64,000 nucleotides of DNA, taken from the NCBI GenBank assembly GCA_051294905.1, contig CM119372.1, positions 7,132,001 through 7,196,000 on the forward strand, in the 5' to 3' direction. Positions 1-64,000 of the stretch are shown piece after piece. Within the stretch, counting starts at the first letter, position 1. Every line of letters starts with the position of its first letter. The DNA is from Botryllus schlosseri (lineage: Eukaryota). The notes below the pieces were generated by a model, which saw nothing but the letters and a program-made list of their open reading frames with translations, did not search any database and was not told the origin of the DNA. A program made the translations under genes and the position numbers.

Positions 1-897
1 GCCACTTTGACCGAATGTAGCACTTTTGACCTATCCGGTCTCCATTCAGATGCGACCACGTGGACCTGGTGAAATGACTGTATAATTAATGATTGATTAG
101 GTCAATAATATTGATAATTGCGTGTATATTGCTATAAATTTTGTATCCTCTCAGTCCGACTTCCCATGTGCGGTATGTAATCAAAAGATATTGAACTCGC
201 CTATACACAGACTACTAAACTAAAAGAAGCGCACGATTCAAAATTGGTATTTCTTCACTGTTGAATAATAATTCGGGATGGGATGTCAGTTGCCCTGTGG
301 GGTCCAGATTACCACGACATAATTATTCGGTGCCAGCACTTTAGACACCCATACAAATACATTTATATCGAAGTTTACGGTCAACATAAGGGCAATCCTT
401 TTCGACCCATGTTTTCTCGCTGACGATCTTTTTGGCACTCTTCTATGAGGCCCATGTTGGCCCAAACTTCATATGTCTTCTTACCTCTTGGCGTGGTAAT
501 GGCCAACGCTTAGATTCCCACTCTCATAAATGATGCGTATTTTTTGAGAAGGAAGGGTGCCTAATAATCAAAACATTTATCTACATGAAATCGTGTACAG
601 TGCGAGCAAAATTAAAAAGTTGCAGAAATTGATATATACGTATATATTCTTCATTATGATTGCGTATTGCAGTTCAAGCATGTGCAGTAATGATTACGTC
701 ATTATGATTGCGTATAGTTGATTACTCTAGTTATTACGAGAGCGGCTTTGCTTGGTTTCAGTAACGCTGAGATATGATTACGTCATTATTGCGTAAGTTG
801 ATCGCCTTATTTGTTATTGTAGTTGAACCGAGTGCAAGGCAATATATAACGTGTAATATTTATTACATGATTATTCGCTGTACACTATAGATCGAAT

Positions 898-1179
898 ATG
901 TCCAAGATTACTGCTAGTGATATATACGTCATAATGGATCGGATTGACCCGATGAACTGGTATAGGTTTGCACGTGAAAAACTTGAGCTATCTGACAATG
1001 AAATTGCCGAATGCCAATACATGGATTGCTATACCTTAACTGAGCAACGATATCAAATGATACAGTTATGGATTCGTAAAAATGGTCGTTACGCTACGAT
1101 GAACAAACTTAAAGAATTAGTTTACAGTTGTCTGTATCAGATACCTTCGAATAGCAATTCAACTGTTCTGTTGGGTTGA
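898..1179 (+). CDS. Stand-alone death-domain (DD) protein, 93 aa, intronless
   Basis: ATG-initiated ORF with the DD pattern: I..W.RFAR.KL.LSD.EI..........EQ.YQM..LW..KNG..AT...L.E.V. TATA-like TATATAA at ~843 and AATAAA at ~1421. Confidence 0.75.
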   Translation: MSKITASDIYVIMDRIDPMNWYRFAREKLELSDNEIAECQYMDCYTLTEQRYQMIQLWIRKNGRYATMNKLKELVYSCLYQIPSNSNSTVLLG

Positions 1180-4100
1180 GAGGCATAACGTACTAAGAGG
1201 AAAATAATATTGTGTAGACTGGAGAATAATGAAGATGCTCTCAGAAGACTTCAATATCGGTTTATACGCAATCATATGCTCATGTATGCGAAGCTGGTAT
1301 TGCTTTTACATCGCAAATCAAAAAAAAAGATTCTGATATCAAGAAAGTATGCCAAGATCTGAAAGAAGCTCTACACCTTGTTCTGGACGATTAGTTAATG
1401 TGCTTGCCCGTTATTACTTCAAATAAACTGAACATGTGTATTTAATTGTGTAAAATGTGTTATAAAGGTCAGTCTACGGAAGTGAATAGACAAGTCTGGA
1501 CCTGTCTATATTACAGCATATTAGAGATAGATTGTGCAATAACCTCAAAATACGGAGAGTACTGAACCTTTGAGAAATGACCCAGCTATCCCATACCACG
1601 GACGGTCGGCGAGTTGGCAAAACAAGGTTTATCTCGGTGACCTACACAGAACACAGTGCTTCAGCTGCTCCAGTGTTCTCCGCAATTGGAGGTCTACAGA
1701 CGATGTATCTGAAATACACTTGACGTATCTCCCCGGATTGTTGTTTTCCTTGAGGGCTGTATTACTGGTTAGTATTTTTATGGATGATTGACAACCGCTA
1801 GCTGTCGCTATTGTATCATCTACATATGTGTTATACAAGGGGGCGGGCAACTCCTTCGGTCGGCGGGCCGGAGAAAATTAAGTACTTGGCATGCCGAATT
1901 GCTGAATCGATACATTATTCGCCCATTGATCCCCATATACGAGGGATAAATCGTATTTAATCAATGTATTTTAACGACCGCAATGTCACTGCAAAGCCAT
2001 ATCTCGCCGATAATAACGAAGACAATGTCGGTTTGAGAACAGCCTTGTTATACAGGCACCGTCGTGTCTCCTTCTCTCTAGTCAATGAACACACCGTTCA
2101 ACCCGTAAGATTTACAAATTACTGGATTGCTTTGAAACTACATTTTGGCTCGATAGATTTATGGGGGGCCTACTCTTTATCATTAGGATAGAAAGCGATT
2201 TCACGACATTTCTTTTAAAGCTACTTGAGTACTTCAAAGCTATATTCTGCTTTAGTCGAGTAGCGGACGAATACGATTTCACACGCATTCCAAAGTACAT
2301 CTTGTGAGAATGATGTACCACCACCGCCCCGGCTATTCTCGATACGACATGGGATCATTTGACTGTACTAAGATGGCCCCGAGATGGTCTAATGCGCTCG
2401 ATCTTTTTTCACGGTAGTTTGGATCGCTTTTACTATTCACATGTTTACACAGGCCCCCGTATCCACGTAATAGCCTGCACAATACCATCATAGCGTCATT
2501 TTTCCGATTTGGCCTCGTACCCGACTTTTGTAATCTAGGCCCACATTTTGCGTTACTCGTGGTGCTTTTTTGGAGATGTTGAGCTAACAAGGAGGACAAA
2601 CTGACAGAAAGAGAGTACATTTGGGTGAATTGGGTGACATATCTGGGAAATGGAGGACATATGCTCCCCTAAAGGAGGCCTCATGGTAACCCTATATTAA
2701 AATAGGAGGGTCGATGGTGATATCGAATGGATCGCATTGTGTTGCTGTCAACCCGAAAACGCGGGTTTTATCAAGCCGCAGATTGATGGCTGACATCGAT
2801 TGTGTCACGCTCGATTGAACACAGCTGATTTACGTACATTGTTGACCGGTAAAGTTATTGTCCTCGTTGTGTGATACGGTTTTTACCAATATCCTCCTTG
2901 AGGTGCCAAATCTGGTCGCACTAATAACACCTGTACAGACGAACCAAACAGAATTCCGCCAAAGGGTCGATACCAAGTCTCCTTGTACGTAAATTATTAT
3001 ACAACGACACCTATATTACAGCAGAACAATCTTGTCTGGACGGAGGAGGTCACGAAACATCTCCGGACCCGGGGCAGATTTCATCAGTTTTCAGCGAAGC
3101 CAGTCTGGATGCGGCCAAATGGACCTGAGAGTCGGATTTATGCTATATTTTACCCTCACAACATATGGAAATAACAGGACTTTACGAGCCAGCCGGATTT
3201 TTTGGACTTTGATTTAGCAACCCTATAGTCGCGGTGGATTCCGATTTCGAAATCTCCCCCTCTACTTTACACCTCACCTCAGGCTATAGATCGTATCAGG
3301 TATGATCTGTCACAATTCATTCCCATTATTGCACCACCGAGCGCGTTTCAGCCAAATAAGGTCAGTCCACCCCGATGAAGCGAGCTACCCCGATTCGTTT
3401 CGTGGACAATTGAAATAACATCGTACTCGCAGTTACCGAGCGGAAAATACAAGGTCCGAAGGCGTGACACAGCAATTCTCTGACGGTAACACTCTGCCGA
3501 GTCAATATATCCGTAGTATGATGCTGCAAATATGCTTGGAGGTGTTGGCATAACATGTGTTGAGGATATGTTTCGATCCTCGGCACAGCAGGATGGATCA
3601 CAAAACAAAATGGCGCTATGCAGTCTACGCGGCCGTATGTCATTTTCGACAGCAAGATTGATTATCGTGAATCAGGTCTTGGACAAAGCAACGATAGCAG
3701 CGCGTCGTATAATATCCGAGCTAAGTAGTTATAGTATACTATAAACCTGATCCTCGCACCGCCAACGAGCCGTAACCACAATTCTAATACCGCAACAATC
3801 CATACACAACTATACCGGGAGCTTTCAAAATACCAGTTGACGGGCTTCGAGCGATTGTCGACACGTGATCCGTGCTCTGTGACCCGTAACAATAGCGAGG
3901 GTTTTATTTACATGGGTGTTCTCGAGAACTCGAGTTGACCCGTATATTTATAACCATAACAGATCATCTCCCCTGCTACAATCTCGATCAATAACAAGTA
4001 GAGTACGTTTCCAGTATGACACAGGCCGTAGGCGTCACTCTGCACAGACAAACGTAAGTAACCGATAATCCGCTTGGACGATACATCTGCCCGGACGCGC

Positions 4101-5479
4101 GTTGACAATCCACCTAAAACACGCGCCGGGATCTCACATACGGACCCGAAGGAACAAATACTATACTATTGTTGTTCGTAGGGGGAAATATAACAATACT
4201 ATACTGTTGTTGTTCGGGGGAAATATAAAAAATTACTAGTAAGTGCATACCATTGAAATTAAATGTCAATCCATTGTTATTCGGGGGAAAATATAAAAAA
4301 TAATACACAAGTCTCGTGTCCAGAAGTCAGGCGAGGTAGAATCAGGAGTGGAAAAGTACAAGTAGAAGTACTCCAGTCTCATGTCTGAGTACAAAGGTCA
4401 ATCGAGATTCTTTGTTCGTTTTCTCTCAGTCAATCCCCCTTTTTTTTGATTGCAGCACACAAGGTCATAAAAGTATTGCTGCTAAATTGAGAATGAGCTA
4501 ATTCTTTCATTAATTATCATATTGATAATGTTTGTTTGTTTATTATAAATCGCGAATGAGCGGATTCCGCACATTTATCTTACTACTTGCGAATACCATG
4601 TGTAAGTCCAGCACAATTGTGGTATCCATCCGGGTTTAGTTAACACAATTTACGACACCGAGGTCGCCTCATCTTTCGTAAGACAACAAACCAACCAAGG
4701 TTTCAGGATATGTCCATGTCATAGCAATAAATCAGCTACTCCAACAACAGAGTACATATGTTTTCTAGTTACGGTGCTTACATCTTACACACAAATCAAT
4801 CTACTTTGCTAACAAAAAGTGCTGAGTCATCAAGTGATTGCCCTAGCAACAAAACAGCTAAACGTACTATCATACAAAATGGCCGTTATAGTCACCAACG
4901 GTACATGGTACAAGTAACAAGTCTCGAGAATCCAGTTATTGAAAAAACGTGAAAGTGTTTCTCCTGCGCCAAGTCGTTATGTTGACAAAAGCGTATATTG
5001 TAATATCATGATCGATTTGCATTCGTTGATCACAAAATGTCACTACTCTAAATAATTATTTTTCACTCAAACACAAACGCATACTTGTCACCATTCGTTT
5101 TCATCAAGCACGAGTTTGCGAAACCTACTTACTACGACATGAATTGTTATTTTTATGTTGTGTAAATAGGTAATAATTCATTTTAGTAACACTATATCAA
5201 CATCATCGAGTTGTGTGAATAGATTTACATGTGGTCTTGTGGTTTTAATCGAAGTACACAGCACGGTCTAATGTAGAGTCATCTCTATTGTACAGCAACT
5301 CGATAATCGAAATGCATGTATTAAAATTTAAACAGCGATCTTGTTTCATCACGCGAAAAATATGTTCACTATCGCGATACTCTGCACAGGACGTGTAAAT
5401 CCTTTTCACGCTCGTAATAGTATCCCAACGGCTACCGGCGACAACGTTTAACAACACCAACGACACTAAACATACGATA

Positions 5480-6005
5480 CCTACCCAAGTAAAATTACCA
5501 TTTTCACCTGGAGGTCAGTCGTTACCTGAGTAAAAATACCATTATTCTTTGGAGATTTATCGTTTAATCAGAGTAACAAAACATTTTCACTTGGGGGTCT
5601 ATCGTTTCCAAGAGTAACAAGCCCCCTTTCCTTTGGAAATCTATTTTTCCCTGGGTAACAAACCTTTTTCACTTACAAATATATTTTTCCCCCGGGTAAC
5701 AAACCTTTTTCGCTTGGAAATATATTTTTTCCTTGAGCAACAGACCATTTTTACTTGGAAATATATTTTTTCCCTGAGCAACAAACCATTTTCACTTGGA
5801 AATATATTTTTTCCCTGAGCAACAAACCATTTTCACTCGGCGGGTCGTCGTTTACCTGAGAAAAAATATCATTTTCCTTTGGAGATCTGGCGTTTACCCA
5901 TTGTAACAATACATTTTCACTTGGAAATCTGTCGTTTACCTGAGTACCAATACCGTTTTCACTTGGAAATCTATCTTTTCCCTGGGTAACAATACCATTT
6001 TCGTT
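5480..6005. repeat. Degenerate ~38-39-bp tandem array (about 13-14 units); mirrored at ~8295-8820
   Basis: Recurrent unit ~CCATTTTCACTTGGAAAT(A/C)TATTTTTCCCTG(A/G)GTAACAAA, with no unique spacers. Confidence 0.85.
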
Positions 6006-6029
6006 TTGAAAACTGACCACCACACCGGC

Positions 6030-6940
6030 CAATTTGATATTTTTTGTATATTGTTACAACAGACAGTGACAAAATATACACCAACAACAACTCCGATACA
6101 TTTGTGTAATCGCATACTCACTTGTTCTGCTGCATCCCATCAAAATTGACGGTTAGCCACACACACACACAATAACAATGCGCTATTTCGATATGACTGC
6201 GATGTCCGGGTTCGTGCTTTAGATTTTCCAGAATCAATCCGTCTAAAGTTGTAATCCCCCGACTTTGTTAACTGGTTGATACACGGATAACAATCTTCGG
6301 AAAATGGGGGAATGCATGCTACCCATCGTGCTAACGATTCCAGGTTACTTGTAAATAATTTTCTTGCTCACCCTATACAGATTATACGTACAGGGATATG
6401 TAGCGGTAATCGGTTTGGTCAATACATATCGCCCCATTTAGTATGGAATTACAAACCCAACACAGGTCAGTCCATAACCGGATCCGGATATTCAATGCAA
6501 AGCGATAAAGCAGAACCAATGACCAAATGTAATTAAACATGTAGATTCACAACCCTTGATTTTTTTTTTCGTCAAAAATGACAATACATATCGAATATAT
6601 TTTACGATTGTTCAACCCTACCAAGTATTCACGTAAATGTGGTTTATGACATTACATACAACGTGTCGGTGTACAACTGTTGGGTGTTTATGCACACATC
6701 GGTATGACCTATAGACAACATCATCATACCCTCCAGGACTTCGTTATTGCATCGCGAGTTCAATAAAATCAATTTTGTATATTCAATCGGTGGCATAGAC
6801 GACGGAAGGCTTGGAGATCCAATGTAAAATTCAGACAAACAAACGGGTATATTTGTCCATCTTGGTTATTCACTCAACTACCATTGGTGCTCTCGATACA
6901 GCGAACGGTACAGTATGCAACGCATATCATTAGAGTGATA
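6030..6940 (+). pseudogene. Decayed Polinton minor-capsid (penton)-like gene (mirror copy on - strand ~7360-8270)
   Basis: Multi-frame translation gives FCILL/TTDSDKIYTNNNSDTFV/LLHPIKIDG*/QCAI-DM ... VNVVYDITYNVSVYN ... LLHREFNKINFVYSI ... DKQTGIFVHL. This resembles the FYxxLxSxSxxxYPxNxxxxFxxxLxxPIxLxGxWExAL and YxxxDI...HxEFxxxxY...DxxG pattern of Polinton pentons. Confidence 0.5.
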
Positions 6941-7318
6941 TATCCACAGGTAAATATGGGGCCTGGCCACAATAATTGTATCGAGATTCAACCCAGATTA
7001 CTATCCGTTCACTGATTCACTCACGGTTTCAGCAACTAGTAACAACACAAGATAGACACGACTGGAATTACTAATATTTGTAATGTTTATGATAAGTGTC
7101 GTTACCGATCGTTCACTAAGTCGCTATGAATATTCGAAAAATCGGATATCACTACTCTCAACACCAGTGATTCGGTTTAAGTTTGAAATCGATTTGATAA
7201 TGTAATCCAATGTGTGTTTCTGTGGGATCTGCTAACCTTTACGAGGGAGTGCTGTCTCTTTGACACATGAAACAATTATTATCAACCACACCTTGCGTGC
7301 ATCGATTTGTCGGCGTCG

Positions 7319-9711
7319 TACAATTATTGTGGCCTGGCCCCATATTTACCGGTGGATATATCACTCTAATGATATGCGTTGCATACTGTACCGTTCGCTG
7401 TATCGAGAGCACCAATGGTAGTTGAGTGAATAACCAAGATGGACAAATATACCCGTTTGTTTGTCTGAATTTTACATTGGATCTCCAAGCCTTCCGTCGT
7501 CCATGCCACCGATTGAATATACAAAATTGATTTTATTGAACTCGCGATGCAATAACGAAGTCCTGGAGGGTATGATGATGTTGTCTATAGGTCATACCGA
7601 TGTGTGCATAAACACCCAACAGTTGTACACCGACACGTTGTATGTAATGTCATAAACCACATTTACGTGAATACTTGGTAGGGTTGAACAATCGTAAAAT
7701 ATATTCGATATGTATTGTCATTTTTGACGAAAAAAAAATCAAGGGTTGTGAATCTACATGTTTAATTACATTTGGTCATTGGTTCTGCTTTATCGCTTTG
7801 CATTGAATATCCGGATCCGGTTATGGACTGACCTGTGTTGGGTTTGTAATTCCATACTAAATGGGGCGATATGTATTGACCAAACCGATTACCGCTACAT
7901 ATCCCTGTACGTATAATCTGTATAGGGTGAGCAAGAAAATTATTTACAAGTAACCTGGAATCGTTAGCACGATGAGTAGCATGCATTCCCCCATTTTCCG
8001 AAGATTGTTATCCGTGTATCAACCAGTTAACAAAGTCGGGGGGATTACAACTTTAGACGGATTGATTCTGGAAAATCTAAAGCACGAACCCGGACATCGC
8101 AGTCATATCGAAATAGCGCATTGTTATTGTGTGTGTGTGTGGCTAACCGTCAATTTTGATGGGATGCACCAGAACAAGTGAGTATGCGATTACACAAATG
8201 TATCGGAGTTGTTGTTGGTGTATATTTTGTCACTGTCTGTTGTAACAATATACAAAAAATATCAAATTGGCCGGTGTGGTGGTCAGTTTTCAAAACGAAA
8301 ATGGTATTGTTACCCAGGGAAAAGATAGATTTCCAAGTGAAAACGGTATTGGTACTCAGGTAAACGACAGATTTCCAAGTGAAAATGTATTGTTACAATG
8401 GGTAAACGCCAGATCTCCAAAGGAAAATGATATTTTTTCTCAGGTAAACGACGACCCGCCGAGTGAAAATGGTTTGTTGCTCAGGGAAAAAATATATTTC
8501 CAAGTGAAAATGGTTTGTTGCTCAGGGAAAAAATATATTTCCAAGTAAAAATGGTCTGTTGCTCAAGGAAAAAATATATTTCCAAGCGAAAAAGGTTTGT
8601 TACCCGGGGGAAAAATATATTTGTAAGTGAAAAAGGTTTGTTACCCAGGGAAAAATAGATTTCCAAAGGAAAGGGGGCTTGTTACTCTTGGAAACGATAG
8701 ACCCCCAAGTGAAAATGTTTTGTTACTCTGATTAAACGATAAATCTCCAAAGAATAATGGTATTTTTACTCAGGTAACGACTGACCTCCAGGTGAAAATG
8801 GTAATTTTACTTGGGTAGGTATCGTATGTTTAGTGTCGTTGGTGTTGTTAAACGTTGTCGCCGGTAGCCGTTGGGATACTATTACGAGCGTGAAAAGGAT
8901 TTACACGTCCTGTGCAGAGTATCGCGATAGTGAACATATTTTTCGCGTGATGAAACAAGATCGCTGTTTAAATTTTAATACATGCATTTCGATTATCGAG
9001 TTGCTGTACAATAGAGATGACTCTACATTAGACCGTGCTGTGTACTTCGATTAAAACCACAAGACCACATGTAAATCTATTCACACAACTCGATGATGTT
9101 GATATAGTGTTACTAAAATGAATTATTACCTATTTACACAACATAAAAATAACAATTCATGTCGTAGTAAGTAGGTTTCGCAAACTCGTGCTTGATGAAA
9201 ACGAATGGTGACAAGTATGCGTTTGTGTTTGAGTGAAAAATAATTATTTAGAGTAGTGACATTTTGTGATCAACGAATGCAAATCGATCATGATATTACA
9301 ATATACGCTTTTGTCAACATAACGACTTGGCGCAGGAGAAACACTTTCACGTTTTTTCAATAACTGGATTCTCGAGACTTGTTACTTGTACCATGTACCG
9401 TTGGTGACTATAACGGCCATTTTGTATGATAGTACGTTTAGCTGTTTTGTTGCTAGGGCAATCACTTGATGACTCAGCACTTTTTGTTAGCAAAGTAGAT
9501 TGATTTGTGTGTAAGATGTAAGCACCGTAACTAGAAAACATATGTACTCTGTTGTTGGAGTAGCTGATTTATTGCTATGACATGGACATATCCTGAAACC
9601 TTGGTTGGTTTGTTGTCTTACGAAAGATGAGGCGACCTCGGTGTCGTAAATTGTGTTAACTAAACCCGGATGGATACCACAATTGTGCTGGACTTACACA
9701 TGGTATTCGCA
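7319..9711. repeat. Right arm of the 2.39-kb inverted repeat (338-bp spacer 6981-7318)
   Basis: Reverse complement of 4588-6980, with only a handful of substitutions and two 1-bp homopolymer indels seen by eye. Confidence 0.97.
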
Positions 9712-11300
9712 TACTGTACACATACAAACTTTTGTGTAAACAACTCTGATGTTTCTGTTGGTACTAGTGCTGTGTTGAACTATTTGGTTCTTAAGACACA
9801 TGAACATCCATTCAGACAATAAAGGCCTTGAGGTATCGAAACAGTTTTGAAAGCGTCACCAATCATTGTACAGGTTCGTAGCATGGGAATGTCGAGTATT
9901 TTCGTATACCATGAATATATTTCATCTACTTTTGGTAAGAAATGAGTTGCGTGGGGTAATCATACACAACCTACAAAAGTTAAACTTGTAGCGTTTGATT
10001 GTCTACTTTTTATCAATGCCTTTGTGATGTTAAAAGACGGCTGAGTTTGCATTTACATTAAGCGGAGAAACTCAAGTAATAAATTTTACTCGTTTGAAAA
10101 TATCGATCAATGGAGTAACACTATCAATATGAGTGGTATATTATTTTTCGCGATATGCAACCAATCTTCTAAGCATAACTTGTCAAAAATTTATCATGTC
10201 GTAGAAACGCCGGTTGTTACGAATTCGAAAGAAATGTACTTCGATTATCACGATGATGGAAATTACGATCAACGCAGTATTTCGAAGTGGTATGTTCAAC
10301 AATCACTAAATGTTGGTTAGTTAAACGATACAGTTACAAGTTTACCGAAATCTTGATTTACAAATAACAGCTTGATGATGTAAAGCTCAACCACTCAAAT
10401 GTGATCATTGTAAAGTATTTGACACAAACAAAATATCGAATGGAGACCATTACATTGGTTTCATTTCGAGTGAGTGAAAATTGTTTTCTGGTGGCCAGGT
10501 AGGATGCATTTGACAAACATCGTACACATTGTTTCTTCGTGATGGTAACGACTTTCAGTGGCTTGGTTTCATGTCGGGAATTATTATTTGAGGGTTCAAG
10601 AACAATCAATACTACAAATGAACAACAATGCAAAACACGTTTAGCAAATAACAGTGTAGCAAGTACTTTTTTGATATTACGATTGTTGTGCACCAGACAT
10701 TTCTAACTGAATTGAATGCATCTAGCAAACATATTCCAATTTACTTTTGTAATGATCAAAGTATGTGAAATGGTGTGAACGGATTAGGTATTATGCAAGC
10801 GGCGGTATGTCAATTCACCTAGTGTGATATCTTGACATCGGATAATGTGCGAAAGTGTTTCAATTCTCACTGCTGATTACGATGATAAAGTATTGTACCG
10901 GTTATTGTTTAACAAAGGAAATTGTTGTTTCATCTTTAGTCTTGGTTAGTGGAGACAATTACATTTGTAAAATATTTTCTGATATCCGCGATACGCAGGG
11001 TGATATGTACCAAGGTGGAATAATTTTCCATTCAAGAACATTTCAGACACTCATAGTTTTACAGCTTAATATGTTAATAACATTGGTACTGAAAAGTTTG
11101 TTGCTGTCATAACTTTCAACACAACGCCGGGTCTAATTAACGCGAATAATTTAATAATCAAGTCATGATAGACCATTATAAAATCCCATATGTTAAATCG
11201 ATGTGACAATCCTTATGTTTACATCACGATAATTTTCGATATAACACCAGCGTTCGATTGTAAGAAATGAAGTCGCAACTACGTCGATCAGACTTTCAAA
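8830..11300 (+). pseudogene. Highly decayed protein-primed family-B DNA polymerase (pPolB) remnant
   Basis: Degenerate motifs in the correct order across frameshifts: YK*QLDDVKL (ExoIII YCxxDV, ~10360), RELLFEGSRT (xxGGR, ~10575), KYFFDIT..P (motif A, ~10665), A*YVNNIGTEKF (motif B KxxxNSxYGKF, ~11065), TSVRL (TxxAR, ~11245), TAC GTC GAT-CA GAC (YVD[T]D, motif C with 1-nt loss, 11280). Confidence 0.5.
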
Positions 11301-11779
11301 TCTCGTATACTCAAACATATTATGTTAAGCTCAAGTCGCCTGCAGCGGGTAGTAATTACTTTTGTCTTACAAAATATATCGAGTAATAATTACTTTGTCT
11401 TGTAGAATATACCGCGTAGTAATTCCTCTTTCTTACAGAATAGTAACGACTTTTAAAGTTGAATAAAAAATGAAGTGTAGGGATTGTACTTTGTACTTGT
11501 TAAATCTTACCAGCGATATCAAGTTCTGTGGCAAACTGATTACTAAAATTTCACCGCGTGAGCGATCGGTATGGTTATGACACCCAGTCGTGAAAGATGG
11601 TTATGACCGAGACATTATCTTGTCAGCGATCGCGGGGTTTTGCAAACTATTTCACAGCTATTTGAAGTGTTAATTTGTGACCGTTGTTATTGTTGATATT
11701 CGAATCACCGTCTACGCCGGCTCTGTGGTAAACTAAATACCAAAATATTACCTTGCAAGTGATTCCTAGACTTAGCAAA

Positions 11780-12966
11780 CTATTTCACACCTTTTTTGCT
11801 GAAAGTACGACATGCCGCCCGCAGTCTATACCGAAAGTACGAATCACGACCGCACCCATAAGACGCAATAGCCGCATGCGACCCATGCCGTAAGAAATAA
11901 GAGCCGCTCGTCACCCCCGCCATAAGACGCAATAGCCGCTTGCGACCGCACCCATAAGAAATAAGAGCCGCCGCCATAAGAAATAAGTGCCGCTCGCCAC
12001 CCCGGGTTTCGTGTTAGCATCAATAGCCGCTCGCCACTCCCGCCATAAGACGCAATAGCCGCATGCGACCGCACCCATAAGAATACATGGCGAGTCACCA
12101 CAGATCCCGTAAGAATACACGACAGGCGAATCACCGCCACCACCTGTAGCAAAAAAGGCGAGTCACGACCACGAGTTTTCACGATATACACATTAACAAA
12201 GATTCATTCACATGACTATTTACTTGATACATATTCAACACCGGTCGAGTGATCCCTATACCGAAAAGGGTCACCGGTTCAAGACGAGTTTCGAGGCACC
12301 GGTCGAGTGATCCCTATACCGAAAAGGGTTACCGGTCGAGAGATGGCTATACTAGCACCGGTTGAGTGATCCCTATACCGAAAAGGGTCACCGGTTCAAG
12401 ACGAGTTTCGAGGCACCAGTCGAGAGATCCCTATACTCATAAGGCACCGGTCGGGTGGAAGGGGGGTCTGAAAGGGTCACCGGTTCAGGACGAGTTTTCG
12501 CGGCATCGGTCGAGCGATCCCTATACCAACCCAGGCACCGATTTAGCGATAGCGGGGTGTCGTCAACTCACAGATTTCAACCGCCAAAGTCATCAGCGAG
12601 GGGTCACCTCATCACCGCATCCATAAGAACACATGGCACCTCACCGCCGAGAGGGGGGGGTCAAAAGGGTCACCGGTTCAGGACGAGTTTTCGCGGCACC
12701 GGTCGGGTGCACCCATAAGACACAATAGCCGCTTGCCACCCCCGCCATCAGACATAAAAGCCGCTTGCCACCCCGGGTTTCCCAGCCGCTTGCGACCCCG
12801 CCCATAAGAAATAAGAGCCGCTTGCCACCCCAGCCATAAGACGCAATAGCCGCTCGCCACCCCCGCCATAAGACATAAGAGCCGCTCGCCACCCCCGGTT
12901 TTCCAGCCGCTCGCCACCCCGCCCATTAGAGCCCCTGCCACCCCCAGACCGATCTACTATACTACT
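11780..12966. repeat. Modular GC-rich subterminal/TIR repeat region of element 1
   Basis: Repeated CCCATAAGA, GCAATAGCCGC and CGCCACCCC modules (~29 bp), plus ~59-60-bp tandem units ACCGGTCGAGTGATCCCTATACCGAAAAGGGTCACCGGTTCAAGACGAGTTTCGAGGC at 12240-12530. Confidence 0.85.
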
Positions 12967-13152
12967 GTGGTAGGCCTACTATCACTCTTGCAGAAATAAT
13001 TTCCCGAATGACACAGTGAATCTCCGGTCCGATAGCCTTTTCTACACTGAACACAAACTGCTGTTTCTTTTTGACTAAGCACTATCTAAAAAAACAAGCA
13101 AGGTAATTGAAACAGACCATAGTAAGTAAATAATAACATAATGAGTTATAAC

Positions 13153-14171
13153 TAGGGCCATTTAAAGTCATTAAAGTCATATTTTTTTCTATGCATCAGT
13201 AAGCCGTGAAATCAATTTTAACGCAAAAACCGCATCCATATGGGGTGTATTAAGAAAGTTATAAAGTCATATAAAGTCACATTTTCCTGGTTAGGTCATA
13301 TTTGAGTTATAAAGTCATATTGTTGTATACTTTAAATAAAAAGTGCCAATTGAAGCAATTACGCACTAAGAAAGTAAGGCAATTTCTGATTGAACGAAGT
13401 CAAACTGTAGGGTTAGGCTACATAACATTACAGTCGCAGACCTATGAGGTCACACATTGCATTATGAGGTCACACATTGCATTGTGTTGCTACACAATCT
13501 GTTTTACTTCTGTACACTGAAGTGGGACGTCGACTTCCACAAGTGAAAGAAATAGTCAACGCACGGGAAGCTGAAGGAGTTATTGTAAAGGGCGTCAAAG
13601 ATTCAGTGAACGATCCAAAGTTGACGAGTCAGTTAACAGAAATATGCCTCCACTACAAAATATTTAAAACTTGATACTGAAAATGGAAAGTTGTGCGTAC
13701 ACTATCAAAGCGGCTGCTAATGCTGATCTAAATGCCCACGATTTCGGAAAAGATCCGCTTGAGCTCAAAAATTACATTAAGAAGCGATTGGACAAAAACG
13801 ATGTGAAACAAATTATGGAGCTACAAAGACAAGACATTTCAGCAGCGCTGTATGCAAAACTGCAGAAGTGTCAACCAACATCAACGTCTGTGGAGAGCTC
13901 ATTTTCCTTACATAAGTCATTTTTACGTCCAAATCGTAACTTTAAAGACTCCAACATTCCACACTACATGAAACTGTACTACAAAAGTGGTTTAAAATAA
14001 AAATGGATGTGTAATTACAGTTATGTTGTTCCTGTTTTACTCGTCAGTTCCATGAGTGACGTTGGTTACATGTAAAAATACACGATTTTCGCATAAAGTC
14101 ATATAAAGTCATATTTTCCCAAAAATAAAGTCATATAATGGATTTTTTAAGGTCATATAAAAATGGCCCTA
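13153..14171 (+). mobile_element. Non-autonomous hAT element with transposase C-terminal remnant (13477-14000)
   Basis: TIR TAGGGCCATTT/AAATGGCCCTA; exact 8-bp TSD GTTATAAC (13145-13152, 14172-14179); subterminal AAAGTCAT repeats; PTSTSVESSFS...LRPNR hAT dimerisation-like motif. Confidence 0.85.
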
Positions 14172-14253
14172 GTTATAACGAACACCGACAGCTCTACTTG
14201 CCCCCACCATCCCTCTGTCTTACTCACTCTTACTCCCTGAAACATATATATAA

Positions 14254-15936
14254 CACTGGTCAACACATATTTTTAGGCAGACAAAGTAAGAGTGGTTTTG
14301 GGGGTTTTGAAGGGTACTGATTCCGAATATGACCTTATTTTTTTCAAATTGACTCTTGTTGTGGAGATAACCCTAGGGGCTATTTTGACCAAAATCTCCC
14401 ATTTCCACGGTAATGACTAGATATAAAATCGGCTTAGTGGTACTATAAAGTTTAGAAATTCAATGTACTTGTTATTTCTACACACAGAAGACTATATTAA
14501 ATCAAAATACAGCAACAGCACTATATTTTGGGGTATTAGATTTATCATAGTTACAGACTTTCACTAGGCTTACCATACGTCCTCTTTTAAGAGGATTTGT
14601 CCTCTTTTTTTACTTTTTTGAAAGTGTCCTCGGAGGACGCCCTTTTGTCCTCTTTTTTGAGATTTTGTCCTAAAGATGACCTTTTTTTTTTAGTCAACCG
14701 ATCGCAAAGTGGGAAAAATTCACCGGTTTTTGAAAATTCTACTCCGGTTTTGCAAGTTGCAAATTTCTGAAAAAGTGTCCTCTTTTTAGATTTCCGAAAT
14801 ATGGTAAGCCTACTTTCACGGATATCATGTACATAAATAAACTCCAGTCATGTATATGAGTATTTACCTAGATACTCAAATAACGTGGCAATAATTCAAT
14901 CAGTTTTACGTCAACCACCTATCGTAAATTTGAAATAATCAGTTGGAATACAATATTATTGACATATTTTAAATCGAAATTGTTTTGTTGTACGATTTTC
15001 GCCTGCTGCAAGCTATTTAGTGCAGTTTCACGAAAGGTTCCAGCAACGGTCTGACATAATATGCTCAATGGTTCGTCTCATCTGCCGTGGTATCTTTCTA
15101 TTGTTGTTCTGATGTCTTGTTAGAACATCTCCCTTGCTAATCAACATGATGATCGTGAAATATATCAAGATGACTGAACAGGAAGTGAACTTTTATGCTC
15201 ATGTTTGTTCCAAGTTTTCGATATGCAGATACGAATTTTCGGACCAACTGTTTGTAGTTGGGTTCTTTGTGATCAGCTAAAAAGTTTTATTTACTACATC
15301 TTAGGAGAAATCACATGCTGTGAACTCCTCCTAATGTGAAATTGGAATCTTTCATCGGCATTCGAATATACCAGATACCAGATTTAAGCTTCTCGTTTGA
15401 TAGGGTTACTAGGTATACCCACTTCGTTGACTCAGTGGAAAATTATCCATTTAGCAGTCAAAAGAAATGAAACACATAAAATTATTGTAGTTAAGTCTTT
15501 CAAGGACAAATTTTATAGTTTTATACTCCTCTTTAATTTTGGTAAAATGACCAATTAATACAGGAGAAGATGAATTTCCGTTTTCGAAAAGTAGAATTTT
15601 TAGGCTTGACAAACTGCTTTTTTGACAAACAAATATTTTGCATCATGCCATGTTAATATTGATAGAATGACTGAGAATGACATGATGGTTCTTCATAGTT
15701 AATTAGCCATTTATGCGCAGTATAAAATTAGAGAAAACTACGATTTTCGTCCCACCAAGTGAAATATTTAAGGGTACATACAGTAATTTGGGCTTTTTTA
15801 GGGGTATAAATATCTTCTGACAGAGAGCCAATCTGACAAAACTAATGTGATATTCGTAATCAGCAACCTCAAAACCCCCAGAAACGGCTCTCAAATGTTC
15901 TGCCTAAAAATTTTTTTTTCATTTTGTTGACCAAGG
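14254..15936 (-). mobile_element. Decayed Chapaev3 (CMC)-type DNA transposon
   Basis: Ends CACTGGTCAACA / TGTTGACCAAGG flanked by TAA. Minus strand ~15060-15230 reads AYRKLGTNMSIKVHFLFSHLDIF...QGE.F.QDIRTTIERYHGR, the MSLKxHFLxSHLD...EQGERFHQD...ERRYQGR motif. Confidence 0.75.
14565..14812. mobile_element. Small MITE nested in the Chapaev3 element
   Basis: TIR TAGGCTTACCATA/TATGGTAAGCCTA; duplication CTTTCAC on both sides; internal GTCCTCTTTT repeats. Confidence 0.85.
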
Positions 15937-18900
15937 TAATTCTATTTTATTTTCATATATTCCTTTTACATCTATATCCTGCTTTTCTGTTGGTAATTCA
16001 TTAGTTTCTTGCCTTTTGTTCATATTTTTGTGTTAACTTTTTCCCCAATTTCAATTTTTACCCCTTGGCACGTTTTTGGTCATAACTTTTTTCCCCAAAG
16101 TAAAAAAAGTGACAAAACCTATCATTGAAAAGCTGGTAAAATTATCTTTCCAACGGTATATAATACGTCTTTATAAGAATTTTTTCTAGGTTGACCCATT
16201 TTAGACCAAATTCTACAGGACTACAAGGGGTGCGAGCGACTTTTATCAACATGGCGTCACAATGGCGTTTTCCAACGTAAAAAAGTAACTTTATGATGGT
16301 AACATGAATTTTCTGACAACAGTGATTTTAACACAGGTGCCGCGAGAGGTTTGCCGGTGAGCCGTGACTTGAAGTGTGGTAACAAATGTTTTATTCATTT
16401 TTTTTAATCGAAGGATTATTTTACAAAATGTACGTGATCTAAGAATCGTCCCTATGCCACGAACCAATTATCAGGTCATCCTTAGTAGCATGCGTTATGA
16501 TTTCATAGTAGAGTTAGAGATTACGCAAATCGATAGGCCCTAATTTTTCTAAGCCCGTCCGAAAGTGTTTCGTACACGATCCTGGTGTGTTACGACCACT
16601 GAGCTGGTGGTTACGAGTCGACCAGGTGATAGGCAACCAAAGCGGAGGCACCCGGCGTACGATTGGATCAATGGACTGGACAATTTCTAGACCTCTAATT
16701 TTCATTTTAAAGCAGTGGTTCCCAACCTTTTTGTCTTCATTCCCACTTCAGATTTATTCCGAGCCTTCATTCCCCATCAGGACCGTAAACGCGCGAAGCG
16801 CGAAAAATTTATATAATTCATGTTCGATTCGGTCAATATGATCGGGTTTGGCCTATAATTTGCTATAAATTTTTTATCACCTCTCTGCTCACGTAATCAG
16901 ATCTACCGGTAAAGCTGAGTGAGGTGTCTTGGAAAAGGTACGATCCCTAAATATGAATTGAACATCTTCGGGCAGACCCGTTGATATATTGACTTCGTTA
17001 CATGATGCTATTTCGTGACCTCCTATATAATAATGCTATGTCAAAAGATATGGAAACTGCCAAAAGTAAAAGGCACGCACGATTTCAAATTTGTATTGCT
17101 TTACTGGCAAATAATTTTTCCCTGCACGATGGCAATTATTGTAGAGTTACCATATTTTTGTGAAGCAAATTCCGGACACTCTTTAGCGCCAACTAGCGGA
17201 TTTGAAAATGAGGTGACATATTGTCTGTCAATATGACGTCACACTAGCAAAGCATTGCCCATCGACTGTATACAGCAGTGGTAATGGTGCGCGAAGGTCT
17301 TCCAGGTGGTACGCGAGAAGATTCTGTTTTTTTCGACTGAAGGGATTTATTAGTTCAAGGGTTGATCCTGAGTTTTTGAAGCCGCCGTCGTCGAGGTAAG
17401 GTCGTCGTTGTTGGTAGTGGTTATCCCACCAGTGACGGCCTACTGGGAAGAGATCTAGTCGTAAAGCATTGGGATTCGTACCCAACCAAATTCTGTTTTA
17501 ATATATTTGACCACAAGAATTTCAAATGGATCCACTATAGAAATCATATACTGCGCCCTAACATGCACCTCAACATGGTGGAAACATTTTGACCGCCTTC
17601 AGCGCGCTTATCTTATGTAGGTGGTACGCGAGCACTGCATAAAACCTCGAAATGGTACTTGGGAGAAAAAAGGTTGAGAACCACGAACCACTGGTATACG
17701 GGAATGCAGTGGAACATATAGGTCTTGGATTGGGTCATCTGTAATGTGGGCTCTGGTGATTTCTGTTATGTTCGTGCATTTTACGTTGGTATCGTTTGTT
17801 TCTTATTTGTCTAGGATTAGTAATTACCGCCAATCATTATTTCCTCGTGTGTCGTGAGTAGTAGTATATATCGGTCGCATGACGCAATGGTGTTCTTATG
17901 GGTGCGGCGGTGACGCGCCTGGAAACTCGTGGTGGTGATGCGCCGTTTTAGACCCCCCTCTCGGCGGTGATGCGCCATGTGTTCTTATGGATGCGGTCGT
18001 GATTCGCCTTTTCGGGTATGGGCTGCGGCGGTGATTCGTATTGAAAACTCGTGGTGGTGATTCGCCTTTTTTGGTATAGGCGATGGCGGTGATTCGCCTG
18101 TCATGTATTCTTACGGGATCTGTGGTGACTCGCTATGTATTCTTATGGGCGCGGCGGTGATGTGCCTGAAAACTCGTGGTGGTGATTCGCCTTTTTTGGT
18201 ATAGGCGGTGGCGGTGATTCGCCTGTCATGTATTCTTACGGGCTCTGTGGTGACTCGCCATGTGTTCTTATGGGTGCGGTCGTGAATCGTACTTTTAGGT
18301 ATAGACATCTCTTACATATCGTACTTTCGGGTATAGGCATCACTTAACAGGAAATTCACTAATCCGCAGTGCATTGTGTGATTTTGAAAACCAGATGTTG
18401 GCGGTTGTATTTTGACCTGTGTGACCAACTAAATACGTCCGTTTTGGAAATTCGGAGCGCGCACTATCGCATCGATTATCACACTAATACAGTCGGTGCT
18501 ATTACATTCAGCAGTATTCAGTATTCAGCAGCGACACGAAAAGCGACCAACAAATAACCGCGCTCGTAAATTAACACTTCAAAAAGTGTAAAATAGTTTG
18601 CAAAACCCCGCGATCGCTGACGAGATAATGTCTCGGACATAACCATCTTTCGCGACTTGGTGTTACAGGTATATCGATCGCTCACGCGGTGAAATTTTAG
18701 TAATCAGTTAGTCACAGAACTTGATTTCGCTGGTAAGATTTAATAAATACCGACTAACAGAACCATCAGTGTGGGTAACTTGAATAGCAACAAATTGTCA
18801 CTTATTTCCGCCCTAACCCTAATCCTTTGTGAGATTACCACATACTCAAATAGATGCGAAATAAGTGTGAAATCATACAATCTTTTTAGGAATATTACTT

Positions 18901-19849
18901 GACTTGACCAACTTTCGGCTCTGTTTTCGATTTCCACACAGTCGCTATAAGTTTCCACGCTTCTAGAATAGGATTGACTTTAGACACGTCATAAGAATCA
19001 TGGTAATATTCAATCAATGTGTCAATTTACCAACTCGAAATCTCACTCGCGCTACAAGTGAAGCTGAATTGTATCCGAATATGCTAATTTACCGCCGCTC
19101 AGCGCCAAACTGACTCTGTATAACAATATTACGCATGCGCGGTATTTCAGATTGGTATAATGTCATTATCAGCAAATATTTCACCAACTTAATCGTTTAC
19201 CTTTACACGAATCAAAGCTAAAGTTGAAACGACAATATCAAGGTTTGAAACCTTACAACTCGATCAGTGATTTTTTATTCAACTGTAAAATAAGTTAATA
19301 TTCTGTAAGACACAACAATTATTGCTCGGGTAATGTGACATTGAGATTACCAAATTGTATATTGAGTATACGAGATTTGAATGTTTGACTAGTGATAGAC
19401 TGAAAAATATCTCGCAAGAGAATCCATGTGTTATGATGCAGGCTATCGTGACACAAACAAATTCAATACGGAATATCTATTAACCAATTGGCCCCCCAAC
19501 CCGAGATTCGAGTGTTCGATCAGTGCTCGATAAAAATTATTTTCATGTATACCAACTCTTGCGTTGTGGTGAAGGGTGTTACGGTATGAGCAAAGTTTTA
19601 ATAAACACCATTATCAGCACCCCGATTGAGAAAAAACTTGATTCGTATGTATGAAAAGTGTTTGATTGGGAATTTATCTATTTCTCACAATCCCGCCACT
19701 GTTTTGAGGACTGGTATTATATGATTATTAAATAATATTTCACAAACTCAAGCCACTGTTTTTGAGGAATGGTATTATATGATTATTAAATAATATTTCA
19801 CAAACTCAACCCTAATCGTAAGACTTGAGAGAAATCACGTATTCGCTTG

Positions 19850-20140
19850 ATGATAACACGCATGCGACAAAAAAACATCACCGCGATTTTGTAAACTGAT
19901 CATACTAATCAGGGTATTTACCATCACGCTTCTAGAATAGGATTGACTACTAAAGGTAAATTCAGATAATCCAAAATGAAATATCTCAACTTTGACATAG
20001 TCTGAATTGAAATAGATTGACAAGCATACCTACCAACTTTCACCCACTCACATTTCGAAATTATGCACACATTGATTTGAAACAAGTAATGTAACATTAC
20101 AACTCTATTCCCGATCCAGCTTTCCGTTTGTCAAAGAGAC
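19850..20140 (-). pseudogene. Decayed packaging-ATPase (A32/FtsK-HerA-like) remnant; further copies at 22455-22620 (+) and 63690-63960 (-)
   Basis: Walker-A-like GGA AAG -CT GGA TCG GGA ATA (GK[S/T]GSG[K]) at ~20108-20127. Walker-B and downstream-like KYFILDYL...FRH(R/H)TITFLIIRTQ, clearest in the 22.5-kb and 63.7-kb copies. Confidence 0.45.
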
Positions 20141-20195
20141 ATTTTAACATCTTACCATACTCAAAAGAATTATTCACAACATTAACAAGTGTTTA

Positions 20196-20482
20196 AAATC
20201 TAGTTTTCACTTACTTGACTATATCACTACAACTCGCAAACTTGAATTAATTCATCCTGATGGTATTCGTATGACTGATAATTTTTATTCAACTGTAAAA
20301 GTCGTTACTAATCTATAACACAAAGTAATCACTACTCGGAAAATCTAGTTTTCACTTACTTGACTATATCACTACAACTCGCAAACTTGAATTAATTCAT
20401 CCTGATGGTATTCGTATGACCGATAATTTTTATTCAACTGTAAAAGTCGTTACTAATCTATAACACAAAGTAATCACTACTC
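20196..20482. repeat. Tandem duplication of ~145 bp (a ~59-bp tandem pair also lies at ~19694-19809)
   Basis: AAAATCTAGTTTTCACTTACTTGACTATATC...AAGTAATCACTACTC occurs twice, near-identical. Confidence 0.9.
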
Positions 20483-23400
20483 TGTGCATACGACAAGATT
20501 TGAATACTCGGTCTATGATAGCAATTCGCACAAGTGAATCCAAGACATCGGGCTGTGAGAAAATCTTCACCACATTGACCTACTGCCTTATCCAACGTAC
20601 TCAAAGTAAGTAGACACGATTTCAGTAATATACACAATCATTACAACTGTAAACTATACTAATCAATCTCGGTCGTATTCACATATCACAGACCTGTGTT
20701 TTTTTTTTATTCCTTCAGTAAAATGTAGTCGTATTAATCTGACGATAACGTGCACACACAAGAAACATCACCGCGATTTTATAATTGATCACCCGACTAA
20801 GGGTACCAATAAACATCACCGGGAATTTTATAAACTAGCCATATTACTCAATACATCTATCAATATCAGAACGCAAGGTCCAATACCGAAAGAAAAGTAC
20901 TTTTTCAGTTTAATAAAAATCAAATCATTCGTCTTCATCTTGTGAATTGTCACACACCCAACTAATATCATACCAAACAGTTATTTACAACAACCAAGAC
21001 ACAGAAAATTTGTTTTGGACGTTTCGATTTTATTACTGGATGTACTGATCCCTTCGCTTCATACAATCTGGATTTGAACACCATCGAACCTTTGGTATCT
21101 ATCGTTTTGCTGGATACGAATTATGTTAGTAGACTATCTTGGGTTATGAACTCAGTGTGTTAGCGGTCATTCAATATTTTGTAGTATCAACTAGTTACTT
21201 TGTAGGATACGAATGATCATCCTCACAACTCTTACAAAAGTACGAAGGATATTTACATCACACAAAGTAGTCGACTTTACTCGATATCCTCACACTACGA
21301 AACTAAATGATTGCTTAGACTCTACAAACTGTTTTTGATGTCGTTTTTTACACGAATGGTCACACATCTAAATATTCAAATAATCCAACACACAACTATA
21401 GTACTTACAGAAATATCATAGTTCTTGTAACAAAGTTGTATGAGTATAATGTTTATCGTAAGTCCTACACAGTCATATCCATCCGAGTTTGACTTTTAGA
21501 AAACATTATACCGACATCGCGACATCTTTCAAAATTAAAACCACGGTGACCGCTTGAGATACCTACCAACGATATCACAGTAATACAGTTACTTCCACAA
21601 AAGAGTATGTATTCGACTTACTTTCCACAAATCTAACGCACAAAACAATTTACTTTGCTAACGAAAAGTGCTGAGTCATCATATGATTGTCCTCGCAACA
21701 ATACAACTAAAACATACTATCATACAAAATGGTCGTTATAGTTTGCATACCAACGATACATCGTACAAGTAACAAGTCTCGAGAATCCAGTTATTCAAAA
21801 AACGTGAAAGTGTTTCTACGCCAAGTCGTTATGTTGACGAAAGCGTATTTCGTAATATCATGATCGATTTGCATTCGTTGGTCACAAAATGTCACTACTC
21901 TAAATAATTATTTTTCACTCAAACACAAAAGCATACTTGTCACCAATCGTTTTCATCAAGCACGAGTTCAAGAAGCTTACTACGACATGAATTCATATTT
22001 TTATGTTGTGTAAATAGGTAATAATCAATTTTAGTAACACTATATCAACATCATCGAGTTGTGCGAATAGATTTACATGTGGTCTTGTGGTTTTAATCGA
22101 AGTACACAGCACGATCTAATGTAGAGCCATCTCTATTGTACAGCAACTCGGTAATCGAAATGCATACATTAACATTTAAACAGCGATCTTGTTTCGTCAC
22201 GCGAAAAATATGTTCACTGTCGCGATACTCAGCACAAGACGTGCAAATCCTTTTCACCCTCGTAATAGTATACCAACGGCTACCGACGACAACGTTTAAC
22301 AATACCAACGACACTGGAAACACTGAAACCACAACACTTAACCGAGTAAAAATACATTTTCCTTTGGCTACATGACACTTACCCGACTAAACAATATCAT
22401 TATCACCTGGAGATCCACCGTTACCCGAGTAACAAAACCATTTCCATATCAACCATACCAACCATACCAACTTTCAATCCAGTCAATGTCAAAGTCCAAA
22501 TATTTCATTTTGGATTATTTGGATTTACCTTTAGTACATCCCGCGAATGGATTCCGACACCACACTATAACATTCTCAATAATAAGGACTCACGGATTTT
22601 CAATCAACAATACCTGCATTTTTTGGTAATGTTAGAGTTGGCAAATGATTAGTTGCGTGTTTTTTGTTAAGCGTTTGATTTCGCAGTAATAAATACAACG
22701 ATTGTATGTGCATACTTGCAATTCTTGATTCTCATTGAGTTAGTTTGTATTGATTCTATAGGCGTGAAAACAGCAGCGCGGAATGTGCGAATAATCCGAT
22801 GCGGCCGAATGTTAGCGTCAGTAATATTCAGGTTACGTTTGATTCGATAGATCGTGTTAAAAGGATTTCTCAAAGGATTTGAGTTGTGTCGAATCAACAC
22901 ATTCAAATACGAATCAACTTGATTTGTGTATAGTGAGTTTCATTTCAAGTTGACAAACTAACACATTGATTGAATATTTTCATGGATCTTATCACGCAAC
23001 TAAAGTCAGCCACTATTCCGGAGGCGTGAAACATATAGCGATCGCGGGCAAGTGTCAAATTGTTGGTTTTCGAATCACCGTCTGCGACGGCTCTGTGACA
23101 AACTTATTGCGGAAATATTACCTTGTGAGCGATCGGTATGTCTGTAACACCAAATCATGAGCGATCGCTATGTCTGAAGCATTACCCTGTGAGTGGTCGT
23201 AGGATTTTAAAATTATTTCACACCTTTTTGAATAAGCGTTCACTTCACAAAGGATTAGGGTTAGAGCGGAAATAAGTGACAATTTGTTGCTATTCAAGTT
23301 ATCGACACTGGCGGTTCTGCTAGTCGTTACTTATTAAATCTTACCAGTGAAATCAAGTTCTGTGACAAACTGATTACTAAAATTTCACCGCGTGAGCGAA

Positions 23401-24602
23401 CGGTATGGCTATGACACCAAGTCGTGAAAAAAGACTATGTCTGAGGTGTTATCTTGTGGGCGATCGTAGGATTTTACAAATATTTCACACCTTTTTGAAG
23501 TGTTAGTATGTGAACGCGGCTATTGTTGGATTTGAATCGCCGTCTACGCCGGCTCTGTGGCAAACTAATTACCAAAATATTACCAAGCTAGTGATTCCTA
23601 GATTTAGCAAACTATTTCACACCCTTTTTTGCTGAAAGTACGACATGCCGTCGCAGTCTATACCCGAAAGTACGAATCACCGCCGCGGCCATAAGAATAA
23701 CGATATATTATACCACACTCACCGTAAACGCGGAACGTTAGCATGTCACCGCACGTATACCAAAAAACATTAGCATGCCACCACGAGTTTTCCCGTTAGC
23801 ATGCGACCGCCGCCTATACCCGAAAACGTTAGCATGCGACCGATCCCTATCTCTGTAACGCTATCATGTCACCCGAGCCATTATCTTGTCAGCGATCGCG
23901 GGGTTTTGCAAACTATTTCACACATTTTTGAAGTGTTAGTTTGTGAACACGGTTATTGTCGATATTCGAATCGCCGTCTACGCCGGCTCTGTGGTAAACT
24001 AATTACCAAAATATTACCTTGGAAGTGATTCCTAGATTTAGCAAACTATTTCGCACTGACTGGATTAGTGTAATAATCGATAGTAGCACACAGCTGCATG
24101 GGAAACAATTCAGCGCGCAGGTCATTCGAAATATAGGTCGCACGCGCTGTGTAATCCTCTTGCACAACAAGCCGCGTTTCCGTCTGCGCGGTTATTGTTG
24201 GTGACTATTCAACACCACGCGAGAGATGGTTGAAAGTGCGAATCACGACCGCACCCATAAGAATACATAGCGAATCACCACAGATCCCGTAAGAATACAT
24301 GACAGGTGAATCACCGCCGCAGCCTATAGCAAAAACGGCGAGTCACGACCACGAGTTTTCACGGCGAATCACCGCCGCAGCCTATACCCGAAAAGGCGAA
24401 TCACGACCGCATCCATAAGAACACATGGCGCATCACCGCCGAGAGGGGGGTCTAAAAAGGCACATCACCACCACGAGTTTCCAGGCGCGTCACCGCCGCA
24501 CCCATAAGAACACCATTGCGTCATACGACCGATCTATACTACTACCGTCGTGCTTTGTATTTTTACCCTGTGTTCTGTTGTCTCGTAGTCTTTCGTTTAA
24601 CT

Positions 24603-26733
24603 CAGTGGTTCTTAACCTTTTTTCCTCCAGCGCCCCCTTTCAAAGATTATCGGGCTCCAGCGCCCCCCCACCTCATATTGTAAGGAATGTACCAAAGACA
24701 ATGAGTAAGAGGGAGGGCCGTAACAGAACTTCGTCAACTCCCCTAAAAACGATTGCCTTGCGCACCCATAGCGTGATAAACCAAACTTCTGAGGGCTTCG
24801 CCCCAAGAACCCCGTAGCGTGATTTCGATGGTCAGCAAAGTTTGTGTGGCCTAGGCCTGGTCGCTTTAGGTGCCAAAATATTCTATATTCCATAAATGAA
24901 TAGGTGGTAATCACATATATATGTCGCTATAAACTTTTTATCCTCTCAGCCCACGTAATCAGATTTACCAGTAGCGCTGAGCTGTTGTATTGGAAAATAA
25001 ACGGCACGTAATTAATAATAAACATATTCGGGCGTGCCCGTAGGTACAATTAATTCGTTGCCAGGGCCGTAACAGCACTTCGTCAGCCCCCCAAAAAACG
25101 TTGGTCTTGAGTCCCCCGGAGAGAGATAAACCAAACTTCCGGGGGGCTCTGCCCTCAGAGCCCCCTTCGGCTATCCGCTATTTATTGATACTGGTCATCT
25201 ACATTGGGTGTGCATTTACTGAGCCAGCTATTCTCGCCTAGACGCGCGAGGCGCGAAAAGTTTCAATAATTATTGATTGAATTGGTCAATATGATCGGGA
25301 AGTGCATATATATTAATATCAATTTTTATCCTTTCTCTGCTCACGTAAACAGATTTACCGGTAGAGCTGAGTGAGGTGCAATGTTCCCTCTAAGCTGCGC
25401 ACGTGCGCAGTGCTGACACGGTCTCTGCGCACAAAAAATATACGTTGCGCACAACAAATCCGAAGTTATGACCTTATTTTAGTCGTTACGCACTGTTGTC
25501 CAAAGGTCTGCGCAGTGAGTTTGTGACTGTGCGCAGACTCGTCAAAACGTAGAGGGAACATTGTGAGGTGTCTTGGAAACTGTAGGGCCCGGAAGTAATA
25601 ATTAAACATAGCCGGGCGGGCGGACCCGTTGATATGACTTCGTAGCATGATGTTATTTCGTGACCTCCTGTCTGCTATATCAAAAAATATAGAATCGCCC
25701 AACAGGGATATCGCCCAACGGGGATATCTAGTTCTATATATCCCTGTCGTCCAATCGTACTAAACTAAAAGACGCACACGATTTCAAATCGGTATTTCTT
25801 CACTGACATATTATTTTATTATTTTTCCCTGCCAGATGGAATTCGTCTTCTTAGGTTCAGATTGCCAAGACAGGAACATTCGTGGTCAGTCATTTAGGCG
25901 CCTATGGACAATTAAACCTATATGTCTTTTGTAGGCTATAAATAACGAAGTTTTCGGTGTTAATTCGCTCTGAATATACTCATTAAGGCCATGTCCTACT
26001 ACCCAGGGTTGTAATGACTCGAGTCATGACTCGACTCGAGTCAGACTCGAGTCACGATTTTCGGATGACTCGACTCGACTCGAGTCATTTTCTTAAAATA
26101 CGGAAATGACTCGACTCGACTCGAGTCAATCTGTGCATTGACTCGACTTGGACTCGAGTCATTGCGTATGACTCGAAGCAAGTCATTGACTCGAGATTCA
26201 GACGGCGAAGACCGACATTTCATTGTAATTTCGAAGCCAACACACTATTGGGATTTCGTTTGTTGGTACTGGTGCTTGAAAATGCGACCAGAAACTGCTA
26301 AAAGTGAGGAAAGTTGATATATTATAAATGCGAACCATTCAATATCACCAAACAGATTTTAAAAAGTGGGTTTAGGAAGACTTTAACTGGAAACTGAGCA
26401 GTCAACACAATGACTTGGACTCGGACTCGAGTCATAATACCATGACTCGGACTCGATCCTCTGTTCGCTGACTTGGACTCGGACTTGACTCGGTGGGAAC
26501 TTGACTCGAGTCAAAACTATAAAAGTGAGATTGACTTGTGACTCGGAGCCTTGTGACTTGGTTACAACCCTGCTACTACCACATCATCTACTGCGAAGCC
26601 ATTTTTCTCCAGCGCCCCCCATACCGCCCCCCTGAGCCCAGCGCCCCTCATATCGCCCCCTGAGCGTTTCCGCCCCCCATCAAAATCGCCAGCGCCCCCT
26701 GGGGGGCGCTGGAGGCAAGGTTAAGAACCACTG
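24603..26733. mobile_element. Non-autonomous hAT element in the 5' LTR
   Basis: TIR CAGTGGTTCTTAACC/GGTTAAGAACCACTG; exact 8-bp TSD GTTTAACT (24595-24602, 26734-26741); subterminal AGCGCCCCC repeats. Confidence 0.93.
26004..26572. mobile_element. hAT-type MITE rich in GACTC/GAGTC repeats, nested in 24603-26733
   Basis: TIR CAGGGTTGTAA/TTACAACCCTG; exact 8-bp TSD CTACTACC. Confidence 0.92.
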
Positions 26734-26857
26734 GTTTAACTGAACTCTGGATCGTGTCGCCTGTCTTAAAGTTATTCTGCTGTTAATATATACTGATTTC
26801 ATATTGCAGCCTCGTCGTATTGAGTTATTGTTCGAACAAGATCAAGAACATAACAAT

Positions 26858-26877
26858 TGGTGTCAGAAGTCGGATTC
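26858..26877 (+). promoter_or_regulatory. Primer-binding site complementary to the tRNA-Leu 3' end
   Basis: TGGTGTCAGAAGTCGGATTC, 2 bp after the 5' LTR end. Confidence 0.85.
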
Positions 26878-26910
26878 AAAGTTATTTCTGCGACGAATAC
26901 TGTATATATC

Positions 26911-29200
26911 ATGGAAGCAAGTATATTGAAGCTTCTGGAGAAGCAGCAGGAAATGATGGCGAAGCAACAAAAGCAGCATGAAGAAACCATGGTAAATCAA
27001 AAAGCACAGCGTAAAGAAGAGCTGAAGCAACAACAGGCACAGCTGGAGCTGCAAAATGCCCGGCACAGAGAAGATTTGGACCAACAACGCGCACAGCACA
27101 AAGAGGAGATGGCACAGCACAAAGAAGATATGGCACAGCAAAAGCTGCAGCATGAGGAAGCCATATCTCAATTAGCACAAAGGTTGAGTCCCGGTACGTC
27201 AACATCAGAAGCTACCGCTCCCAAGTTTGATTCGTTTGTAAAATCGAAGGAGAAGTGGGGCCAATATCTGCAACGATTCAACCATCACCTTGCAATTTAC
27301 GGCATTTCCAACATGGAGAAGAAAAGAGCTTGTCTACTCTCATGGGTCGGACCTGAAAAGTACTCGCTCCTACGTAATTTGTTTGGTGCCGCTGATGTCA
27401 GTGCGCAAACTTTCGACGCGTTGACTGAGAATTTGTCTACACACTTCAAAGACTCCATTCATGTGCAAGCAGCCAGGTACGAATTTTACAACTGTAAAAT
27501 GCAACCGGGACAATCGTACGCCGATTGGATCGCTACTCTACGCGGAATCTCCAAAGATTGCAACTTCATATGCTCAAGAGATGGCTGTGATCAGAGCTAC
27601 GTTGATGAGCTAATGCGCGATCTCATCATTAAAGAAACGCCGCACGCGGATGTGAGACGGCATTGTCTAACACAGGGGTGGGCAAACTACGGCCCGCGGG
27701 CCGCATGCGGCCCGCAACACCGTTCTGTGCGGCCCGCGAGAGTCAAAAGAAACTTTTTTCAAAATATTGAATAAATGCGTACTAAAAATCGACTTAATGC
27801 AGGGACTTGATTGAACTTTTTCTTTGTGTATTTCACAGTGGTTCTCAAACTGTGTGGCGCGCCCACCCACCCCTTGGTGGCGTGGAAGCATCTGAATGGG
27901 GGGCGCGAAGCTGAGCTAAAGCGAAATTTTTTTGCGCGCTCCGCGCGATTTATCTACAGTTCATATTTCGTGCTCGGTATTTAGTCTGAATTTCAGATTT
28001 CAAAATACATCATCCACAGTCGTTCCATGCCATTAAACAATCCGTTAGGTCTGCTTCAACCCTAGTTGCGTTTTGTGATGTTACAATAAGGGGGCGCGAA
28101 ATCTTTCACCATCTTAAGGGGGGGCGTGTTAAAAAATTGAGAACCACTGTTCTAAGGTAAATACTTTCTATACTCTTTTTTATGTTTAATTTCTGGCGCG
28201 ACAGCCCGATTTCAAGGCCCACGCAGTTAAAAAGGTTTCAACTGCTAACCATCACAGAAATCATAAACGAGATTGACATAATTCGGATCACGAGTGTGAT
28301 TTCAGATTGGCCACTCCAGTTTCAATTATTTCAGTGATGTGCTTATAAAAACGATTCGCGCGTGTTTTAGGTAGATTCGTTACCTGTTTGCGTAGAATTG
28401 GGGTATTAATATATTATATCTACACATAATAGAAACGTGTTTGAAGCTAACATGGTTATGATGCTGTCAGCATTGTGTGTCATGGAACTGAACCCAAAAC
28501 TGGAATTACCTAATCTATGAACTTATCGCTGCTCACAGTTTTAAATTTCAATCCAGTTCTAAGAATCGGGACAACCAACTTTCATCTCTATAGTTTTGAC
28601 AAATTGGTTATCTACCAGCATATGACATCTCGCCACTATGTTTCTGACGCGTGTACGACATCATCAAAGCAATGTTTGGTTTGTTTTAAATAAGCATATA
28701 TATTATATCTATGTCCTCACTATGTAATCAAATACCAATATTGCGTTTTGGTTTATAATCCCAGTCTTATATAGTGCGGCCCGCGAATGGATTCAAATGT
28801 TGAATGCGGCCCGCGAGCTCAAAAGTTTGCCCACCCCTGGACTCTAACACAAACCAATTCATCCCTTGACGACGTTCTCAAAGTAGCTGCAACATACGTG
28901 AGAACGCTGGAAACCGATAGGGTTATCCAGGGCGAGAGTAACGGTAAAGATACTTCCATCGTCAACAAAATGACTGGAAGCTATCAGAAGGGGAAAAAAC
29001 CTTCCAAATCCATTCAGGGCAACTTCCCGGAAAGACTGAAATCCTGCAGCCGCTGTTTCATCGATCACCAGAGAAAAGACTGTCAATATCGACATTCAGT
29101 ATGTCAGAAATGTGGTCGTAAAGGTCATATCAAACCTGTTTGCATGTCTACCAAACCTAGTATCACGCAACAGGTCACATCCGTCAATTTCTGCTCAGTG
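26911..29200 (+). pseudogene. gag: Gypsy gag (coiled-coil N-terminus, capsid, two Cys/His knuckles), interrupted by 27673-28839
   Basis: W..YL.RF...CLLSWVG motif; removing the insertion rejoins HCL|TQTNSSLDDVL in frame; CSRC...H...C and CQKCGRKGHIKPVC knuckles. Confidence 0.9.
27673..28839. mobile_element. hAT (Charlie/Buster-like) non-autonomous element in gag; contains a nested MITE at 27836-28149
   Basis: TIR CAGGGGTGGGCAAAC/GTTTGCCCACCCCTG; GCGGCCCGCG subterminal motifs; imperfect TSD GTCTAACA / (GA)CTCTAACA. Confidence 0.88.
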
Positions 29201-31009
29201 CCGCTCCTCTCCTTCGACATCGATCAACTATATCGACGCGTAGGAAACCAGCTCTGGATCAACTCCAGCATCAACGGCATTCCGTTGCCGACACAGTGGG
29301 ACACTGGTGCACCCTCCGCCATGGTGGGATTGACTGGGTACAAAACTTTGGGCTCTCCGAAACTCTCAACATACTATTGCTCTTTCGTAGCGTATGGCGA
29401 CAAGCCATAGAAAGTGAAAGGTATTTGCACTGTAACCGTGCAGGTGGGTTCGGAAGTTCTAGTTGGCTTAAAATTGGTAGTTCTGGACGAACACCGTGGG
29501 CAAAACATTTTTGGTCTCGATTGGAGCGATGCTTTCTCCATGACCGCTAAGGGAACGTCTGCTTTGGATGCAATTTGTTCGCAGATGGTCAAATCGCAAT
29601 CATGTAATACTATTGACATTTGTGATTCGAACGACAAATTGGTATCTTTTCAGTCCAAATTTCCCTCCGTTTTCTCAATTGTATTAGGACGATGCACCAA
29701 GACAAAGGTGACCATTCACTTGAAACCTATTGCCAAGCCCGTATTCAACAAGCCACGTCCTTGCCGTTTGCAAGGCAAATCGCTGTTCAAACCGAATTGG
29801 ATAGATTAGTCAATCAAGATATTCTCGAACCAATCAATTACAGTGATTGGGCAGCACCAATTGTTGCCGTCACTAAATCAAATGGTTCAGTACGCATTTG
29901 TGGTGACTTCAAAGCATTGAATCAACAAATTCAGATAGATCAACATCCCCTGCCCTCCTTGGATGAAATTCTTCAAGTTACAGGGTGGTTGTATATTCAC
30001 GAAAATTGATCTTGCCGATGCTTATTTTCAGCTAGAATTAGATGATGATGCGAAGAATTTGTGTGTCATCAACACGCAATTCGGTCTATTCCGTTATCGA
30101 CGCATGTGTTTCGGAGTCGCATCTAGTCCCGCAAATTTTCAACGTTGTATTGATGCCATGATCGCCGGCTTACCCGGTGTTGCTAGTTTTATCGATGACA
30201 TAATCGTTACTGGCATTGATGAACGCGACCATTTTCGCAACTTATCGCTACTCTTTGAGCGCCTCACCGAGTACGGTTTCACCGTCAACTTTGCGAAATG
30301 TGAATTTTTCAAAAGTAGTATCGAGTACCTTGGTCACATAATCGACAAGGACGGCAAACGACCGTCTAACAAATCCGTTGAAGCAATCAAACAGTTGCCT
30401 AAACCTCAGGATGTTCGCCAGCGACAGGCATTCCTGGGCAAAGTAAATTAGTATCGCGCGTTTATTCCTAATTTCACGAATAAAGCCACTGCCTTGTACC
30501 GTCTTCTTCAAAAAGACGCGGAATTCAATTGGAATGCGGACTGTGTCGCAGCTTTTCGCATTCTCAAAAACGACGTAATCGACGCTACGCAGTTAGCTCA
30601 TTATGATGTAAACAAGCAGCTCATTTTGTCAACTGATGCTTCTCAATTCGGAATCGGCGCTGTCCTCTCAATCGAGCACAATGGCGAAGAGAGGCCGATC
30701 ACACACGCGTCGAAAACGCTTCCGGATTCGCAAAAATCCTACTCTCAAATAGAGAAGGAAGCTCTGTCAATCATTTACGGAGTCACTAAATTTCGTCAAT
30801 TCTTGAATGGTAGAAAATTTACGCTCGTAACGGACCACAAACCACTTTTAGCTATTTTCTCGCCGGACAAGAAAATTCCCGTGATTACAGCGCAACGCTT
30901 ACAGCGATGGGCACTAACGCTCATGGCTTACTAATACGATATTCGCTATAAACCGACTAATCAGCACGGAAACGCCGACGGTTTATCTCGCCTACCAAAG
31001 GGTCAAGAC

Positions 31010-33886
31010 CAGTGATTCTCAACCGCGGCTCTCGACTGCTCTCCGTGCGGCTCTCACTAACGATGTGAAATCATTGATGCTTCTACGGAAATTCTAATTA
31101 TTCATGATCATAAATAAATCGCGCCTTCAACACAACAAATGTACGTTTATGTTCACGTTTACTGACGCGAAGGTCATTCCCTGATCACAATAGAATCCTA
31201 CGTAATACAAGTTGTACGGGTAGTGACGTAACATTACCGATAGTAATTTCGGTAGGCTTTAAATCCGAACCTTTACTGCTTTACTGAAGGCTCTGACCGT
31301 CTGACCTAAGCCTAATCAGGTGTCTGTAATGAGACGGGCGAAGTTTATTTCGCTCGAGACGGCGGCTCATATTAGAATACGGGTGACAAGAGACTCGGTC
31401 AATAAGACAATCAACGTTTGGGGTAACTGCAGGTACTTTATTTTCTTACTCTTTGCTTTGATCTTGATAGCGTTAGAAAATATCGGAGACTTTGGTTCAA
31501 TGATAATGTCAGGTTCAGATCAACCTGCAAAGAAATCTCGCACCCTTGTGCAAGAAAATCGGGCCTTTCAAAGTGAATGGGAAGAGGCGTATTTTCAAAT
31601 TGAGGAAAACGGCAAAGCGAAATGCCTTCTGTGCCCTATAATAATAAACGGTGTAAAATCTTTCAACGTTAAGAGGCATTATAAAACACATGCGGGAAAA
31701 TACGACGTCTATCAAGGTGAATCAAGGAAACGGAAGTTAGAATGTCTGAAAGCAGAGCGTAGCAAACAAGGAAAAATGTTTTTAAAAAAAAAAGAACCCG
31801 AAGAGGTAACAATAACATCATATAAGATCAGTCATCTATTGGCCAGCAATATGAAGCCATATTCTGATGGCGAAATTACGAAGCAGGCTATTGTTTTGTT
31901 TACCGAAGACAATTGTTCTCCTGCCATTCAGCAGAAAGCTAAAAAATTGCAGCTTAGCAATGATACAGTAACGCGTCGTGTCGATTGCATATCCCAAGAT
32001 CTGCATGAGCAACTTATTCACAAGTCGCAAGATTTTTCTTACTACTCGCTTGCTCTTGACAGCACTAACGACATTACCGACATAGAGCAATTAGCTGTAT
32101 TCATCCGGGGAGTCATGCCAGATTTCAAGATTTGCGAGGAGTTTCTTACTTTGCGATCTATTCATGGCACAACGAAGGGAACCGACATGTTTCGTGAATT
32201 TCATGCTACTCTTCAAGAAGCGCATTTAGACCCATCGAAATTATATTCATTGGCGACAGATGGCTGCCCAGCAATGCTCGGCAAAAATCTAGGTCTTCAA
32301 GGACTCGTCAACAAATGGCGTGCTGAACAGAATCTTGACGCTGTGACTTGGCAACACTGCATTATACACCAGGAAAGTCTTGTTGCTAAATCATTAAAGA
32401 TGTCCAATGTGACAGATATAGTAATATCGACCGTAAATTGGATTCGAGCAAACGCACTTAACCATCGAAAATTCAAGGCTTTTCTCACCGATATTGATGC
32501 TGACCATGGAGACTTGATCATGTTCACCGCTGTGCGATGGCTAAGCCGAGCTGCATGCCTCAAAAGATTTTACGCGCTACTTCCTGAGATTAAAATATTT
32601 GTCGAAGGAAAGAAAGACATCCCTCAGTTGGGAAACGAACACTGGGTTGCTGACTTGGCGTTCATGGTGGATATTACCTCACACCTGTCGTCACTAAATC
32701 GGAACTTACAAGGAAATAACAAGCTCTGTCACGCCTGGTACGGGACAGTGTCTGGTTTCATTGAGAAATTGTGTCTTTGGAGAAAGCACCTAGAGGAGGG
32801 TGTTACGACACATTTTGTAACGCTTTCAAACCACCGACAGAATGGATCATTCAAAACATATGACCAGGTTATTAGTACCTTGATTGACGGGTTTAAACGT
32901 CGAATAGAGGGAATGCATCATTCCGTACCCCTGATGAATATATTTTCAAACCCAATGGCAGTAGATGCCGCCACTGCCCCTGATATTTTTCAGATGGAAC
33001 TGCTGGACTTGCAGTCCGATATAGAATTGCGACTGTTGTTTCAAAGCAATGGACTCCTTGAATTTTGGGGTGCTGTTCCTGAAGAAAAATACCCCAACCT
33101 GATAGCTAACGCATCGAAGAATACCTGCATGTTCGGTTCAACCTATGTATGTGAAGCCCTTTTCAGCAAATTAGTGAGGATCAAAAGCAAATATCGCAAC
33201 CGATTGACTGATCGTCATCTGAAACAGCTCTTGTGCACAGCTTCCTCCACGATGAAACCTCGTTATGACAAACTTGTGAAAAATCAAATTCAATTTCAAG
33301 TTTCGCACTAAGTTGCAAAATAGATAGTGATCACCACAGATTTAGCGTCACGCCTTGTTCATCCAAACTCAATTCACATGCTCTCGGAACTCAGAAAGAT
33401 TGTGGATTAAGTCTCAATAAACATGTTGTGACGCTAAATCTGTGGTGATCACTATCTATTTACTATCTGGAAGAATGTAAATTGTAAATCATCCGCAATC
33501 GGCTTCAACGGTGAAGGGTATACCTCGGTATACCATCGGTGAAGGGACGTGGCTGGGTAACGTCGTTTCGGAAGTTGTCCGTATGGGGAGTGCCCGCTGT
33601 CACAGTGTCGTCTGGGGAAATTGTCGTATTTGTTTTGGCCGTCGCTGTTTGAGCCAATCGCGGTTTTGGCCGTCGCTGTTATGGCCGTCGCTGTTGTGGC
33701 CAGTCGGTGTTTTGGCCGTCGCTATTAAGGCCGTCGCTATTTTAGCCGTACACCATTTCGTTGATACCATTTTTGATGATATTTTTCTATTCTCAATAAA
33801 TTACGTTATTCGTGCCATCATGCGGCTCCCGACAGAGTTGAGGTTCATAAAATGGCTCCCACAGTGAAAAAGCTTGAGAACCACTG
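31010..33886 (+). mobile_element. Autonomous-looking hAT transposon (Buster/SPIN/GTF2IRD2-like), 2877 bp, inserted in Gypsy pol
   Basis: TIR CAGTGATTCTCAAC / CTTGAGAACCACTG; exact 8-bp TSD GTCAAGAC (31002-31009, 33887-33894); intact transposase ORF. Confidence 0.95.
31500..33311 (+). CDS. hAT transposase (~600 aa from ATG 31500/31506)
   Basis: zf-BED-like CLLC...KRHYKTH; SLALDST (D), TDG (D), HCIIHQ (CxxH), VRWLSR, FGSTYVCEALFS (E), KSKYRNRL. No stops. Confidence 0.93.
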   Translation: MIMSGSDQPAKKSRTLVQENRAFQSEWEEAYFQIEENGKAKCLLCPIIINGVKSFNVKRHYKTHAGKYDVYQGESRKRKLECLKAERSKQGKMFLKKKEPEEVTITSYKISHLLASNMKPYSDGEITKQAIVLFTEDNCSPAIQQKAKKLQLSNDTVTRRVDCISQDLHEQLIHKSQDFSYYSLALDSTNDITDIEQLAVFIRGVMPDFKICEEFLTLRSIHGTTKGTDMFREFHATLQEAHLDPSKLYSLATDGCPAMLGKNLGLQGLVNKWRAEQNLDAVTWQHCIIHQESLVAKSLKMSNVTDIVISTVNWIRANALNHRKFKAFLTDIDADHGDLIMFTAVRWLSRAACLKRFYALLPEIKIFVEGKKDIPQLGNEHWVADLAFMVDITSHLSSLNRNLQGNNKLCHAWYGTVSGFIEKLCLWRKHLEEGVTTHFVTLSNHRQNGSFKTYDQVISTLIDGFKRRIEGMHHSVPLMNIFSNPMAVDAATAPDIFQMELLDLQSDIELRLLFQSNGLLEFWGAVPEEKYPNLIANASKNTCMFGSTYVCEALFSKLVRIKSKYRNRLTDRHLKQLLCTASSTMKPRYDKLVKNQIQFQVSH

Positions 33887-34264
33887 GTCAAGACCCTGAG
33901 TTTGACGAACTGGAAATTCGTGAAAACGCGGAGATCGTTCGCGCTATTTATATGGCATTCGATGGCTTACCGTTAACTCGCAATGAAATTCGCGACGCGA
34001 CGCTGAAAGACAAAACCATGGAACTAGTGAAATTATCTGTCACTCATGGTAATTGGAATGCAAAGACGCACATTGATGATTTTTCTTGGTTTTCGACTCG
34101 CAAACATTCGCTTTCTCTGCACGAAGACATAGTCATGCTCAATATTGATGGTTTTCAGCGCGTAGTAATTCCGCAGTCACTTCGCTCACGAGTCTTATCA
34201 TTGTTGCACGAAGGACATTGGGGTATCGCGAAAATGAAGCAGATGGCTCGACGTTACATCGCAT

Positions 34265-35158
34265 CAGACTTGGACAACTAGATAATTCTAGTTGTCTAAT
34301 TTCACTAAATTAGAGCGAAATGCAAGTAATCTAATTCTAATCTAATTTGTGAGATGTTCTTATGCTCTAATTCTAATTCTAATCCAATTTGTGAAATGTC
34401 CGTATTCTCTAATTCTAGTTCTAATCTAATTATTGTTTTCCTGAAAATGCCTCTTTGTCCGAGGCAGCTTGCTCTATTGCAGTGAGTTAAAAAGAATATC
34501 CCTCTTGCGCAGAGAAATCCAGTGCCAAGCCGCCATCGCCTTACTTACACCGTGCAGTCATAGTAGATATTATGACATATAATAGTCTGCTAGAGTAGCT
34601 TGTAGTCTGCGAACAACATTCTAGTTTCTAAAACTTTACGTTAGTGCATCGCCATTCTGACTAACATGGGGGATGCCCATGGTTACCATAAAAGAAGTAA
34701 TATTTTATTAAAGTATAGTAAAAATCGAGCCAAGCTTGGTGTACAGAAGTTAACCATTCTCATGGTTATGGGAATGCACTGTTGTCGTTTTTTATTAAAC
34801 AAAAATATGTGGCGCTTATCGCCTCACGGTCTTCTGCACCACGCACTATGATTTGATGTGAACTGCATTTTGCTGTATTCATTTCCCATATACAATTTCA
34901 TTCAATTTCCAAGTTTTTGCGAACTAAGTAGCTCCAATTCTAATTCTAATCTAATCTGGAAAAAGCTTAGTAGCTCTAATTCTAATTCTAATCTAATTTG
35001 AAAAAGCTGTGTAGCTCTAATTCTAATTCTAATCTAATTTGGAAAAACTGTGTAGCTCTAATTCTAATTCTAATCTAGTTTGAAAAAAACTGTGGAGCTC
35101 TAATTCTAATTCTAATCTAATTCAGAAAAGCTGAAAATTTTCTAGTTGTCCAAGTCTG
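34265..35158. mobile_element. hAT-type MITE in the integrase
   Basis: TIR CAGACTTGGACAACTAGA; exact 8-bp TSD CATCGCAT; subterminal CTAATTCTAATTCTAATCTAATT arrays. Confidence 0.93.
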
Positions 35159-36163
35159 CATCGCATGGCCTTCCATTAATCGCGACATTGAAAATCTCGT
35201 TAAGAGTTGCGACGCTTGCCGTAAGGTAATGAAAGCGCCTGATCGTCAGTATCGCGAATGGCTAAAAACTTCGGAAAACTTTGAACGAATTCACTTGGAT
35301 TTCGCAGGTCCAATTAACAATAAAATGTTTCTTGTCATCGTCGATGCGCATTCGAAATATCCTTTCGGTGAAGTAATGAATGTCGGTTCTACCGCAACCT
35401 TGTGTGTGGTCAACGCTTTGAGGGAAGTCTTCTCTATCGAAGGCTTGCCCATAACAATTGTCACGGATGGCGGGCCGCAATTCACATCGAATGAATTCGA
35501 TACGTTTTGCTCTAATTTGGCAATCAGCCATATCGTATCACCGTCTTTTCACCCTGCCTCGAACGGGGAAGCGGATCGTTTCGTCCAGACTTTAAAAGCT
35601 GGATTAATAAAAAATTGCGACGGGGGAAAAGATCTCAACTTCGCGCTCCAAACACTTCTCGCTACGTACCGATGTGCACCGCACCCGGGCATAGACTGGA
35701 AAACGCCTGCCGAGATTTTACATGGTCGATAGCCGCGTAATTTGTTAAGTTTGTGCTCGCCCTTCGATAAATCGAAACCCGTTACGCCTAGACAATCAGT
35801 CACTCATTTCGAGATTGGTTCCTCGGTATACGCTTGCAGTTACCGAAGCGGACCAAAGTGGGTTGCTGGCGTGGTGACGGAAATACTGGGGCGTGTTGTG
35901 TACATTGTAAAAACAGATCATGGGTATTGGAGAAGGCATAAGAACTAACTCCAACCACGCTTGATTTCAGCTGGCAATAATACAGCCACACAGGAAGTTG
36001 TTCAACCTCGGCAACCACAAGTTGAGCAACCATTGGTCAGGAATAGGGCACAACGTCCTGTAGCTAGTCCTGCTCGAACGTCGGGCAGACGTTATCCGCT
36101 TAGACTTAGAAAACAAACTGAGTTCTATCGGCCAACGTAAACTACCTTGTATTCTTAACTTAC

Positions 36164-36172
36164 AGGGGAGGA
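36164..36172 (+). promoter_or_regulatory. Polypurine tract
   Basis: AGGGGAGGA immediately upstream of the 3' LTR. Confidence 0.8.
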
Positions 36173-36174
36173 CT

Positions 36175-37641
36175 TGTATGTTCGTGCATTTTACGTTGGT
36201 ATCGTTTGTTTCTTATTTGTCTAGGATTAGTAATTACCGCCAATCATTATTTCCTCGTTTGTCGTGCTTTGTATTTATACCCTGTGTTCTGTTGTCTCGT
36301 GGTCTTTCGTTTAACTCAGGGGTTCTCAACTTCCCTCGTATAACGGGCCGCATTTTCACACTAAGAGACGATGCGGGCCGCAGAACATTATCACAATGTA
36401 TTTGTGAGCTACTATTAAATTTAGGTCTATTTATCAGTCTTATTCGGGCATTTAGTGCATTTTTATGCATTCTAAAGCATTAATGGAGAGCGTTCGTAGG
36501 TTTGCAGGTGCTGTTTTTTTTGTGAGAATATCGATCTTCAAGTGGCGCAAGTAAATCCCTTCATGGAGCGTACATTCCATTCGTTGCCATGTCGGTATTA
36601 TAGTATATGCACCCCTCAAACCCTTCCACCACCAGAGAACCGAACTCTCTGTTTCAATGCGTGAGCGAGCAAGTATAAAATTACGGTGAATTTTTCGTTA
36701 CTGAGGTCATTATCACTTTGAGCTCTCAGTGATATGAGAAGACTTGAGACGTTAGGGGTCATTTCTGAGCAAATCAATCAACTCTTCGCCTTTCCTTCCA
36801 TGGCTGGAGCCCTACACCAATAGTTATGGAAGTCAGCTTTGTCAAATTGATGTCATGGTCCCCTTCCCACGTTTGCCCCGTCAGCATTTCCTCTGGAAAT
36901 ATGCCCATGACCATTCCTATAAAAAGCACCAGGATAATTAGCTATGCAATGTGTGTGCACTGTGTGCATTGATGGATAGGTCCAATGTTAGGCTAAAGTA
37001 GTCTACGTGCCAACCTGTTACAGAGCATGCGATAAAATATCGACTGAGATCGCTATTACTCTTCTGGTGATTGCTGAATCAGACAACTGTAGCTTCGAAA
37101 TTTGTCAGGTGATTTGGGACTTTTTGCTAAGTTCCAGAAATAGCGAATATTCGCACAGTACGTTAAAGTTTTATTGAAGTCATACCTTCTCTAGCAGATT
37201 CTTGGGTTTAGCGATATTCCAAGCAATTTTGAACAATGCGTCTGTCACGTCGTCGGCAATTTTAAATATGATTCGAAATATGGATTGCTGGGCTTGAAAC
37301 CAAGCTAGCAACGTTTGATATGTATAACTCCAGATGAAACTATCGTGCTATCATTTCAAGCTTCTAGGCTTTGTTACAACAACTGTTCTTCGACAAATGT
37401 GACACATCGTTCTTCCATAACAAAACGGGGCCAGTAGTGATTATATCGAAAGGAGTCGCGGGCCGCAAAAGAATCGTCTGCGGGACGCATGCGGCCCGCG
37501 GGCCGCGGGTTGAGAACCCCTTTAACTGAACTCTGGATCGTGTCGCCTGTCTTAAAGTTATTCTGCTGTTAATATATACTGATTTCATATTGCAACCTCG
37601 TCGTATTGAGTTATTGTTCGAACAAGATCAAGAACATAACA
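36175..37641 (+). repeat. 3' LTR (~256 bp) split into 36175-36316 and 37528-37641
   Basis: Matches the 5' LTR pieces; ends CATAACA followed by TSD ATTTC. Confidence 0.93.
36317..37521. mobile_element. Non-autonomous hAT element in the 3' LTR
   Basis: TIR CAGGGGTTCTCAAC / GTTGAGAACCCCT; TSD GTTTAACT on the left and TTTAACT (slightly eroded) on the right. Confidence 0.88.
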
Positions 37642-40014
37642 ATTTCTATACTTGCTAGGGTCTGTAATAGATTTCTCCACGGTCCGGATGAAATCGTCTG
37701 ACGGGCCGTGTCATGGCCAGTCGGGATTGTGTTGGACAGCCCTGCTATACCGTTGGGTCGGTGCGGCTATCTGGTTATGTGTTTTAACCAGGTCCGAAAC
37801 AATATTTTTCTGCCCCCTTCCGCCGAATAAAAAAGCACTGATCTTGGGCCCATCGTAGGGTAGTCGATGTAACTTTTTGGGCGCTTACAGCATGCATCTG
37901 GCTGTCAAATTTTTTGAATGACTTCTGTCAATATTATTGATTCTTCCATATATTAGGCTACTATAAAATGCACCAGCAGGTATGGCACACAGCTGGTGAT
38001 TTCCAACTTTTTGTGGTCGCGACCGCATTTCCAACTTCAAAATGTTCCGTGGACTAGCTCCAAACTTGATAAGCTGATTACTAAAAAATCAGCTTGCCCA
38101 AACTATTTATTTTGATTGCAAATTTGGTGAGGGTGGTGCCTGGTGCCCATACTAATATCAATATACGTTGCATTAATTCGCGAGCGGTGCGAAGAAACAA
38201 TTTTTAATAGCATAAATCTGCTTCAAAATAATATTGTTTATGTTGATATACGAAAAAATTTGAAGCCTACTTCAAACCGTCAAAATTACGGACATTTAGG
38301 CATATTTTAGGAATTCCTCCCGGACGCAGATTTTTCAGTGAAATTCCGGACATGTCCGGACGTATGGCAACCCTAAATTATTGTCCTGTGAGGTTCAGAT
38401 CGCCAGGACAGGAACATTCGGCGCCAGCCATTTAGCCGCCTATAAAAAATTAAACATATATGTATATTGTATATATATAGAAGTTTTCGGTCGCCACAAG
38501 GGCATTCCTTAATCATTCTCGGCCGAGGTCTACTCGCTGCTGATCGTACTGGTACACACGCATGTTACATGGCCTATAACTTCATATGTCTTGGTGCGTC
38601 CTGGCGCAGTAATGGCCGACGCCGAAGTCTTCATTTCCAAAAAGTACTCTATAATTTATGTTAATTCACGAAATCATTTTGGGCCCCTTCAAGCTCGCCC
38701 CCCCCCCCCCCCCAATTGGGAGGTTTGGCGTGCGGCAGTTACGGTCCTGTTCCCCACTACCCAACATTTTTGGCATCACAGAGCAGCTATTTGCTGGTTC
38801 GACTACACAAGACACGCAATCACACCAGTACGCAAGACAATCGCCTATAACTGCAACGTAAAACGTATTGTGAACGAATACCAGCAACGCTCAAAATTTC
38901 GTGAAAGCGATATTTCACGTCAAACCAGTCGTGCTGGATGCGTTTGTGACGCCATGATTGGCCATCCAGAGTTTAAAATGAGGTTTTGTGAACAACACGC
39001 AATATAATGTTCGATACATACATTCCAGAGCAGCTAACTGGTAACGGTAATTGCGCATGCGTCTCCGTGAATATGAAGACTGTTCTGAGGATAGTTCTGA
39101 ACAAATGCGTCTATTCCCCACCAGAAACAATTGAATTCCCCACCGTTTGGGAACCACTGCTCTAAAGGCAACTGCGTAAACTACGTACGGAGCAAAGATT
39201 CAATACGATTCATGTTCGCACTTGACTTGACCAGACTAATTCCAATGACTAGAACTCGAGAGATTGCGTAAGCCTAACTGCAAAGGTCAACGAATTCGGA
39301 CACATACGCAATTGTTATCTCATAGATTGGGCCTGTCATATTGAATCCAGAACATCAATTTGAATGGTCCTTGGAAAACAGAGGACAGCAGCCTCGGAAC
39401 TTCGGTCTCGGAACAACATAGTACATTTAAGCCTTGAAACTGGAGACTGTGACACAACACAACACAGACGGCTTACTGTCTATAACAGACCTGGACAACT
39501 AAAAAATTTTCAGCTTTTTCAAATTAGATTAGAATTAGAATTAGAGCTACACAGTTTTTCCAAATTAGATTAGAATTAGAATTAGAGCTACAGTTTTTCA
39601 AAATTAGATTAGAATTAGAATTAGAGTTACACGGTTTTTTCCGAATTAGATTAGAATTAGAATTACTGAATTCGCAAAAACTTGGAAATTAAATGAAACT
39701 GTGAATTGAAATAAATACAGCAAAAATCAAGTTCAGTCCATATCAAATCACAGTGCGTTCGCATATGCATGAGAATGGTTAACGTCTGTCCACCAAGCTT
39801 GGCTTGTTTTGCACTAATCAGGGTTCACCGAGACGCTGGCCAAATGCGGCCAGCAGTCTGATTTGTGATATTGAATGAACGCGAAGTAAAGCATTTTGAA
39901 ATGGTGAAATTGATCAGTTTCAAATTATTATTGTGTTTTCAAAATATGCAATTCCACTGGGCCGAACAACACTATTCCGCAGTCCGCACTAGCAGAAACG
40001 ACTCTGGCGTTGTA

Positions 40015-43000
40015 CACTGTAAATTCTGAAGTGTTGCTCAACCCGGAAAATTGAACACGAAACGTGATCCAAAAATTGAACGCCTAGAAGTGTTGCGAAG
40101 TGTTTAAATTAAAAGTGTTTACCTAAAAAGTGTTCAGCCTCAAAGTGGCTGGTTGACTAGTCACCGGAACGCAGGGCTCAAAATAAAATCAGATTTTATT
40201 GATTCATGAATAGATGACGCTTATAATACCCAACCTGGGTGATTAAATACGTGCAAACATTGAAATTTCCAATAGCTGCTGTGACAGGGTTTCATAAATT
40301 CAGATCAGCAGTTGAAACCGTTTCCGGAATAGTCCATGAAATCACGAACATCAAAAATGATCAAGAGCAAACTCACTACAAATATCATGCAACTCGTTCA
40401 ATCATGAAAATGAATGCATAGCGAATTAGGGATAGTGATAACAAAATATCATTTAGTATCTTTAACTTTCGTGACAATGGCATGGAATTAAATTCATTGG
40501 TTACGTCCGTTAACGGAAAACATGATCAACACAAATCAGTAAAACATATTTATAATTGATCAAATTATGGCTTGTAAATTTCTAATTTTATTGTAAAAAA
40601 AACAAACGATGAATATATCAGTTTCACTACCACTACCGCGATAAACAAGTAATAAAGTATTTTGAAATTGGGCCTGCTAAGTGCTAACCAGGCATCAAAA
40701 ATATTCTTGGGCTTGCACTACAAGGATTTATATCAGGTTAATGCCAATCACTTTTGTTTAAATAACAAAGAAATCGTTTCTCTGAGTCCATACAAATTTT
40801 GCAGATTTACAGAAAAGATTTTGTTGTTATTTGCCAGTCTGCTGCAAAATATGAAATCTGGAAGTCATTAGGGCAATGATTCTTGAACATATTTGGACAC
40901 GCCCCGTTATGATAGCAAAAAAATTTCACACACCCCTTATCGTCGTATCATGAAATTAAAAAAAGCAACCAGAACGCTAGAAATCCCAACTGATAGTTGG
41001 ATGGCAGTGACGGTAATAGTTGTTGATGAGAGAATATTCAAATATTAAATTCTGACCATACACAGAGAAATAAGTAGAAGCTGCCATGTGCGAAAAAGAT
41101 TTTAGTTGACAGCGGGTTCACGCCCCTTCAAATGCTTTCTCCTGTTTGAGAACCACTCCTTAAGGGTATGACAATCCAATGCATAGTAGCTCAAAACGTC
41201 AACAATGTTTCTGAATACTTCATTTTCACTGAAGCAGTTTTATATTCTTGGCATCAGCTGCAATCCAGGATCGGTCAATCTCTGATTCGTGGCGTGCCAT
41301 GGTGTTTGCTTCTTTTCTACTGGTCGACTCCAAGTTGTGCTCCTTGAAAATGTGATTAAATTCCAAAGTTTTGAATATGTCAATGAAAATTCTATATTTT
41401 ATGCAGAAATAAATATAAATATTTCACACATGCAGGTTACACAAGCGCAGGAAAGGCGCTCGGGTACATGTGAAATCCTATCACTGAGAAGGACTAAAAT
41501 TCGCATAACGACCAATAAAAATATCTTGAATTAGGTCTGCGCTTTTTTTCAATTCGGCCATTTTGACATTTACATTGACATTCAGACGCACAGGCCACAG
41601 TGAGAATGCAGAACTGTAACTCAGAATGAAATTTATAGCAAAACGTCTATGTACGTCTACAAACGGTCTATGTAAATTTGTATGGTCCACAAAACAGAAA
41701 GATTACGATACCTGTTTCAATAAGACATGCGCTTGGGTCTTGGATTGTATTAGCTTGTCTCTCAATTTGGCTTGGAGAAGAAGACAGTTGACTTCATCAA
41801 CCTCGTTTTGCTGAAAATGTAATTGATTGCAAACAAGATCCGAAAATAAATATAGTAGAATCGGTATTCCTATGGGTTTGGATTTCCATTACAATAATTG
41901 ACCAGACAAAGGACACATTGAATGTCTTTAGTACAAAACACTTTGTGACATCTTATCGAAGGTGTTGAATACTTTTCCTTCATTGCAGTAATTGTAATTG
42001 TTCTCAATCTTTCAAAATACTTCCTTCCTGATGAAATTTAATTAGCGAAATTATTTGGAATTAGCACGACATGGGAAATGATCTCAATTTGATGTTCCAA
42101 GTATAGTTCAGTAAGCAGTAGTTTAAATACAAGTTACCCCAGCTCTTTACATTCAAGAACACCTCTGTTCAATGTACACAGATCAAGCCTCTCTTAAGCT
42201 CATATCGCATATATAGATAGTTATCAAGAAAATTAGGACTGCAAAAACCAGCACATTCCATGATCAATGGTGATATATGAAATGAATAAATAGACTTACA
42301 TAATCACATGTTTCCATTGGTTCTTGAGGCAAAAGTATTATCGCAAAAGATGACTACACCGGCACAAAATCCGTTCAGATGACTCCTCACGTCACTATCA
42401 ACATTGTCTGTTAGCACAGGCACGGTAGAACCAGGGGGTCTCTTCGAAGAGTCGACACCAGTTGGATGAATTTGAAGATCAATCCAAGACTGTTGAAAAG
42501 AAAATACTTGTTTCAAAAATTTGCAATACAAAGGAACTATTCAATATTCGAACAGCTTCTTCGAGGTGCAAAACTTCAATATAAAATTGAATGGTATATG
42601 CATATTGAAATGAGCCCGAATATTTTCGGCTGAGACTCGTCAAGGGTAATCGTCAGCAACTAGTAGAGAACTCGAAAGAACGTAATACATCAAAAATCGT
42701 ATCACAAAATATGACGTCACCGGCATTCAGTATTACGCAGATATCACACTGGATACATTTGTATGTGACAAAAGGGTGTCTTTCATAGAACAAATAATTA
42801 TTGTAATGGAAAGTTGCATGTGACCGTACCACCAATTTTACTACAGCACGAGTAGCATACTTTCCTGGATTGTTAATCATTTTAGTGGAATTTTACCAGC
42901 AAACATTCATAAAAATAACCAAATGCAGCAGAATCAAATTCATTATCTAAGGATATGCCAGTTTACTTACGAAATACCGCGATGCTTACCAGTATTTTAA

Positions 43001-46000
43001 ACAACAAATGCATTTCAAGAAGTTGCCAATTGCAATACATACTACCTGCACATTAGGGCATTTTTCATATTCTTTCCATCAGCCGCAACCCAGGCTTGAT
43101 GAGTCCCTGATTCGTGGCGTGCCATGGCGGATATTTTTTTACTGGTCTAATCCAAATGCTGCTCCTAGAAAATACGAAACATTACAAAGGAAAATTGTAA
43201 ATTTGATGCAGAAGTAAATATAAATATTTCACACAGATAGGTTACAGAAGCGCAGGAGAGGTGCTCTGCCCCCCAGGTTGAGAACCACTGACCTAGCCCA
43301 TTATAGTTCAGTAAGCAATAGTCAAAGTACAAGTTACACGAGCTCATTACGTTCAACTACATCTCTGTTCAGTGTTCAGTGTACACAGTTCAGGGTACAC
43401 TGTACGGTACAGTGTACACAGATGAAGCCTTTTTCAGCTTATATCGAATAGCCCGTAAGCTACACTGCGAGATAGTTCGTGAGAAAAGTAGGACTGCAAA
43501 AACCAGCAAATTACATAATCAATGGTGATATACCAAATGAAAAAATAGGCTTACATAATCACATGTATCCATGGGCTCTTGAGACAAAGGTCTGTATCAC
43601 ATAAGATGACTGTGCCGGCACAAAACCCGTTACGAACGACTCCTCACGTCACTGTCAACATTGTCTGATAGCGCAGGCACGGTAGACCCAGGGGCTCCTT
43701 TTAAAGAGTGGACATCAGTTGAACGAATTTGAGGAGCAATCCAAGACTATTGAAAAGAAATATTTGTTGCCAAAATTCGCAATACAAATGAACTGCTCAG
43801 TAATCACGCAGATATCATACTGGATACATTTTTTTTTCTGCAATAAGTTGTGCGTGGCAGAAGGGTGTATTTCATAGAATAATTGAGTAATGGAATGGAA
43901 AGTTGCACATGACGTTACCACCAATTTTACTCTGGCACAGTTAGTATACTTCCTGGATCGTTAACAATTTTTGTGAAATTTTACCAGCAAACATTCATAA
44001 AAATCTTTATCACAAAGATAACCGATTGCAACAGAATCAAATTCATTCTCTAAGGATATACCAGTTCACTTACAAAACACCGTGATGCTTACCAGTATTC
44101 CATACAGCAAATGCATTTCAAAAAGGTGCCAAGTTCAATACATACTACCTGCAAAATAGAGTTTAGTTCAGTTACCGTATCACAATAAACTCAGAAAAGT
44201 CAAATTCGGGGATTGGGCAAAACAAATACTACCCCTTGTGATCCATGGTTTGTTGAAAAGATTGTTTGTTTGGCTGTGCTATTATTGGGGCGATTTTTTG
44301 GACCTAAAAAGGTAAGATTTTGACTAAAAAATTCAAATTCACCCATATTTTGATGATGAAAAACTTAATTTTGACCCCATGTACTTAAATTAGGTGTTTC
44401 TCACATAGTGTTAGAATTGTATTACCGGAACTTATCTTTATTTCTGGCTGGAGCTGTCTGTTCTTCCGAAGTAATTTGACCTGAAAAAATCTTTTAGCAT
44501 GAAAATTTACAAATTTTTACATGAAAAAGAACTTATTTTATCGAAATCTGGACCCATGAATAATTCTAGTATTAGTTACATCTCGTATTATGGTAGAAAT
44601 AATTAAAAATTTATTGTAGTACAACGAAAGATACTTTCCGACATTTTCGGGTAGAAAGTATCTGTCCTAACTAAGTAGCCTGGCAAGAATGAAGAAAGAA
44701 CGTTCACCAGCTGCAGTTGTTGGCCGGCAACACTGAAGTTGTGCGTACACTGCACTCTCTCTCTCTCATTATGACAAAGTTGTCTACATCGCAATTAATA
44801 ATCATACGGTGTCTAATAGAAGAACCAATGCACACGCAGTCTTGCTTCAGTTAGGATAGTGCAATAGGCTACGTTGAGTATTTGTTTCATTTGACAGTTT
44901 ATGATTCACAATGAGCAGACGATGGTCCGTCTACAACGGTAGGACTATAAAGTAGGCTACAAGATGTAAATTGTAAAATGATAAGTTCACCGACAGTGCA
45001 ATCATCTATGATAGAAACGAAATGCAAGTTGCCAACAAAATTTTGATTTTGTAAAGAATTTTGGCAATTTTTGACCTGACGGTACAATTTTGACAAAATT
45101 CTGACCTATTTTGACATTTCAAAAAAAATCGCTTTAGTTAACACCTTACCACTTGGAATAAACAGTAGGCCTACAGTGTAAAATGTCTTGCAGTTGAAAA
45201 ACAATCAAAACCGTTGCATGACTGTCATACCGGCATTCAATTGCTGACATTGCAGTACTTGTCCACAATGGACCACAATATCGCCTACATAGTGATATTT
45301 CAGTGTGGATAGAGAGAACATCCCTTTATCCATATGTCAAAAAAGTTACTTTTATAGCAGCTTCCCATCAGTACCGTAGTACTGGACATGGTCGCAGCCT
45401 GGTATATTATCAGATTCGAAGCTCGATCATCCAGCAATAATATCAGACGAAGCATATACTGCAAAACATCTAAAGAGCATTTATATGAATAAGGGATATC
45501 AGTAGCCTGCTAAAACATCTAAAACAAACGACGTTACTGCAATGTCAAAACGAGTTAATTTTATGACTATTCTCACATTACATACATTCAATAACATTTA
45601 CCGCATTTCCATACCTTACAGTACATGGATGTTATGATCCTTTACGCCATCAGGTAGCAGAAACTGCTTCAATATATCCATTTCGCCAAGTTTTTTCGTG
45701 TACCCTACTCTCTGCCTGAAGCCTGACGAACCACCAATTCAAATCCAAACTGAAATCGAGTGCGCTCTACCGTAACGAAGGTTGTGACCCCTACGCGTCA
45801 CAGGGAAATATGTATATTTCATTGAAATATTACCCTTAAACTTAGTGTTGGGTCAAGTGAGTAATATTATTTTACATATACCGTGATTTAATGTGATCGC
45901 CAAACGTAGCGATGGTTTATGAATGCAAAATTGATGATAAATAACCAGGTATAAATTTTATTGAAAATAAGCCGCAATGGCGAAGTGTTACATGTAAACG

Positions 46001-46121
46001 GAGAAATACGCAGAAGCGTTGCGACGATAATGGCCCAATGCGTTTATATGCCCAAAAAGTGTGTCTGTACGCAGAAAAAAGTGTTATGAAGTGTTCAATA
46101 CGACCTTGCGGATTTACAGTG
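40015..46121 (-). mobile_element. Decayed CACTA/EnSpm (CMC)-like transposon with internal diverged duplication
   Basis: TIR CACTGTAAAT/ATTTACAGTG flanked by TA. Minus-strand fragments LTDNV..SHLNGF....FC and KHHGTPRIRD.PIL resemble the xDNLxxHxxxGF..C and KHHxxxHYPxxIRxxGPL transposase motifs. ~41280-43050 is repeated at ~43105-44155. Confidence 0.55.
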
Positions 46122-46220
46122 TACTAACGCATGGTTATTATTCGTCACGATTACTACTATGATCGTACGTACGGTGTACTGTAAGTAGCGCGATGGCGGC
46201 TTGGCAGTGACACTTTAGAT

Positions 46221-47862
46221 CAGTGATTCCCAAGCGCGGCCCTGAGGGCCGCATGCGGCCCCCAGCTAGCCTTCTTGCGGCCCCCCAAAAATATTAAGAA
46301 ATCGAGTTATGACAAAAAATTAAATTTATATTTATAAAATACACTAACTTGGCTTGGAGACTGGAGTTTTTAATTAGGATTGCAGGAAAGTCGTGAGTAG
46401 ACTGCTATCGTTACGTTGAACGAGCAGTAGCTATAGATATAGGTAAAGACAGGACTGTAACTGCCGCACGCCGAACCCCCGATGAAGGGGGGGGGGGGAG
46501 AACTCGAACGGGGCTCAGAATTATTTCGTGAATCAGCATAAATTATAGAGTATTTTTTGAAAAATTTATGCATCTTTTTCAATTTTTTTTGTTGTAGACG
46601 TGATTTCATGCTGCCAAATATCTTGATTTTTGGGTACTACTCCCCAGGAAAAAAATGCGCAAGATTTATAGAAATGGGCATTAGGCATATCGGCGTTAGC
46701 CTTTACCGCGCCACGACGCACCAAGCAAGAAAACCTTGGCCGCACAGGACTGCCCTTCAAGCGTATGCTGACCAAAAACGTTGTTATATACACAAAATAC
46801 TGTCTTGGCAATCTTAACCTCACGAGACAAATACCATCCCGCAGGAAAAAATTATATTCCAGTGAAGAAATACCAATGTGAAATCGTGTGCGTCTCTTAG
46901 TTTAGAAGCCTATTTGGGCGATGCTATATTTCTTTGACATGGCAGACAGGAGGTCACGAAATAACATGTTACGAAATCATACTAATGCTGGGTCCTACAG
47001 TTTCCAAGACACCTCACTCAGCTTTACCGGTAAATCTGATTGCGTGAGCAGCGAGGACAAGAAATTTATAGCAATATATATGCAATTACCGAAAATACAT
47101 ACAGATCTGATCATGAATTATCGAAAATTTTCGCGCTTCGCGCTGGCTCACTTCACAGTACAACCAGTTTCGTGGGAAAAGCGAACAAGGTGATAGGGAT
47201 AGGCTTATCACCCTATGGGAGCCCAAGACCCAGGTTTACTATTTTTTTTGGGGGGGGGGGCTACGAAGTGGTGTTTCGTTCAGACTGCCAACGGGTATAT
47301 ACGTTCGATGATGTTCGATTAATAATTATTATTTATACCTTTTCAAACACACTTCCCTCGGCTCTACGTGTAAAACTGATTACGTGAGCAGAGAGAGGAT
47401 GAAAATTGATGGCAATATATATGCAATTCCCGATCATAATTGACAGAAAATTTTCGCGCTTCGCGCGTCTAGCTATACAACCTGACTCACTAAATCGCCC
47501 CGAAAGCAGCAAAATTGCCAGTCCTATAGCTCACTACCGACGCGTCCGCATAATTTGATAGGTCCGGTCATTATCGAAAGCTAGTTTCGCACTGATTCCA
47601 AAAATGCAAATTGGAATCTCGCCAGGGCAATAAAACTGCTCCGAGATAGCTTCCAAAGGTCAACTGTTCTGAACAATGGGAGCGCAGCAACACAATGATC
47701 ATAACAATGGCCAACGCCGTCAAGTCATTGATCAGAACAATGCCAATTTTCATATTTTGATGACATTTGGGTCCGTTTGATAGTCCTGGTATTCGTGCGG
47801 CCCCGACCGTGCTCTGAAATTCTAAATTTGGCCCTGACACCGAAAAAGTTTGGGAACCACTG
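46221..47862. mobile_element. Non-autonomous hAT element
   Basis: TIR CAGTGATTCCCAA / TTGGGAACCACTG; exact 8-bp TSD CTTTAGAT. Confidence 0.9.
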
Positions 47863-48273
47863 CTTTAGATTTACATGCGCGAGAAGGATATTCCTGTTAA
47901 CTCGCTACAAAATGCCGCGGAAAACGAGGCATTTCAGGAAAACAATAAACTAGATTAGAATTAGAATTAGAGCACGGGACCATTTCACAAATTGGACTAG
48001 AATTAGAATTAGAGCATGGAAACATTTCACAAATTATACTAGAATTAGAATTAGAGCATGGAAACATTTCACAAATTAGATTAGAATTAGATTACTTGCA
48101 TTTCGCTCTAATTTAGTGAAATTGGACAACTAGAATTCCGATTCTTTGTTTATTTATTATAGTTGTGCTCACCGTAAATACTATTTTATTCAAATCCAAA
48201 TTTTTCGACGGCAATAACTCCGCTTCCACTGGTTGGAATTGAACCAAATTTGGTGAGCATCGTTTCTATAGAC

Positions 48274-50374
48274 TAGGGTTACCATATTTCTGCAACCCAA
48301 ATTCCGGACACTCTTTAGCGCCCACTAGTGGATTTAAAAATTAGTTATGACGTCACACTAGGAAAGCTTTGCTCATAGACCAGAGGTGGTCACGATCCGG
48401 TTCAGGAGTATGTGGCTGACTGGCTGTGTGTTGTGTAACCGGGACCGAAACCGAAAGTACATGTTTTCAACCCCTTCCCGCCCAAATAAACACACTATAG
48501 GGTCATCGATGCAACTTCTATCGGGGGGGGGGGGGTGTCTGTTATATAAATCAGGTTTCTATATGAATGAATTCTGTCAATGATATTGGTTGTTCCATAT
48601 ATTACTATATAGATCCTCCACCCGCCCACATGATGGGTGTAGGATGATGAGTTCGAAAACACAGGGAGCGTATAAATTGCACATCGTTAGGTCATGTTAA
48701 ATTGTTCATGTCCTACTGATACGTTTATCAGCCTTGTGCCGGTGCGCACAACTGAGCTCTATTAACAACCCCACATTCAGTGGTTTCCAACCTTTTATGG
48801 TCGCGCCACCATCTCTAATTTGAAAATGTTCCGTGGCCCAGATCAAAATTTGACGAGCTGATTACTAAAAGAAGTCAGCACCTTTGCCCAGACATATTCA
48901 CGGGCTATTTTGGAAGCTGATTACGTTCATCATATTCGCAAACCCCATAATAAAGGCAAATGACCCCCCCCCCGCGTTTGGAACCACTATCTTTGAATAA
49001 AGCATTTAAACGGCCTTAACGATCTCTAGGAATATACCGTTCTCTTATAATTACGATTACAATTAGGCTTATTCCAGTAATGAAGGTTGTTTTTATTTAT
49101 ATTTTATTTCAGTTTTTTCGAGGGTGGTAGTCATCATATTAAATTCAATAAATGTAATAGTAAATCTCGCGCAGCGCGAAGAAAAATATCATGCATCAGC
49201 ATAAATATTAGGGATGGTGTGAACGTGAGGTTCACGTTCGCGTTCTGTGTGTGAACCTCGGAAATTTAGAGGTTCGTGTTCACAACAGAACCTTGGTAGG
49301 TTCTGCACTGTGAACCTTTTGGTAAATTGTAATTTTCACTCCATTATAAGATCTTTGGCTCAAATTTATTGCATTTCAACTGCGGGCCACTCCATGCATG
49401 GTGCTGGCAGCATAAAAAATCAACGCTTTACGAGCATGCACCATGCACCTCGACAACCTTAAAAGTTTTAGTTGCTTTGTTGCAAAAATTTTCACGGAAT
49501 AACCAGCTTTCCGCTTGTGAATATTTAGTGACTATCTGCTGTGAGCTTGACCCGCAATCACACATCACGAGCGATATACGTAGTCAGCAAATAATGCTTA
49601 TTCAACCAATCAATGACATTGATATCGTTTTCTGATGTAAAAAATCGAACGGGCGTAGGGAGTCAATCTTGACTTCATATCTTTACTGTATCATTAAAAC
49701 CAAATCCGTGCGATTAAGGTGCTTGCTACTGCTGCATAACTTGTTGTTGTTTGTGGTATCGGTAGCGAATATTGAAACCCGTTGTACACTCTGCTCAATA
49801 TCAATGTAGCAATACTCAGACTCCGAACACATTGTCCGGTCTGGCTAAAACCGTTAAGGCGTAAGCTTATATTCCTTGGTAAGTCCTCGTCGAAATTGTT
49901 GGCAAAGTAACGGAATGTATTGATTTTACGCAATTAATATATACTTTGATTACCGCTGTTGATATATTTAGCGACGTTTAAAACGCCGATATGTACTTCA
50001 GCATTGTGACATTATGTGGACTGAGTCTTCGCTTGGTATCGTGTATAGTACATTAATATAAGCTATCACGTCATTGGAAGATAGGGTTGGAATTAGCAAT
50101 ATGACGTCACGAGATTCACGTTCGTGTTCACGCAGAACCTTTCAAAAAGGTTCGCGTTCACACGAACCTGAACCGTTCAGAGGTTCACACCATCCCTAAT
50201 AAATATTCCCAAAAAATATTGTTTTAAGGCTGATTTACGAAAAAAAATTATGAGTCTACGTCAAGTCTTCAAAATTCCGGACATTTGGCATATTTTAGAA
50301 ATTCCTCCCGGACGCTAGTTTGAACAGTGAAATTCCGGACATGTCCGGGAAATTCCGGACGTATGGCAACCCTA
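48274..50374. mobile_element. Non-autonomous hAT-type element with nested inserts
   Basis: TIR TAGGGTTACCATA / TATGGCAACCCTA; exact 8-bp TSD CTATAGAC; TCCGGAC subterminal motifs. Confidence 0.88.
49209..50198. mobile_element. hAT-type MITE nested in 48274-50374
   Basis: TIR TAGGGATGGTGTGAAC / GTTCACACCATCCCTA; exact 8-bp TSD ATAAATAT. Confidence 0.92.
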
Positions 50375-51229
50375 CTATAGACAGCCTAACACTTTCATGG
50401 GGTGGACACAAAATTTTCAAATTTTTTATTATTTATTTTTATATAATATAATAAATAGAGACTTTCTTCTCCTGTAGCAAAGCGGTTACTGGCTGGAATT
50501 GAACCAAATTTTGTGTGTAGGCTTAAATTAGGTAACCGAACAATTTTATCAAGTAGCCAGTGCGATTTGAGAAAAAAAGTCATTTTTGAAGAGCCCTAAT
50601 GTTCAGTTTATGTCATAGCCCTTGAACGAATAAAAAGTAATCGTTCTTTCACAAAGAAATCGATTAGATATGGGAAGTAGTCGATTACAATTACTTTGGA
50701 TTTTTTTCGAATGTAATCGATTGCAATTACGATTACTTGAAAATGCTGTAATCGTCGTAAACGATTACGATTACTAATCGCGATTACCCCATGTCTGACA
50801 AGGGGTGGACAATTATTTTCCCAAGTGGGTCAAATAGGAAGCAAAAAAACTTGGCAGGCTGAGTCAAGAGTTTGAACTATAATATGCAGCCTATTTCTAG
50901 ATAGACAACAGTGAATTACATTGTTAACAAAAGCTGCTGATGGGATGTGTTAGAATTCGGCCAGGAAAGGGTGAGGCTTAATTTACCAAAAAATACTATT
51001 ATTTATTCATTCAGTGTCATTATTCAAAACAATGCGAAGCATTTACATCACATCAACCCCAGACCCCCTTTGCTATGTAGACTTTGAAATCTAGGCCTCA
51101 AATGGGATGCTACGAAGCTGGTCTTCGTCCAGTGCCGTGGGCTGTGAAGCGTGACATTGAGCCTTGGTGTTGTGACAGCTTCGCTAGCAGATGTCTAGAA
51201 ACCCGTGCATTCTCGGCCTCAGCCAGCCA

Positions 51230-52060
51230 ACGAGAGTTTGTATTTCACTGCGTTTTTCTCAATATGTTGATTGGAAATACCTCCAAACACGGCGATCTGC
51301 ACACCACAAACTGAAATGAGAGGTTTACCTTTGACTCGAGCAAACAAATATTTAGTGCTCCGAATATTCCTTATGCCTGCCTTGAGCCTCCACCTTTGTT
51401 CATCTTTTATGGGTGACCTCTAGTCACGTGGACTGATTGACATGTTTTACGCATTATGGATTGACATGTACGACAAGTACAACATGGAAATAAAATGAGA
51501 GTACAAACCGGGTAATTCGCAATGTGACATAATGGCAACAAACAAGTTTTGAACAGCCTCGAATCCGTTACTTTTGACTTTAAATGTTGCAGCATTCTTT
51601 GCTACATTTGCACTATTTTGAATCCATGCAATACGACCTATATGTAGGCTACGTAATCACTGTAGACCAGGAGTGTCAAACATACCAAGCATTGCGTAAA
51701 TGAGGTGCATGACATTACATGCAATGTGTCGGTGTGTACAAACATCGAGGAATAAGACTGGCTTCGATCCACAGACAACATTGTCGTAGCCGGTAATTTT
51801 AATGCAGGTCGAATGTCCTCATGCAAATTCCCCAGCAGAAGATGCCATGTAGTAACTTCGACTGGAATAAGGATTTAAAGAGTATCAGAAGAACGCAGAG
51901 CATACTCGAACCAGCAACCTTGGTGTTGCAGCTGCGGATCGACGTATCGCTATCGCCGCCTCGCCGCACGCGTAAACGATGTAGCCTAATCATAGTGTGC
52001 TATAGTGTAATTCTAGTCAAACAAAAAACAGACGCGGTCGTGTCATGTATACGTCTATAA
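51230..52060 (+). pseudogene. Second, divergent Polinton minor-capsid-like relic
   Basis: Nucleotide homology of ~51685-51790 to ~6620-6730 (GTAAATG.GG...ATGACATTACAT.CAA.GTGTCGGTGT...AGACAACAT), with synonymous-type changes in the + frame (VNEVHDITCNVSV vs VNVVYDITYNVSV). N-terminal DLHTTN*NERFTF..KQI..YACLE. Confidence 0.45.
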
Positions 52061-52274
52061 ACTTGAATTTAGGCAAGCAACTTCAATACTAACATTAACA
52101 ACTATCATGTAAAAGAGTTTTAGTCAGGCAGCGTCTTGGAATAAATTTTCATGAAACACCATCTCCAGATCGAGAAAAAATAGTTCCCGTGGTTCGTGAC
52201 TGGTTTCAACAGCGAGACTACTGCCCAGTGCTCTTGCATCAATTCACTCCCCGTCACAGCCATAGAAAGTGTTG

Positions 52275-54446
52275 TCAGCGTTTCAAAATACATAACTCCA
52301 GAAATTGCTTGCTATCGTAACACAAAAGAGCGGTTCTGCCACTGCGCGTCACGGTCGTAAGCTGCGAAGAATATTTGGCGCAGAACTCCCACCCTTCGAT
52401 CAGTGGCTCGTGAAAGCGTTTGTCCCCTGCGTATCGGACTATGAGTTGACGCTCCCTCTTGGACTTACAAACCAGATCGCTCTTCCCGTCAAAGTTAAAA
52501 TCTCCCTGAAGTAAAACACCGCCGCCGCACCGATCGAAGGATCCGGACCACACTTTTTTAAATCCGGAATTGCTGCCATACGATAATTGGTACACTCCGT
52601 AAGCGTTTAAGCAAACAATGTCCAGGCGGCCGTCGCCACTAAAGTCTCCGAATACCCAATTTTCCGTTGTAAAAGCGACGTTACATAAGTCGTCAATGGC
52701 TAAGCTCGTTCTTGATGTAGCGAAAATGGCACCTTCGTTGCACTTTCTCGGGCCGCAAGGTTCGGTCTCGACAGACGAATAACATTTACCACCGGTACAC
52801 GTCCTTTTTCTGTACCCTTCACAAGTAGCAGAACATTGAGACCACGGCCCGAAAGTTTTCTGGTCAGCGAAACAAATGTTTAAATCGCATTTTCGCATTT
52901 CAACTTCTTTCTGCGACGACGTGCCGCATGCAGCGACTGCATAATTCACTTCATTTTTACATAATCGCGCTCGAGACTGCAAGCCGGTCCCGCAAGTCTC
53001 TCGACACGCAGACCAGTTGGTCCAATCATGCCACAATCCGTTCTTCTTGCAAATCGGCGCATAGCATATCTCTACCTTGGCAATGATCCGTCCGCATGCG
53101 TATGGGCCGCTCAGACAATACCTATACCGAAATGCTTGACTTGAACCATCCTTCGTACATGTCACTAGACAAGGACCAACTGGACCCCACTGACTCCACA
53201 CTCCTCCCGGGCAACGTGACATTTCACAGTCCGATATTTCGAATGAGTCTCCTTTGCAATATTGTGAATATTTGTTTTCTTGGGATACGCAGTATCGATG
53301 TCGAGTCTTCTTACCTACTCCGCACGTTACATCACATTTGCTCCAACCCGACCATGCACTCCATTGTAATGCGGCACCCGACGTGACTTTAGAACACTTA
53401 TATAAAGCGTTCAATTCATAAATATCTTCAGCAGAGAAATCGCCCGCCCCTAGCACTTCGCCAGTGAAAGACTTTATAACATCTACATTGTCGTTTATTG
53501 AAAAAGAATTCGCGAGGTAATGCATAAGTGACTCGAAATCATACTTCGAGTTTAAATCTTGAACCCGATACCTTAATTTCTTTCTAAAATTGTGTGTTTC
53601 GGTCTTCCTAATCATTGCCCAATTAATTTCTACGTGCGCATCTCGGTCTGGGCGTGACTGTTCATGGAAGAATCCAAGTGCGTGCAAAATCTCGTGCTTT
53701 GTAGCACCAAGGCGGCATAATGGATGTAAATGGATAACAGACTCTTTGAATACGTCCGGTATTCGGCCTACGTCGGCTGCGCAAAAAAGGTCTTTTTTAA
53801 ATTTCAAATGCATACCTATATGTCCGCTCGTGATCTTTTCGAATTTTATGCAACTGAAAGCTTCAATAGAGGCGAATGACTGCATAATCAAGTCCTTCTG
53901 ATCTTCGTCGAGATTACTTGCGAAATCATATTTAACAACATATTTCTCTCCAACGATTTGTCGGTCATGGATTCTGTGTCCCTTGACAGCGGATCCTACA
54001 TACGTAGCAAAGTCTTCATCTGTAGATATGTAACCATACTCCTCCATCATGTTTGGTACTTCAAACTCTTTAAACTGAATGTCGCCTTGGAAAATGCCCT
54101 CCTCGGCACAAGCACATTCTGCCGGACAGCCTGTTTCGTCGGCGGCGAATCCAAATGGACATTGTTCCGAACAGAGAGTAACATCAAAACTACACCGAGA
54201 CAAAGCGCATATATATACATCTTGGACAGAAGGATATGGTATGTCACATCTAAAATCGGAATCTGTATCGATGCTTACAGTTCTTGCCGAGTTGGACGTC
54301 GAAAAGATGGCGATCGCAGCAGCACTGCCGCATAACAATATGCTTACAACTAAAATCTTCGCATTCGTGCTCAGAATCGCCGGCGGATGACCATGTTTGT
54401 TTTTCAACGTTGCACGAGTTGAGTGCTTGTTCGCAGTTTTCCTCAT
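52275..54446 (-). CDS. Astacin-family (M12A) metalloprotease with signal anchor, antistasin-like Cys module, 4 TSP1 repeats and FG-GAP/VCBS-like repeats; intronless, 723 aa
   Basis: Hydrophobic ILVVSILLCGSAAAIAIF; C...CPFGF..DETGC..C.C; FQGDI pro-region; HEILHALGFFHEQSRPDRD zinc motif; SLMHY Met-turn; WSxWSxCxxTCG repeats; GDFSGDGRLD and GDFNFDGKSD. Confidence 0.93.
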   Translation of the reverse strand: MRKTANKHSTRATLKNKHGHPPAILSTNAKILVVSILLCGSAAAIAIFSTSNSARTVSIDTDSDFRCDIPYPSVQDVYICALSRCSFDVTLCSEQCPFGFAADETGCPAECACAEEGIFQGDIQFKEFEVPNMMEEYGYISTDEDFATYVGSAVKGHRIHDRQIVGEKYVVKYDFASNLDEDQKDLIMQSFASIEAFSCIKFEKITSGHIGMHLKFKKDLFCAADVGRIPDVFKESVIHLHPLCRLGATKHEILHALGFFHEQSRPDRDAHVEINWAMIRKTETHNFRKKLRYRVQDLNSKYDFESLMHYLANSFSINDNVDVIKSFTGEVLGAGDFSAEDIYELNALYKCSKVTSGAALQWSAWSGWSKCDVTCGVGKKTRHRYCVSQENKYSQYCKGDSFEISDCEMSRCPGGVWSQWGPVGPCLVTCTKDGSSQAFRYRYCLSGPYACGRIIAKVEICYAPICKKNGLWHDWTNWSACRETCGTGLQSRARLCKNEVNYAVAACGTSSQKEVEMRKCDLNICFADQKTFGPWSQCSATCEGYRKRTCTGGKCYSSVETEPCGPRKCNEGAIFATSRTSLAIDDLCNVAFTTENWVFGDFSGDGRLDIVCLNAYGVYQLSYGSNSGFKKVWSGSFDRCGGGVLLQGDFNFDGKSDLVCKSKRERQLIVRYAGDKRFHEPLIEGWEFCAKYSSQLTTVTRSGRTALLCYDSKQFLELCILKR

Positions 54447-55148
54447 AGCCTTCTAATTTGAGCATGCACTACATACATAGGTACTAGAGAGGTGAAAAAA
54501 ACATACCGTTAAAAAGTAACAGTCAAGCTTTTCTAGTAGCAGTAGCAGTTACCTGCTAATCCAAATTACAGTTAACAGAATAGCACTTACGCATACAGCC
54601 TTGACATTCAGTACATTTATCTCTGGTGTGTTTCATTATTCGAGAAACCAGAGCCACTACAGACTACAGTGCAGTCTCAACTAGACCACATCACATTCGT
54701 GACAATAGCGGTTTAAATTATCCTCAACCCCGACCCGATTTGAGTGAATGACATATTCGGATGCAAAATTAGATCTACATTTGTCATGAAGGGCATTGGG
54801 GGCAGTGGGCACTTCTCTAACTATACTCCGTGAAAGGATTTTTTTTCAGGCTTATAGTAAGATGAACGGAAAAGTTTTAAGGCTCTGCCTGTATGATCAT
54901 AACTTCAATCATAATTAATTGTTATTTAGTTTAAAGTTGTGGTTTGATATCGGCGAGTTTAGAAGTAATCAATTTTAAACTTTAGAAAACATTTGCGTTT
55001 TTTCGAATAAATTAGCGGTCAATTGTTACGCAGGCTATATATATATACATCCAGCATAACTACTAAAAAGTGACAGTTTGAAATCAAAGTGAAAATTCCG
55101 AAAGTAGCAGTTCGTAACTGCCACCGTACTGCAAAATATCGCTTAAGC

Positions 55149-56443
55149 CAGTGGTTCCCAACTAGGGCTGGGCAAAAAGATTCGAGTACTCGAATCTGAG
55201 TCGAGTAGTAATTTTAATGATTCGAGTCGAGTAGTAAAAGACGATGTTTTCGAGTACTGAAATTATACGGTCCTCGCAACTGAAAGTTAATTTACTGACG
55301 AGAATTATAGTTTAGATACGATTTTCCACTGAGGAAGCCGTGAAACCTTGATTGGCCGTGTTTGAGCATACCAGGCACAGTTTAAAGCTACGAACGTTAC
55401 TGGAAATAACACATTTCCTAAGTCATTATCATCCAACAAAATTGTTAAGAAGTGCAATGAAATCGGTATGGTCGAAAAAAGACCAAAGTATCTTTAATGT
55501 GATGGATAACAGGCATTACGTTCTTTGTGGTGGCATAAAAGGTTCATATTTGGACTTCGACATAGTACATCCTGTTGTGGCGTCATAATGAGTGATACTC
55601 GATTTCTCGACTCGACTCGAAGCATATTACGTGATTCAGAATCGAATCACTCAGGTACTCGATTTTGCCCAGCCCTATAATCCCAACCTTTTTTCACCAG
55701 CGTACCATTTCGAGGTCTTATGCAGTGCCCGCGTACCACCTACACTATACATAAGCTTCGCTCTCAGAAGACGGTGAAAATGTTTCCACCATGTTGAGCT
55801 GCCGAAGGCAGCAAAACAGTAAATAAACTGCCTCTTTTAAGGCACAGAATGTGATTTCTGTAATCGATCCATTTCGAATTCTTGTGGTCAAATATATTAA
55901 AACGGAATTTGGTTAGGTAAGAATCCCAATGCTTTACGACTAGATCTCTTCAGGTAGGCCAGTGGATCTCAAACTTTTTTTAGATACGCCCCCCTTTATG
56001 ATAGTGAAAAATTTCACGCGCCTCTTATCGCTATATCACTAAATTCAGCCAGAATGCTAGCAATCCCAATAGACAGTTTGATGGCATGGAAGGTTATGAT
56101 TGTAGATGAGAGAATTCTCAAATATAGAAAAATTGGACCAAATACAGAGCAAGAAGTGTGAATTGGAGATAAATCGCGCATAGCGCGAACAAAATTTTCA
56201 GTTGACCAGAGCTTCGCGCCCCCCTTCAGATGCCCTCACGCCCCCCAGTTTCAGAACCACTGCCGTAGACCATCATTGGTGGGATTGCCCCTACCCACGA
56301 CGATCACCTTACCACGACGACGACGAATTCAAAAGGCTCAAAATCAACCCAACCTGAACTACTAACTCCTTTCGGTCGAAAAATCAAAATCTATTCGCGT
56401 ACCACCTGGAACACCTTCGCGTACCACAGGTTCGGAACCACTG
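55149..56443. mobile_element. hAT MITE with nested MITEs (55163-55677 and ~55960-56262)
   Basis: CAGTGGTTCCCAAC / GTTCGGAACCACTG ends; imperfect TSD GCTTAAGC/GCTCACGC; inner TIR TAGGGCTGGGCAAAA / TTTTGCCCAGCCCTA. Confidence 0.75.
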
Positions 56444-56451
56444 GCTCACGC

Positions 56452-56880
56452 CCATCTCTAATAGGCAGGCCTACGGTAACGTATACCGGTACATCTCTGT
56501 TCTTCACGAACCTGTACCACCGACGTCTATAAATGTCGAGTAATGTGCCATCGATATCGGAAATTCATTTTCTTTTACTCTCTCCACCAGAATAGAACTG
56601 GAACACAGCCTCCAAAACTCACAGCAGGTCACAGCAGTATGTTAGGCCCTGTGGATATACGCAGTTCTGCTAATGCAAAACATCGCTTAAGCTCATCTCT
56701 AATAGGCAGGCCTACGGTACCTTATACCGGTACATCTCTGTTCTTCACTAACCTGTACCACCGACGTCTATAAATGTCGAGTAATGTAGCATCTATGTCG
56801 GAAATTCATTTTTTTCTACTCTCTCCCCCAGAATCGAACGGGAACACAGCCTCCAAAACTAACTTAGGTCACAGCAATAC
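56452..56880. repeat. Tandem duplication of ~240 bp
   Basis: CATCTCTAATAGGCAGGCCTACGGTA...GGTCACAGCA occurs at ~56453 and ~56694. Confidence 0.85.
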
Positions 56881-57335
56881 TTGATCAATTTCCGAGGCTG
56901 GATTTCCGAGGCTGCGATCCCCTTAGTGTCACAGCAGTATATTATGCACTACGCCAAAGAATGTAGGACAAGAAGTATGGGGAATTGTTTCGTCACACCG
57001 TCGTTGCACCACGGCAGCGTTTTGGTCGCAAAAGACCAAAAACAAGCAACATGAACCTGTTAGAGCTGTGGTTCTTAACCTGGGGGTAATTACCCCCAAA
57101 GGGGTAATTTACCAATTCTTCGGGGGTAATTCATATTGGCGTTTTTTTTATATACTTATAGCGCTGCACTAAAGTATTTTCAAACGTAAATATTCTTGTA
57201 GGCTAACATATATTTTTGCGAGCTTGTATGTATTTCGTTTCACTTAACATAACATATCTGCTGTGATATCATAGTAACCATTAGTGAATATGAATAAGAT
57301 GGCCGAGTGTAGTTTATTATAGTGCTAAGCAGTAG

Positions 57336-58585
57336 CATAGCCTTTACAAACTAGCCGGGAAGCGGCAGACCGATACAGTGCTTCAGTAGTTGCGGATAGC
57401 GCCACCGCGTGTTGGAATGCAACTTTCGTCTTTTTGCGGGAATTCACTACTTGTACTTGGAGCTGTGTATTTATCCACTTGTCGCTTGTATTCTAGATAT
57501 ATTTGGGGCTCAATGGACCTGACTGAGGAAGAACTCGAAGAAATATTTGATGATGTAAGTAATAACTTTACTAACTGAAGATACTAATGATCTCATGTTC
57601 CAAATGCTACGAGTGGAAACAGACAGAATCAGGGAATACCGGTATAGTTACTCTACATTCCCTTTCTGTTATTTCAAACTGGGCTTATCACTTATATCTC
57701 ACTTTCTTCAGACTGAAGAGGATTTACTAGGATCTCCAGACAAAGCAGGATGCTCAGACACTCACACCGTAGAGATATTGGTTTCGGACGTTAATTGTGA
57801 AAATTTATTGGACACTGGATTGGACACTTTAGGAATACCGATGAAAAAGGAAACCAACATTTACAAAGACGTGTTGAGGGATATTAAACAAACTGTATCA
57901 CTTGAAAATAAAAAAAAAATGATGCTGTCATATTCTGCTCTCATGCAGAAAACGTACATTTGCTTGGAATTAGCGGAAAGTCAAATCAAGCAGGTGCTCA
58001 AGCTGGTTGTGCCCAGAGCAATAAAAGAAGCTACTGACTGGGGAGTTTCAAAATATAAGAAAGTATTAATAACCGACGACGACCTGAAAGTTATCAAATA
58101 TATATCTGGTGCGATATTAAAGTGGGCTGTGAAGAAGTTCTCAGGAGAATGGAGAGAATGGTGCGAAAAGCAGGTGTCGAAGAATCCTCTACCAACATAA
58201 TTTGAGCATAAAAACAGAGGTGGACTCATATGTCCTAATGACAGGTTCTTCTATCTAATGAAAGAAGTTGAAATTTATTTTCAAAAACAAAAAAACTTGC
58301 GGTTCATCGACATCAGAAACATACTGGCAAATGTAAATATCACATTACATTACCCGCATTGTGATCTGACCCTCATCAAAATACTCATTTCAAAATTTTT
58401 AAGAATTAGAACATATACATACTGCCGAGCTGCAACAGTAATGATTAGGCGCACAGCTCCAACCTCTCCAAGCACCACATGCTGTAGAAAGATGAAAGTT
58501 GCATTCCAACACGCGGTGTCGCTATCCGCAACTACTAAAGCACTGAATCGGTCTGCCGCTTCCCGGCTAGTTTGTAAAGGCTATG
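57336..58585 (+). mobile_element. P-element/THAP9-like non-autonomous element
   Basis: ~95-bp TIRs starting CATAGCCTTTACAAACTAGCCGGGAAGCGGCAGACCGAT; exact 7-bp TSD GCAGTAG; coding remnant YISGAIL.K...C...KNRGGLICP...E..F...H...LIKILI..FLRIR. Confidence 0.8.
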
Positions 58586-58653
58586 GCAGTAGTGCGAATC
58601 ATAACAAATTGAAATACAACAAGGGGCGTCCAAGTTTAGCTTTACACCTATGA
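57513..58653 (+). pseudogene. Spliced gene encoding an acidic N-terminus plus P-transposase C-terminal region; one in-frame stop at 58198-58200
   Basis: Exon 1 57513-57554 (MDLTEEELEEIFDD), GTAAGT donor, TTTCTTCAG acceptor, exon 2 from 57712 in phase 0. ORFs 57595 and 58258 share the same frame. Confidence 0.6.
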
Positions 58654-59204
58654 ATGCAGTAACAATATCGTAGAAATATAGTTCCTAGTATTGAAAAGTG
58701 TAGTGTGGTGGTTTTGTCTTGTCAGTAAAATTATGTCTGAAATCATCAAAATACCTTCGAAGAAACGAGGGAAAGATTTCTGGAACCTTTTGGGTTCGCC
58801 TTTAAAATGAATAACCAATCTTTGTCTTAATGGCATTGAACTTTCCGATTGAATTTCTTTCAATTTATTGCTGTGAAGTAGGGTTTTCTGTAATGGTATC
58901 TATCAAAACGAAATCAGTTTGCGATTGACAATTACATGAGAGATGCTGTCCTACCCTTTTTCTCTAATTTGACCACTGGATAACACGAAAACAGCATCAG
59001 CGTTCCCATTGACTTTATATTATTGACTTTATATTTTTAACGGGCAATTCAGTGTACATTATGACGTCATCTTTGTGCTGTTATAAAATTATTCGAGAAT
59101 AAGCTGCAATTTGTTATTTTTTAAAAGGGGTAATTGCACCTCGTCCTTTTCTTCTTGGGGGTAACGATATGAAAAAGGTTAAGAACCACTGTGTTAGAGA
59201 GAGA

Positions 59205-59500
59205 TAGTGTAGTCTGTAGTAGTTATTCGTCCGGCTTCTCGAGCGGTATGTCGTGGGTTCGATCCCCGGCCGGTTCATACCAAAGACTCGAAAATTGGTA
59301 TCCGCATCTATTCTGCTAGGCGCTCGGCAATCACGGCTAGCATGGAGGAGAAAAGAAAACGAGGGCGCAGCCCGCAGACTAGATGACCTCATGGGGCCGT
59401 ATCGCAACTCCATCGTCAAAGCATCTCGATGGTGCAGGCGAATAAAAATACCATCTCTCTCAGTGCGGCAATAGTTTACGGCGCTATTAACAGTGACATA
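59205..59500 (+). mobile_element. tRNA-derived SINE
   Basis: Degenerate A-box region and B box GGTTCGATCCC (~59256), followed by CCGGTTCATACCAAAGACT..AAAATTGGTA body; no full cloverleaf or CCA context. Confidence 0.6.
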
Positions 59501-62483
59501 GAATGTTAACATGGAATGGCAACGACCGATTTTGCAGCTTTGTTCCGCTTCGCTGAGTCTGTAGTCAGAACTGTTTTGCGGAAGCGACTGTACGATCTCG
59601 ATCTGTGGATATCCAGAGGGCAGAATTCACTGAAGCTGGTCTTGATCGAAAGCTACTGTCGCACTGATTCCAAAAATATAAATTTAAATATGGTCAGGCC
59701 CGGACTTTGACGAAAAATCACTCTCAACATCTGAAATCTGCATTGTTCAGAACAATCAGATGACTGCAAAACAATGCTATTGCGGCTCCCCGACTGTTTG
59801 GATAATGCCGATATTTCATACTTGGAGGGCGGATACTGGGTGGATCAGTACCTGATCATATTTTAATTTATATTTCCTGTTCAATGTCTGGTATTCGCTG
59901 CAGCCGATATGACTATATTTTCTAAAATATGCACATTTTCTCTTAGCCTACTAATCATATTTTAACGCAGGCCTGCAGCGACAAGAAAATTTTCAAGTTC
60001 AACAAACAAGCAACGAAATTATTTTGGTCCCCTTCAAGCTCCTCCCGATTGGAGGATGGGGGGGGGGTAGGATGCGACAGTTACGACCCTCGAAAATCCT
60101 ATGACTCTTCTGTATACTTCCGCAACTGTTCCACTCATGTCGCGAAAATCAATGAACCAGTCCACGCATAGATGTTGGTACTACCAGTCCGTCAACTCGC
60201 GATCGTCGTGGTCCTTGGGTTGTTGGAATGCGCCAGGTTTCAATTTTTATTGATTCTAGAAATGTACAACATCGAAAAGTAGGAAAGCTGATGATCATCC
60301 CAGTAGAACGGCGTGACAAGCGAACTCTTCATGACCTGATTCGCGCCGAAGTAGAACTGGGCATACCGTACCGATACCGATACCGATACCGATGAATGAC
60401 CCGATTACTATGGTCTGAGCAGTATCGGATATCATCACGATCAAAGGTGGTCAGTAACGAAGTACTTCTACTTTTTTTAAGTACTCAAGTATTTTTCGTC
60501 TACTTCTAGTACTTACTCAAGTAGAGCTAATTTCTGCTACTTATACTTCTACTTCATAGAACTTTGTGATCTACTTACTTACTTTTCGCTATTTTCCGTT
60601 TGTCAAGTAGAAGTAGTTTAATCCTCCAATCAGGAAGATAGCCTGACGAATTTCGGAGCTGTTTTCACGGAGTATCAACAATTAATTTTCAGAAAAGTTG
60701 ACTAAAGCCCAGAATTTTCGTCGTGCTTCGTGCACGGTGGGTGGATATGGAGTGACCAATATGATTTCACGAAAGTATTGGTGAATATAATTTAGGTAGC
60801 GGGTTGCGTGGTTCCGTTCATACCGCATTGTCGCCCATATGAAATATTTCATCGCAGTTTATATGGTCCATCATAACGTTTGAAACGGATGTTTCGCTAT
60901 CTAGCATTTACTTATCATATCGTAGTTTAGCAGTCCAGCATGGCGTGTCCTGATCTGGAACAGTGGGCTCTGAATTTTTTTTAGCTTTTGACCTGTTTTA
61001 GCATACAACCTTCGAAACTTTCTGGATTAAAGACATGAAATACATTTTCCGCTTTTAGTAGTAGTATTTATATTTGACTTTCAATTCCCAGTATCATACT
61101 TTACGTTCTAATTAGTATCAGTTCTTTTGTCTCGAGAACATACATGTTTGAGTATAAAAGCAACTGTAGTGATGCCTTTAATTTCCAGAAAAAAAGCTAC
61201 ACAATATGGCATTTTACGATCCACCATATTTTTGTTATTAACGTTTATTAATCGCGCAAAGTGTTTACACCGTGTCCGATACAACTTTTCCGTATTGCTC
61301 GCCTTATTATATGGGGGAGGATGACATACCATGATATTTTCTAAAACGTGCTGTTCGAGTAAACAGAGGATTGGTATCGTATTTCCATATCAATACTATC
61401 ATTTTCAGCCCATTATGCGGACGAGCGCTTATGCTGTCGAAAATTGGATACCTCCTGATATGGATCTATATGAATCAAGCTCTGCACCTTTCGCATAGCT
61501 CAATTTGCAGCTTTTGACAATCAATGCGCACGATCTACAATCGTTTTCACAACTACTTACTTACTCGAGTAGATTTAAAGCCAGTCAATTCTACTTCAAC
61601 TTCAAGTAGTTTTAGGTTGCTTTTGGCAGAAATTCTTCTACTCGTACTTCAGTAGATTCGCCTGTAGCCAAAGCATCGGAGGTAAATTTGTGTTCCTTCC
61701 CCCATGTGTGACTATTTCTTACGGCGGTAAGAGGCCCGGAAAAAGACTCAACAAAGGATCATATGTGATATCGAGAAGAAAAAAAGTAAAAATAATAATA
61801 TTTAACGAAGACAGCCTATCCAACACTGTTACATCGGCCAATTGGCCCAAGTCGTTTTTGATTAAAATACCATAATAGGTAAATGCAACATCCCTGCCGG
61901 TCACCTGCATCGCATTGAACACTATGTGTCTTGAGCACATCAGAATATAAATGATTACGATTATTGCGATTCACGTCGTGTTCGTGTTTAGTATAGGTCT
62001 ACTGTAATGCAGCATTCTATGAATTATTCAATAAACTATTTCATCGTGGTATTACGTAGCCTACTTTGTTACGATCAAAACGCACGATTTTGCATTAAAT
62101 ACGACTTTTCGTCCAATTCGATTTTCGGTCAGTTTCAATCAACAATTAGGACACCCAAAATGTAACGGCGTGCCCTCTGCTTCGGATATGTTATACATTG
62201 GGATAAGTATTACATCAAGATATTAACGATAACATGAAAAAGTTGGGAAATTGCGTACTTTTTAAATATCAAAATGCACAATTTTGCGTCAAATACGACA
62301 TTTTGTCCAATTCGATTTTCGGTCAGTTTCAATCGAATTGAATGTAGAAAAGATTGGTCTTGTTTTTTTTCTTCATGTGGATATCTGGGTACTTCACCTG
62401 ATTGAGTGATTCTATCTGAGCAGACCTCATCTGCAGTTGGTGTGCTTGTGGTAAGGTGCCCCTGGAAATATCGTAACAACATA

Positions 62484-64000
62484 AGTAGTTATATAGATCG
62501 CTCGTGAGGTGGGTGGGCTCTTATGGGTGCGGTCGCACGGTGCCGAGAAACCGGGGGTGGCACGGTGACCCTTATCTCTTATGGGTGCGGTCGCACGGTG
62601 CCATTGTGTCTTATGGCTGCGGTGGCATGGTTACCTTTTCGGGTATAGGCTGCGGCGGCACGGTGTCGTGAAAACTTGTGGTGGCATGGTTACCTTTTCA
62701 GGTATAGGCGCGATGACATGGTGACCTTTCGGGTATAGACTGTCGATGATTTGACTAACGTTGCGGGTATAGGCGCGGCGGCATGGTGTTGAATATGTAT
62801 CTGGTATAGTAAATAGTGACGTCATTGATTCTTAGTTAATGTGTATATTCCAAATTATTATATATGACCGACTCGAGTTAATCCTAACGTTTACGGCGAG
62901 CGCGACTTTAGTATATCGTTATTCTTATGGACGCGGCGATGATTCGTACTTTCGGGTATAGACCGCGGGTGGTATGTCGTACTTTCACCAAAAAGGGTGT
63001 GAAATAGTTTGCTAAATCTAGGAATCAGTCGCTTGGTATTAGTTTACCACAGAGCCGGCGTAGACGGTGATTCGAATACCAACAATAGCCGCGTTCACAT
63101 ACTAACACTTCAAAAAGATGTGAAATATTTGTAAAATCCTACGAGTGCTGACAGGATAACACATCAGACACATCTATCCCTCGTGGTTTGGTGTTACAGA
63201 GGTAGGAATCACGCACAAGTAATATTTTAGTAATTAGTTTGTCACAGAGCCGGCGTAGACGGCGATTCCAATACCAACAATAGCCGCGTTCACATACTAA
63301 CACTCCAAATAGGTGTGTAATAGTTTGCAAAACCCCGCGATCGCTGACAAAATAATGTCTCGGGCGACATGATAACGTTACAGGTATAGGGATCGCTCAC
63401 ACGGTTTCACATGAAGACGCCGTAGTTTAGTCGTGACAAGTGACCGATAGTGTTCTAACTCAAGTCTTTCCTCGCTGCCGATTGATTCCTACGTAACCTG
63501 AATAGTACGCCGACTTTCAGATCGGATTATTCGCACCTTCCATACCGCTGTTTCGCACCTACAGAATAGTCTGCTGTTCACAGTCGCGACAAGAATCACA
63601 AGTATACACATTTATACATTCATTCATTTCTGTGAAATCAAACTCTTCACAAAAGCACGCACAATCGTATCATTAACTTTTTTACCATCACCAAAATAAT
63701 TCAAGTATTCCTTGGCTGAAAATCCTTGAGTCCTTATTATCAAAAATGTTATGGTGCGGTGTCGGAATCCATTCGCAGGATGTACTAAAGGTAAATTCAG
63801 ATAATCCAGAATGAAATATTTGGACTTTGACATAGTCTGAATTGAAATAGATTGACAATCATGACTACCAACTTTGATCCAGTCACATTTCAAGATTATA
63901 CTTTGAAACAATCCTTGAAACTGACAACTCTATTCACGATTCCGTTTCCGTTTGTAAAATAGAGTTTCAGAAATACTATCACTATGACAATTCAACATTT
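62484..64000. mobile_element. Polinton/Maverick-like element 3 (left end; runs off the window)
   Basis: Starts AGTAGTTATATAGATCG; TCTTATGGGTGCGGTCG modules; 62880-63870 is a reverse-complement homologue of 22450-24050; ATPase-like relic at ~63.7-63.95 kb. Confidence 0.78.

What the first reader, a model, noticed from the sequence alone, without database searches (positions are those of the whole stretch)
4588..9711. 5.1-kb fold-back: 2.39-kb near-identical inverted arms inside a defective Polinton
Seen: arms 4588-6980 and 7319-9711 are >99% identical around a 338-bp spacer. The left arm breaks abruptly in the middle of the pPolB ghost, with no TIR or TSD. The duplication is far younger than the coding decay. 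Established: protein-primed strand-displacement replicons (adenovirus-like) can generate snap-back or inverted defective genomes by template switching, and long inverted repeats yield hairpin dsRNA. Inference: a captured snap-back defective Polinton genome, and/or a hairpin locus producing small RNAs against the whole family.
Basis: partly seen in the sequence, partly recalled or inferred. Interest (0 to 1): 0.75.

Follow-up and report, generated by a model that had tools for sequence, protein, structure and literature searches.

The report
Interrupted copy of palindromic Polinton-ended element
The mirror-image stretch is in the sequence and is likely the middle of an 11.6-kb, gene-less, hairpin-shaped jumping element with the ends of virus-like Polinton transposons, whose left half was likely cut short when a second such element inserted into it.

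Summary
Arms confirmed: 4588-6980 and 7319-9711, 7 differences in 2,394 columns, 338-bp spacer. The reading needs revising. No pPolB remnant is detectable: a profile of 58 Polinton pPolBs found nothing, although it still detects a heavily degraded control gene. The left break is not featureless: the Polinton end motif ACTACT (4582-4587) abuts it exactly. The right arm runs on to a second ACTACT end at 12966, related to an element with a proven 6-bp target duplication. Contigs from three studies show arms and spacer as repeats, and one study holds a diverged copy running from arm into spacer. Best reading: the centre and right half of a predicted 11.6-kb palindromic, non-autonomous Polinton-ended element, with its left arm interrupted by another element. 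The scan has already reported this palindromic family many times elsewhere in this genome; my literature searches found no description of it. Both arms share alleles rare in the family, so arms are re-mirrored along lineages. No contig shown bridges the 4587/4588 junction, and small RNAs were not tested.

The parts
4588..6980 (-). Surviving inner 2,393 bp of the left arm of element A (mirror of 7319-9711); includes a 41-bp tandem array at 5497-6002
6981..7318 (.). 338-bp central spacer (loop) of element A; no ATG ORF of 55 aa or more, no unusual fold (z=1.1), no Rfam match; present as diverged multi-copy sequence in 4 of 4 runs laid
7319..12966 (+). Complete right arm of element A, 5,648 bp: mirrored part to 9711, unpaired part 9712-11490, GC-rich subterminal repeats (32-58 bp units) 11490-12945, terminus ACTACT at 12961-12966
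   Evidence: contigs of the family continue past the mirror point with the 9712+ sequence (loose end at 4588, 51 contigs in X1)
12967..12972 (+). GTGGTA, predicted right copy of A's 6-bp target-site duplication; left copy not in the window
   Evidence: sequence; status inferred from relative C
870..4587 (.). Right part of element B, a different repeat family ending in ACTACT at 4582-4587. Carries a Death-domain stretch (922-1122, E=1.6e-8), a BIR remnant (1630-1728, E=1.7e-4 to 6.8e-4, below Pfam's cut-off) and a faint A32-type packaging-ATPase trace (about 3523-3627, minus strand, E=0.2-0.44, not significant). Left limit not determined
   Evidence: multi-copy
4588..4593 (+). TGCGAA, predicted right copy of B's 6-bp target-site duplication inside A's left arm
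   Evidence: sequence; prediction, left copy lies outside the window
17857..24546 (.). Element C, older relative of A: same type of ends, 304-bp terminal repeats at 93%, further inverted matches at 74-89% out to about 2 kb, 6-bp TSD GTCGTG; homologous empty site at 36177-36330; 21377-22444 matches 8711-9786 at 81%

Best explanation
The two near-identical arms and their 338-bp spacer are likely the centre of an almost wholly palindromic, gene-less mobile element (A) with Polinton/Maverick-type ends, predicted to be 11.6 kb long, whose left arm was likely interrupted at 4588 by the insertion of a second ACTACT-ended element (B). SHOWN: the arms; A's right end at 12966; B's end motif abutting the left arm; no detectable pPolB; multi-copy arms and spacer in other samples; alleles shared by both arms that are rare in the family. 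INFERRED: an ancestor arose when one end of a Polinton-type replicon was copied back on itself. Both ends then carry the same origin, so a helper Polinton's pPolB and integrase could copy and insert it in trans, through the racket-like single-stranded intermediate proposed for Polintons, in which the whole strand folds back. Copying or mismatch repair in that folded state would keep the arms alike while the loop drifts. This copy inserted recently (0.3% between arms); B then inserted into its left arm and pushed the outer 3,255 bp upstream of the window, or that part was deleted.
For: (1) ACTACT ends exactly at 4587, about 3e-4 by chance; the motif is the common Maverick end, 5'-(AGT)2//(ACT)2-3' with 6-bp TSD (PMC8097293, passages). 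(2) The right arm runs unbroken to a second ACTACT end at 12966 whose subterminal region matches elements C and D at 71-93%; C has a 6-bp TSD proven by an empty site in the window. (3) 2 x 5,648 + 338 = 11,634 bp, at the low end of the 11.6-18 kb palindromes that earlier scan notes report for this genome (unchecked notes). (4) In one search all 30 of 30 bins are covered in 4 of 4 runs (3 studies). X6 record 31 (6951-7135, 8 substitutions and 1 gap) runs 30 nt of arm into the spacer, and record 32 (7190-7334) runs from the spacer 16 nt into the other arm, so a diverged copy has the same loop join. (5) Family contigs continue past 4588 with right-flank sequence (51 contigs in X1), so B is the intruder. 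(6) At 6 listed arm sites (5303, 5424, 6439, 6461, 6573, 6677) at least 97% of X1's summed depth differs from a base that both arms share, and at 8 spacer sites at least 94% differs, against 7 arm-to-arm differences in 2,394 columns. (7) No pPolB, with controls.
Against: A's left end, B's left end and both left TSD copies are outside the window, and no whole genome is held, so the full palindrome is predicted, not seen. No listed contig bridges 4587/4588; the tables were cut (32 pieces shown, 81,135 hidden). The two X6 records fall short of the tool's 31-nt bridging rule, are separate contigs and come from one study. Summed contig depth is not copy number; inner arms are about 2 to 9 times deeper than the spacer in X1, X2 and X5, so other loops share these arms. 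B's Polinton core genes are not shown statistically (Pox_A32 E=0.2; a 3-row ATPase profile gave no hit there; PHROGs best E=0.067). No helper element, integrase or replication intermediate was observed. The shared rare alleles fit a recently inserted minor subfamily as well as conversion in place. The clustering of all 7 differences near the loop (p about 0.008-0.014, after the fact) could also come from assembly or polishing.
Confidence: 0.72

Rival explanations
1. One-off chromosomal inverted duplication (two template switches during repair or replication) inside a dead repeat; no palindromic family involved.
For: Homology to copy C runs 75 bp past the right arm's end, so the right side looks original. 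The arms are very young. No left terminus of A is in the window.
Against: A diverged contig from another study crosses the arm-spacer join (X6 record 31). The outer break falls exactly on an element end motif. The aligned arms diverge at once at both joins, so no microhomology is visible.
Confidence: 0.08
2. Assembly or read artefact: a chimeric or fold-back read, amplification chimera, or mis-join between repeats.
For: No raw reads of the source individual were examined; no listed contig bridges 4587/4588; the outer 1,542 bp are identical and 2 of 7 differences are homopolymer lengths.
Against: The loop join exists in contigs of another study. The arms carry 5 substitutions between them. A chimera has no reason to stop on ACTACT. 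Element C shows the same architecture in an old, diverged state.
Confidence: 0.07
3. One reading: a snap-back defective genome of an autonomous Polinton, broken within its pPolB gene and captured at this locus.
For: Polinton-type ends; fold-back geometry; a possible ATPase trace to the left (E=0.2). A remnant older than about 40% DNA divergence would escape my profile.
Against: No pPolB signal. The left neighbour has its own, different terminus. The loop is a family feature.
Confidence: 0.05
4. A is a foldback-type non-autonomous DNA transposon moved by a transposase unrelated to Polintons, which happens to share the end motif and the 6-bp TSD.
For: A has no Polinton gene at all; tandem subterminal repeats inside long inverted arms are typical of foldback elements (recalled). 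Membership rests on ends and TSD only.
Against: (AGT)2//(ACT)2 with a 6-bp TSD is the described Maverick signature; earlier notes report autonomous Polintons with the same ends in this genome (not checked here).
Confidence: 0.05
5. Host-retained hairpin locus that makes small RNAs against the repeat family (may coexist with the best explanation as a side effect).
For: A transcript through both arms would form a 2.4-kb duplex (follows from the sequence).
Against: Every intact family member would form a longer hairpin, so this damaged copy needs no special role; no promoter, transcript or retention across individuals is shown.
Confidence: 0.03

Closest known systems
Polinton/Maverick elements (polintoviruses); vertebrate set of Barreat and Katzourakis 2021, PMC8097293 (three passages read)
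   Same: 5'-(AGT)2//(ACT)2-3' ends; 6-bp TSD (shown for relative C, predicted for A); size of the order of 10-20 kb
   Different: No pPolB or other core gene detected in A; the inverted repeat is predicted to cover 97% of the element instead of its ends
Butterfly Polintons with about 2-kb gene-bearing TIRs and polB-less Polinton-related insertions (bioRxiv 10.1101/2025.02.07.637071, passages)
   Same: Expanded inverted repeats; mobility after loss of polB
   Different: Those keep capsid and protease genes in the TIRs and a long unique middle; A has a 338-bp loop and no detected gene
Snap-back / copy-back defective viral genomes (abstract opening of PMC6140465 in the search listing; adenovirus panhandle repair recalled)
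   Same: One end copied back to give a hairpin-shaped, helper-dependent replicon
   Different: Here the form is integrated and amplified as a repeat family; its origin by copy-back is inferred
Foldback (FB-type) DNA transposons (recalled; one passing mention seen in PMC6431247)
   Same: Long inverted arms with internal tandem repeats, little or no coding sequence
   Different: FB elements depend on a Mutator-like transposase with longer TSDs (recalled); A has Polinton-type ends
Palindromic Polinton-ended family noted by this scan elsewhere in the same genome (e.g. e1-7803354, e1-7803439, e1-7804265)
   Same: Ends, size class, near-identical arms, short loop; one note reports a Polinton nested in such a palindrome
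   Different: This copy is interrupted on the left, has a shorter loop (338 bp against about 0.9-1 kb) and no cargo gene was detected; three sequence look-ups found no look-alike note, so shared subfamily is not shown

Membership tests
Autonomous Polinton/Maverick (element A) | Protein-primed DNA polymerase B gene | tested here: not met
   0 hits at E<=1 in 852 six-frame chunks; 0 tblastn hits for 120 pPolBs; control detected up to 35% substitution
Autonomous Polinton/Maverick (element A) | Integrase, ATPase, protease and capsid genes | tested here: not met
   No such Pfam family in six frames of 1-12000 or in chunks of 6900-8300 and 8800-11600; longest ATG ORF overlapping 6000-13000 is 82 aa; sensitivity for these genes was not controlled
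Non-autonomous Polinton derivative (element A) | (AGT)2//(ACT)2 terminal motif | tested here: met
   ACTACT at 12961-12966; related ends in C and D; only the right end is in the window
Non-autonomous Polinton derivative (element A) | 6-bp target-site duplication | tested here: inconclusive
   Met for relative C (GTCGTG, empty site at 36177-36330); A's left flank is outside the window
Non-autonomous Polinton derivative (element A) | Terminal sequence shared with an intact helper Polinton of the same genome | not testable with these tools
   No genome held; collection scans with window patterns found nothing
Palindromic Polinton-ended family (scan notes) | Multi-copy, with inverted arms around a short loop | tested here: met
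   Spacer and arms covered by diverged contigs in 4 of 4 runs; arm-spacer join in X6; support for the join is one study, 30 nt
Palindromic Polinton-ended family (scan notes) | Palindrome extends to both termini | not testable with these tools
   Left arm stops at 4588; the remainder would lie upstream of the window
Polinton/Maverick (element B) | End motif plus core genes | tested here: inconclusive
   ACTACT end met; ATPase only at E=0.2; no pPolB in the part inside the window; Death and BIR cargo
Hairpin small-RNA locus | Transcript across both arms and 21-30 nt RNAs from the arms | not tested

The most novel reading that the evidence does not exclude
A is a member of an undescribed class of palindromic satellites of Polinton viruses whose arms are actively re-mirrored from the termini inward each time the folded single strand is copied; the perfect outer 1.5 kb and the 7 differences crowded beside the loop in this copy are a footprint of that end-initiated correction, and so direct genomic evidence for the racket-shaped replication intermediate proposed for Polintons.
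Probability: 0.3. Interest if true: 0.68.

Novelty: new variant of a known kind. Interest (0 to 1): 0.4.

Why it matters
How Polintons replicate rests on a proposed folded single-stranded intermediate (as summarised in PMC4196379, passages). A family of whole-element palindromes with Polinton ends records in its arms how often and from which end the halves are corrected, which makes that model testable from sequence alone. This locus adds two data points: rare alleles shared by both arms, and a loop-proximal cluster of differences. As a single locus it is a damaged copy of a family that this scan has already reported many times, so its own added value is modest.

Tried and rejected
pPolB ghost: rejected at the sensitivity reached; motif-like words seen by eye in 8800-10800 did not score. 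The 3 phmmer hits (P0001-P0003) and P0004 are short unnamed predicted proteins with no assigned family; three look like frames of other copies of these repeats. B's ATPase: PDB search 1 hit at E=1, small profile none in that region, PHROGs none significant. Whole genome: not held. Pattern scans for other copies: 0 in viral contigs, 0 and 0 in metagenome contigs. The search for related loci with one pPolB: none confirmed; with a 20-row alignment: 9 distant loci, whose ORFs gave no tblastn hit on the window at E<=0.01. Spacer fold: no better than shuffles (84 of 100 fold as well). Rfam 4000-13500: 0. Earlier-finding look-ups near the locus and by sequence: nothing. Literature: seven searches listed no paper whose title or abstract opening describes whole-element palindromic Polinton derivatives; I saw listings only, except passages of four papers; subscription papers, Repbase entries and supplements were not seen.
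Full report
OBSERVATION. Self-comparison of the window gives one long inverted match, 4588-6980 against 9711-7319: 2,394 columns, 99.7% identity. A global alignment finds 5 substitutions and 2 single-base indels in homopolymer runs. All seven lie at left-arm positions 6130-6964; the outer 1,542 bp are identical. The clustering is unlikely under even spacing (p about 0.014, Fisher p=0.008; both chosen after seeing the data). The spacer is 6981-7318. At both joins the mirrored sequences diverge at once, with no microhomology visible. The spacer folds no better than shuffles (84 of 100 fold as well), and 4000-13500 has no Rfam match.

THE pPolB CLAIM FAILS. Six-frame Pfam scans with stops read as X found no polymerase family in 1-12000 or in 30 and 20 shorter pieces. 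One frame of 8401-11400 against 1.84 billion representatives gave 3 short unnamed proteins; another frame gave none among 4,944 candidates. To test directly, I found Polinton-type polymerases in viral contigs with a recalled motif pattern and used one to retrieve 120 listed relatives, all carrying PF03175. A profile of the 58 of 120 that are 1,150-1,520 aa long gave 0 hits at E<=1 on 852 six-frame chunks of the window; tblastn with all 120 gave 0 hits at E<=1e-3. As a control, one intact polymerase gene (no listed profile row has its length) was randomly degraded. It gave 14, 6, 4 and 0 chunk hits at E<0.01 for 15%, 25%, 35% and 40% substitution with 1-3% indels. The window's best in 1200-13000 was E=10. 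A remnant more decayed than about 40% cannot be excluded. No ATG frame overlapping 6000-13000 exceeds 82 aa.

THE LEFT BREAK IS AN ELEMENT END. ACTACT occupies 4582-4587, ending on the base before the arm. The motif occurs 19 times in the window, about 3e-4 per position. 5'-(AGT)2//(ACT)2-3' with a 6-bp TSD is the most common end of vertebrate Mavericks (PMC8097293, three passages read). The right arm does not stop at 9711: its homology to a third copy runs on to 9786, and the sequence continues through GC-rich subterminal repeats to another ACTACT at 12961-12966. That subterminal region matches two more elements in the window, C (17857-24546) and D (from 62484), at 71-93%. C is flanked by GTCGTG on both sides and its empty site is present at 36177-36330, so ends of this type are real insertion ends. 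C is itself a worn, shortened near-palindrome (inverted self-matches at 72-93%). The end at 4587 differs from the A, C and D ends after the first seven bases, so it belongs to another family, B. B's part in the window holds a Death domain (E=1.6e-8), a BIR remnant below Pfam's cut-off, and a faint A32-type ATPase trace (E=0.2-0.44) that I could not raise to significance. B's status as a Polinton derivative is therefore likely, not shown.

OTHER SAMPLES. No whole genome is held. Of 24 listed runs, 20 hold part of 3600-8200. I laid 4 of them (X1, X2, X5, X6; at most 3 samples, 3 studies; contigs only) on 2600-7360 at 90% likeness. All 30 bins are covered in all four. Summed depth in X2 is about 10,000-36,000 over 2600-3870, 223,000-1,154,000 over the outer arm, 42,000-84,000 over the inner arm and 9,000-13,000 over the spacer; the tool warns that this is not copy number, but arms and spacer are clearly repeats. 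In X1, 51 contigs leave the alignment at 4588 and continue with the sequence that follows the right arm, so the family runs on without B. X6 record 31 covers 6951-7135 with 8 substitutions and 1 gap: 30 nt of arm, then spacer. Record 32 covers 7190-7334, 16 nt into the other arm. A diverged copy in another study thus has the loop join. Both records are short of the tool's 31-nt rule for bridging. No listed piece bridges 4587/4588; only 32 pieces were shown and 81,135 hidden, and none of the runs is known to be the source individual. Among the 40 difference rows shown (185 hidden), six arm sites differ from at least 97% of X1's depth although both arms agree there, and eight spacer sites differ from at least 94% (8 of 338, 2.4%; a ninth site at 72%). 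The arms are thus far closer to each other (0.3%) than this copy is to the bulk of the family.

EARLIER NOTES. Before the look-up my leading reading was a local inverted duplication (55%). Genome-wide notes describe many 11.6-18 kb palindromic, Polinton-ended, gene-poor elements in this genome, one with a Polinton nested inside (e1-7803439) and one internally deleted copy (e1-7804265). They changed my reading and led me to look for termini. They are unchecked AI notes. I tested ends, multi-copy status and absence of pPolB here; I could not test copy number, helpers or full palindromy. Sequence look-ups returned no look-alike note.

MECHANISM. Shown: arms, loop, A's right end, B's end at the break, no detectable pPolB, family-level loop join, shared rare alleles. 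Inferred: A was 2 x 5,648 + 338 = 11,634 bp and palindromic to both ends. Polintons are proposed to replicate through an extrachromosomal single strand folded into a racket-like structure and copied by the protein-primed polymerase before integration (PMC4196379, two passages). An element made by copying one end back on itself has two equal origins and folds along its whole length; a helper could copy and integrate it, and correction within the folded strand would keep the arms alike. Gene conversion between arms in the chromosome is the alternative for that step, and a recent insertion from a minor subfamily fits the allele pattern equally well. B then inserted into the left arm; the model predicts TGCGAA beside B's other end, 3,255 bp of outer left arm, and GTGGTA before A's left end, all upstream of the window. 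A deletion that removed them would leave the same picture inside the window.

RIVALS. Local inverted duplication 0.08, artefact 0.07, captured snap-back genome broken in pPolB 0.05, foldback transposon of another class 0.05, retained small-RNA locus 0.03. Expression was not tested.

KNOWN AND NEW. A fails membership of autonomous Polintons (no pPolB or core genes) and meets the end-motif test for a non-autonomous derivative; TSD and helper are untested for A itself. The nearest published case I read is butterfly Polintons with about 2-kb gene-bearing TIRs and polB-less mobile relatives (bioRxiv 10.1101/2025.02.07.637071, passages). Seven searches listed nothing describing whole-element palindromes; the library lacks most subscription papers, and I saw no supplements or Repbase entries. 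Adenovirus panhandle repair and foldback transposon features are recalled, not read.

VERDICT. Real sequence feature, misread in detail: an interrupted copy of a palindromic Polinton-ended family already found repeatedly by this scan. New variant of a known kind; interest 0.4.

Noticed in passing
window 17857-24546: Element C: 6.7-kb older, internally shortened relative of A with a 6-bp TSD (GTCGTG); a homologous empty site lies at 36177-36330 in the same window.
   Followed up: partly
window 62484-64000: Left end of a further family member (D), starting AGTAGT, 71-87% alike to A's subterminal region.
   Followed up: partly
window 52275-54452 (-): Uninterrupted 725-aa frame with astacin protease (E=4e-42), three thrombospondin-1 repeats and FG-GAP repeats; single-exon, so possibly a retrocopy or mobile cargo.
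   Followed up: no
window 922-1122 and 1630-1728 (+): Death-domain and BIR (apoptosis-inhibitor) remnants inside element B; earlier notes report similar cargo in this genome's Polinton derivatives.
   Followed up: partly
window 4047-4243: Contigs in X1, X2 and X5 skip 195 bp here, with 17 other letters in X2 and X5, so this copy of B differs from common copies by a replacement.
   Followed up: no
window 28775-35732: Gypsy-type pieces (zinc knuckle, reverse transcriptase, RNase H, integrase) with a 668-aa hAT-dimerisation frame (31305-33311) between them.
   Followed up: no
L004, L006, L026: Three very long IMG/VR contigs (339-733 kb) carry a Polinton-type pPolB stretch with stops around it, in a run of other long frames.
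   Followed up: no

Follow-up and report, generated by a model that had tools for sequence, protein, structure and literature searches.

A gene-less insert with Polinton ends in the long terminal repeat of a Botryllus schlosseri Gypsy element, probably integrated by the integrase of intact Polintons

The window analysed here is a 64,000-nt stretch of the Botryllus schlosseri genome (assembly GCA_051294905.1, contig CM119372.1, forward-strand positions 7,132,001 to 7,196,000), and the coordinates of the features are collected in Table 1. The host of the insert is a Gypsy retrotransposon flanked by copies of its target duplication at 17759–17763 and 37642–37646. Reverse transcriptase, RNase H and integrase lie in that order between its long terminal repeats (LTRs), in broken frames at 29939–35732 (RVT_1, 1.3e-23; RT_RNaseH, 9e-33; rve, 9.6e-11; also Integrase_H2C2), and, together with the short duplication, these features place it among the Gypsy elements. 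The 5' LTR is in three pieces (17764–17856, 24553–24602 and 26742–26855), and the 3' LTR comprises 36175–36316 plus 37528–37641; a 154-bp LTR, corresponding to a high-copy repeat, was considered and rejected, as the LTR is 257 bp long and is split by a further insertion. Nested within the Gypsy are a gene-less element, two hAT-like insertions and one hAT transposase ORF; it has since acquired three nested insertions besides the gene-less element.

Table 1. Coordinates of the Gypsy host, the gene-less element and its component parts within the window
Feature	Position	Strand	Remarks
Host Gypsy retrotransposon	17764..37641	+	257-bp LTRs, ATTTC 5-bp duplication, broken pol frames
GTCGTG target-site duplication, left copy	17851..17856	.	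single copy in sister LTR, 36261-36266
Polinton-ended gene-less element	17857..24546	+	6,690 bp
Left TIR	17857..18161	+	starts (AGT)3; eight GGTGAYKCGCC motifs within 125-nt tandem unit
'A-type' arm segment	17857..22443	+	non-coding; 88-97% to gene-less arms on C9, C1 (two places) and C12
Block like divergent intergenic region of gene-carrying Polintons	18340..18456	+	80% to L033 2438-2554
Junction filler	22444..22471	+	short CAACCATAC-like repeat, 27 nt, between the two arm types
'B-type' inverted outer arm	22472..24546	-	2.07 kb; best relatives only 83-90%, in palindromic pairs elsewhere
Right TIR	24242..24546	-	final base C, T expected
GTCGTG target-site duplication, right copy	24547..24552	.	
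Empty site, 3' LTR of the same Gypsy	36261..36266	.	GTCGTG once

The gene-less element, which occupies 7149857–7156546 in chromosome coordinates (C2), begins with AGTAGTAGTATATATCGG at 17857 and ends with GATCTATACTACTACC at 24546, and the (AGT)n//(ACT)n end motif is present as AGTAGTAGT at 17857 and ACTACTACC at 24538–24546. Its terminal inverted repeats (TIRs) can be aligned over 304 nt (17858–18161 against 24242–24545), where they are 93% complementary with 21 mismatches. Inward of these, the inverted homology is patchy and extends over ~2.1 kb (326 nt at 82%, 117 nt at 74%, 82 nt at 77% and 65 nt at 88%), such that a global alignment of the two arms gives 64% identity. Thirteen copies of the terminal motif GGTGAYKCGCC are present in the window, whereas 0.05 would be expected, so that chance can be discounted. 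A preliminary description of this locus had proposed a 6.7-kb element with AGT-repeat ends, TIRs of ~300 bp and an exact 6-bp duplication, GTCGTG, all of which are found at 17857–24546 and its flanks; the end motif and the 6-bp duplication, which it took to be Polinton hallmarks, are both present.

The same description placed the insertion in the 5' LTR of the Gypsy, with the empty site in the 3' LTR, and this is borne out: the sister LTR runs uninterrupted through 36261–36273, reading CCTCGTTTGTCGTG and then CTTTGTA, and positions 36261–36266 hold the target once. The element inserted later than the Gypsy did. Across 253 compared positions, the LTR pair shows 4 substitutions, with 1 indel in addition, in agreement with the ~5 differences of ~257 bp claimed earlier. 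The integration had also been called recent; entry after the Gypsy stands, but 'recent' is only relative, meaning younger than ~1.6% LTR divergence, and this bound presupposes equal rates and no conversion between the LTRs. At the LTR rate, 4.8 TIR mismatches would be expected against the 21 in 304 positions observed (P 4e-8). Because the divergence of the TIRs exceeds that of the LTRs, the two ends of the element were already unlike when it integrated.

Sequencing reads were consulted for the state of the insertion in other samples. Twenty-four runs were listed, with no RNA among the indexed ones, and the Logan contigs of X1, X5, X6 and X10 were used, together with those of X5, X7, X11 and X13 at the left junction (X11 and X13 being from related species); these consist only of unitigs of ~60–250 nt. 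A contig from X1, which may be the source sample, bridges the right junction (24507–24593), and one from X6 is exact over 17828–17921, although its flank amounts to no more than 29 nt (threshold 31 nt). In X7 and X11, the junction bins are uncovered, with only short unitigs, and they provide no evidence either way. Joints that skip 6,696–6,707 nt were rejected as an empty allele, as their sides are of 20–27 nt, their depths reach 6,700 and they derive from many paralogous LTRs.

As the preliminary description had it, the element contains no intact ORF: the longest stop-to-stop frame entirely within it is 111 aa. This frame (20610–20945) was rejected as a gene on account of 2–7 stops in five relatives. 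Two overlapping frames of 92 and 97 aa (22093–22386), which are still open in close relatives, were likewise rejected, as codon-position bias is absent in 18 more distant copies, most of them broken (differences by codon position of 190/140/173 and 158/190/189, respectively). None of the 25 ORFs scanned matches a Pfam family at E ≤ 0.01, and tblastn searches of the element detected neither Polinton proteins in general (a set of 14 from a local Polinton whose frames are open, best E 0.25) nor pPolB (local 1218-aa polymerase, best E 0.46) nor an rve integrase (local 359-aa integrase, best E 6.8). Four palindromic relatives likewise yielded nothing with the same 14 proteins (best E 0.011). The decayed pPolB and ATPase ghosts of the preliminary description do not, then, survive closer inspection.

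The non-coding interior is common, at 94–97% identity, to gene-less Polinton-ended elements elsewhere, which are flanked by 6-bp duplications of their own. One of them, located on a different chromosome (C9) and 7.06 kb long, shares 4,342 nt at 94% and carries the duplication CATGTG/CATGTC, and copies on C1 are 96–97% identical to the left part of the element. Because the left 4.3 kb match a gene-less element with a distinct duplication at 94%, and other copies at 96–97%, the element was gene-less before it arrived, and it belongs to a long-established non-coding lineage. The earlier suggestion that it was 'already dead at insertion' is, therefore, right in one respect, in that the element was gene-less on arrival, its interior being common to other gene-less loci, but it was not a Polinton with decayed genes, as no coding remnant is detectable. 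Relatives that lack genes and have distinct duplications are found at independent loci: the C9 element, seven palindromes and a 12-kb element on C3 each have their own 6-bp duplication, and among the 11 elements with readable ends, the duplication is 6/6 in 10 and 5/6 in one, a count which assumes that the right terminal triplet AAT of L033/34 is a changed ACT. These results bear directly on the notion that an autonomous Polinton inserted here and lost its genes by decay thereafter. The Polinton-type ends and duplication, and the gene ghosts suspected from the letters alone, spoke for it; however, protein similarity is nil (best E 0.25), the same non-coding interior recurs at other loci at 94–97%, and the time represented by 1.6% LTR divergence is far too short for the erasure of 9 kb of genes. 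We regard this explanation as refuted by the tblastn result and the shared interior, and give it practically no weight.

Most of the sampled relatives are palindromes of 12–15 kb; the first seven clean ones measure 13.3–15.0 kb and have arms that are 99.7–100% identical, whereas further family members are of 12.0, ~10.4, ~9.1, 7.06 and 6.7 kb. The idea of a tight packaging size limit was dropped, as members range from 15.0 down to 6.7 kb. Rearrangements and nested copies are seen among the palindromic relatives, and the short C9 derivative has a breakpoint different from that of the element.

The element itself is a mosaic, in which a 4.6-kb arm of one type is joined through the 27-nt filler to an inverted 2.07-kb outer arm of another. 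Position 22443 was rejected as the arm–loop boundary of the relatives, as the arms of the C1 relative extend ~1.5 kb further. Among the scored matches (best 40 of 2,170 candidates), the junction 22443/22472 is spanned by none of the 39 others, and there is no second copy of the exact 6.7-kb mosaic. Such uniqueness is what would be expected of a one-off local event, namely the later reshaping in place, by ectopic recombination, gene conversion or internal deletion, of a family member that had entered at GTCGTG; the rearranged and nested copies among the palindromes, and the second short derivative with its different breakpoint, are also consistent with this. However, the termini that sit beside the perfect 6-bp duplication are of different arm types, and deletion inside a palindrome with arms 99.7–100% identical cannot yield ends with 21 mismatches in 304. 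Conversion, for its part, would need to have swapped 4.6 kb to the very terminus and left the duplication untouched. Formation in place is, accordingly, improbable in our view, and the mosaic would rather have formed before integration.

The genome also contains Polintons that retain their genes, and the ends of the element are related to theirs. The left TIR is 88–89% identical over 305 nt to the TIRs of gene-carrying Polintons, and on the right, the outer 711 bp (23835–24545) match the TIR of gene-carrying L033, itself 873 bp long, at 93%; the intergenic block of L033 (2551–2660) that adjoins the one in Table 1 matches 24073–24182 at 94%. The pattern AGTAGT(AGT)..ATCGGTCG..TTCTTATGGGTGCGGCGGTGA..CGCCTGGAAAC is common to the termini of the element and the gene-carrying copies. 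The preliminary description had looked to an intact autonomous Polinton with the same termini; open-frame Polintons with related ends do exist, although the nearest helper TIR, among the best 40 of ~2,000 candidates, is only 88–93% identical to the ends of the element. One of these Polintons, L039/L040, measures 15.3 kb; its TIR spans 644 bp at 99.7%, its target duplication is AACGCT, and its open frames encode a polymerase of 1218 aa, an ATPase of the P-loop type and an integrase with rve and chromo domains (2.9e-16 and 2.2e-9, respectively). Homologues of the polymerase reach E 2.2e-146, with PF03175 in 5 of 23, and Atlas features of the polymerase point to DNA_pol_B_2 clusters (0.96); a Pfam scan of the 1218-aa protein itself did not recognize PF03175. 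The integrase has 113 matches in the genome, of which 73, from Polintons with related ends, cover the full length without a stop at an identity of 94% or more; helpers are therefore plentiful.

The kinship of the ends has to be weighed against a further reading, according to which the gene-less family would be a foldback-type DNA transposon in its own right, moved by an unrecognized transposase that it encodes itself, and Polinton-like only at its tips. Foldback transposons of the Foldback/MuDR type or the P type (Galileo) make a duplication of 7–9 bp, whereas the element and 10 relatives have 6 bp, the length also seen in gene-carrying copies. The inverted arms, which are long and repetitive internally, do recall the Foldback and Galileo elements (PMC3573991). 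However, the likeness to gene-carrying Polintons extends well beyond the tips, spanning 300–711 nt at 88–93%, and neither the element nor four of its palindromic relatives yielded a recognizable transposase. On this evidence, a foldback origin is very unlikely.

Overall, we conclude that the element is a non-coding Polinton-ended insert that was already gene-less when it was integrated, in all likelihood through the integrase activity of intact Polintons resident in this genome. Mobilization in trans by helper proteins is suggested by the combination of shared ends and missing genes, and by coexistence with integrase genes. The protein-primed polymerase of a helper would copy the family, initiating on the (AGT)n terminal repeats, and its rve integrase would insert the copies. 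The mosaic probably arose through a switch from one family member to a different one, or through their recombination, with loss of the centre of the usual palindrome, and the integration machinery would then have accepted ends that are 7% different. Perhaps, and here we are considerably more doubtful, the element is the fossil recombinant of two lineages in a Polinton-dependent satellite population that replicates extrachromosomally on the protein-primed polymerase of the helper. The breakpoint with its 27-nt filler would then be the scar of a polymerase template switch, after which the unlike-ended product would have been inserted by the integrase. The family would then consist of satellites or defective genomes that depend on an active animal polintovirus and evolve as a swarm, not by way of copies in the chromosomes. 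Were this the case, animals would possess a counterpart to the helper-dependent genomes of viruses.

The usual picture of Polintons/Mavericks is that of virus-like elements which carry genes and are present in few copies. In the literature searched, gene-less Polinton relatives that spread on borrowed machinery are not described; presumably, Repbase may list some non-autonomous Polinton entries, and the claim of novelty is limited accordingly. The term 'non-autonomous' does not occur in the accessible part of PMC8097293. The element studied here is a datable, non-palindromic member of a gene-less family. It differs from its abundant palindromic relatives in three respects: the unoccupied target can be read cleanly in the other LTR of its host, the LTR pair sets an upper bound on its age, and it provides evidence that a non-palindromic molecule with clearly different ends still integrated with a normal 6-bp duplication. 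Identical arms are not required for insertion, and the cis needs of integration are narrowed to roughly the outer few hundred bases.

Autonomous Polinton/Maverick elements were reportedly described by Kapitonov and Jurka in 2006. In the available text of Barreat and Katzourakis (2021; PMC8097293), the end motif is (AGT)n//(ACT)n or (AG)n//(CT)n, Maverick TIRs are 46–1,447 bp and intact vertebrate Mavericks are 12.7–24.6 kb. The element resembles these in its (AGT)n//(ACT)n ends, its 6-bp duplication and a TIR inside that range, and its termini are homologous to gene-carrying copies of the same genome; it differs in having no genes for, or remnants of, pPolB, integrase, ATPase, protease or capsid, in its size of 6.7 kb and in its 7% different ends. 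With the palindromic Polinton-ended elements of this genome, it shares sequence family, termini, 6-bp duplication and non-coding character, its left 4.6 kb being an arm of their family. However, its inverted homology is patchy, over ~2.1 kb at 74–93% in contrast to 99.7–100%; it lacks the centre and the inner right arm, and its outer arms are from different sub-lineages. For Polintons, an anole survey noted an 'apparent absence of nonautonomous copies' (PMC3014272, as far as its accessible text extends). Like non-autonomous DNA transposons of the MITE-like or internally deleted kind, the element keeps cis-acting ends without genes, has the same duplication as its autonomous partners and coexists with them, although the presumed partner is self-synthesizing and virus-like rather than a cut-and-paste transposase, and its interior is not what a deletion would have left of the partner's genes. 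Defective or helper-dependent genomes are also found among protein-primed viruses, for example adenovirus. These, too, are similar in that the element consists of ends and non-coding filler and is a recombinant with filler at the breakpoint, whereas the element is known only as an integrated copy. Additionally, its terminal trinucleotide repeats would suit the jumping-back initiation cited in PMC8097293. A copy-back or snap-back defective genome, in contrast, takes both ends from the same end of a single parent and thus has identical ends when formed, whereas those of the element, although it inserted within the span of 1.6% LTR divergence, differ at 21 of 304 positions and belong to arms of different sub-lineages.

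The structure first set out for the focal element, namely its ends, target-site duplication, interruption of an LTR and empty site in the 3' LTR, proved correct to the base, since the ends, the GTCGTG pair, the LTR pieces and a 3' LTR uninterrupted at the insertion point were all found as stated (see table). The outer 304 nt at each end form terminal inverted repeats (TIRs) with 93% inverted identity (21 mismatches), inward of which, to ~2.1 kb, there are weaker inverted patches of 326 nt (82%), 117 nt (74%), 82 nt (77%) and 65 nt (88%). The terminal region is made up of a 125-nt tandem unit, and the motif GGTGAYKCGCC has 13 exact matches in the window versus 0.05 expected, 11 of which lie within the two TIRs.

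Coordinates of the focal element, its host Gypsy and its relatives, with target-site duplications
Feature	Coordinates	Detail
Focal element, left end	17857	starts AGTAGTAGTATATATCGGTCG
Focal element, right end	24546	finishes in CGACCGATCTATACTACTACC
Focal element, duplication GTCGTG	17851-17856 and 24547-24552	directly abuts both ends
5' LTR of Gypsy	17764-17856 + 24553-24602 + 26742-26855	
3' LTR of Gypsy	36175-36316 + 37528-37641	
Gypsy, 5-bp duplication ATTTC	17759-17763 and 37642-37646	outside the whole unit
Relative of left 4.6 kb	C9:1805698-1810041	94% over 4,342 nt
Relative of left 4.6 kb	C1:10992188-10995759	97%
Relative of left 4.6 kb	inverted pair on C1 (24517282.. and 24524071..)	96%
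Relative of left 4.6 kb	inverted pair on C12	88-96%
TIR-segment copy in divergent intergenic region	L033 2551-2660; L034 9373-9482; L040 7506-7946	
Duplication, L031/L032		AACATT
Duplication, L033/L034		GACGCA, if right terminal triplet AAT is read as a changed ACT
Duplication, L035/L036		AACGTG
Duplication, L037/L038		GTGGTC
Duplication, L039/L040		AACGCT
Duplication, L045/L046		CACAGT
Duplication, L047/L048		GATGTG
Duplication, L049/L050		CACGTG
Duplication, C3 12-kb element		GTCCTG
Duplication, C9 7.06-kb element		CATGTG/CATGTC

The flanking DNA is a 257-bp LTR cut in two, the sequence of which is a high-copy repeat; an LTR of only the 154 bases shared at first comparison is rejected, as other family copies show the LTR resuming past a further insertion. 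Because ATTTC flanks the whole unit, both LTRs belong to one Gypsy insertion, and between them lie RVT_1 (1.3e-23), RT_RNaseH (9e-33), Integrase_H2C2 and rve (9.6e-11) domains in broken frames. Nested in the pol region (31305-33311) is an open frame of 668 aa that carries a hAT C-terminal dimerisation domain (2.3e-09). Additionally, both LTRs hold an insertion at the identical LTR position (24603-26733, 2.1 kb, and 36317-37519, 1.2 kb); each has inverted ends of the CAGKGGTTCTYAAC type and is flanked by an 8-bp duplication, GTTTAACT (7/8 in the 3' LTR). The interiors of the two show no similarity when compared, other copies of the LTR family have no insertion at this octamer position, and the pair looks like two independent hAT-like arrivals on one target octamer.

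The LTR pair differs by 4 substitutions over 253 compared positions plus one indel, bearing out the earlier figure of ~5 in ~257. The focal insertion is younger than this Gypsy, whose LTRs diverged by 1.6%, a bound that is relative and not in years. The integration is recent in this relative sense only; as the Gypsy has gained four insertions since its arrival (the focal element, two hAT-like insertions and one hAT copy), 'recent' is to be read modestly. Conversion between the LTRs is, in principle, possible. Each of the three insertions is still confined to one LTR, which means that, since they arrived, none of their sites has been crossed by a conversion tract. At the LTR rate, 4.8 differences would be expected between the 304-nt TIRs versus the 21 seen (P 4e-8), and so the ends of the element were already unlike at integration.

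Forty-one stop-to-stop frames of 50 aa or more overlap the element, and the longest wholly inside it (111 aa) is rejected as a gene, being broken in all five relatives examined; the absence of an intact gene is thus upheld. The decayed pPolB and ATPase ghosts of the preliminary description are unsupported: tblastn, with 14 open frames of a gene-carrying relative from B. schlosseri as queries, gave a best E of 0.25 (polymerase 0.46; ATPase 1.4), and none of 25 ORFs matched a Pfam family at E ≤ 0.01. Two overlapping frames at 22093-22386, of 92 aa (+) and 97 aa (-), are uninterrupted in close relatives (90% identity or above); these were also rejected as genes, given that most copies below 87% are broken and that 18 more distant copies show no codon-position bias. 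As far as tblastn, Pfam and frame comparison see, the interior is non-coding.

The left 4.6 kb (17857-22443) matches the arms of gene-less elements elsewhere. In the inverted pair on C1, the arms extend ~1.5 kb past the equivalent of 22443, to a 914-bp centre, and, therefore, the focal element is without the inner arm and centre. The part from 22472 up to the right end is the inverted outer arm of another sub-lineage (best relatives 83-90% identical), the two arm types being separated by 27-28 nt of short repeat; with a junction probe, the 39 other matches scored all start at 22471-22472, without any crossing the junction. On the right, the outermost 711 nt match the TIR of the gene-carrying Polinton L033 at 93% identity. 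Beyond the focal TIR, the only helper-like DNA is one ~115-nt block per arm (18340-18456 and 24073-24182), resembling the helper divergent intergenic region, itself partly a copied TIR segment. A second short derivative, the C9 element (7.06 kb; arms of 1,748 nt at 98.1%), has another breakpoint. Presumably, the focal mosaic formed before integration, through recombination or a switch between two members of the family.

With the left TIR as query, the B. schlosseri genome yielded 67 matches, from 40 of 2,013 candidates scored; many of these matches are inverted pairs 13-21 kb apart, ten of which were examined. Eight are giant palindromes, with arms of 2.6-7.1 kb that are 99.7-100% identical and centres of 0.3-1.0 kb; these have no real-looking frame of at least 120 aa and, in the four compared, no similarity to helper proteins (best E 0.011), and, compared copy to copy, share only 78-92% identity over the alignable part. 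Further gene-less members measure 12.0, ~10.4 and ~9.1 kb. The near-identity of palindrome arms may be due to a recent origin, to conversion at the site or to their being rebuilt when copied. At G000:C12:6426251-6453537 (L054-L057), two mirror-image copies of an element with the arm type seen in the left 4.6 kb have flanks that are symmetric for 685 bp past the AGTAGT/ACTACT termini, and arms 98.3-98.7% identical despite nested insertions; this element was, therefore, duplicated together with an arm of a larger palindrome, and whole arms, inserted elements included, do get copied.

The window itself holds two more gene-less members. One, at 4588-12966, has a palindromic core, whose arms (4588-6980 and 7319-9711) are 99.7% identical and enclose a centre of 338 bp, and a right terminus, ...CTATACTACT, at 12966; no matching left terminus was found near the expected position, and its left arm appears truncated. 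The other (62600-64000, inverted) continues past the window end.

The 6-bp duplication is reproducible across copies: it is perfect (6/6) in 10 of the 11 elements with both ends readable and matches at 5/6 in C9. The count leaves out L041/L042 and L043/L044 (ends beyond the DNA examined), C16 and C8 (unrecognisable termini) and C12 (flanks that mirror each other). Five of the 11 finish in GTG (GTCGTG, AACGTG, GATGTG, CACGTG and CATGTG), which hints at a possible target preference. The termini of gene-carrying and gene-less elements are alike: AGTAGT(AGT)..ATCGGTCG, then ..TTCTTATGGGTGCGGCGGTGA..CGCCTGGAAAC.

The other two of the ten pairs have short TIRs and genes. L039/L040 spans 15.3 kb, with TIRs of 644 bp at 99.7%. 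Its open frames encode a protein of 1218 aa, a P-loop ATPase of 217 aa, which matches AAA and Pox_A32 weakly, an integrase of 359 aa with rve (2.9e-16) and chromo (2.2e-9) domains, and several proteins without assignment. The 1218-aa protein receives no Pfam call; its residues 500-1218 have 23 homologues (E 2.2e-146 to 9e-51), five of which carry PF03175 and one of which is named DNA-directed DNA polymerase by its source, and Atlas features group it with DNA_pol_B_2 clusters at 0.96. L033/L034 is similar, but its frames are broken. At E ≤ 1e-20, the integrase has 113 matches genome-wide, and 73 of these (counted from the match table) cover the full length at 94% identity or more without a stop. 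Gene-carrying Polintons with open frames and like termini, as the preliminary description had presupposed, are present. Relative to the L039 query, the integrases fall into groups at 92-100%, 65-67% (12 rows, 384-aa frames) and 53-54% (8 rows), and so several Polinton lineages coexist. In the gene-carrying Polintons, the divergent intergenic region holds a 92% copy of a segment of their own TIR, and this block also sits ~520-620 nt from the ends in all gene-less members examined; it could be a promoter or binding module common to both.

The focal element has Polinton-type ends and duplication, no genes and gene-less kin at independent loci, and gene-carrying elements whose ends are homologous and whose integrase genes are open abound in the same genome. 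We infer that a helper rve integrase inserted the element, generating the 6-bp duplication, and that the gene-less family would be copied by the helper protein-primed polymerase; the (AGT)n terminal repeats would permit jumping-back initiation, as has been argued for Mavericks (PMC8097293). Packaging in helper capsids and interference with the helper are speculation; sizes are spread over 6.7-15 kb, with no hint that packaging limits them tightly.

Among the papers listed by a full-text literature search, there is no description of gene-less Polinton-ended elements; Repbase and the 2006 work of Kapitonov and Jurka lay outside its scope, and any claim of novelty is bounded accordingly. The word 'non-autonomous' is absent from the Maverick study (PMC8097293), and an anole survey (PMC3014272) reports an apparent absence of non-autonomous Polintons in that animal. 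The former describes Mavericks with the (AGT)2//(ACT)2 motif, perfect duplications of 6 bp and TIRs that range over 46-1,447 bp, intact elements measuring 12.7-24.6 kb.
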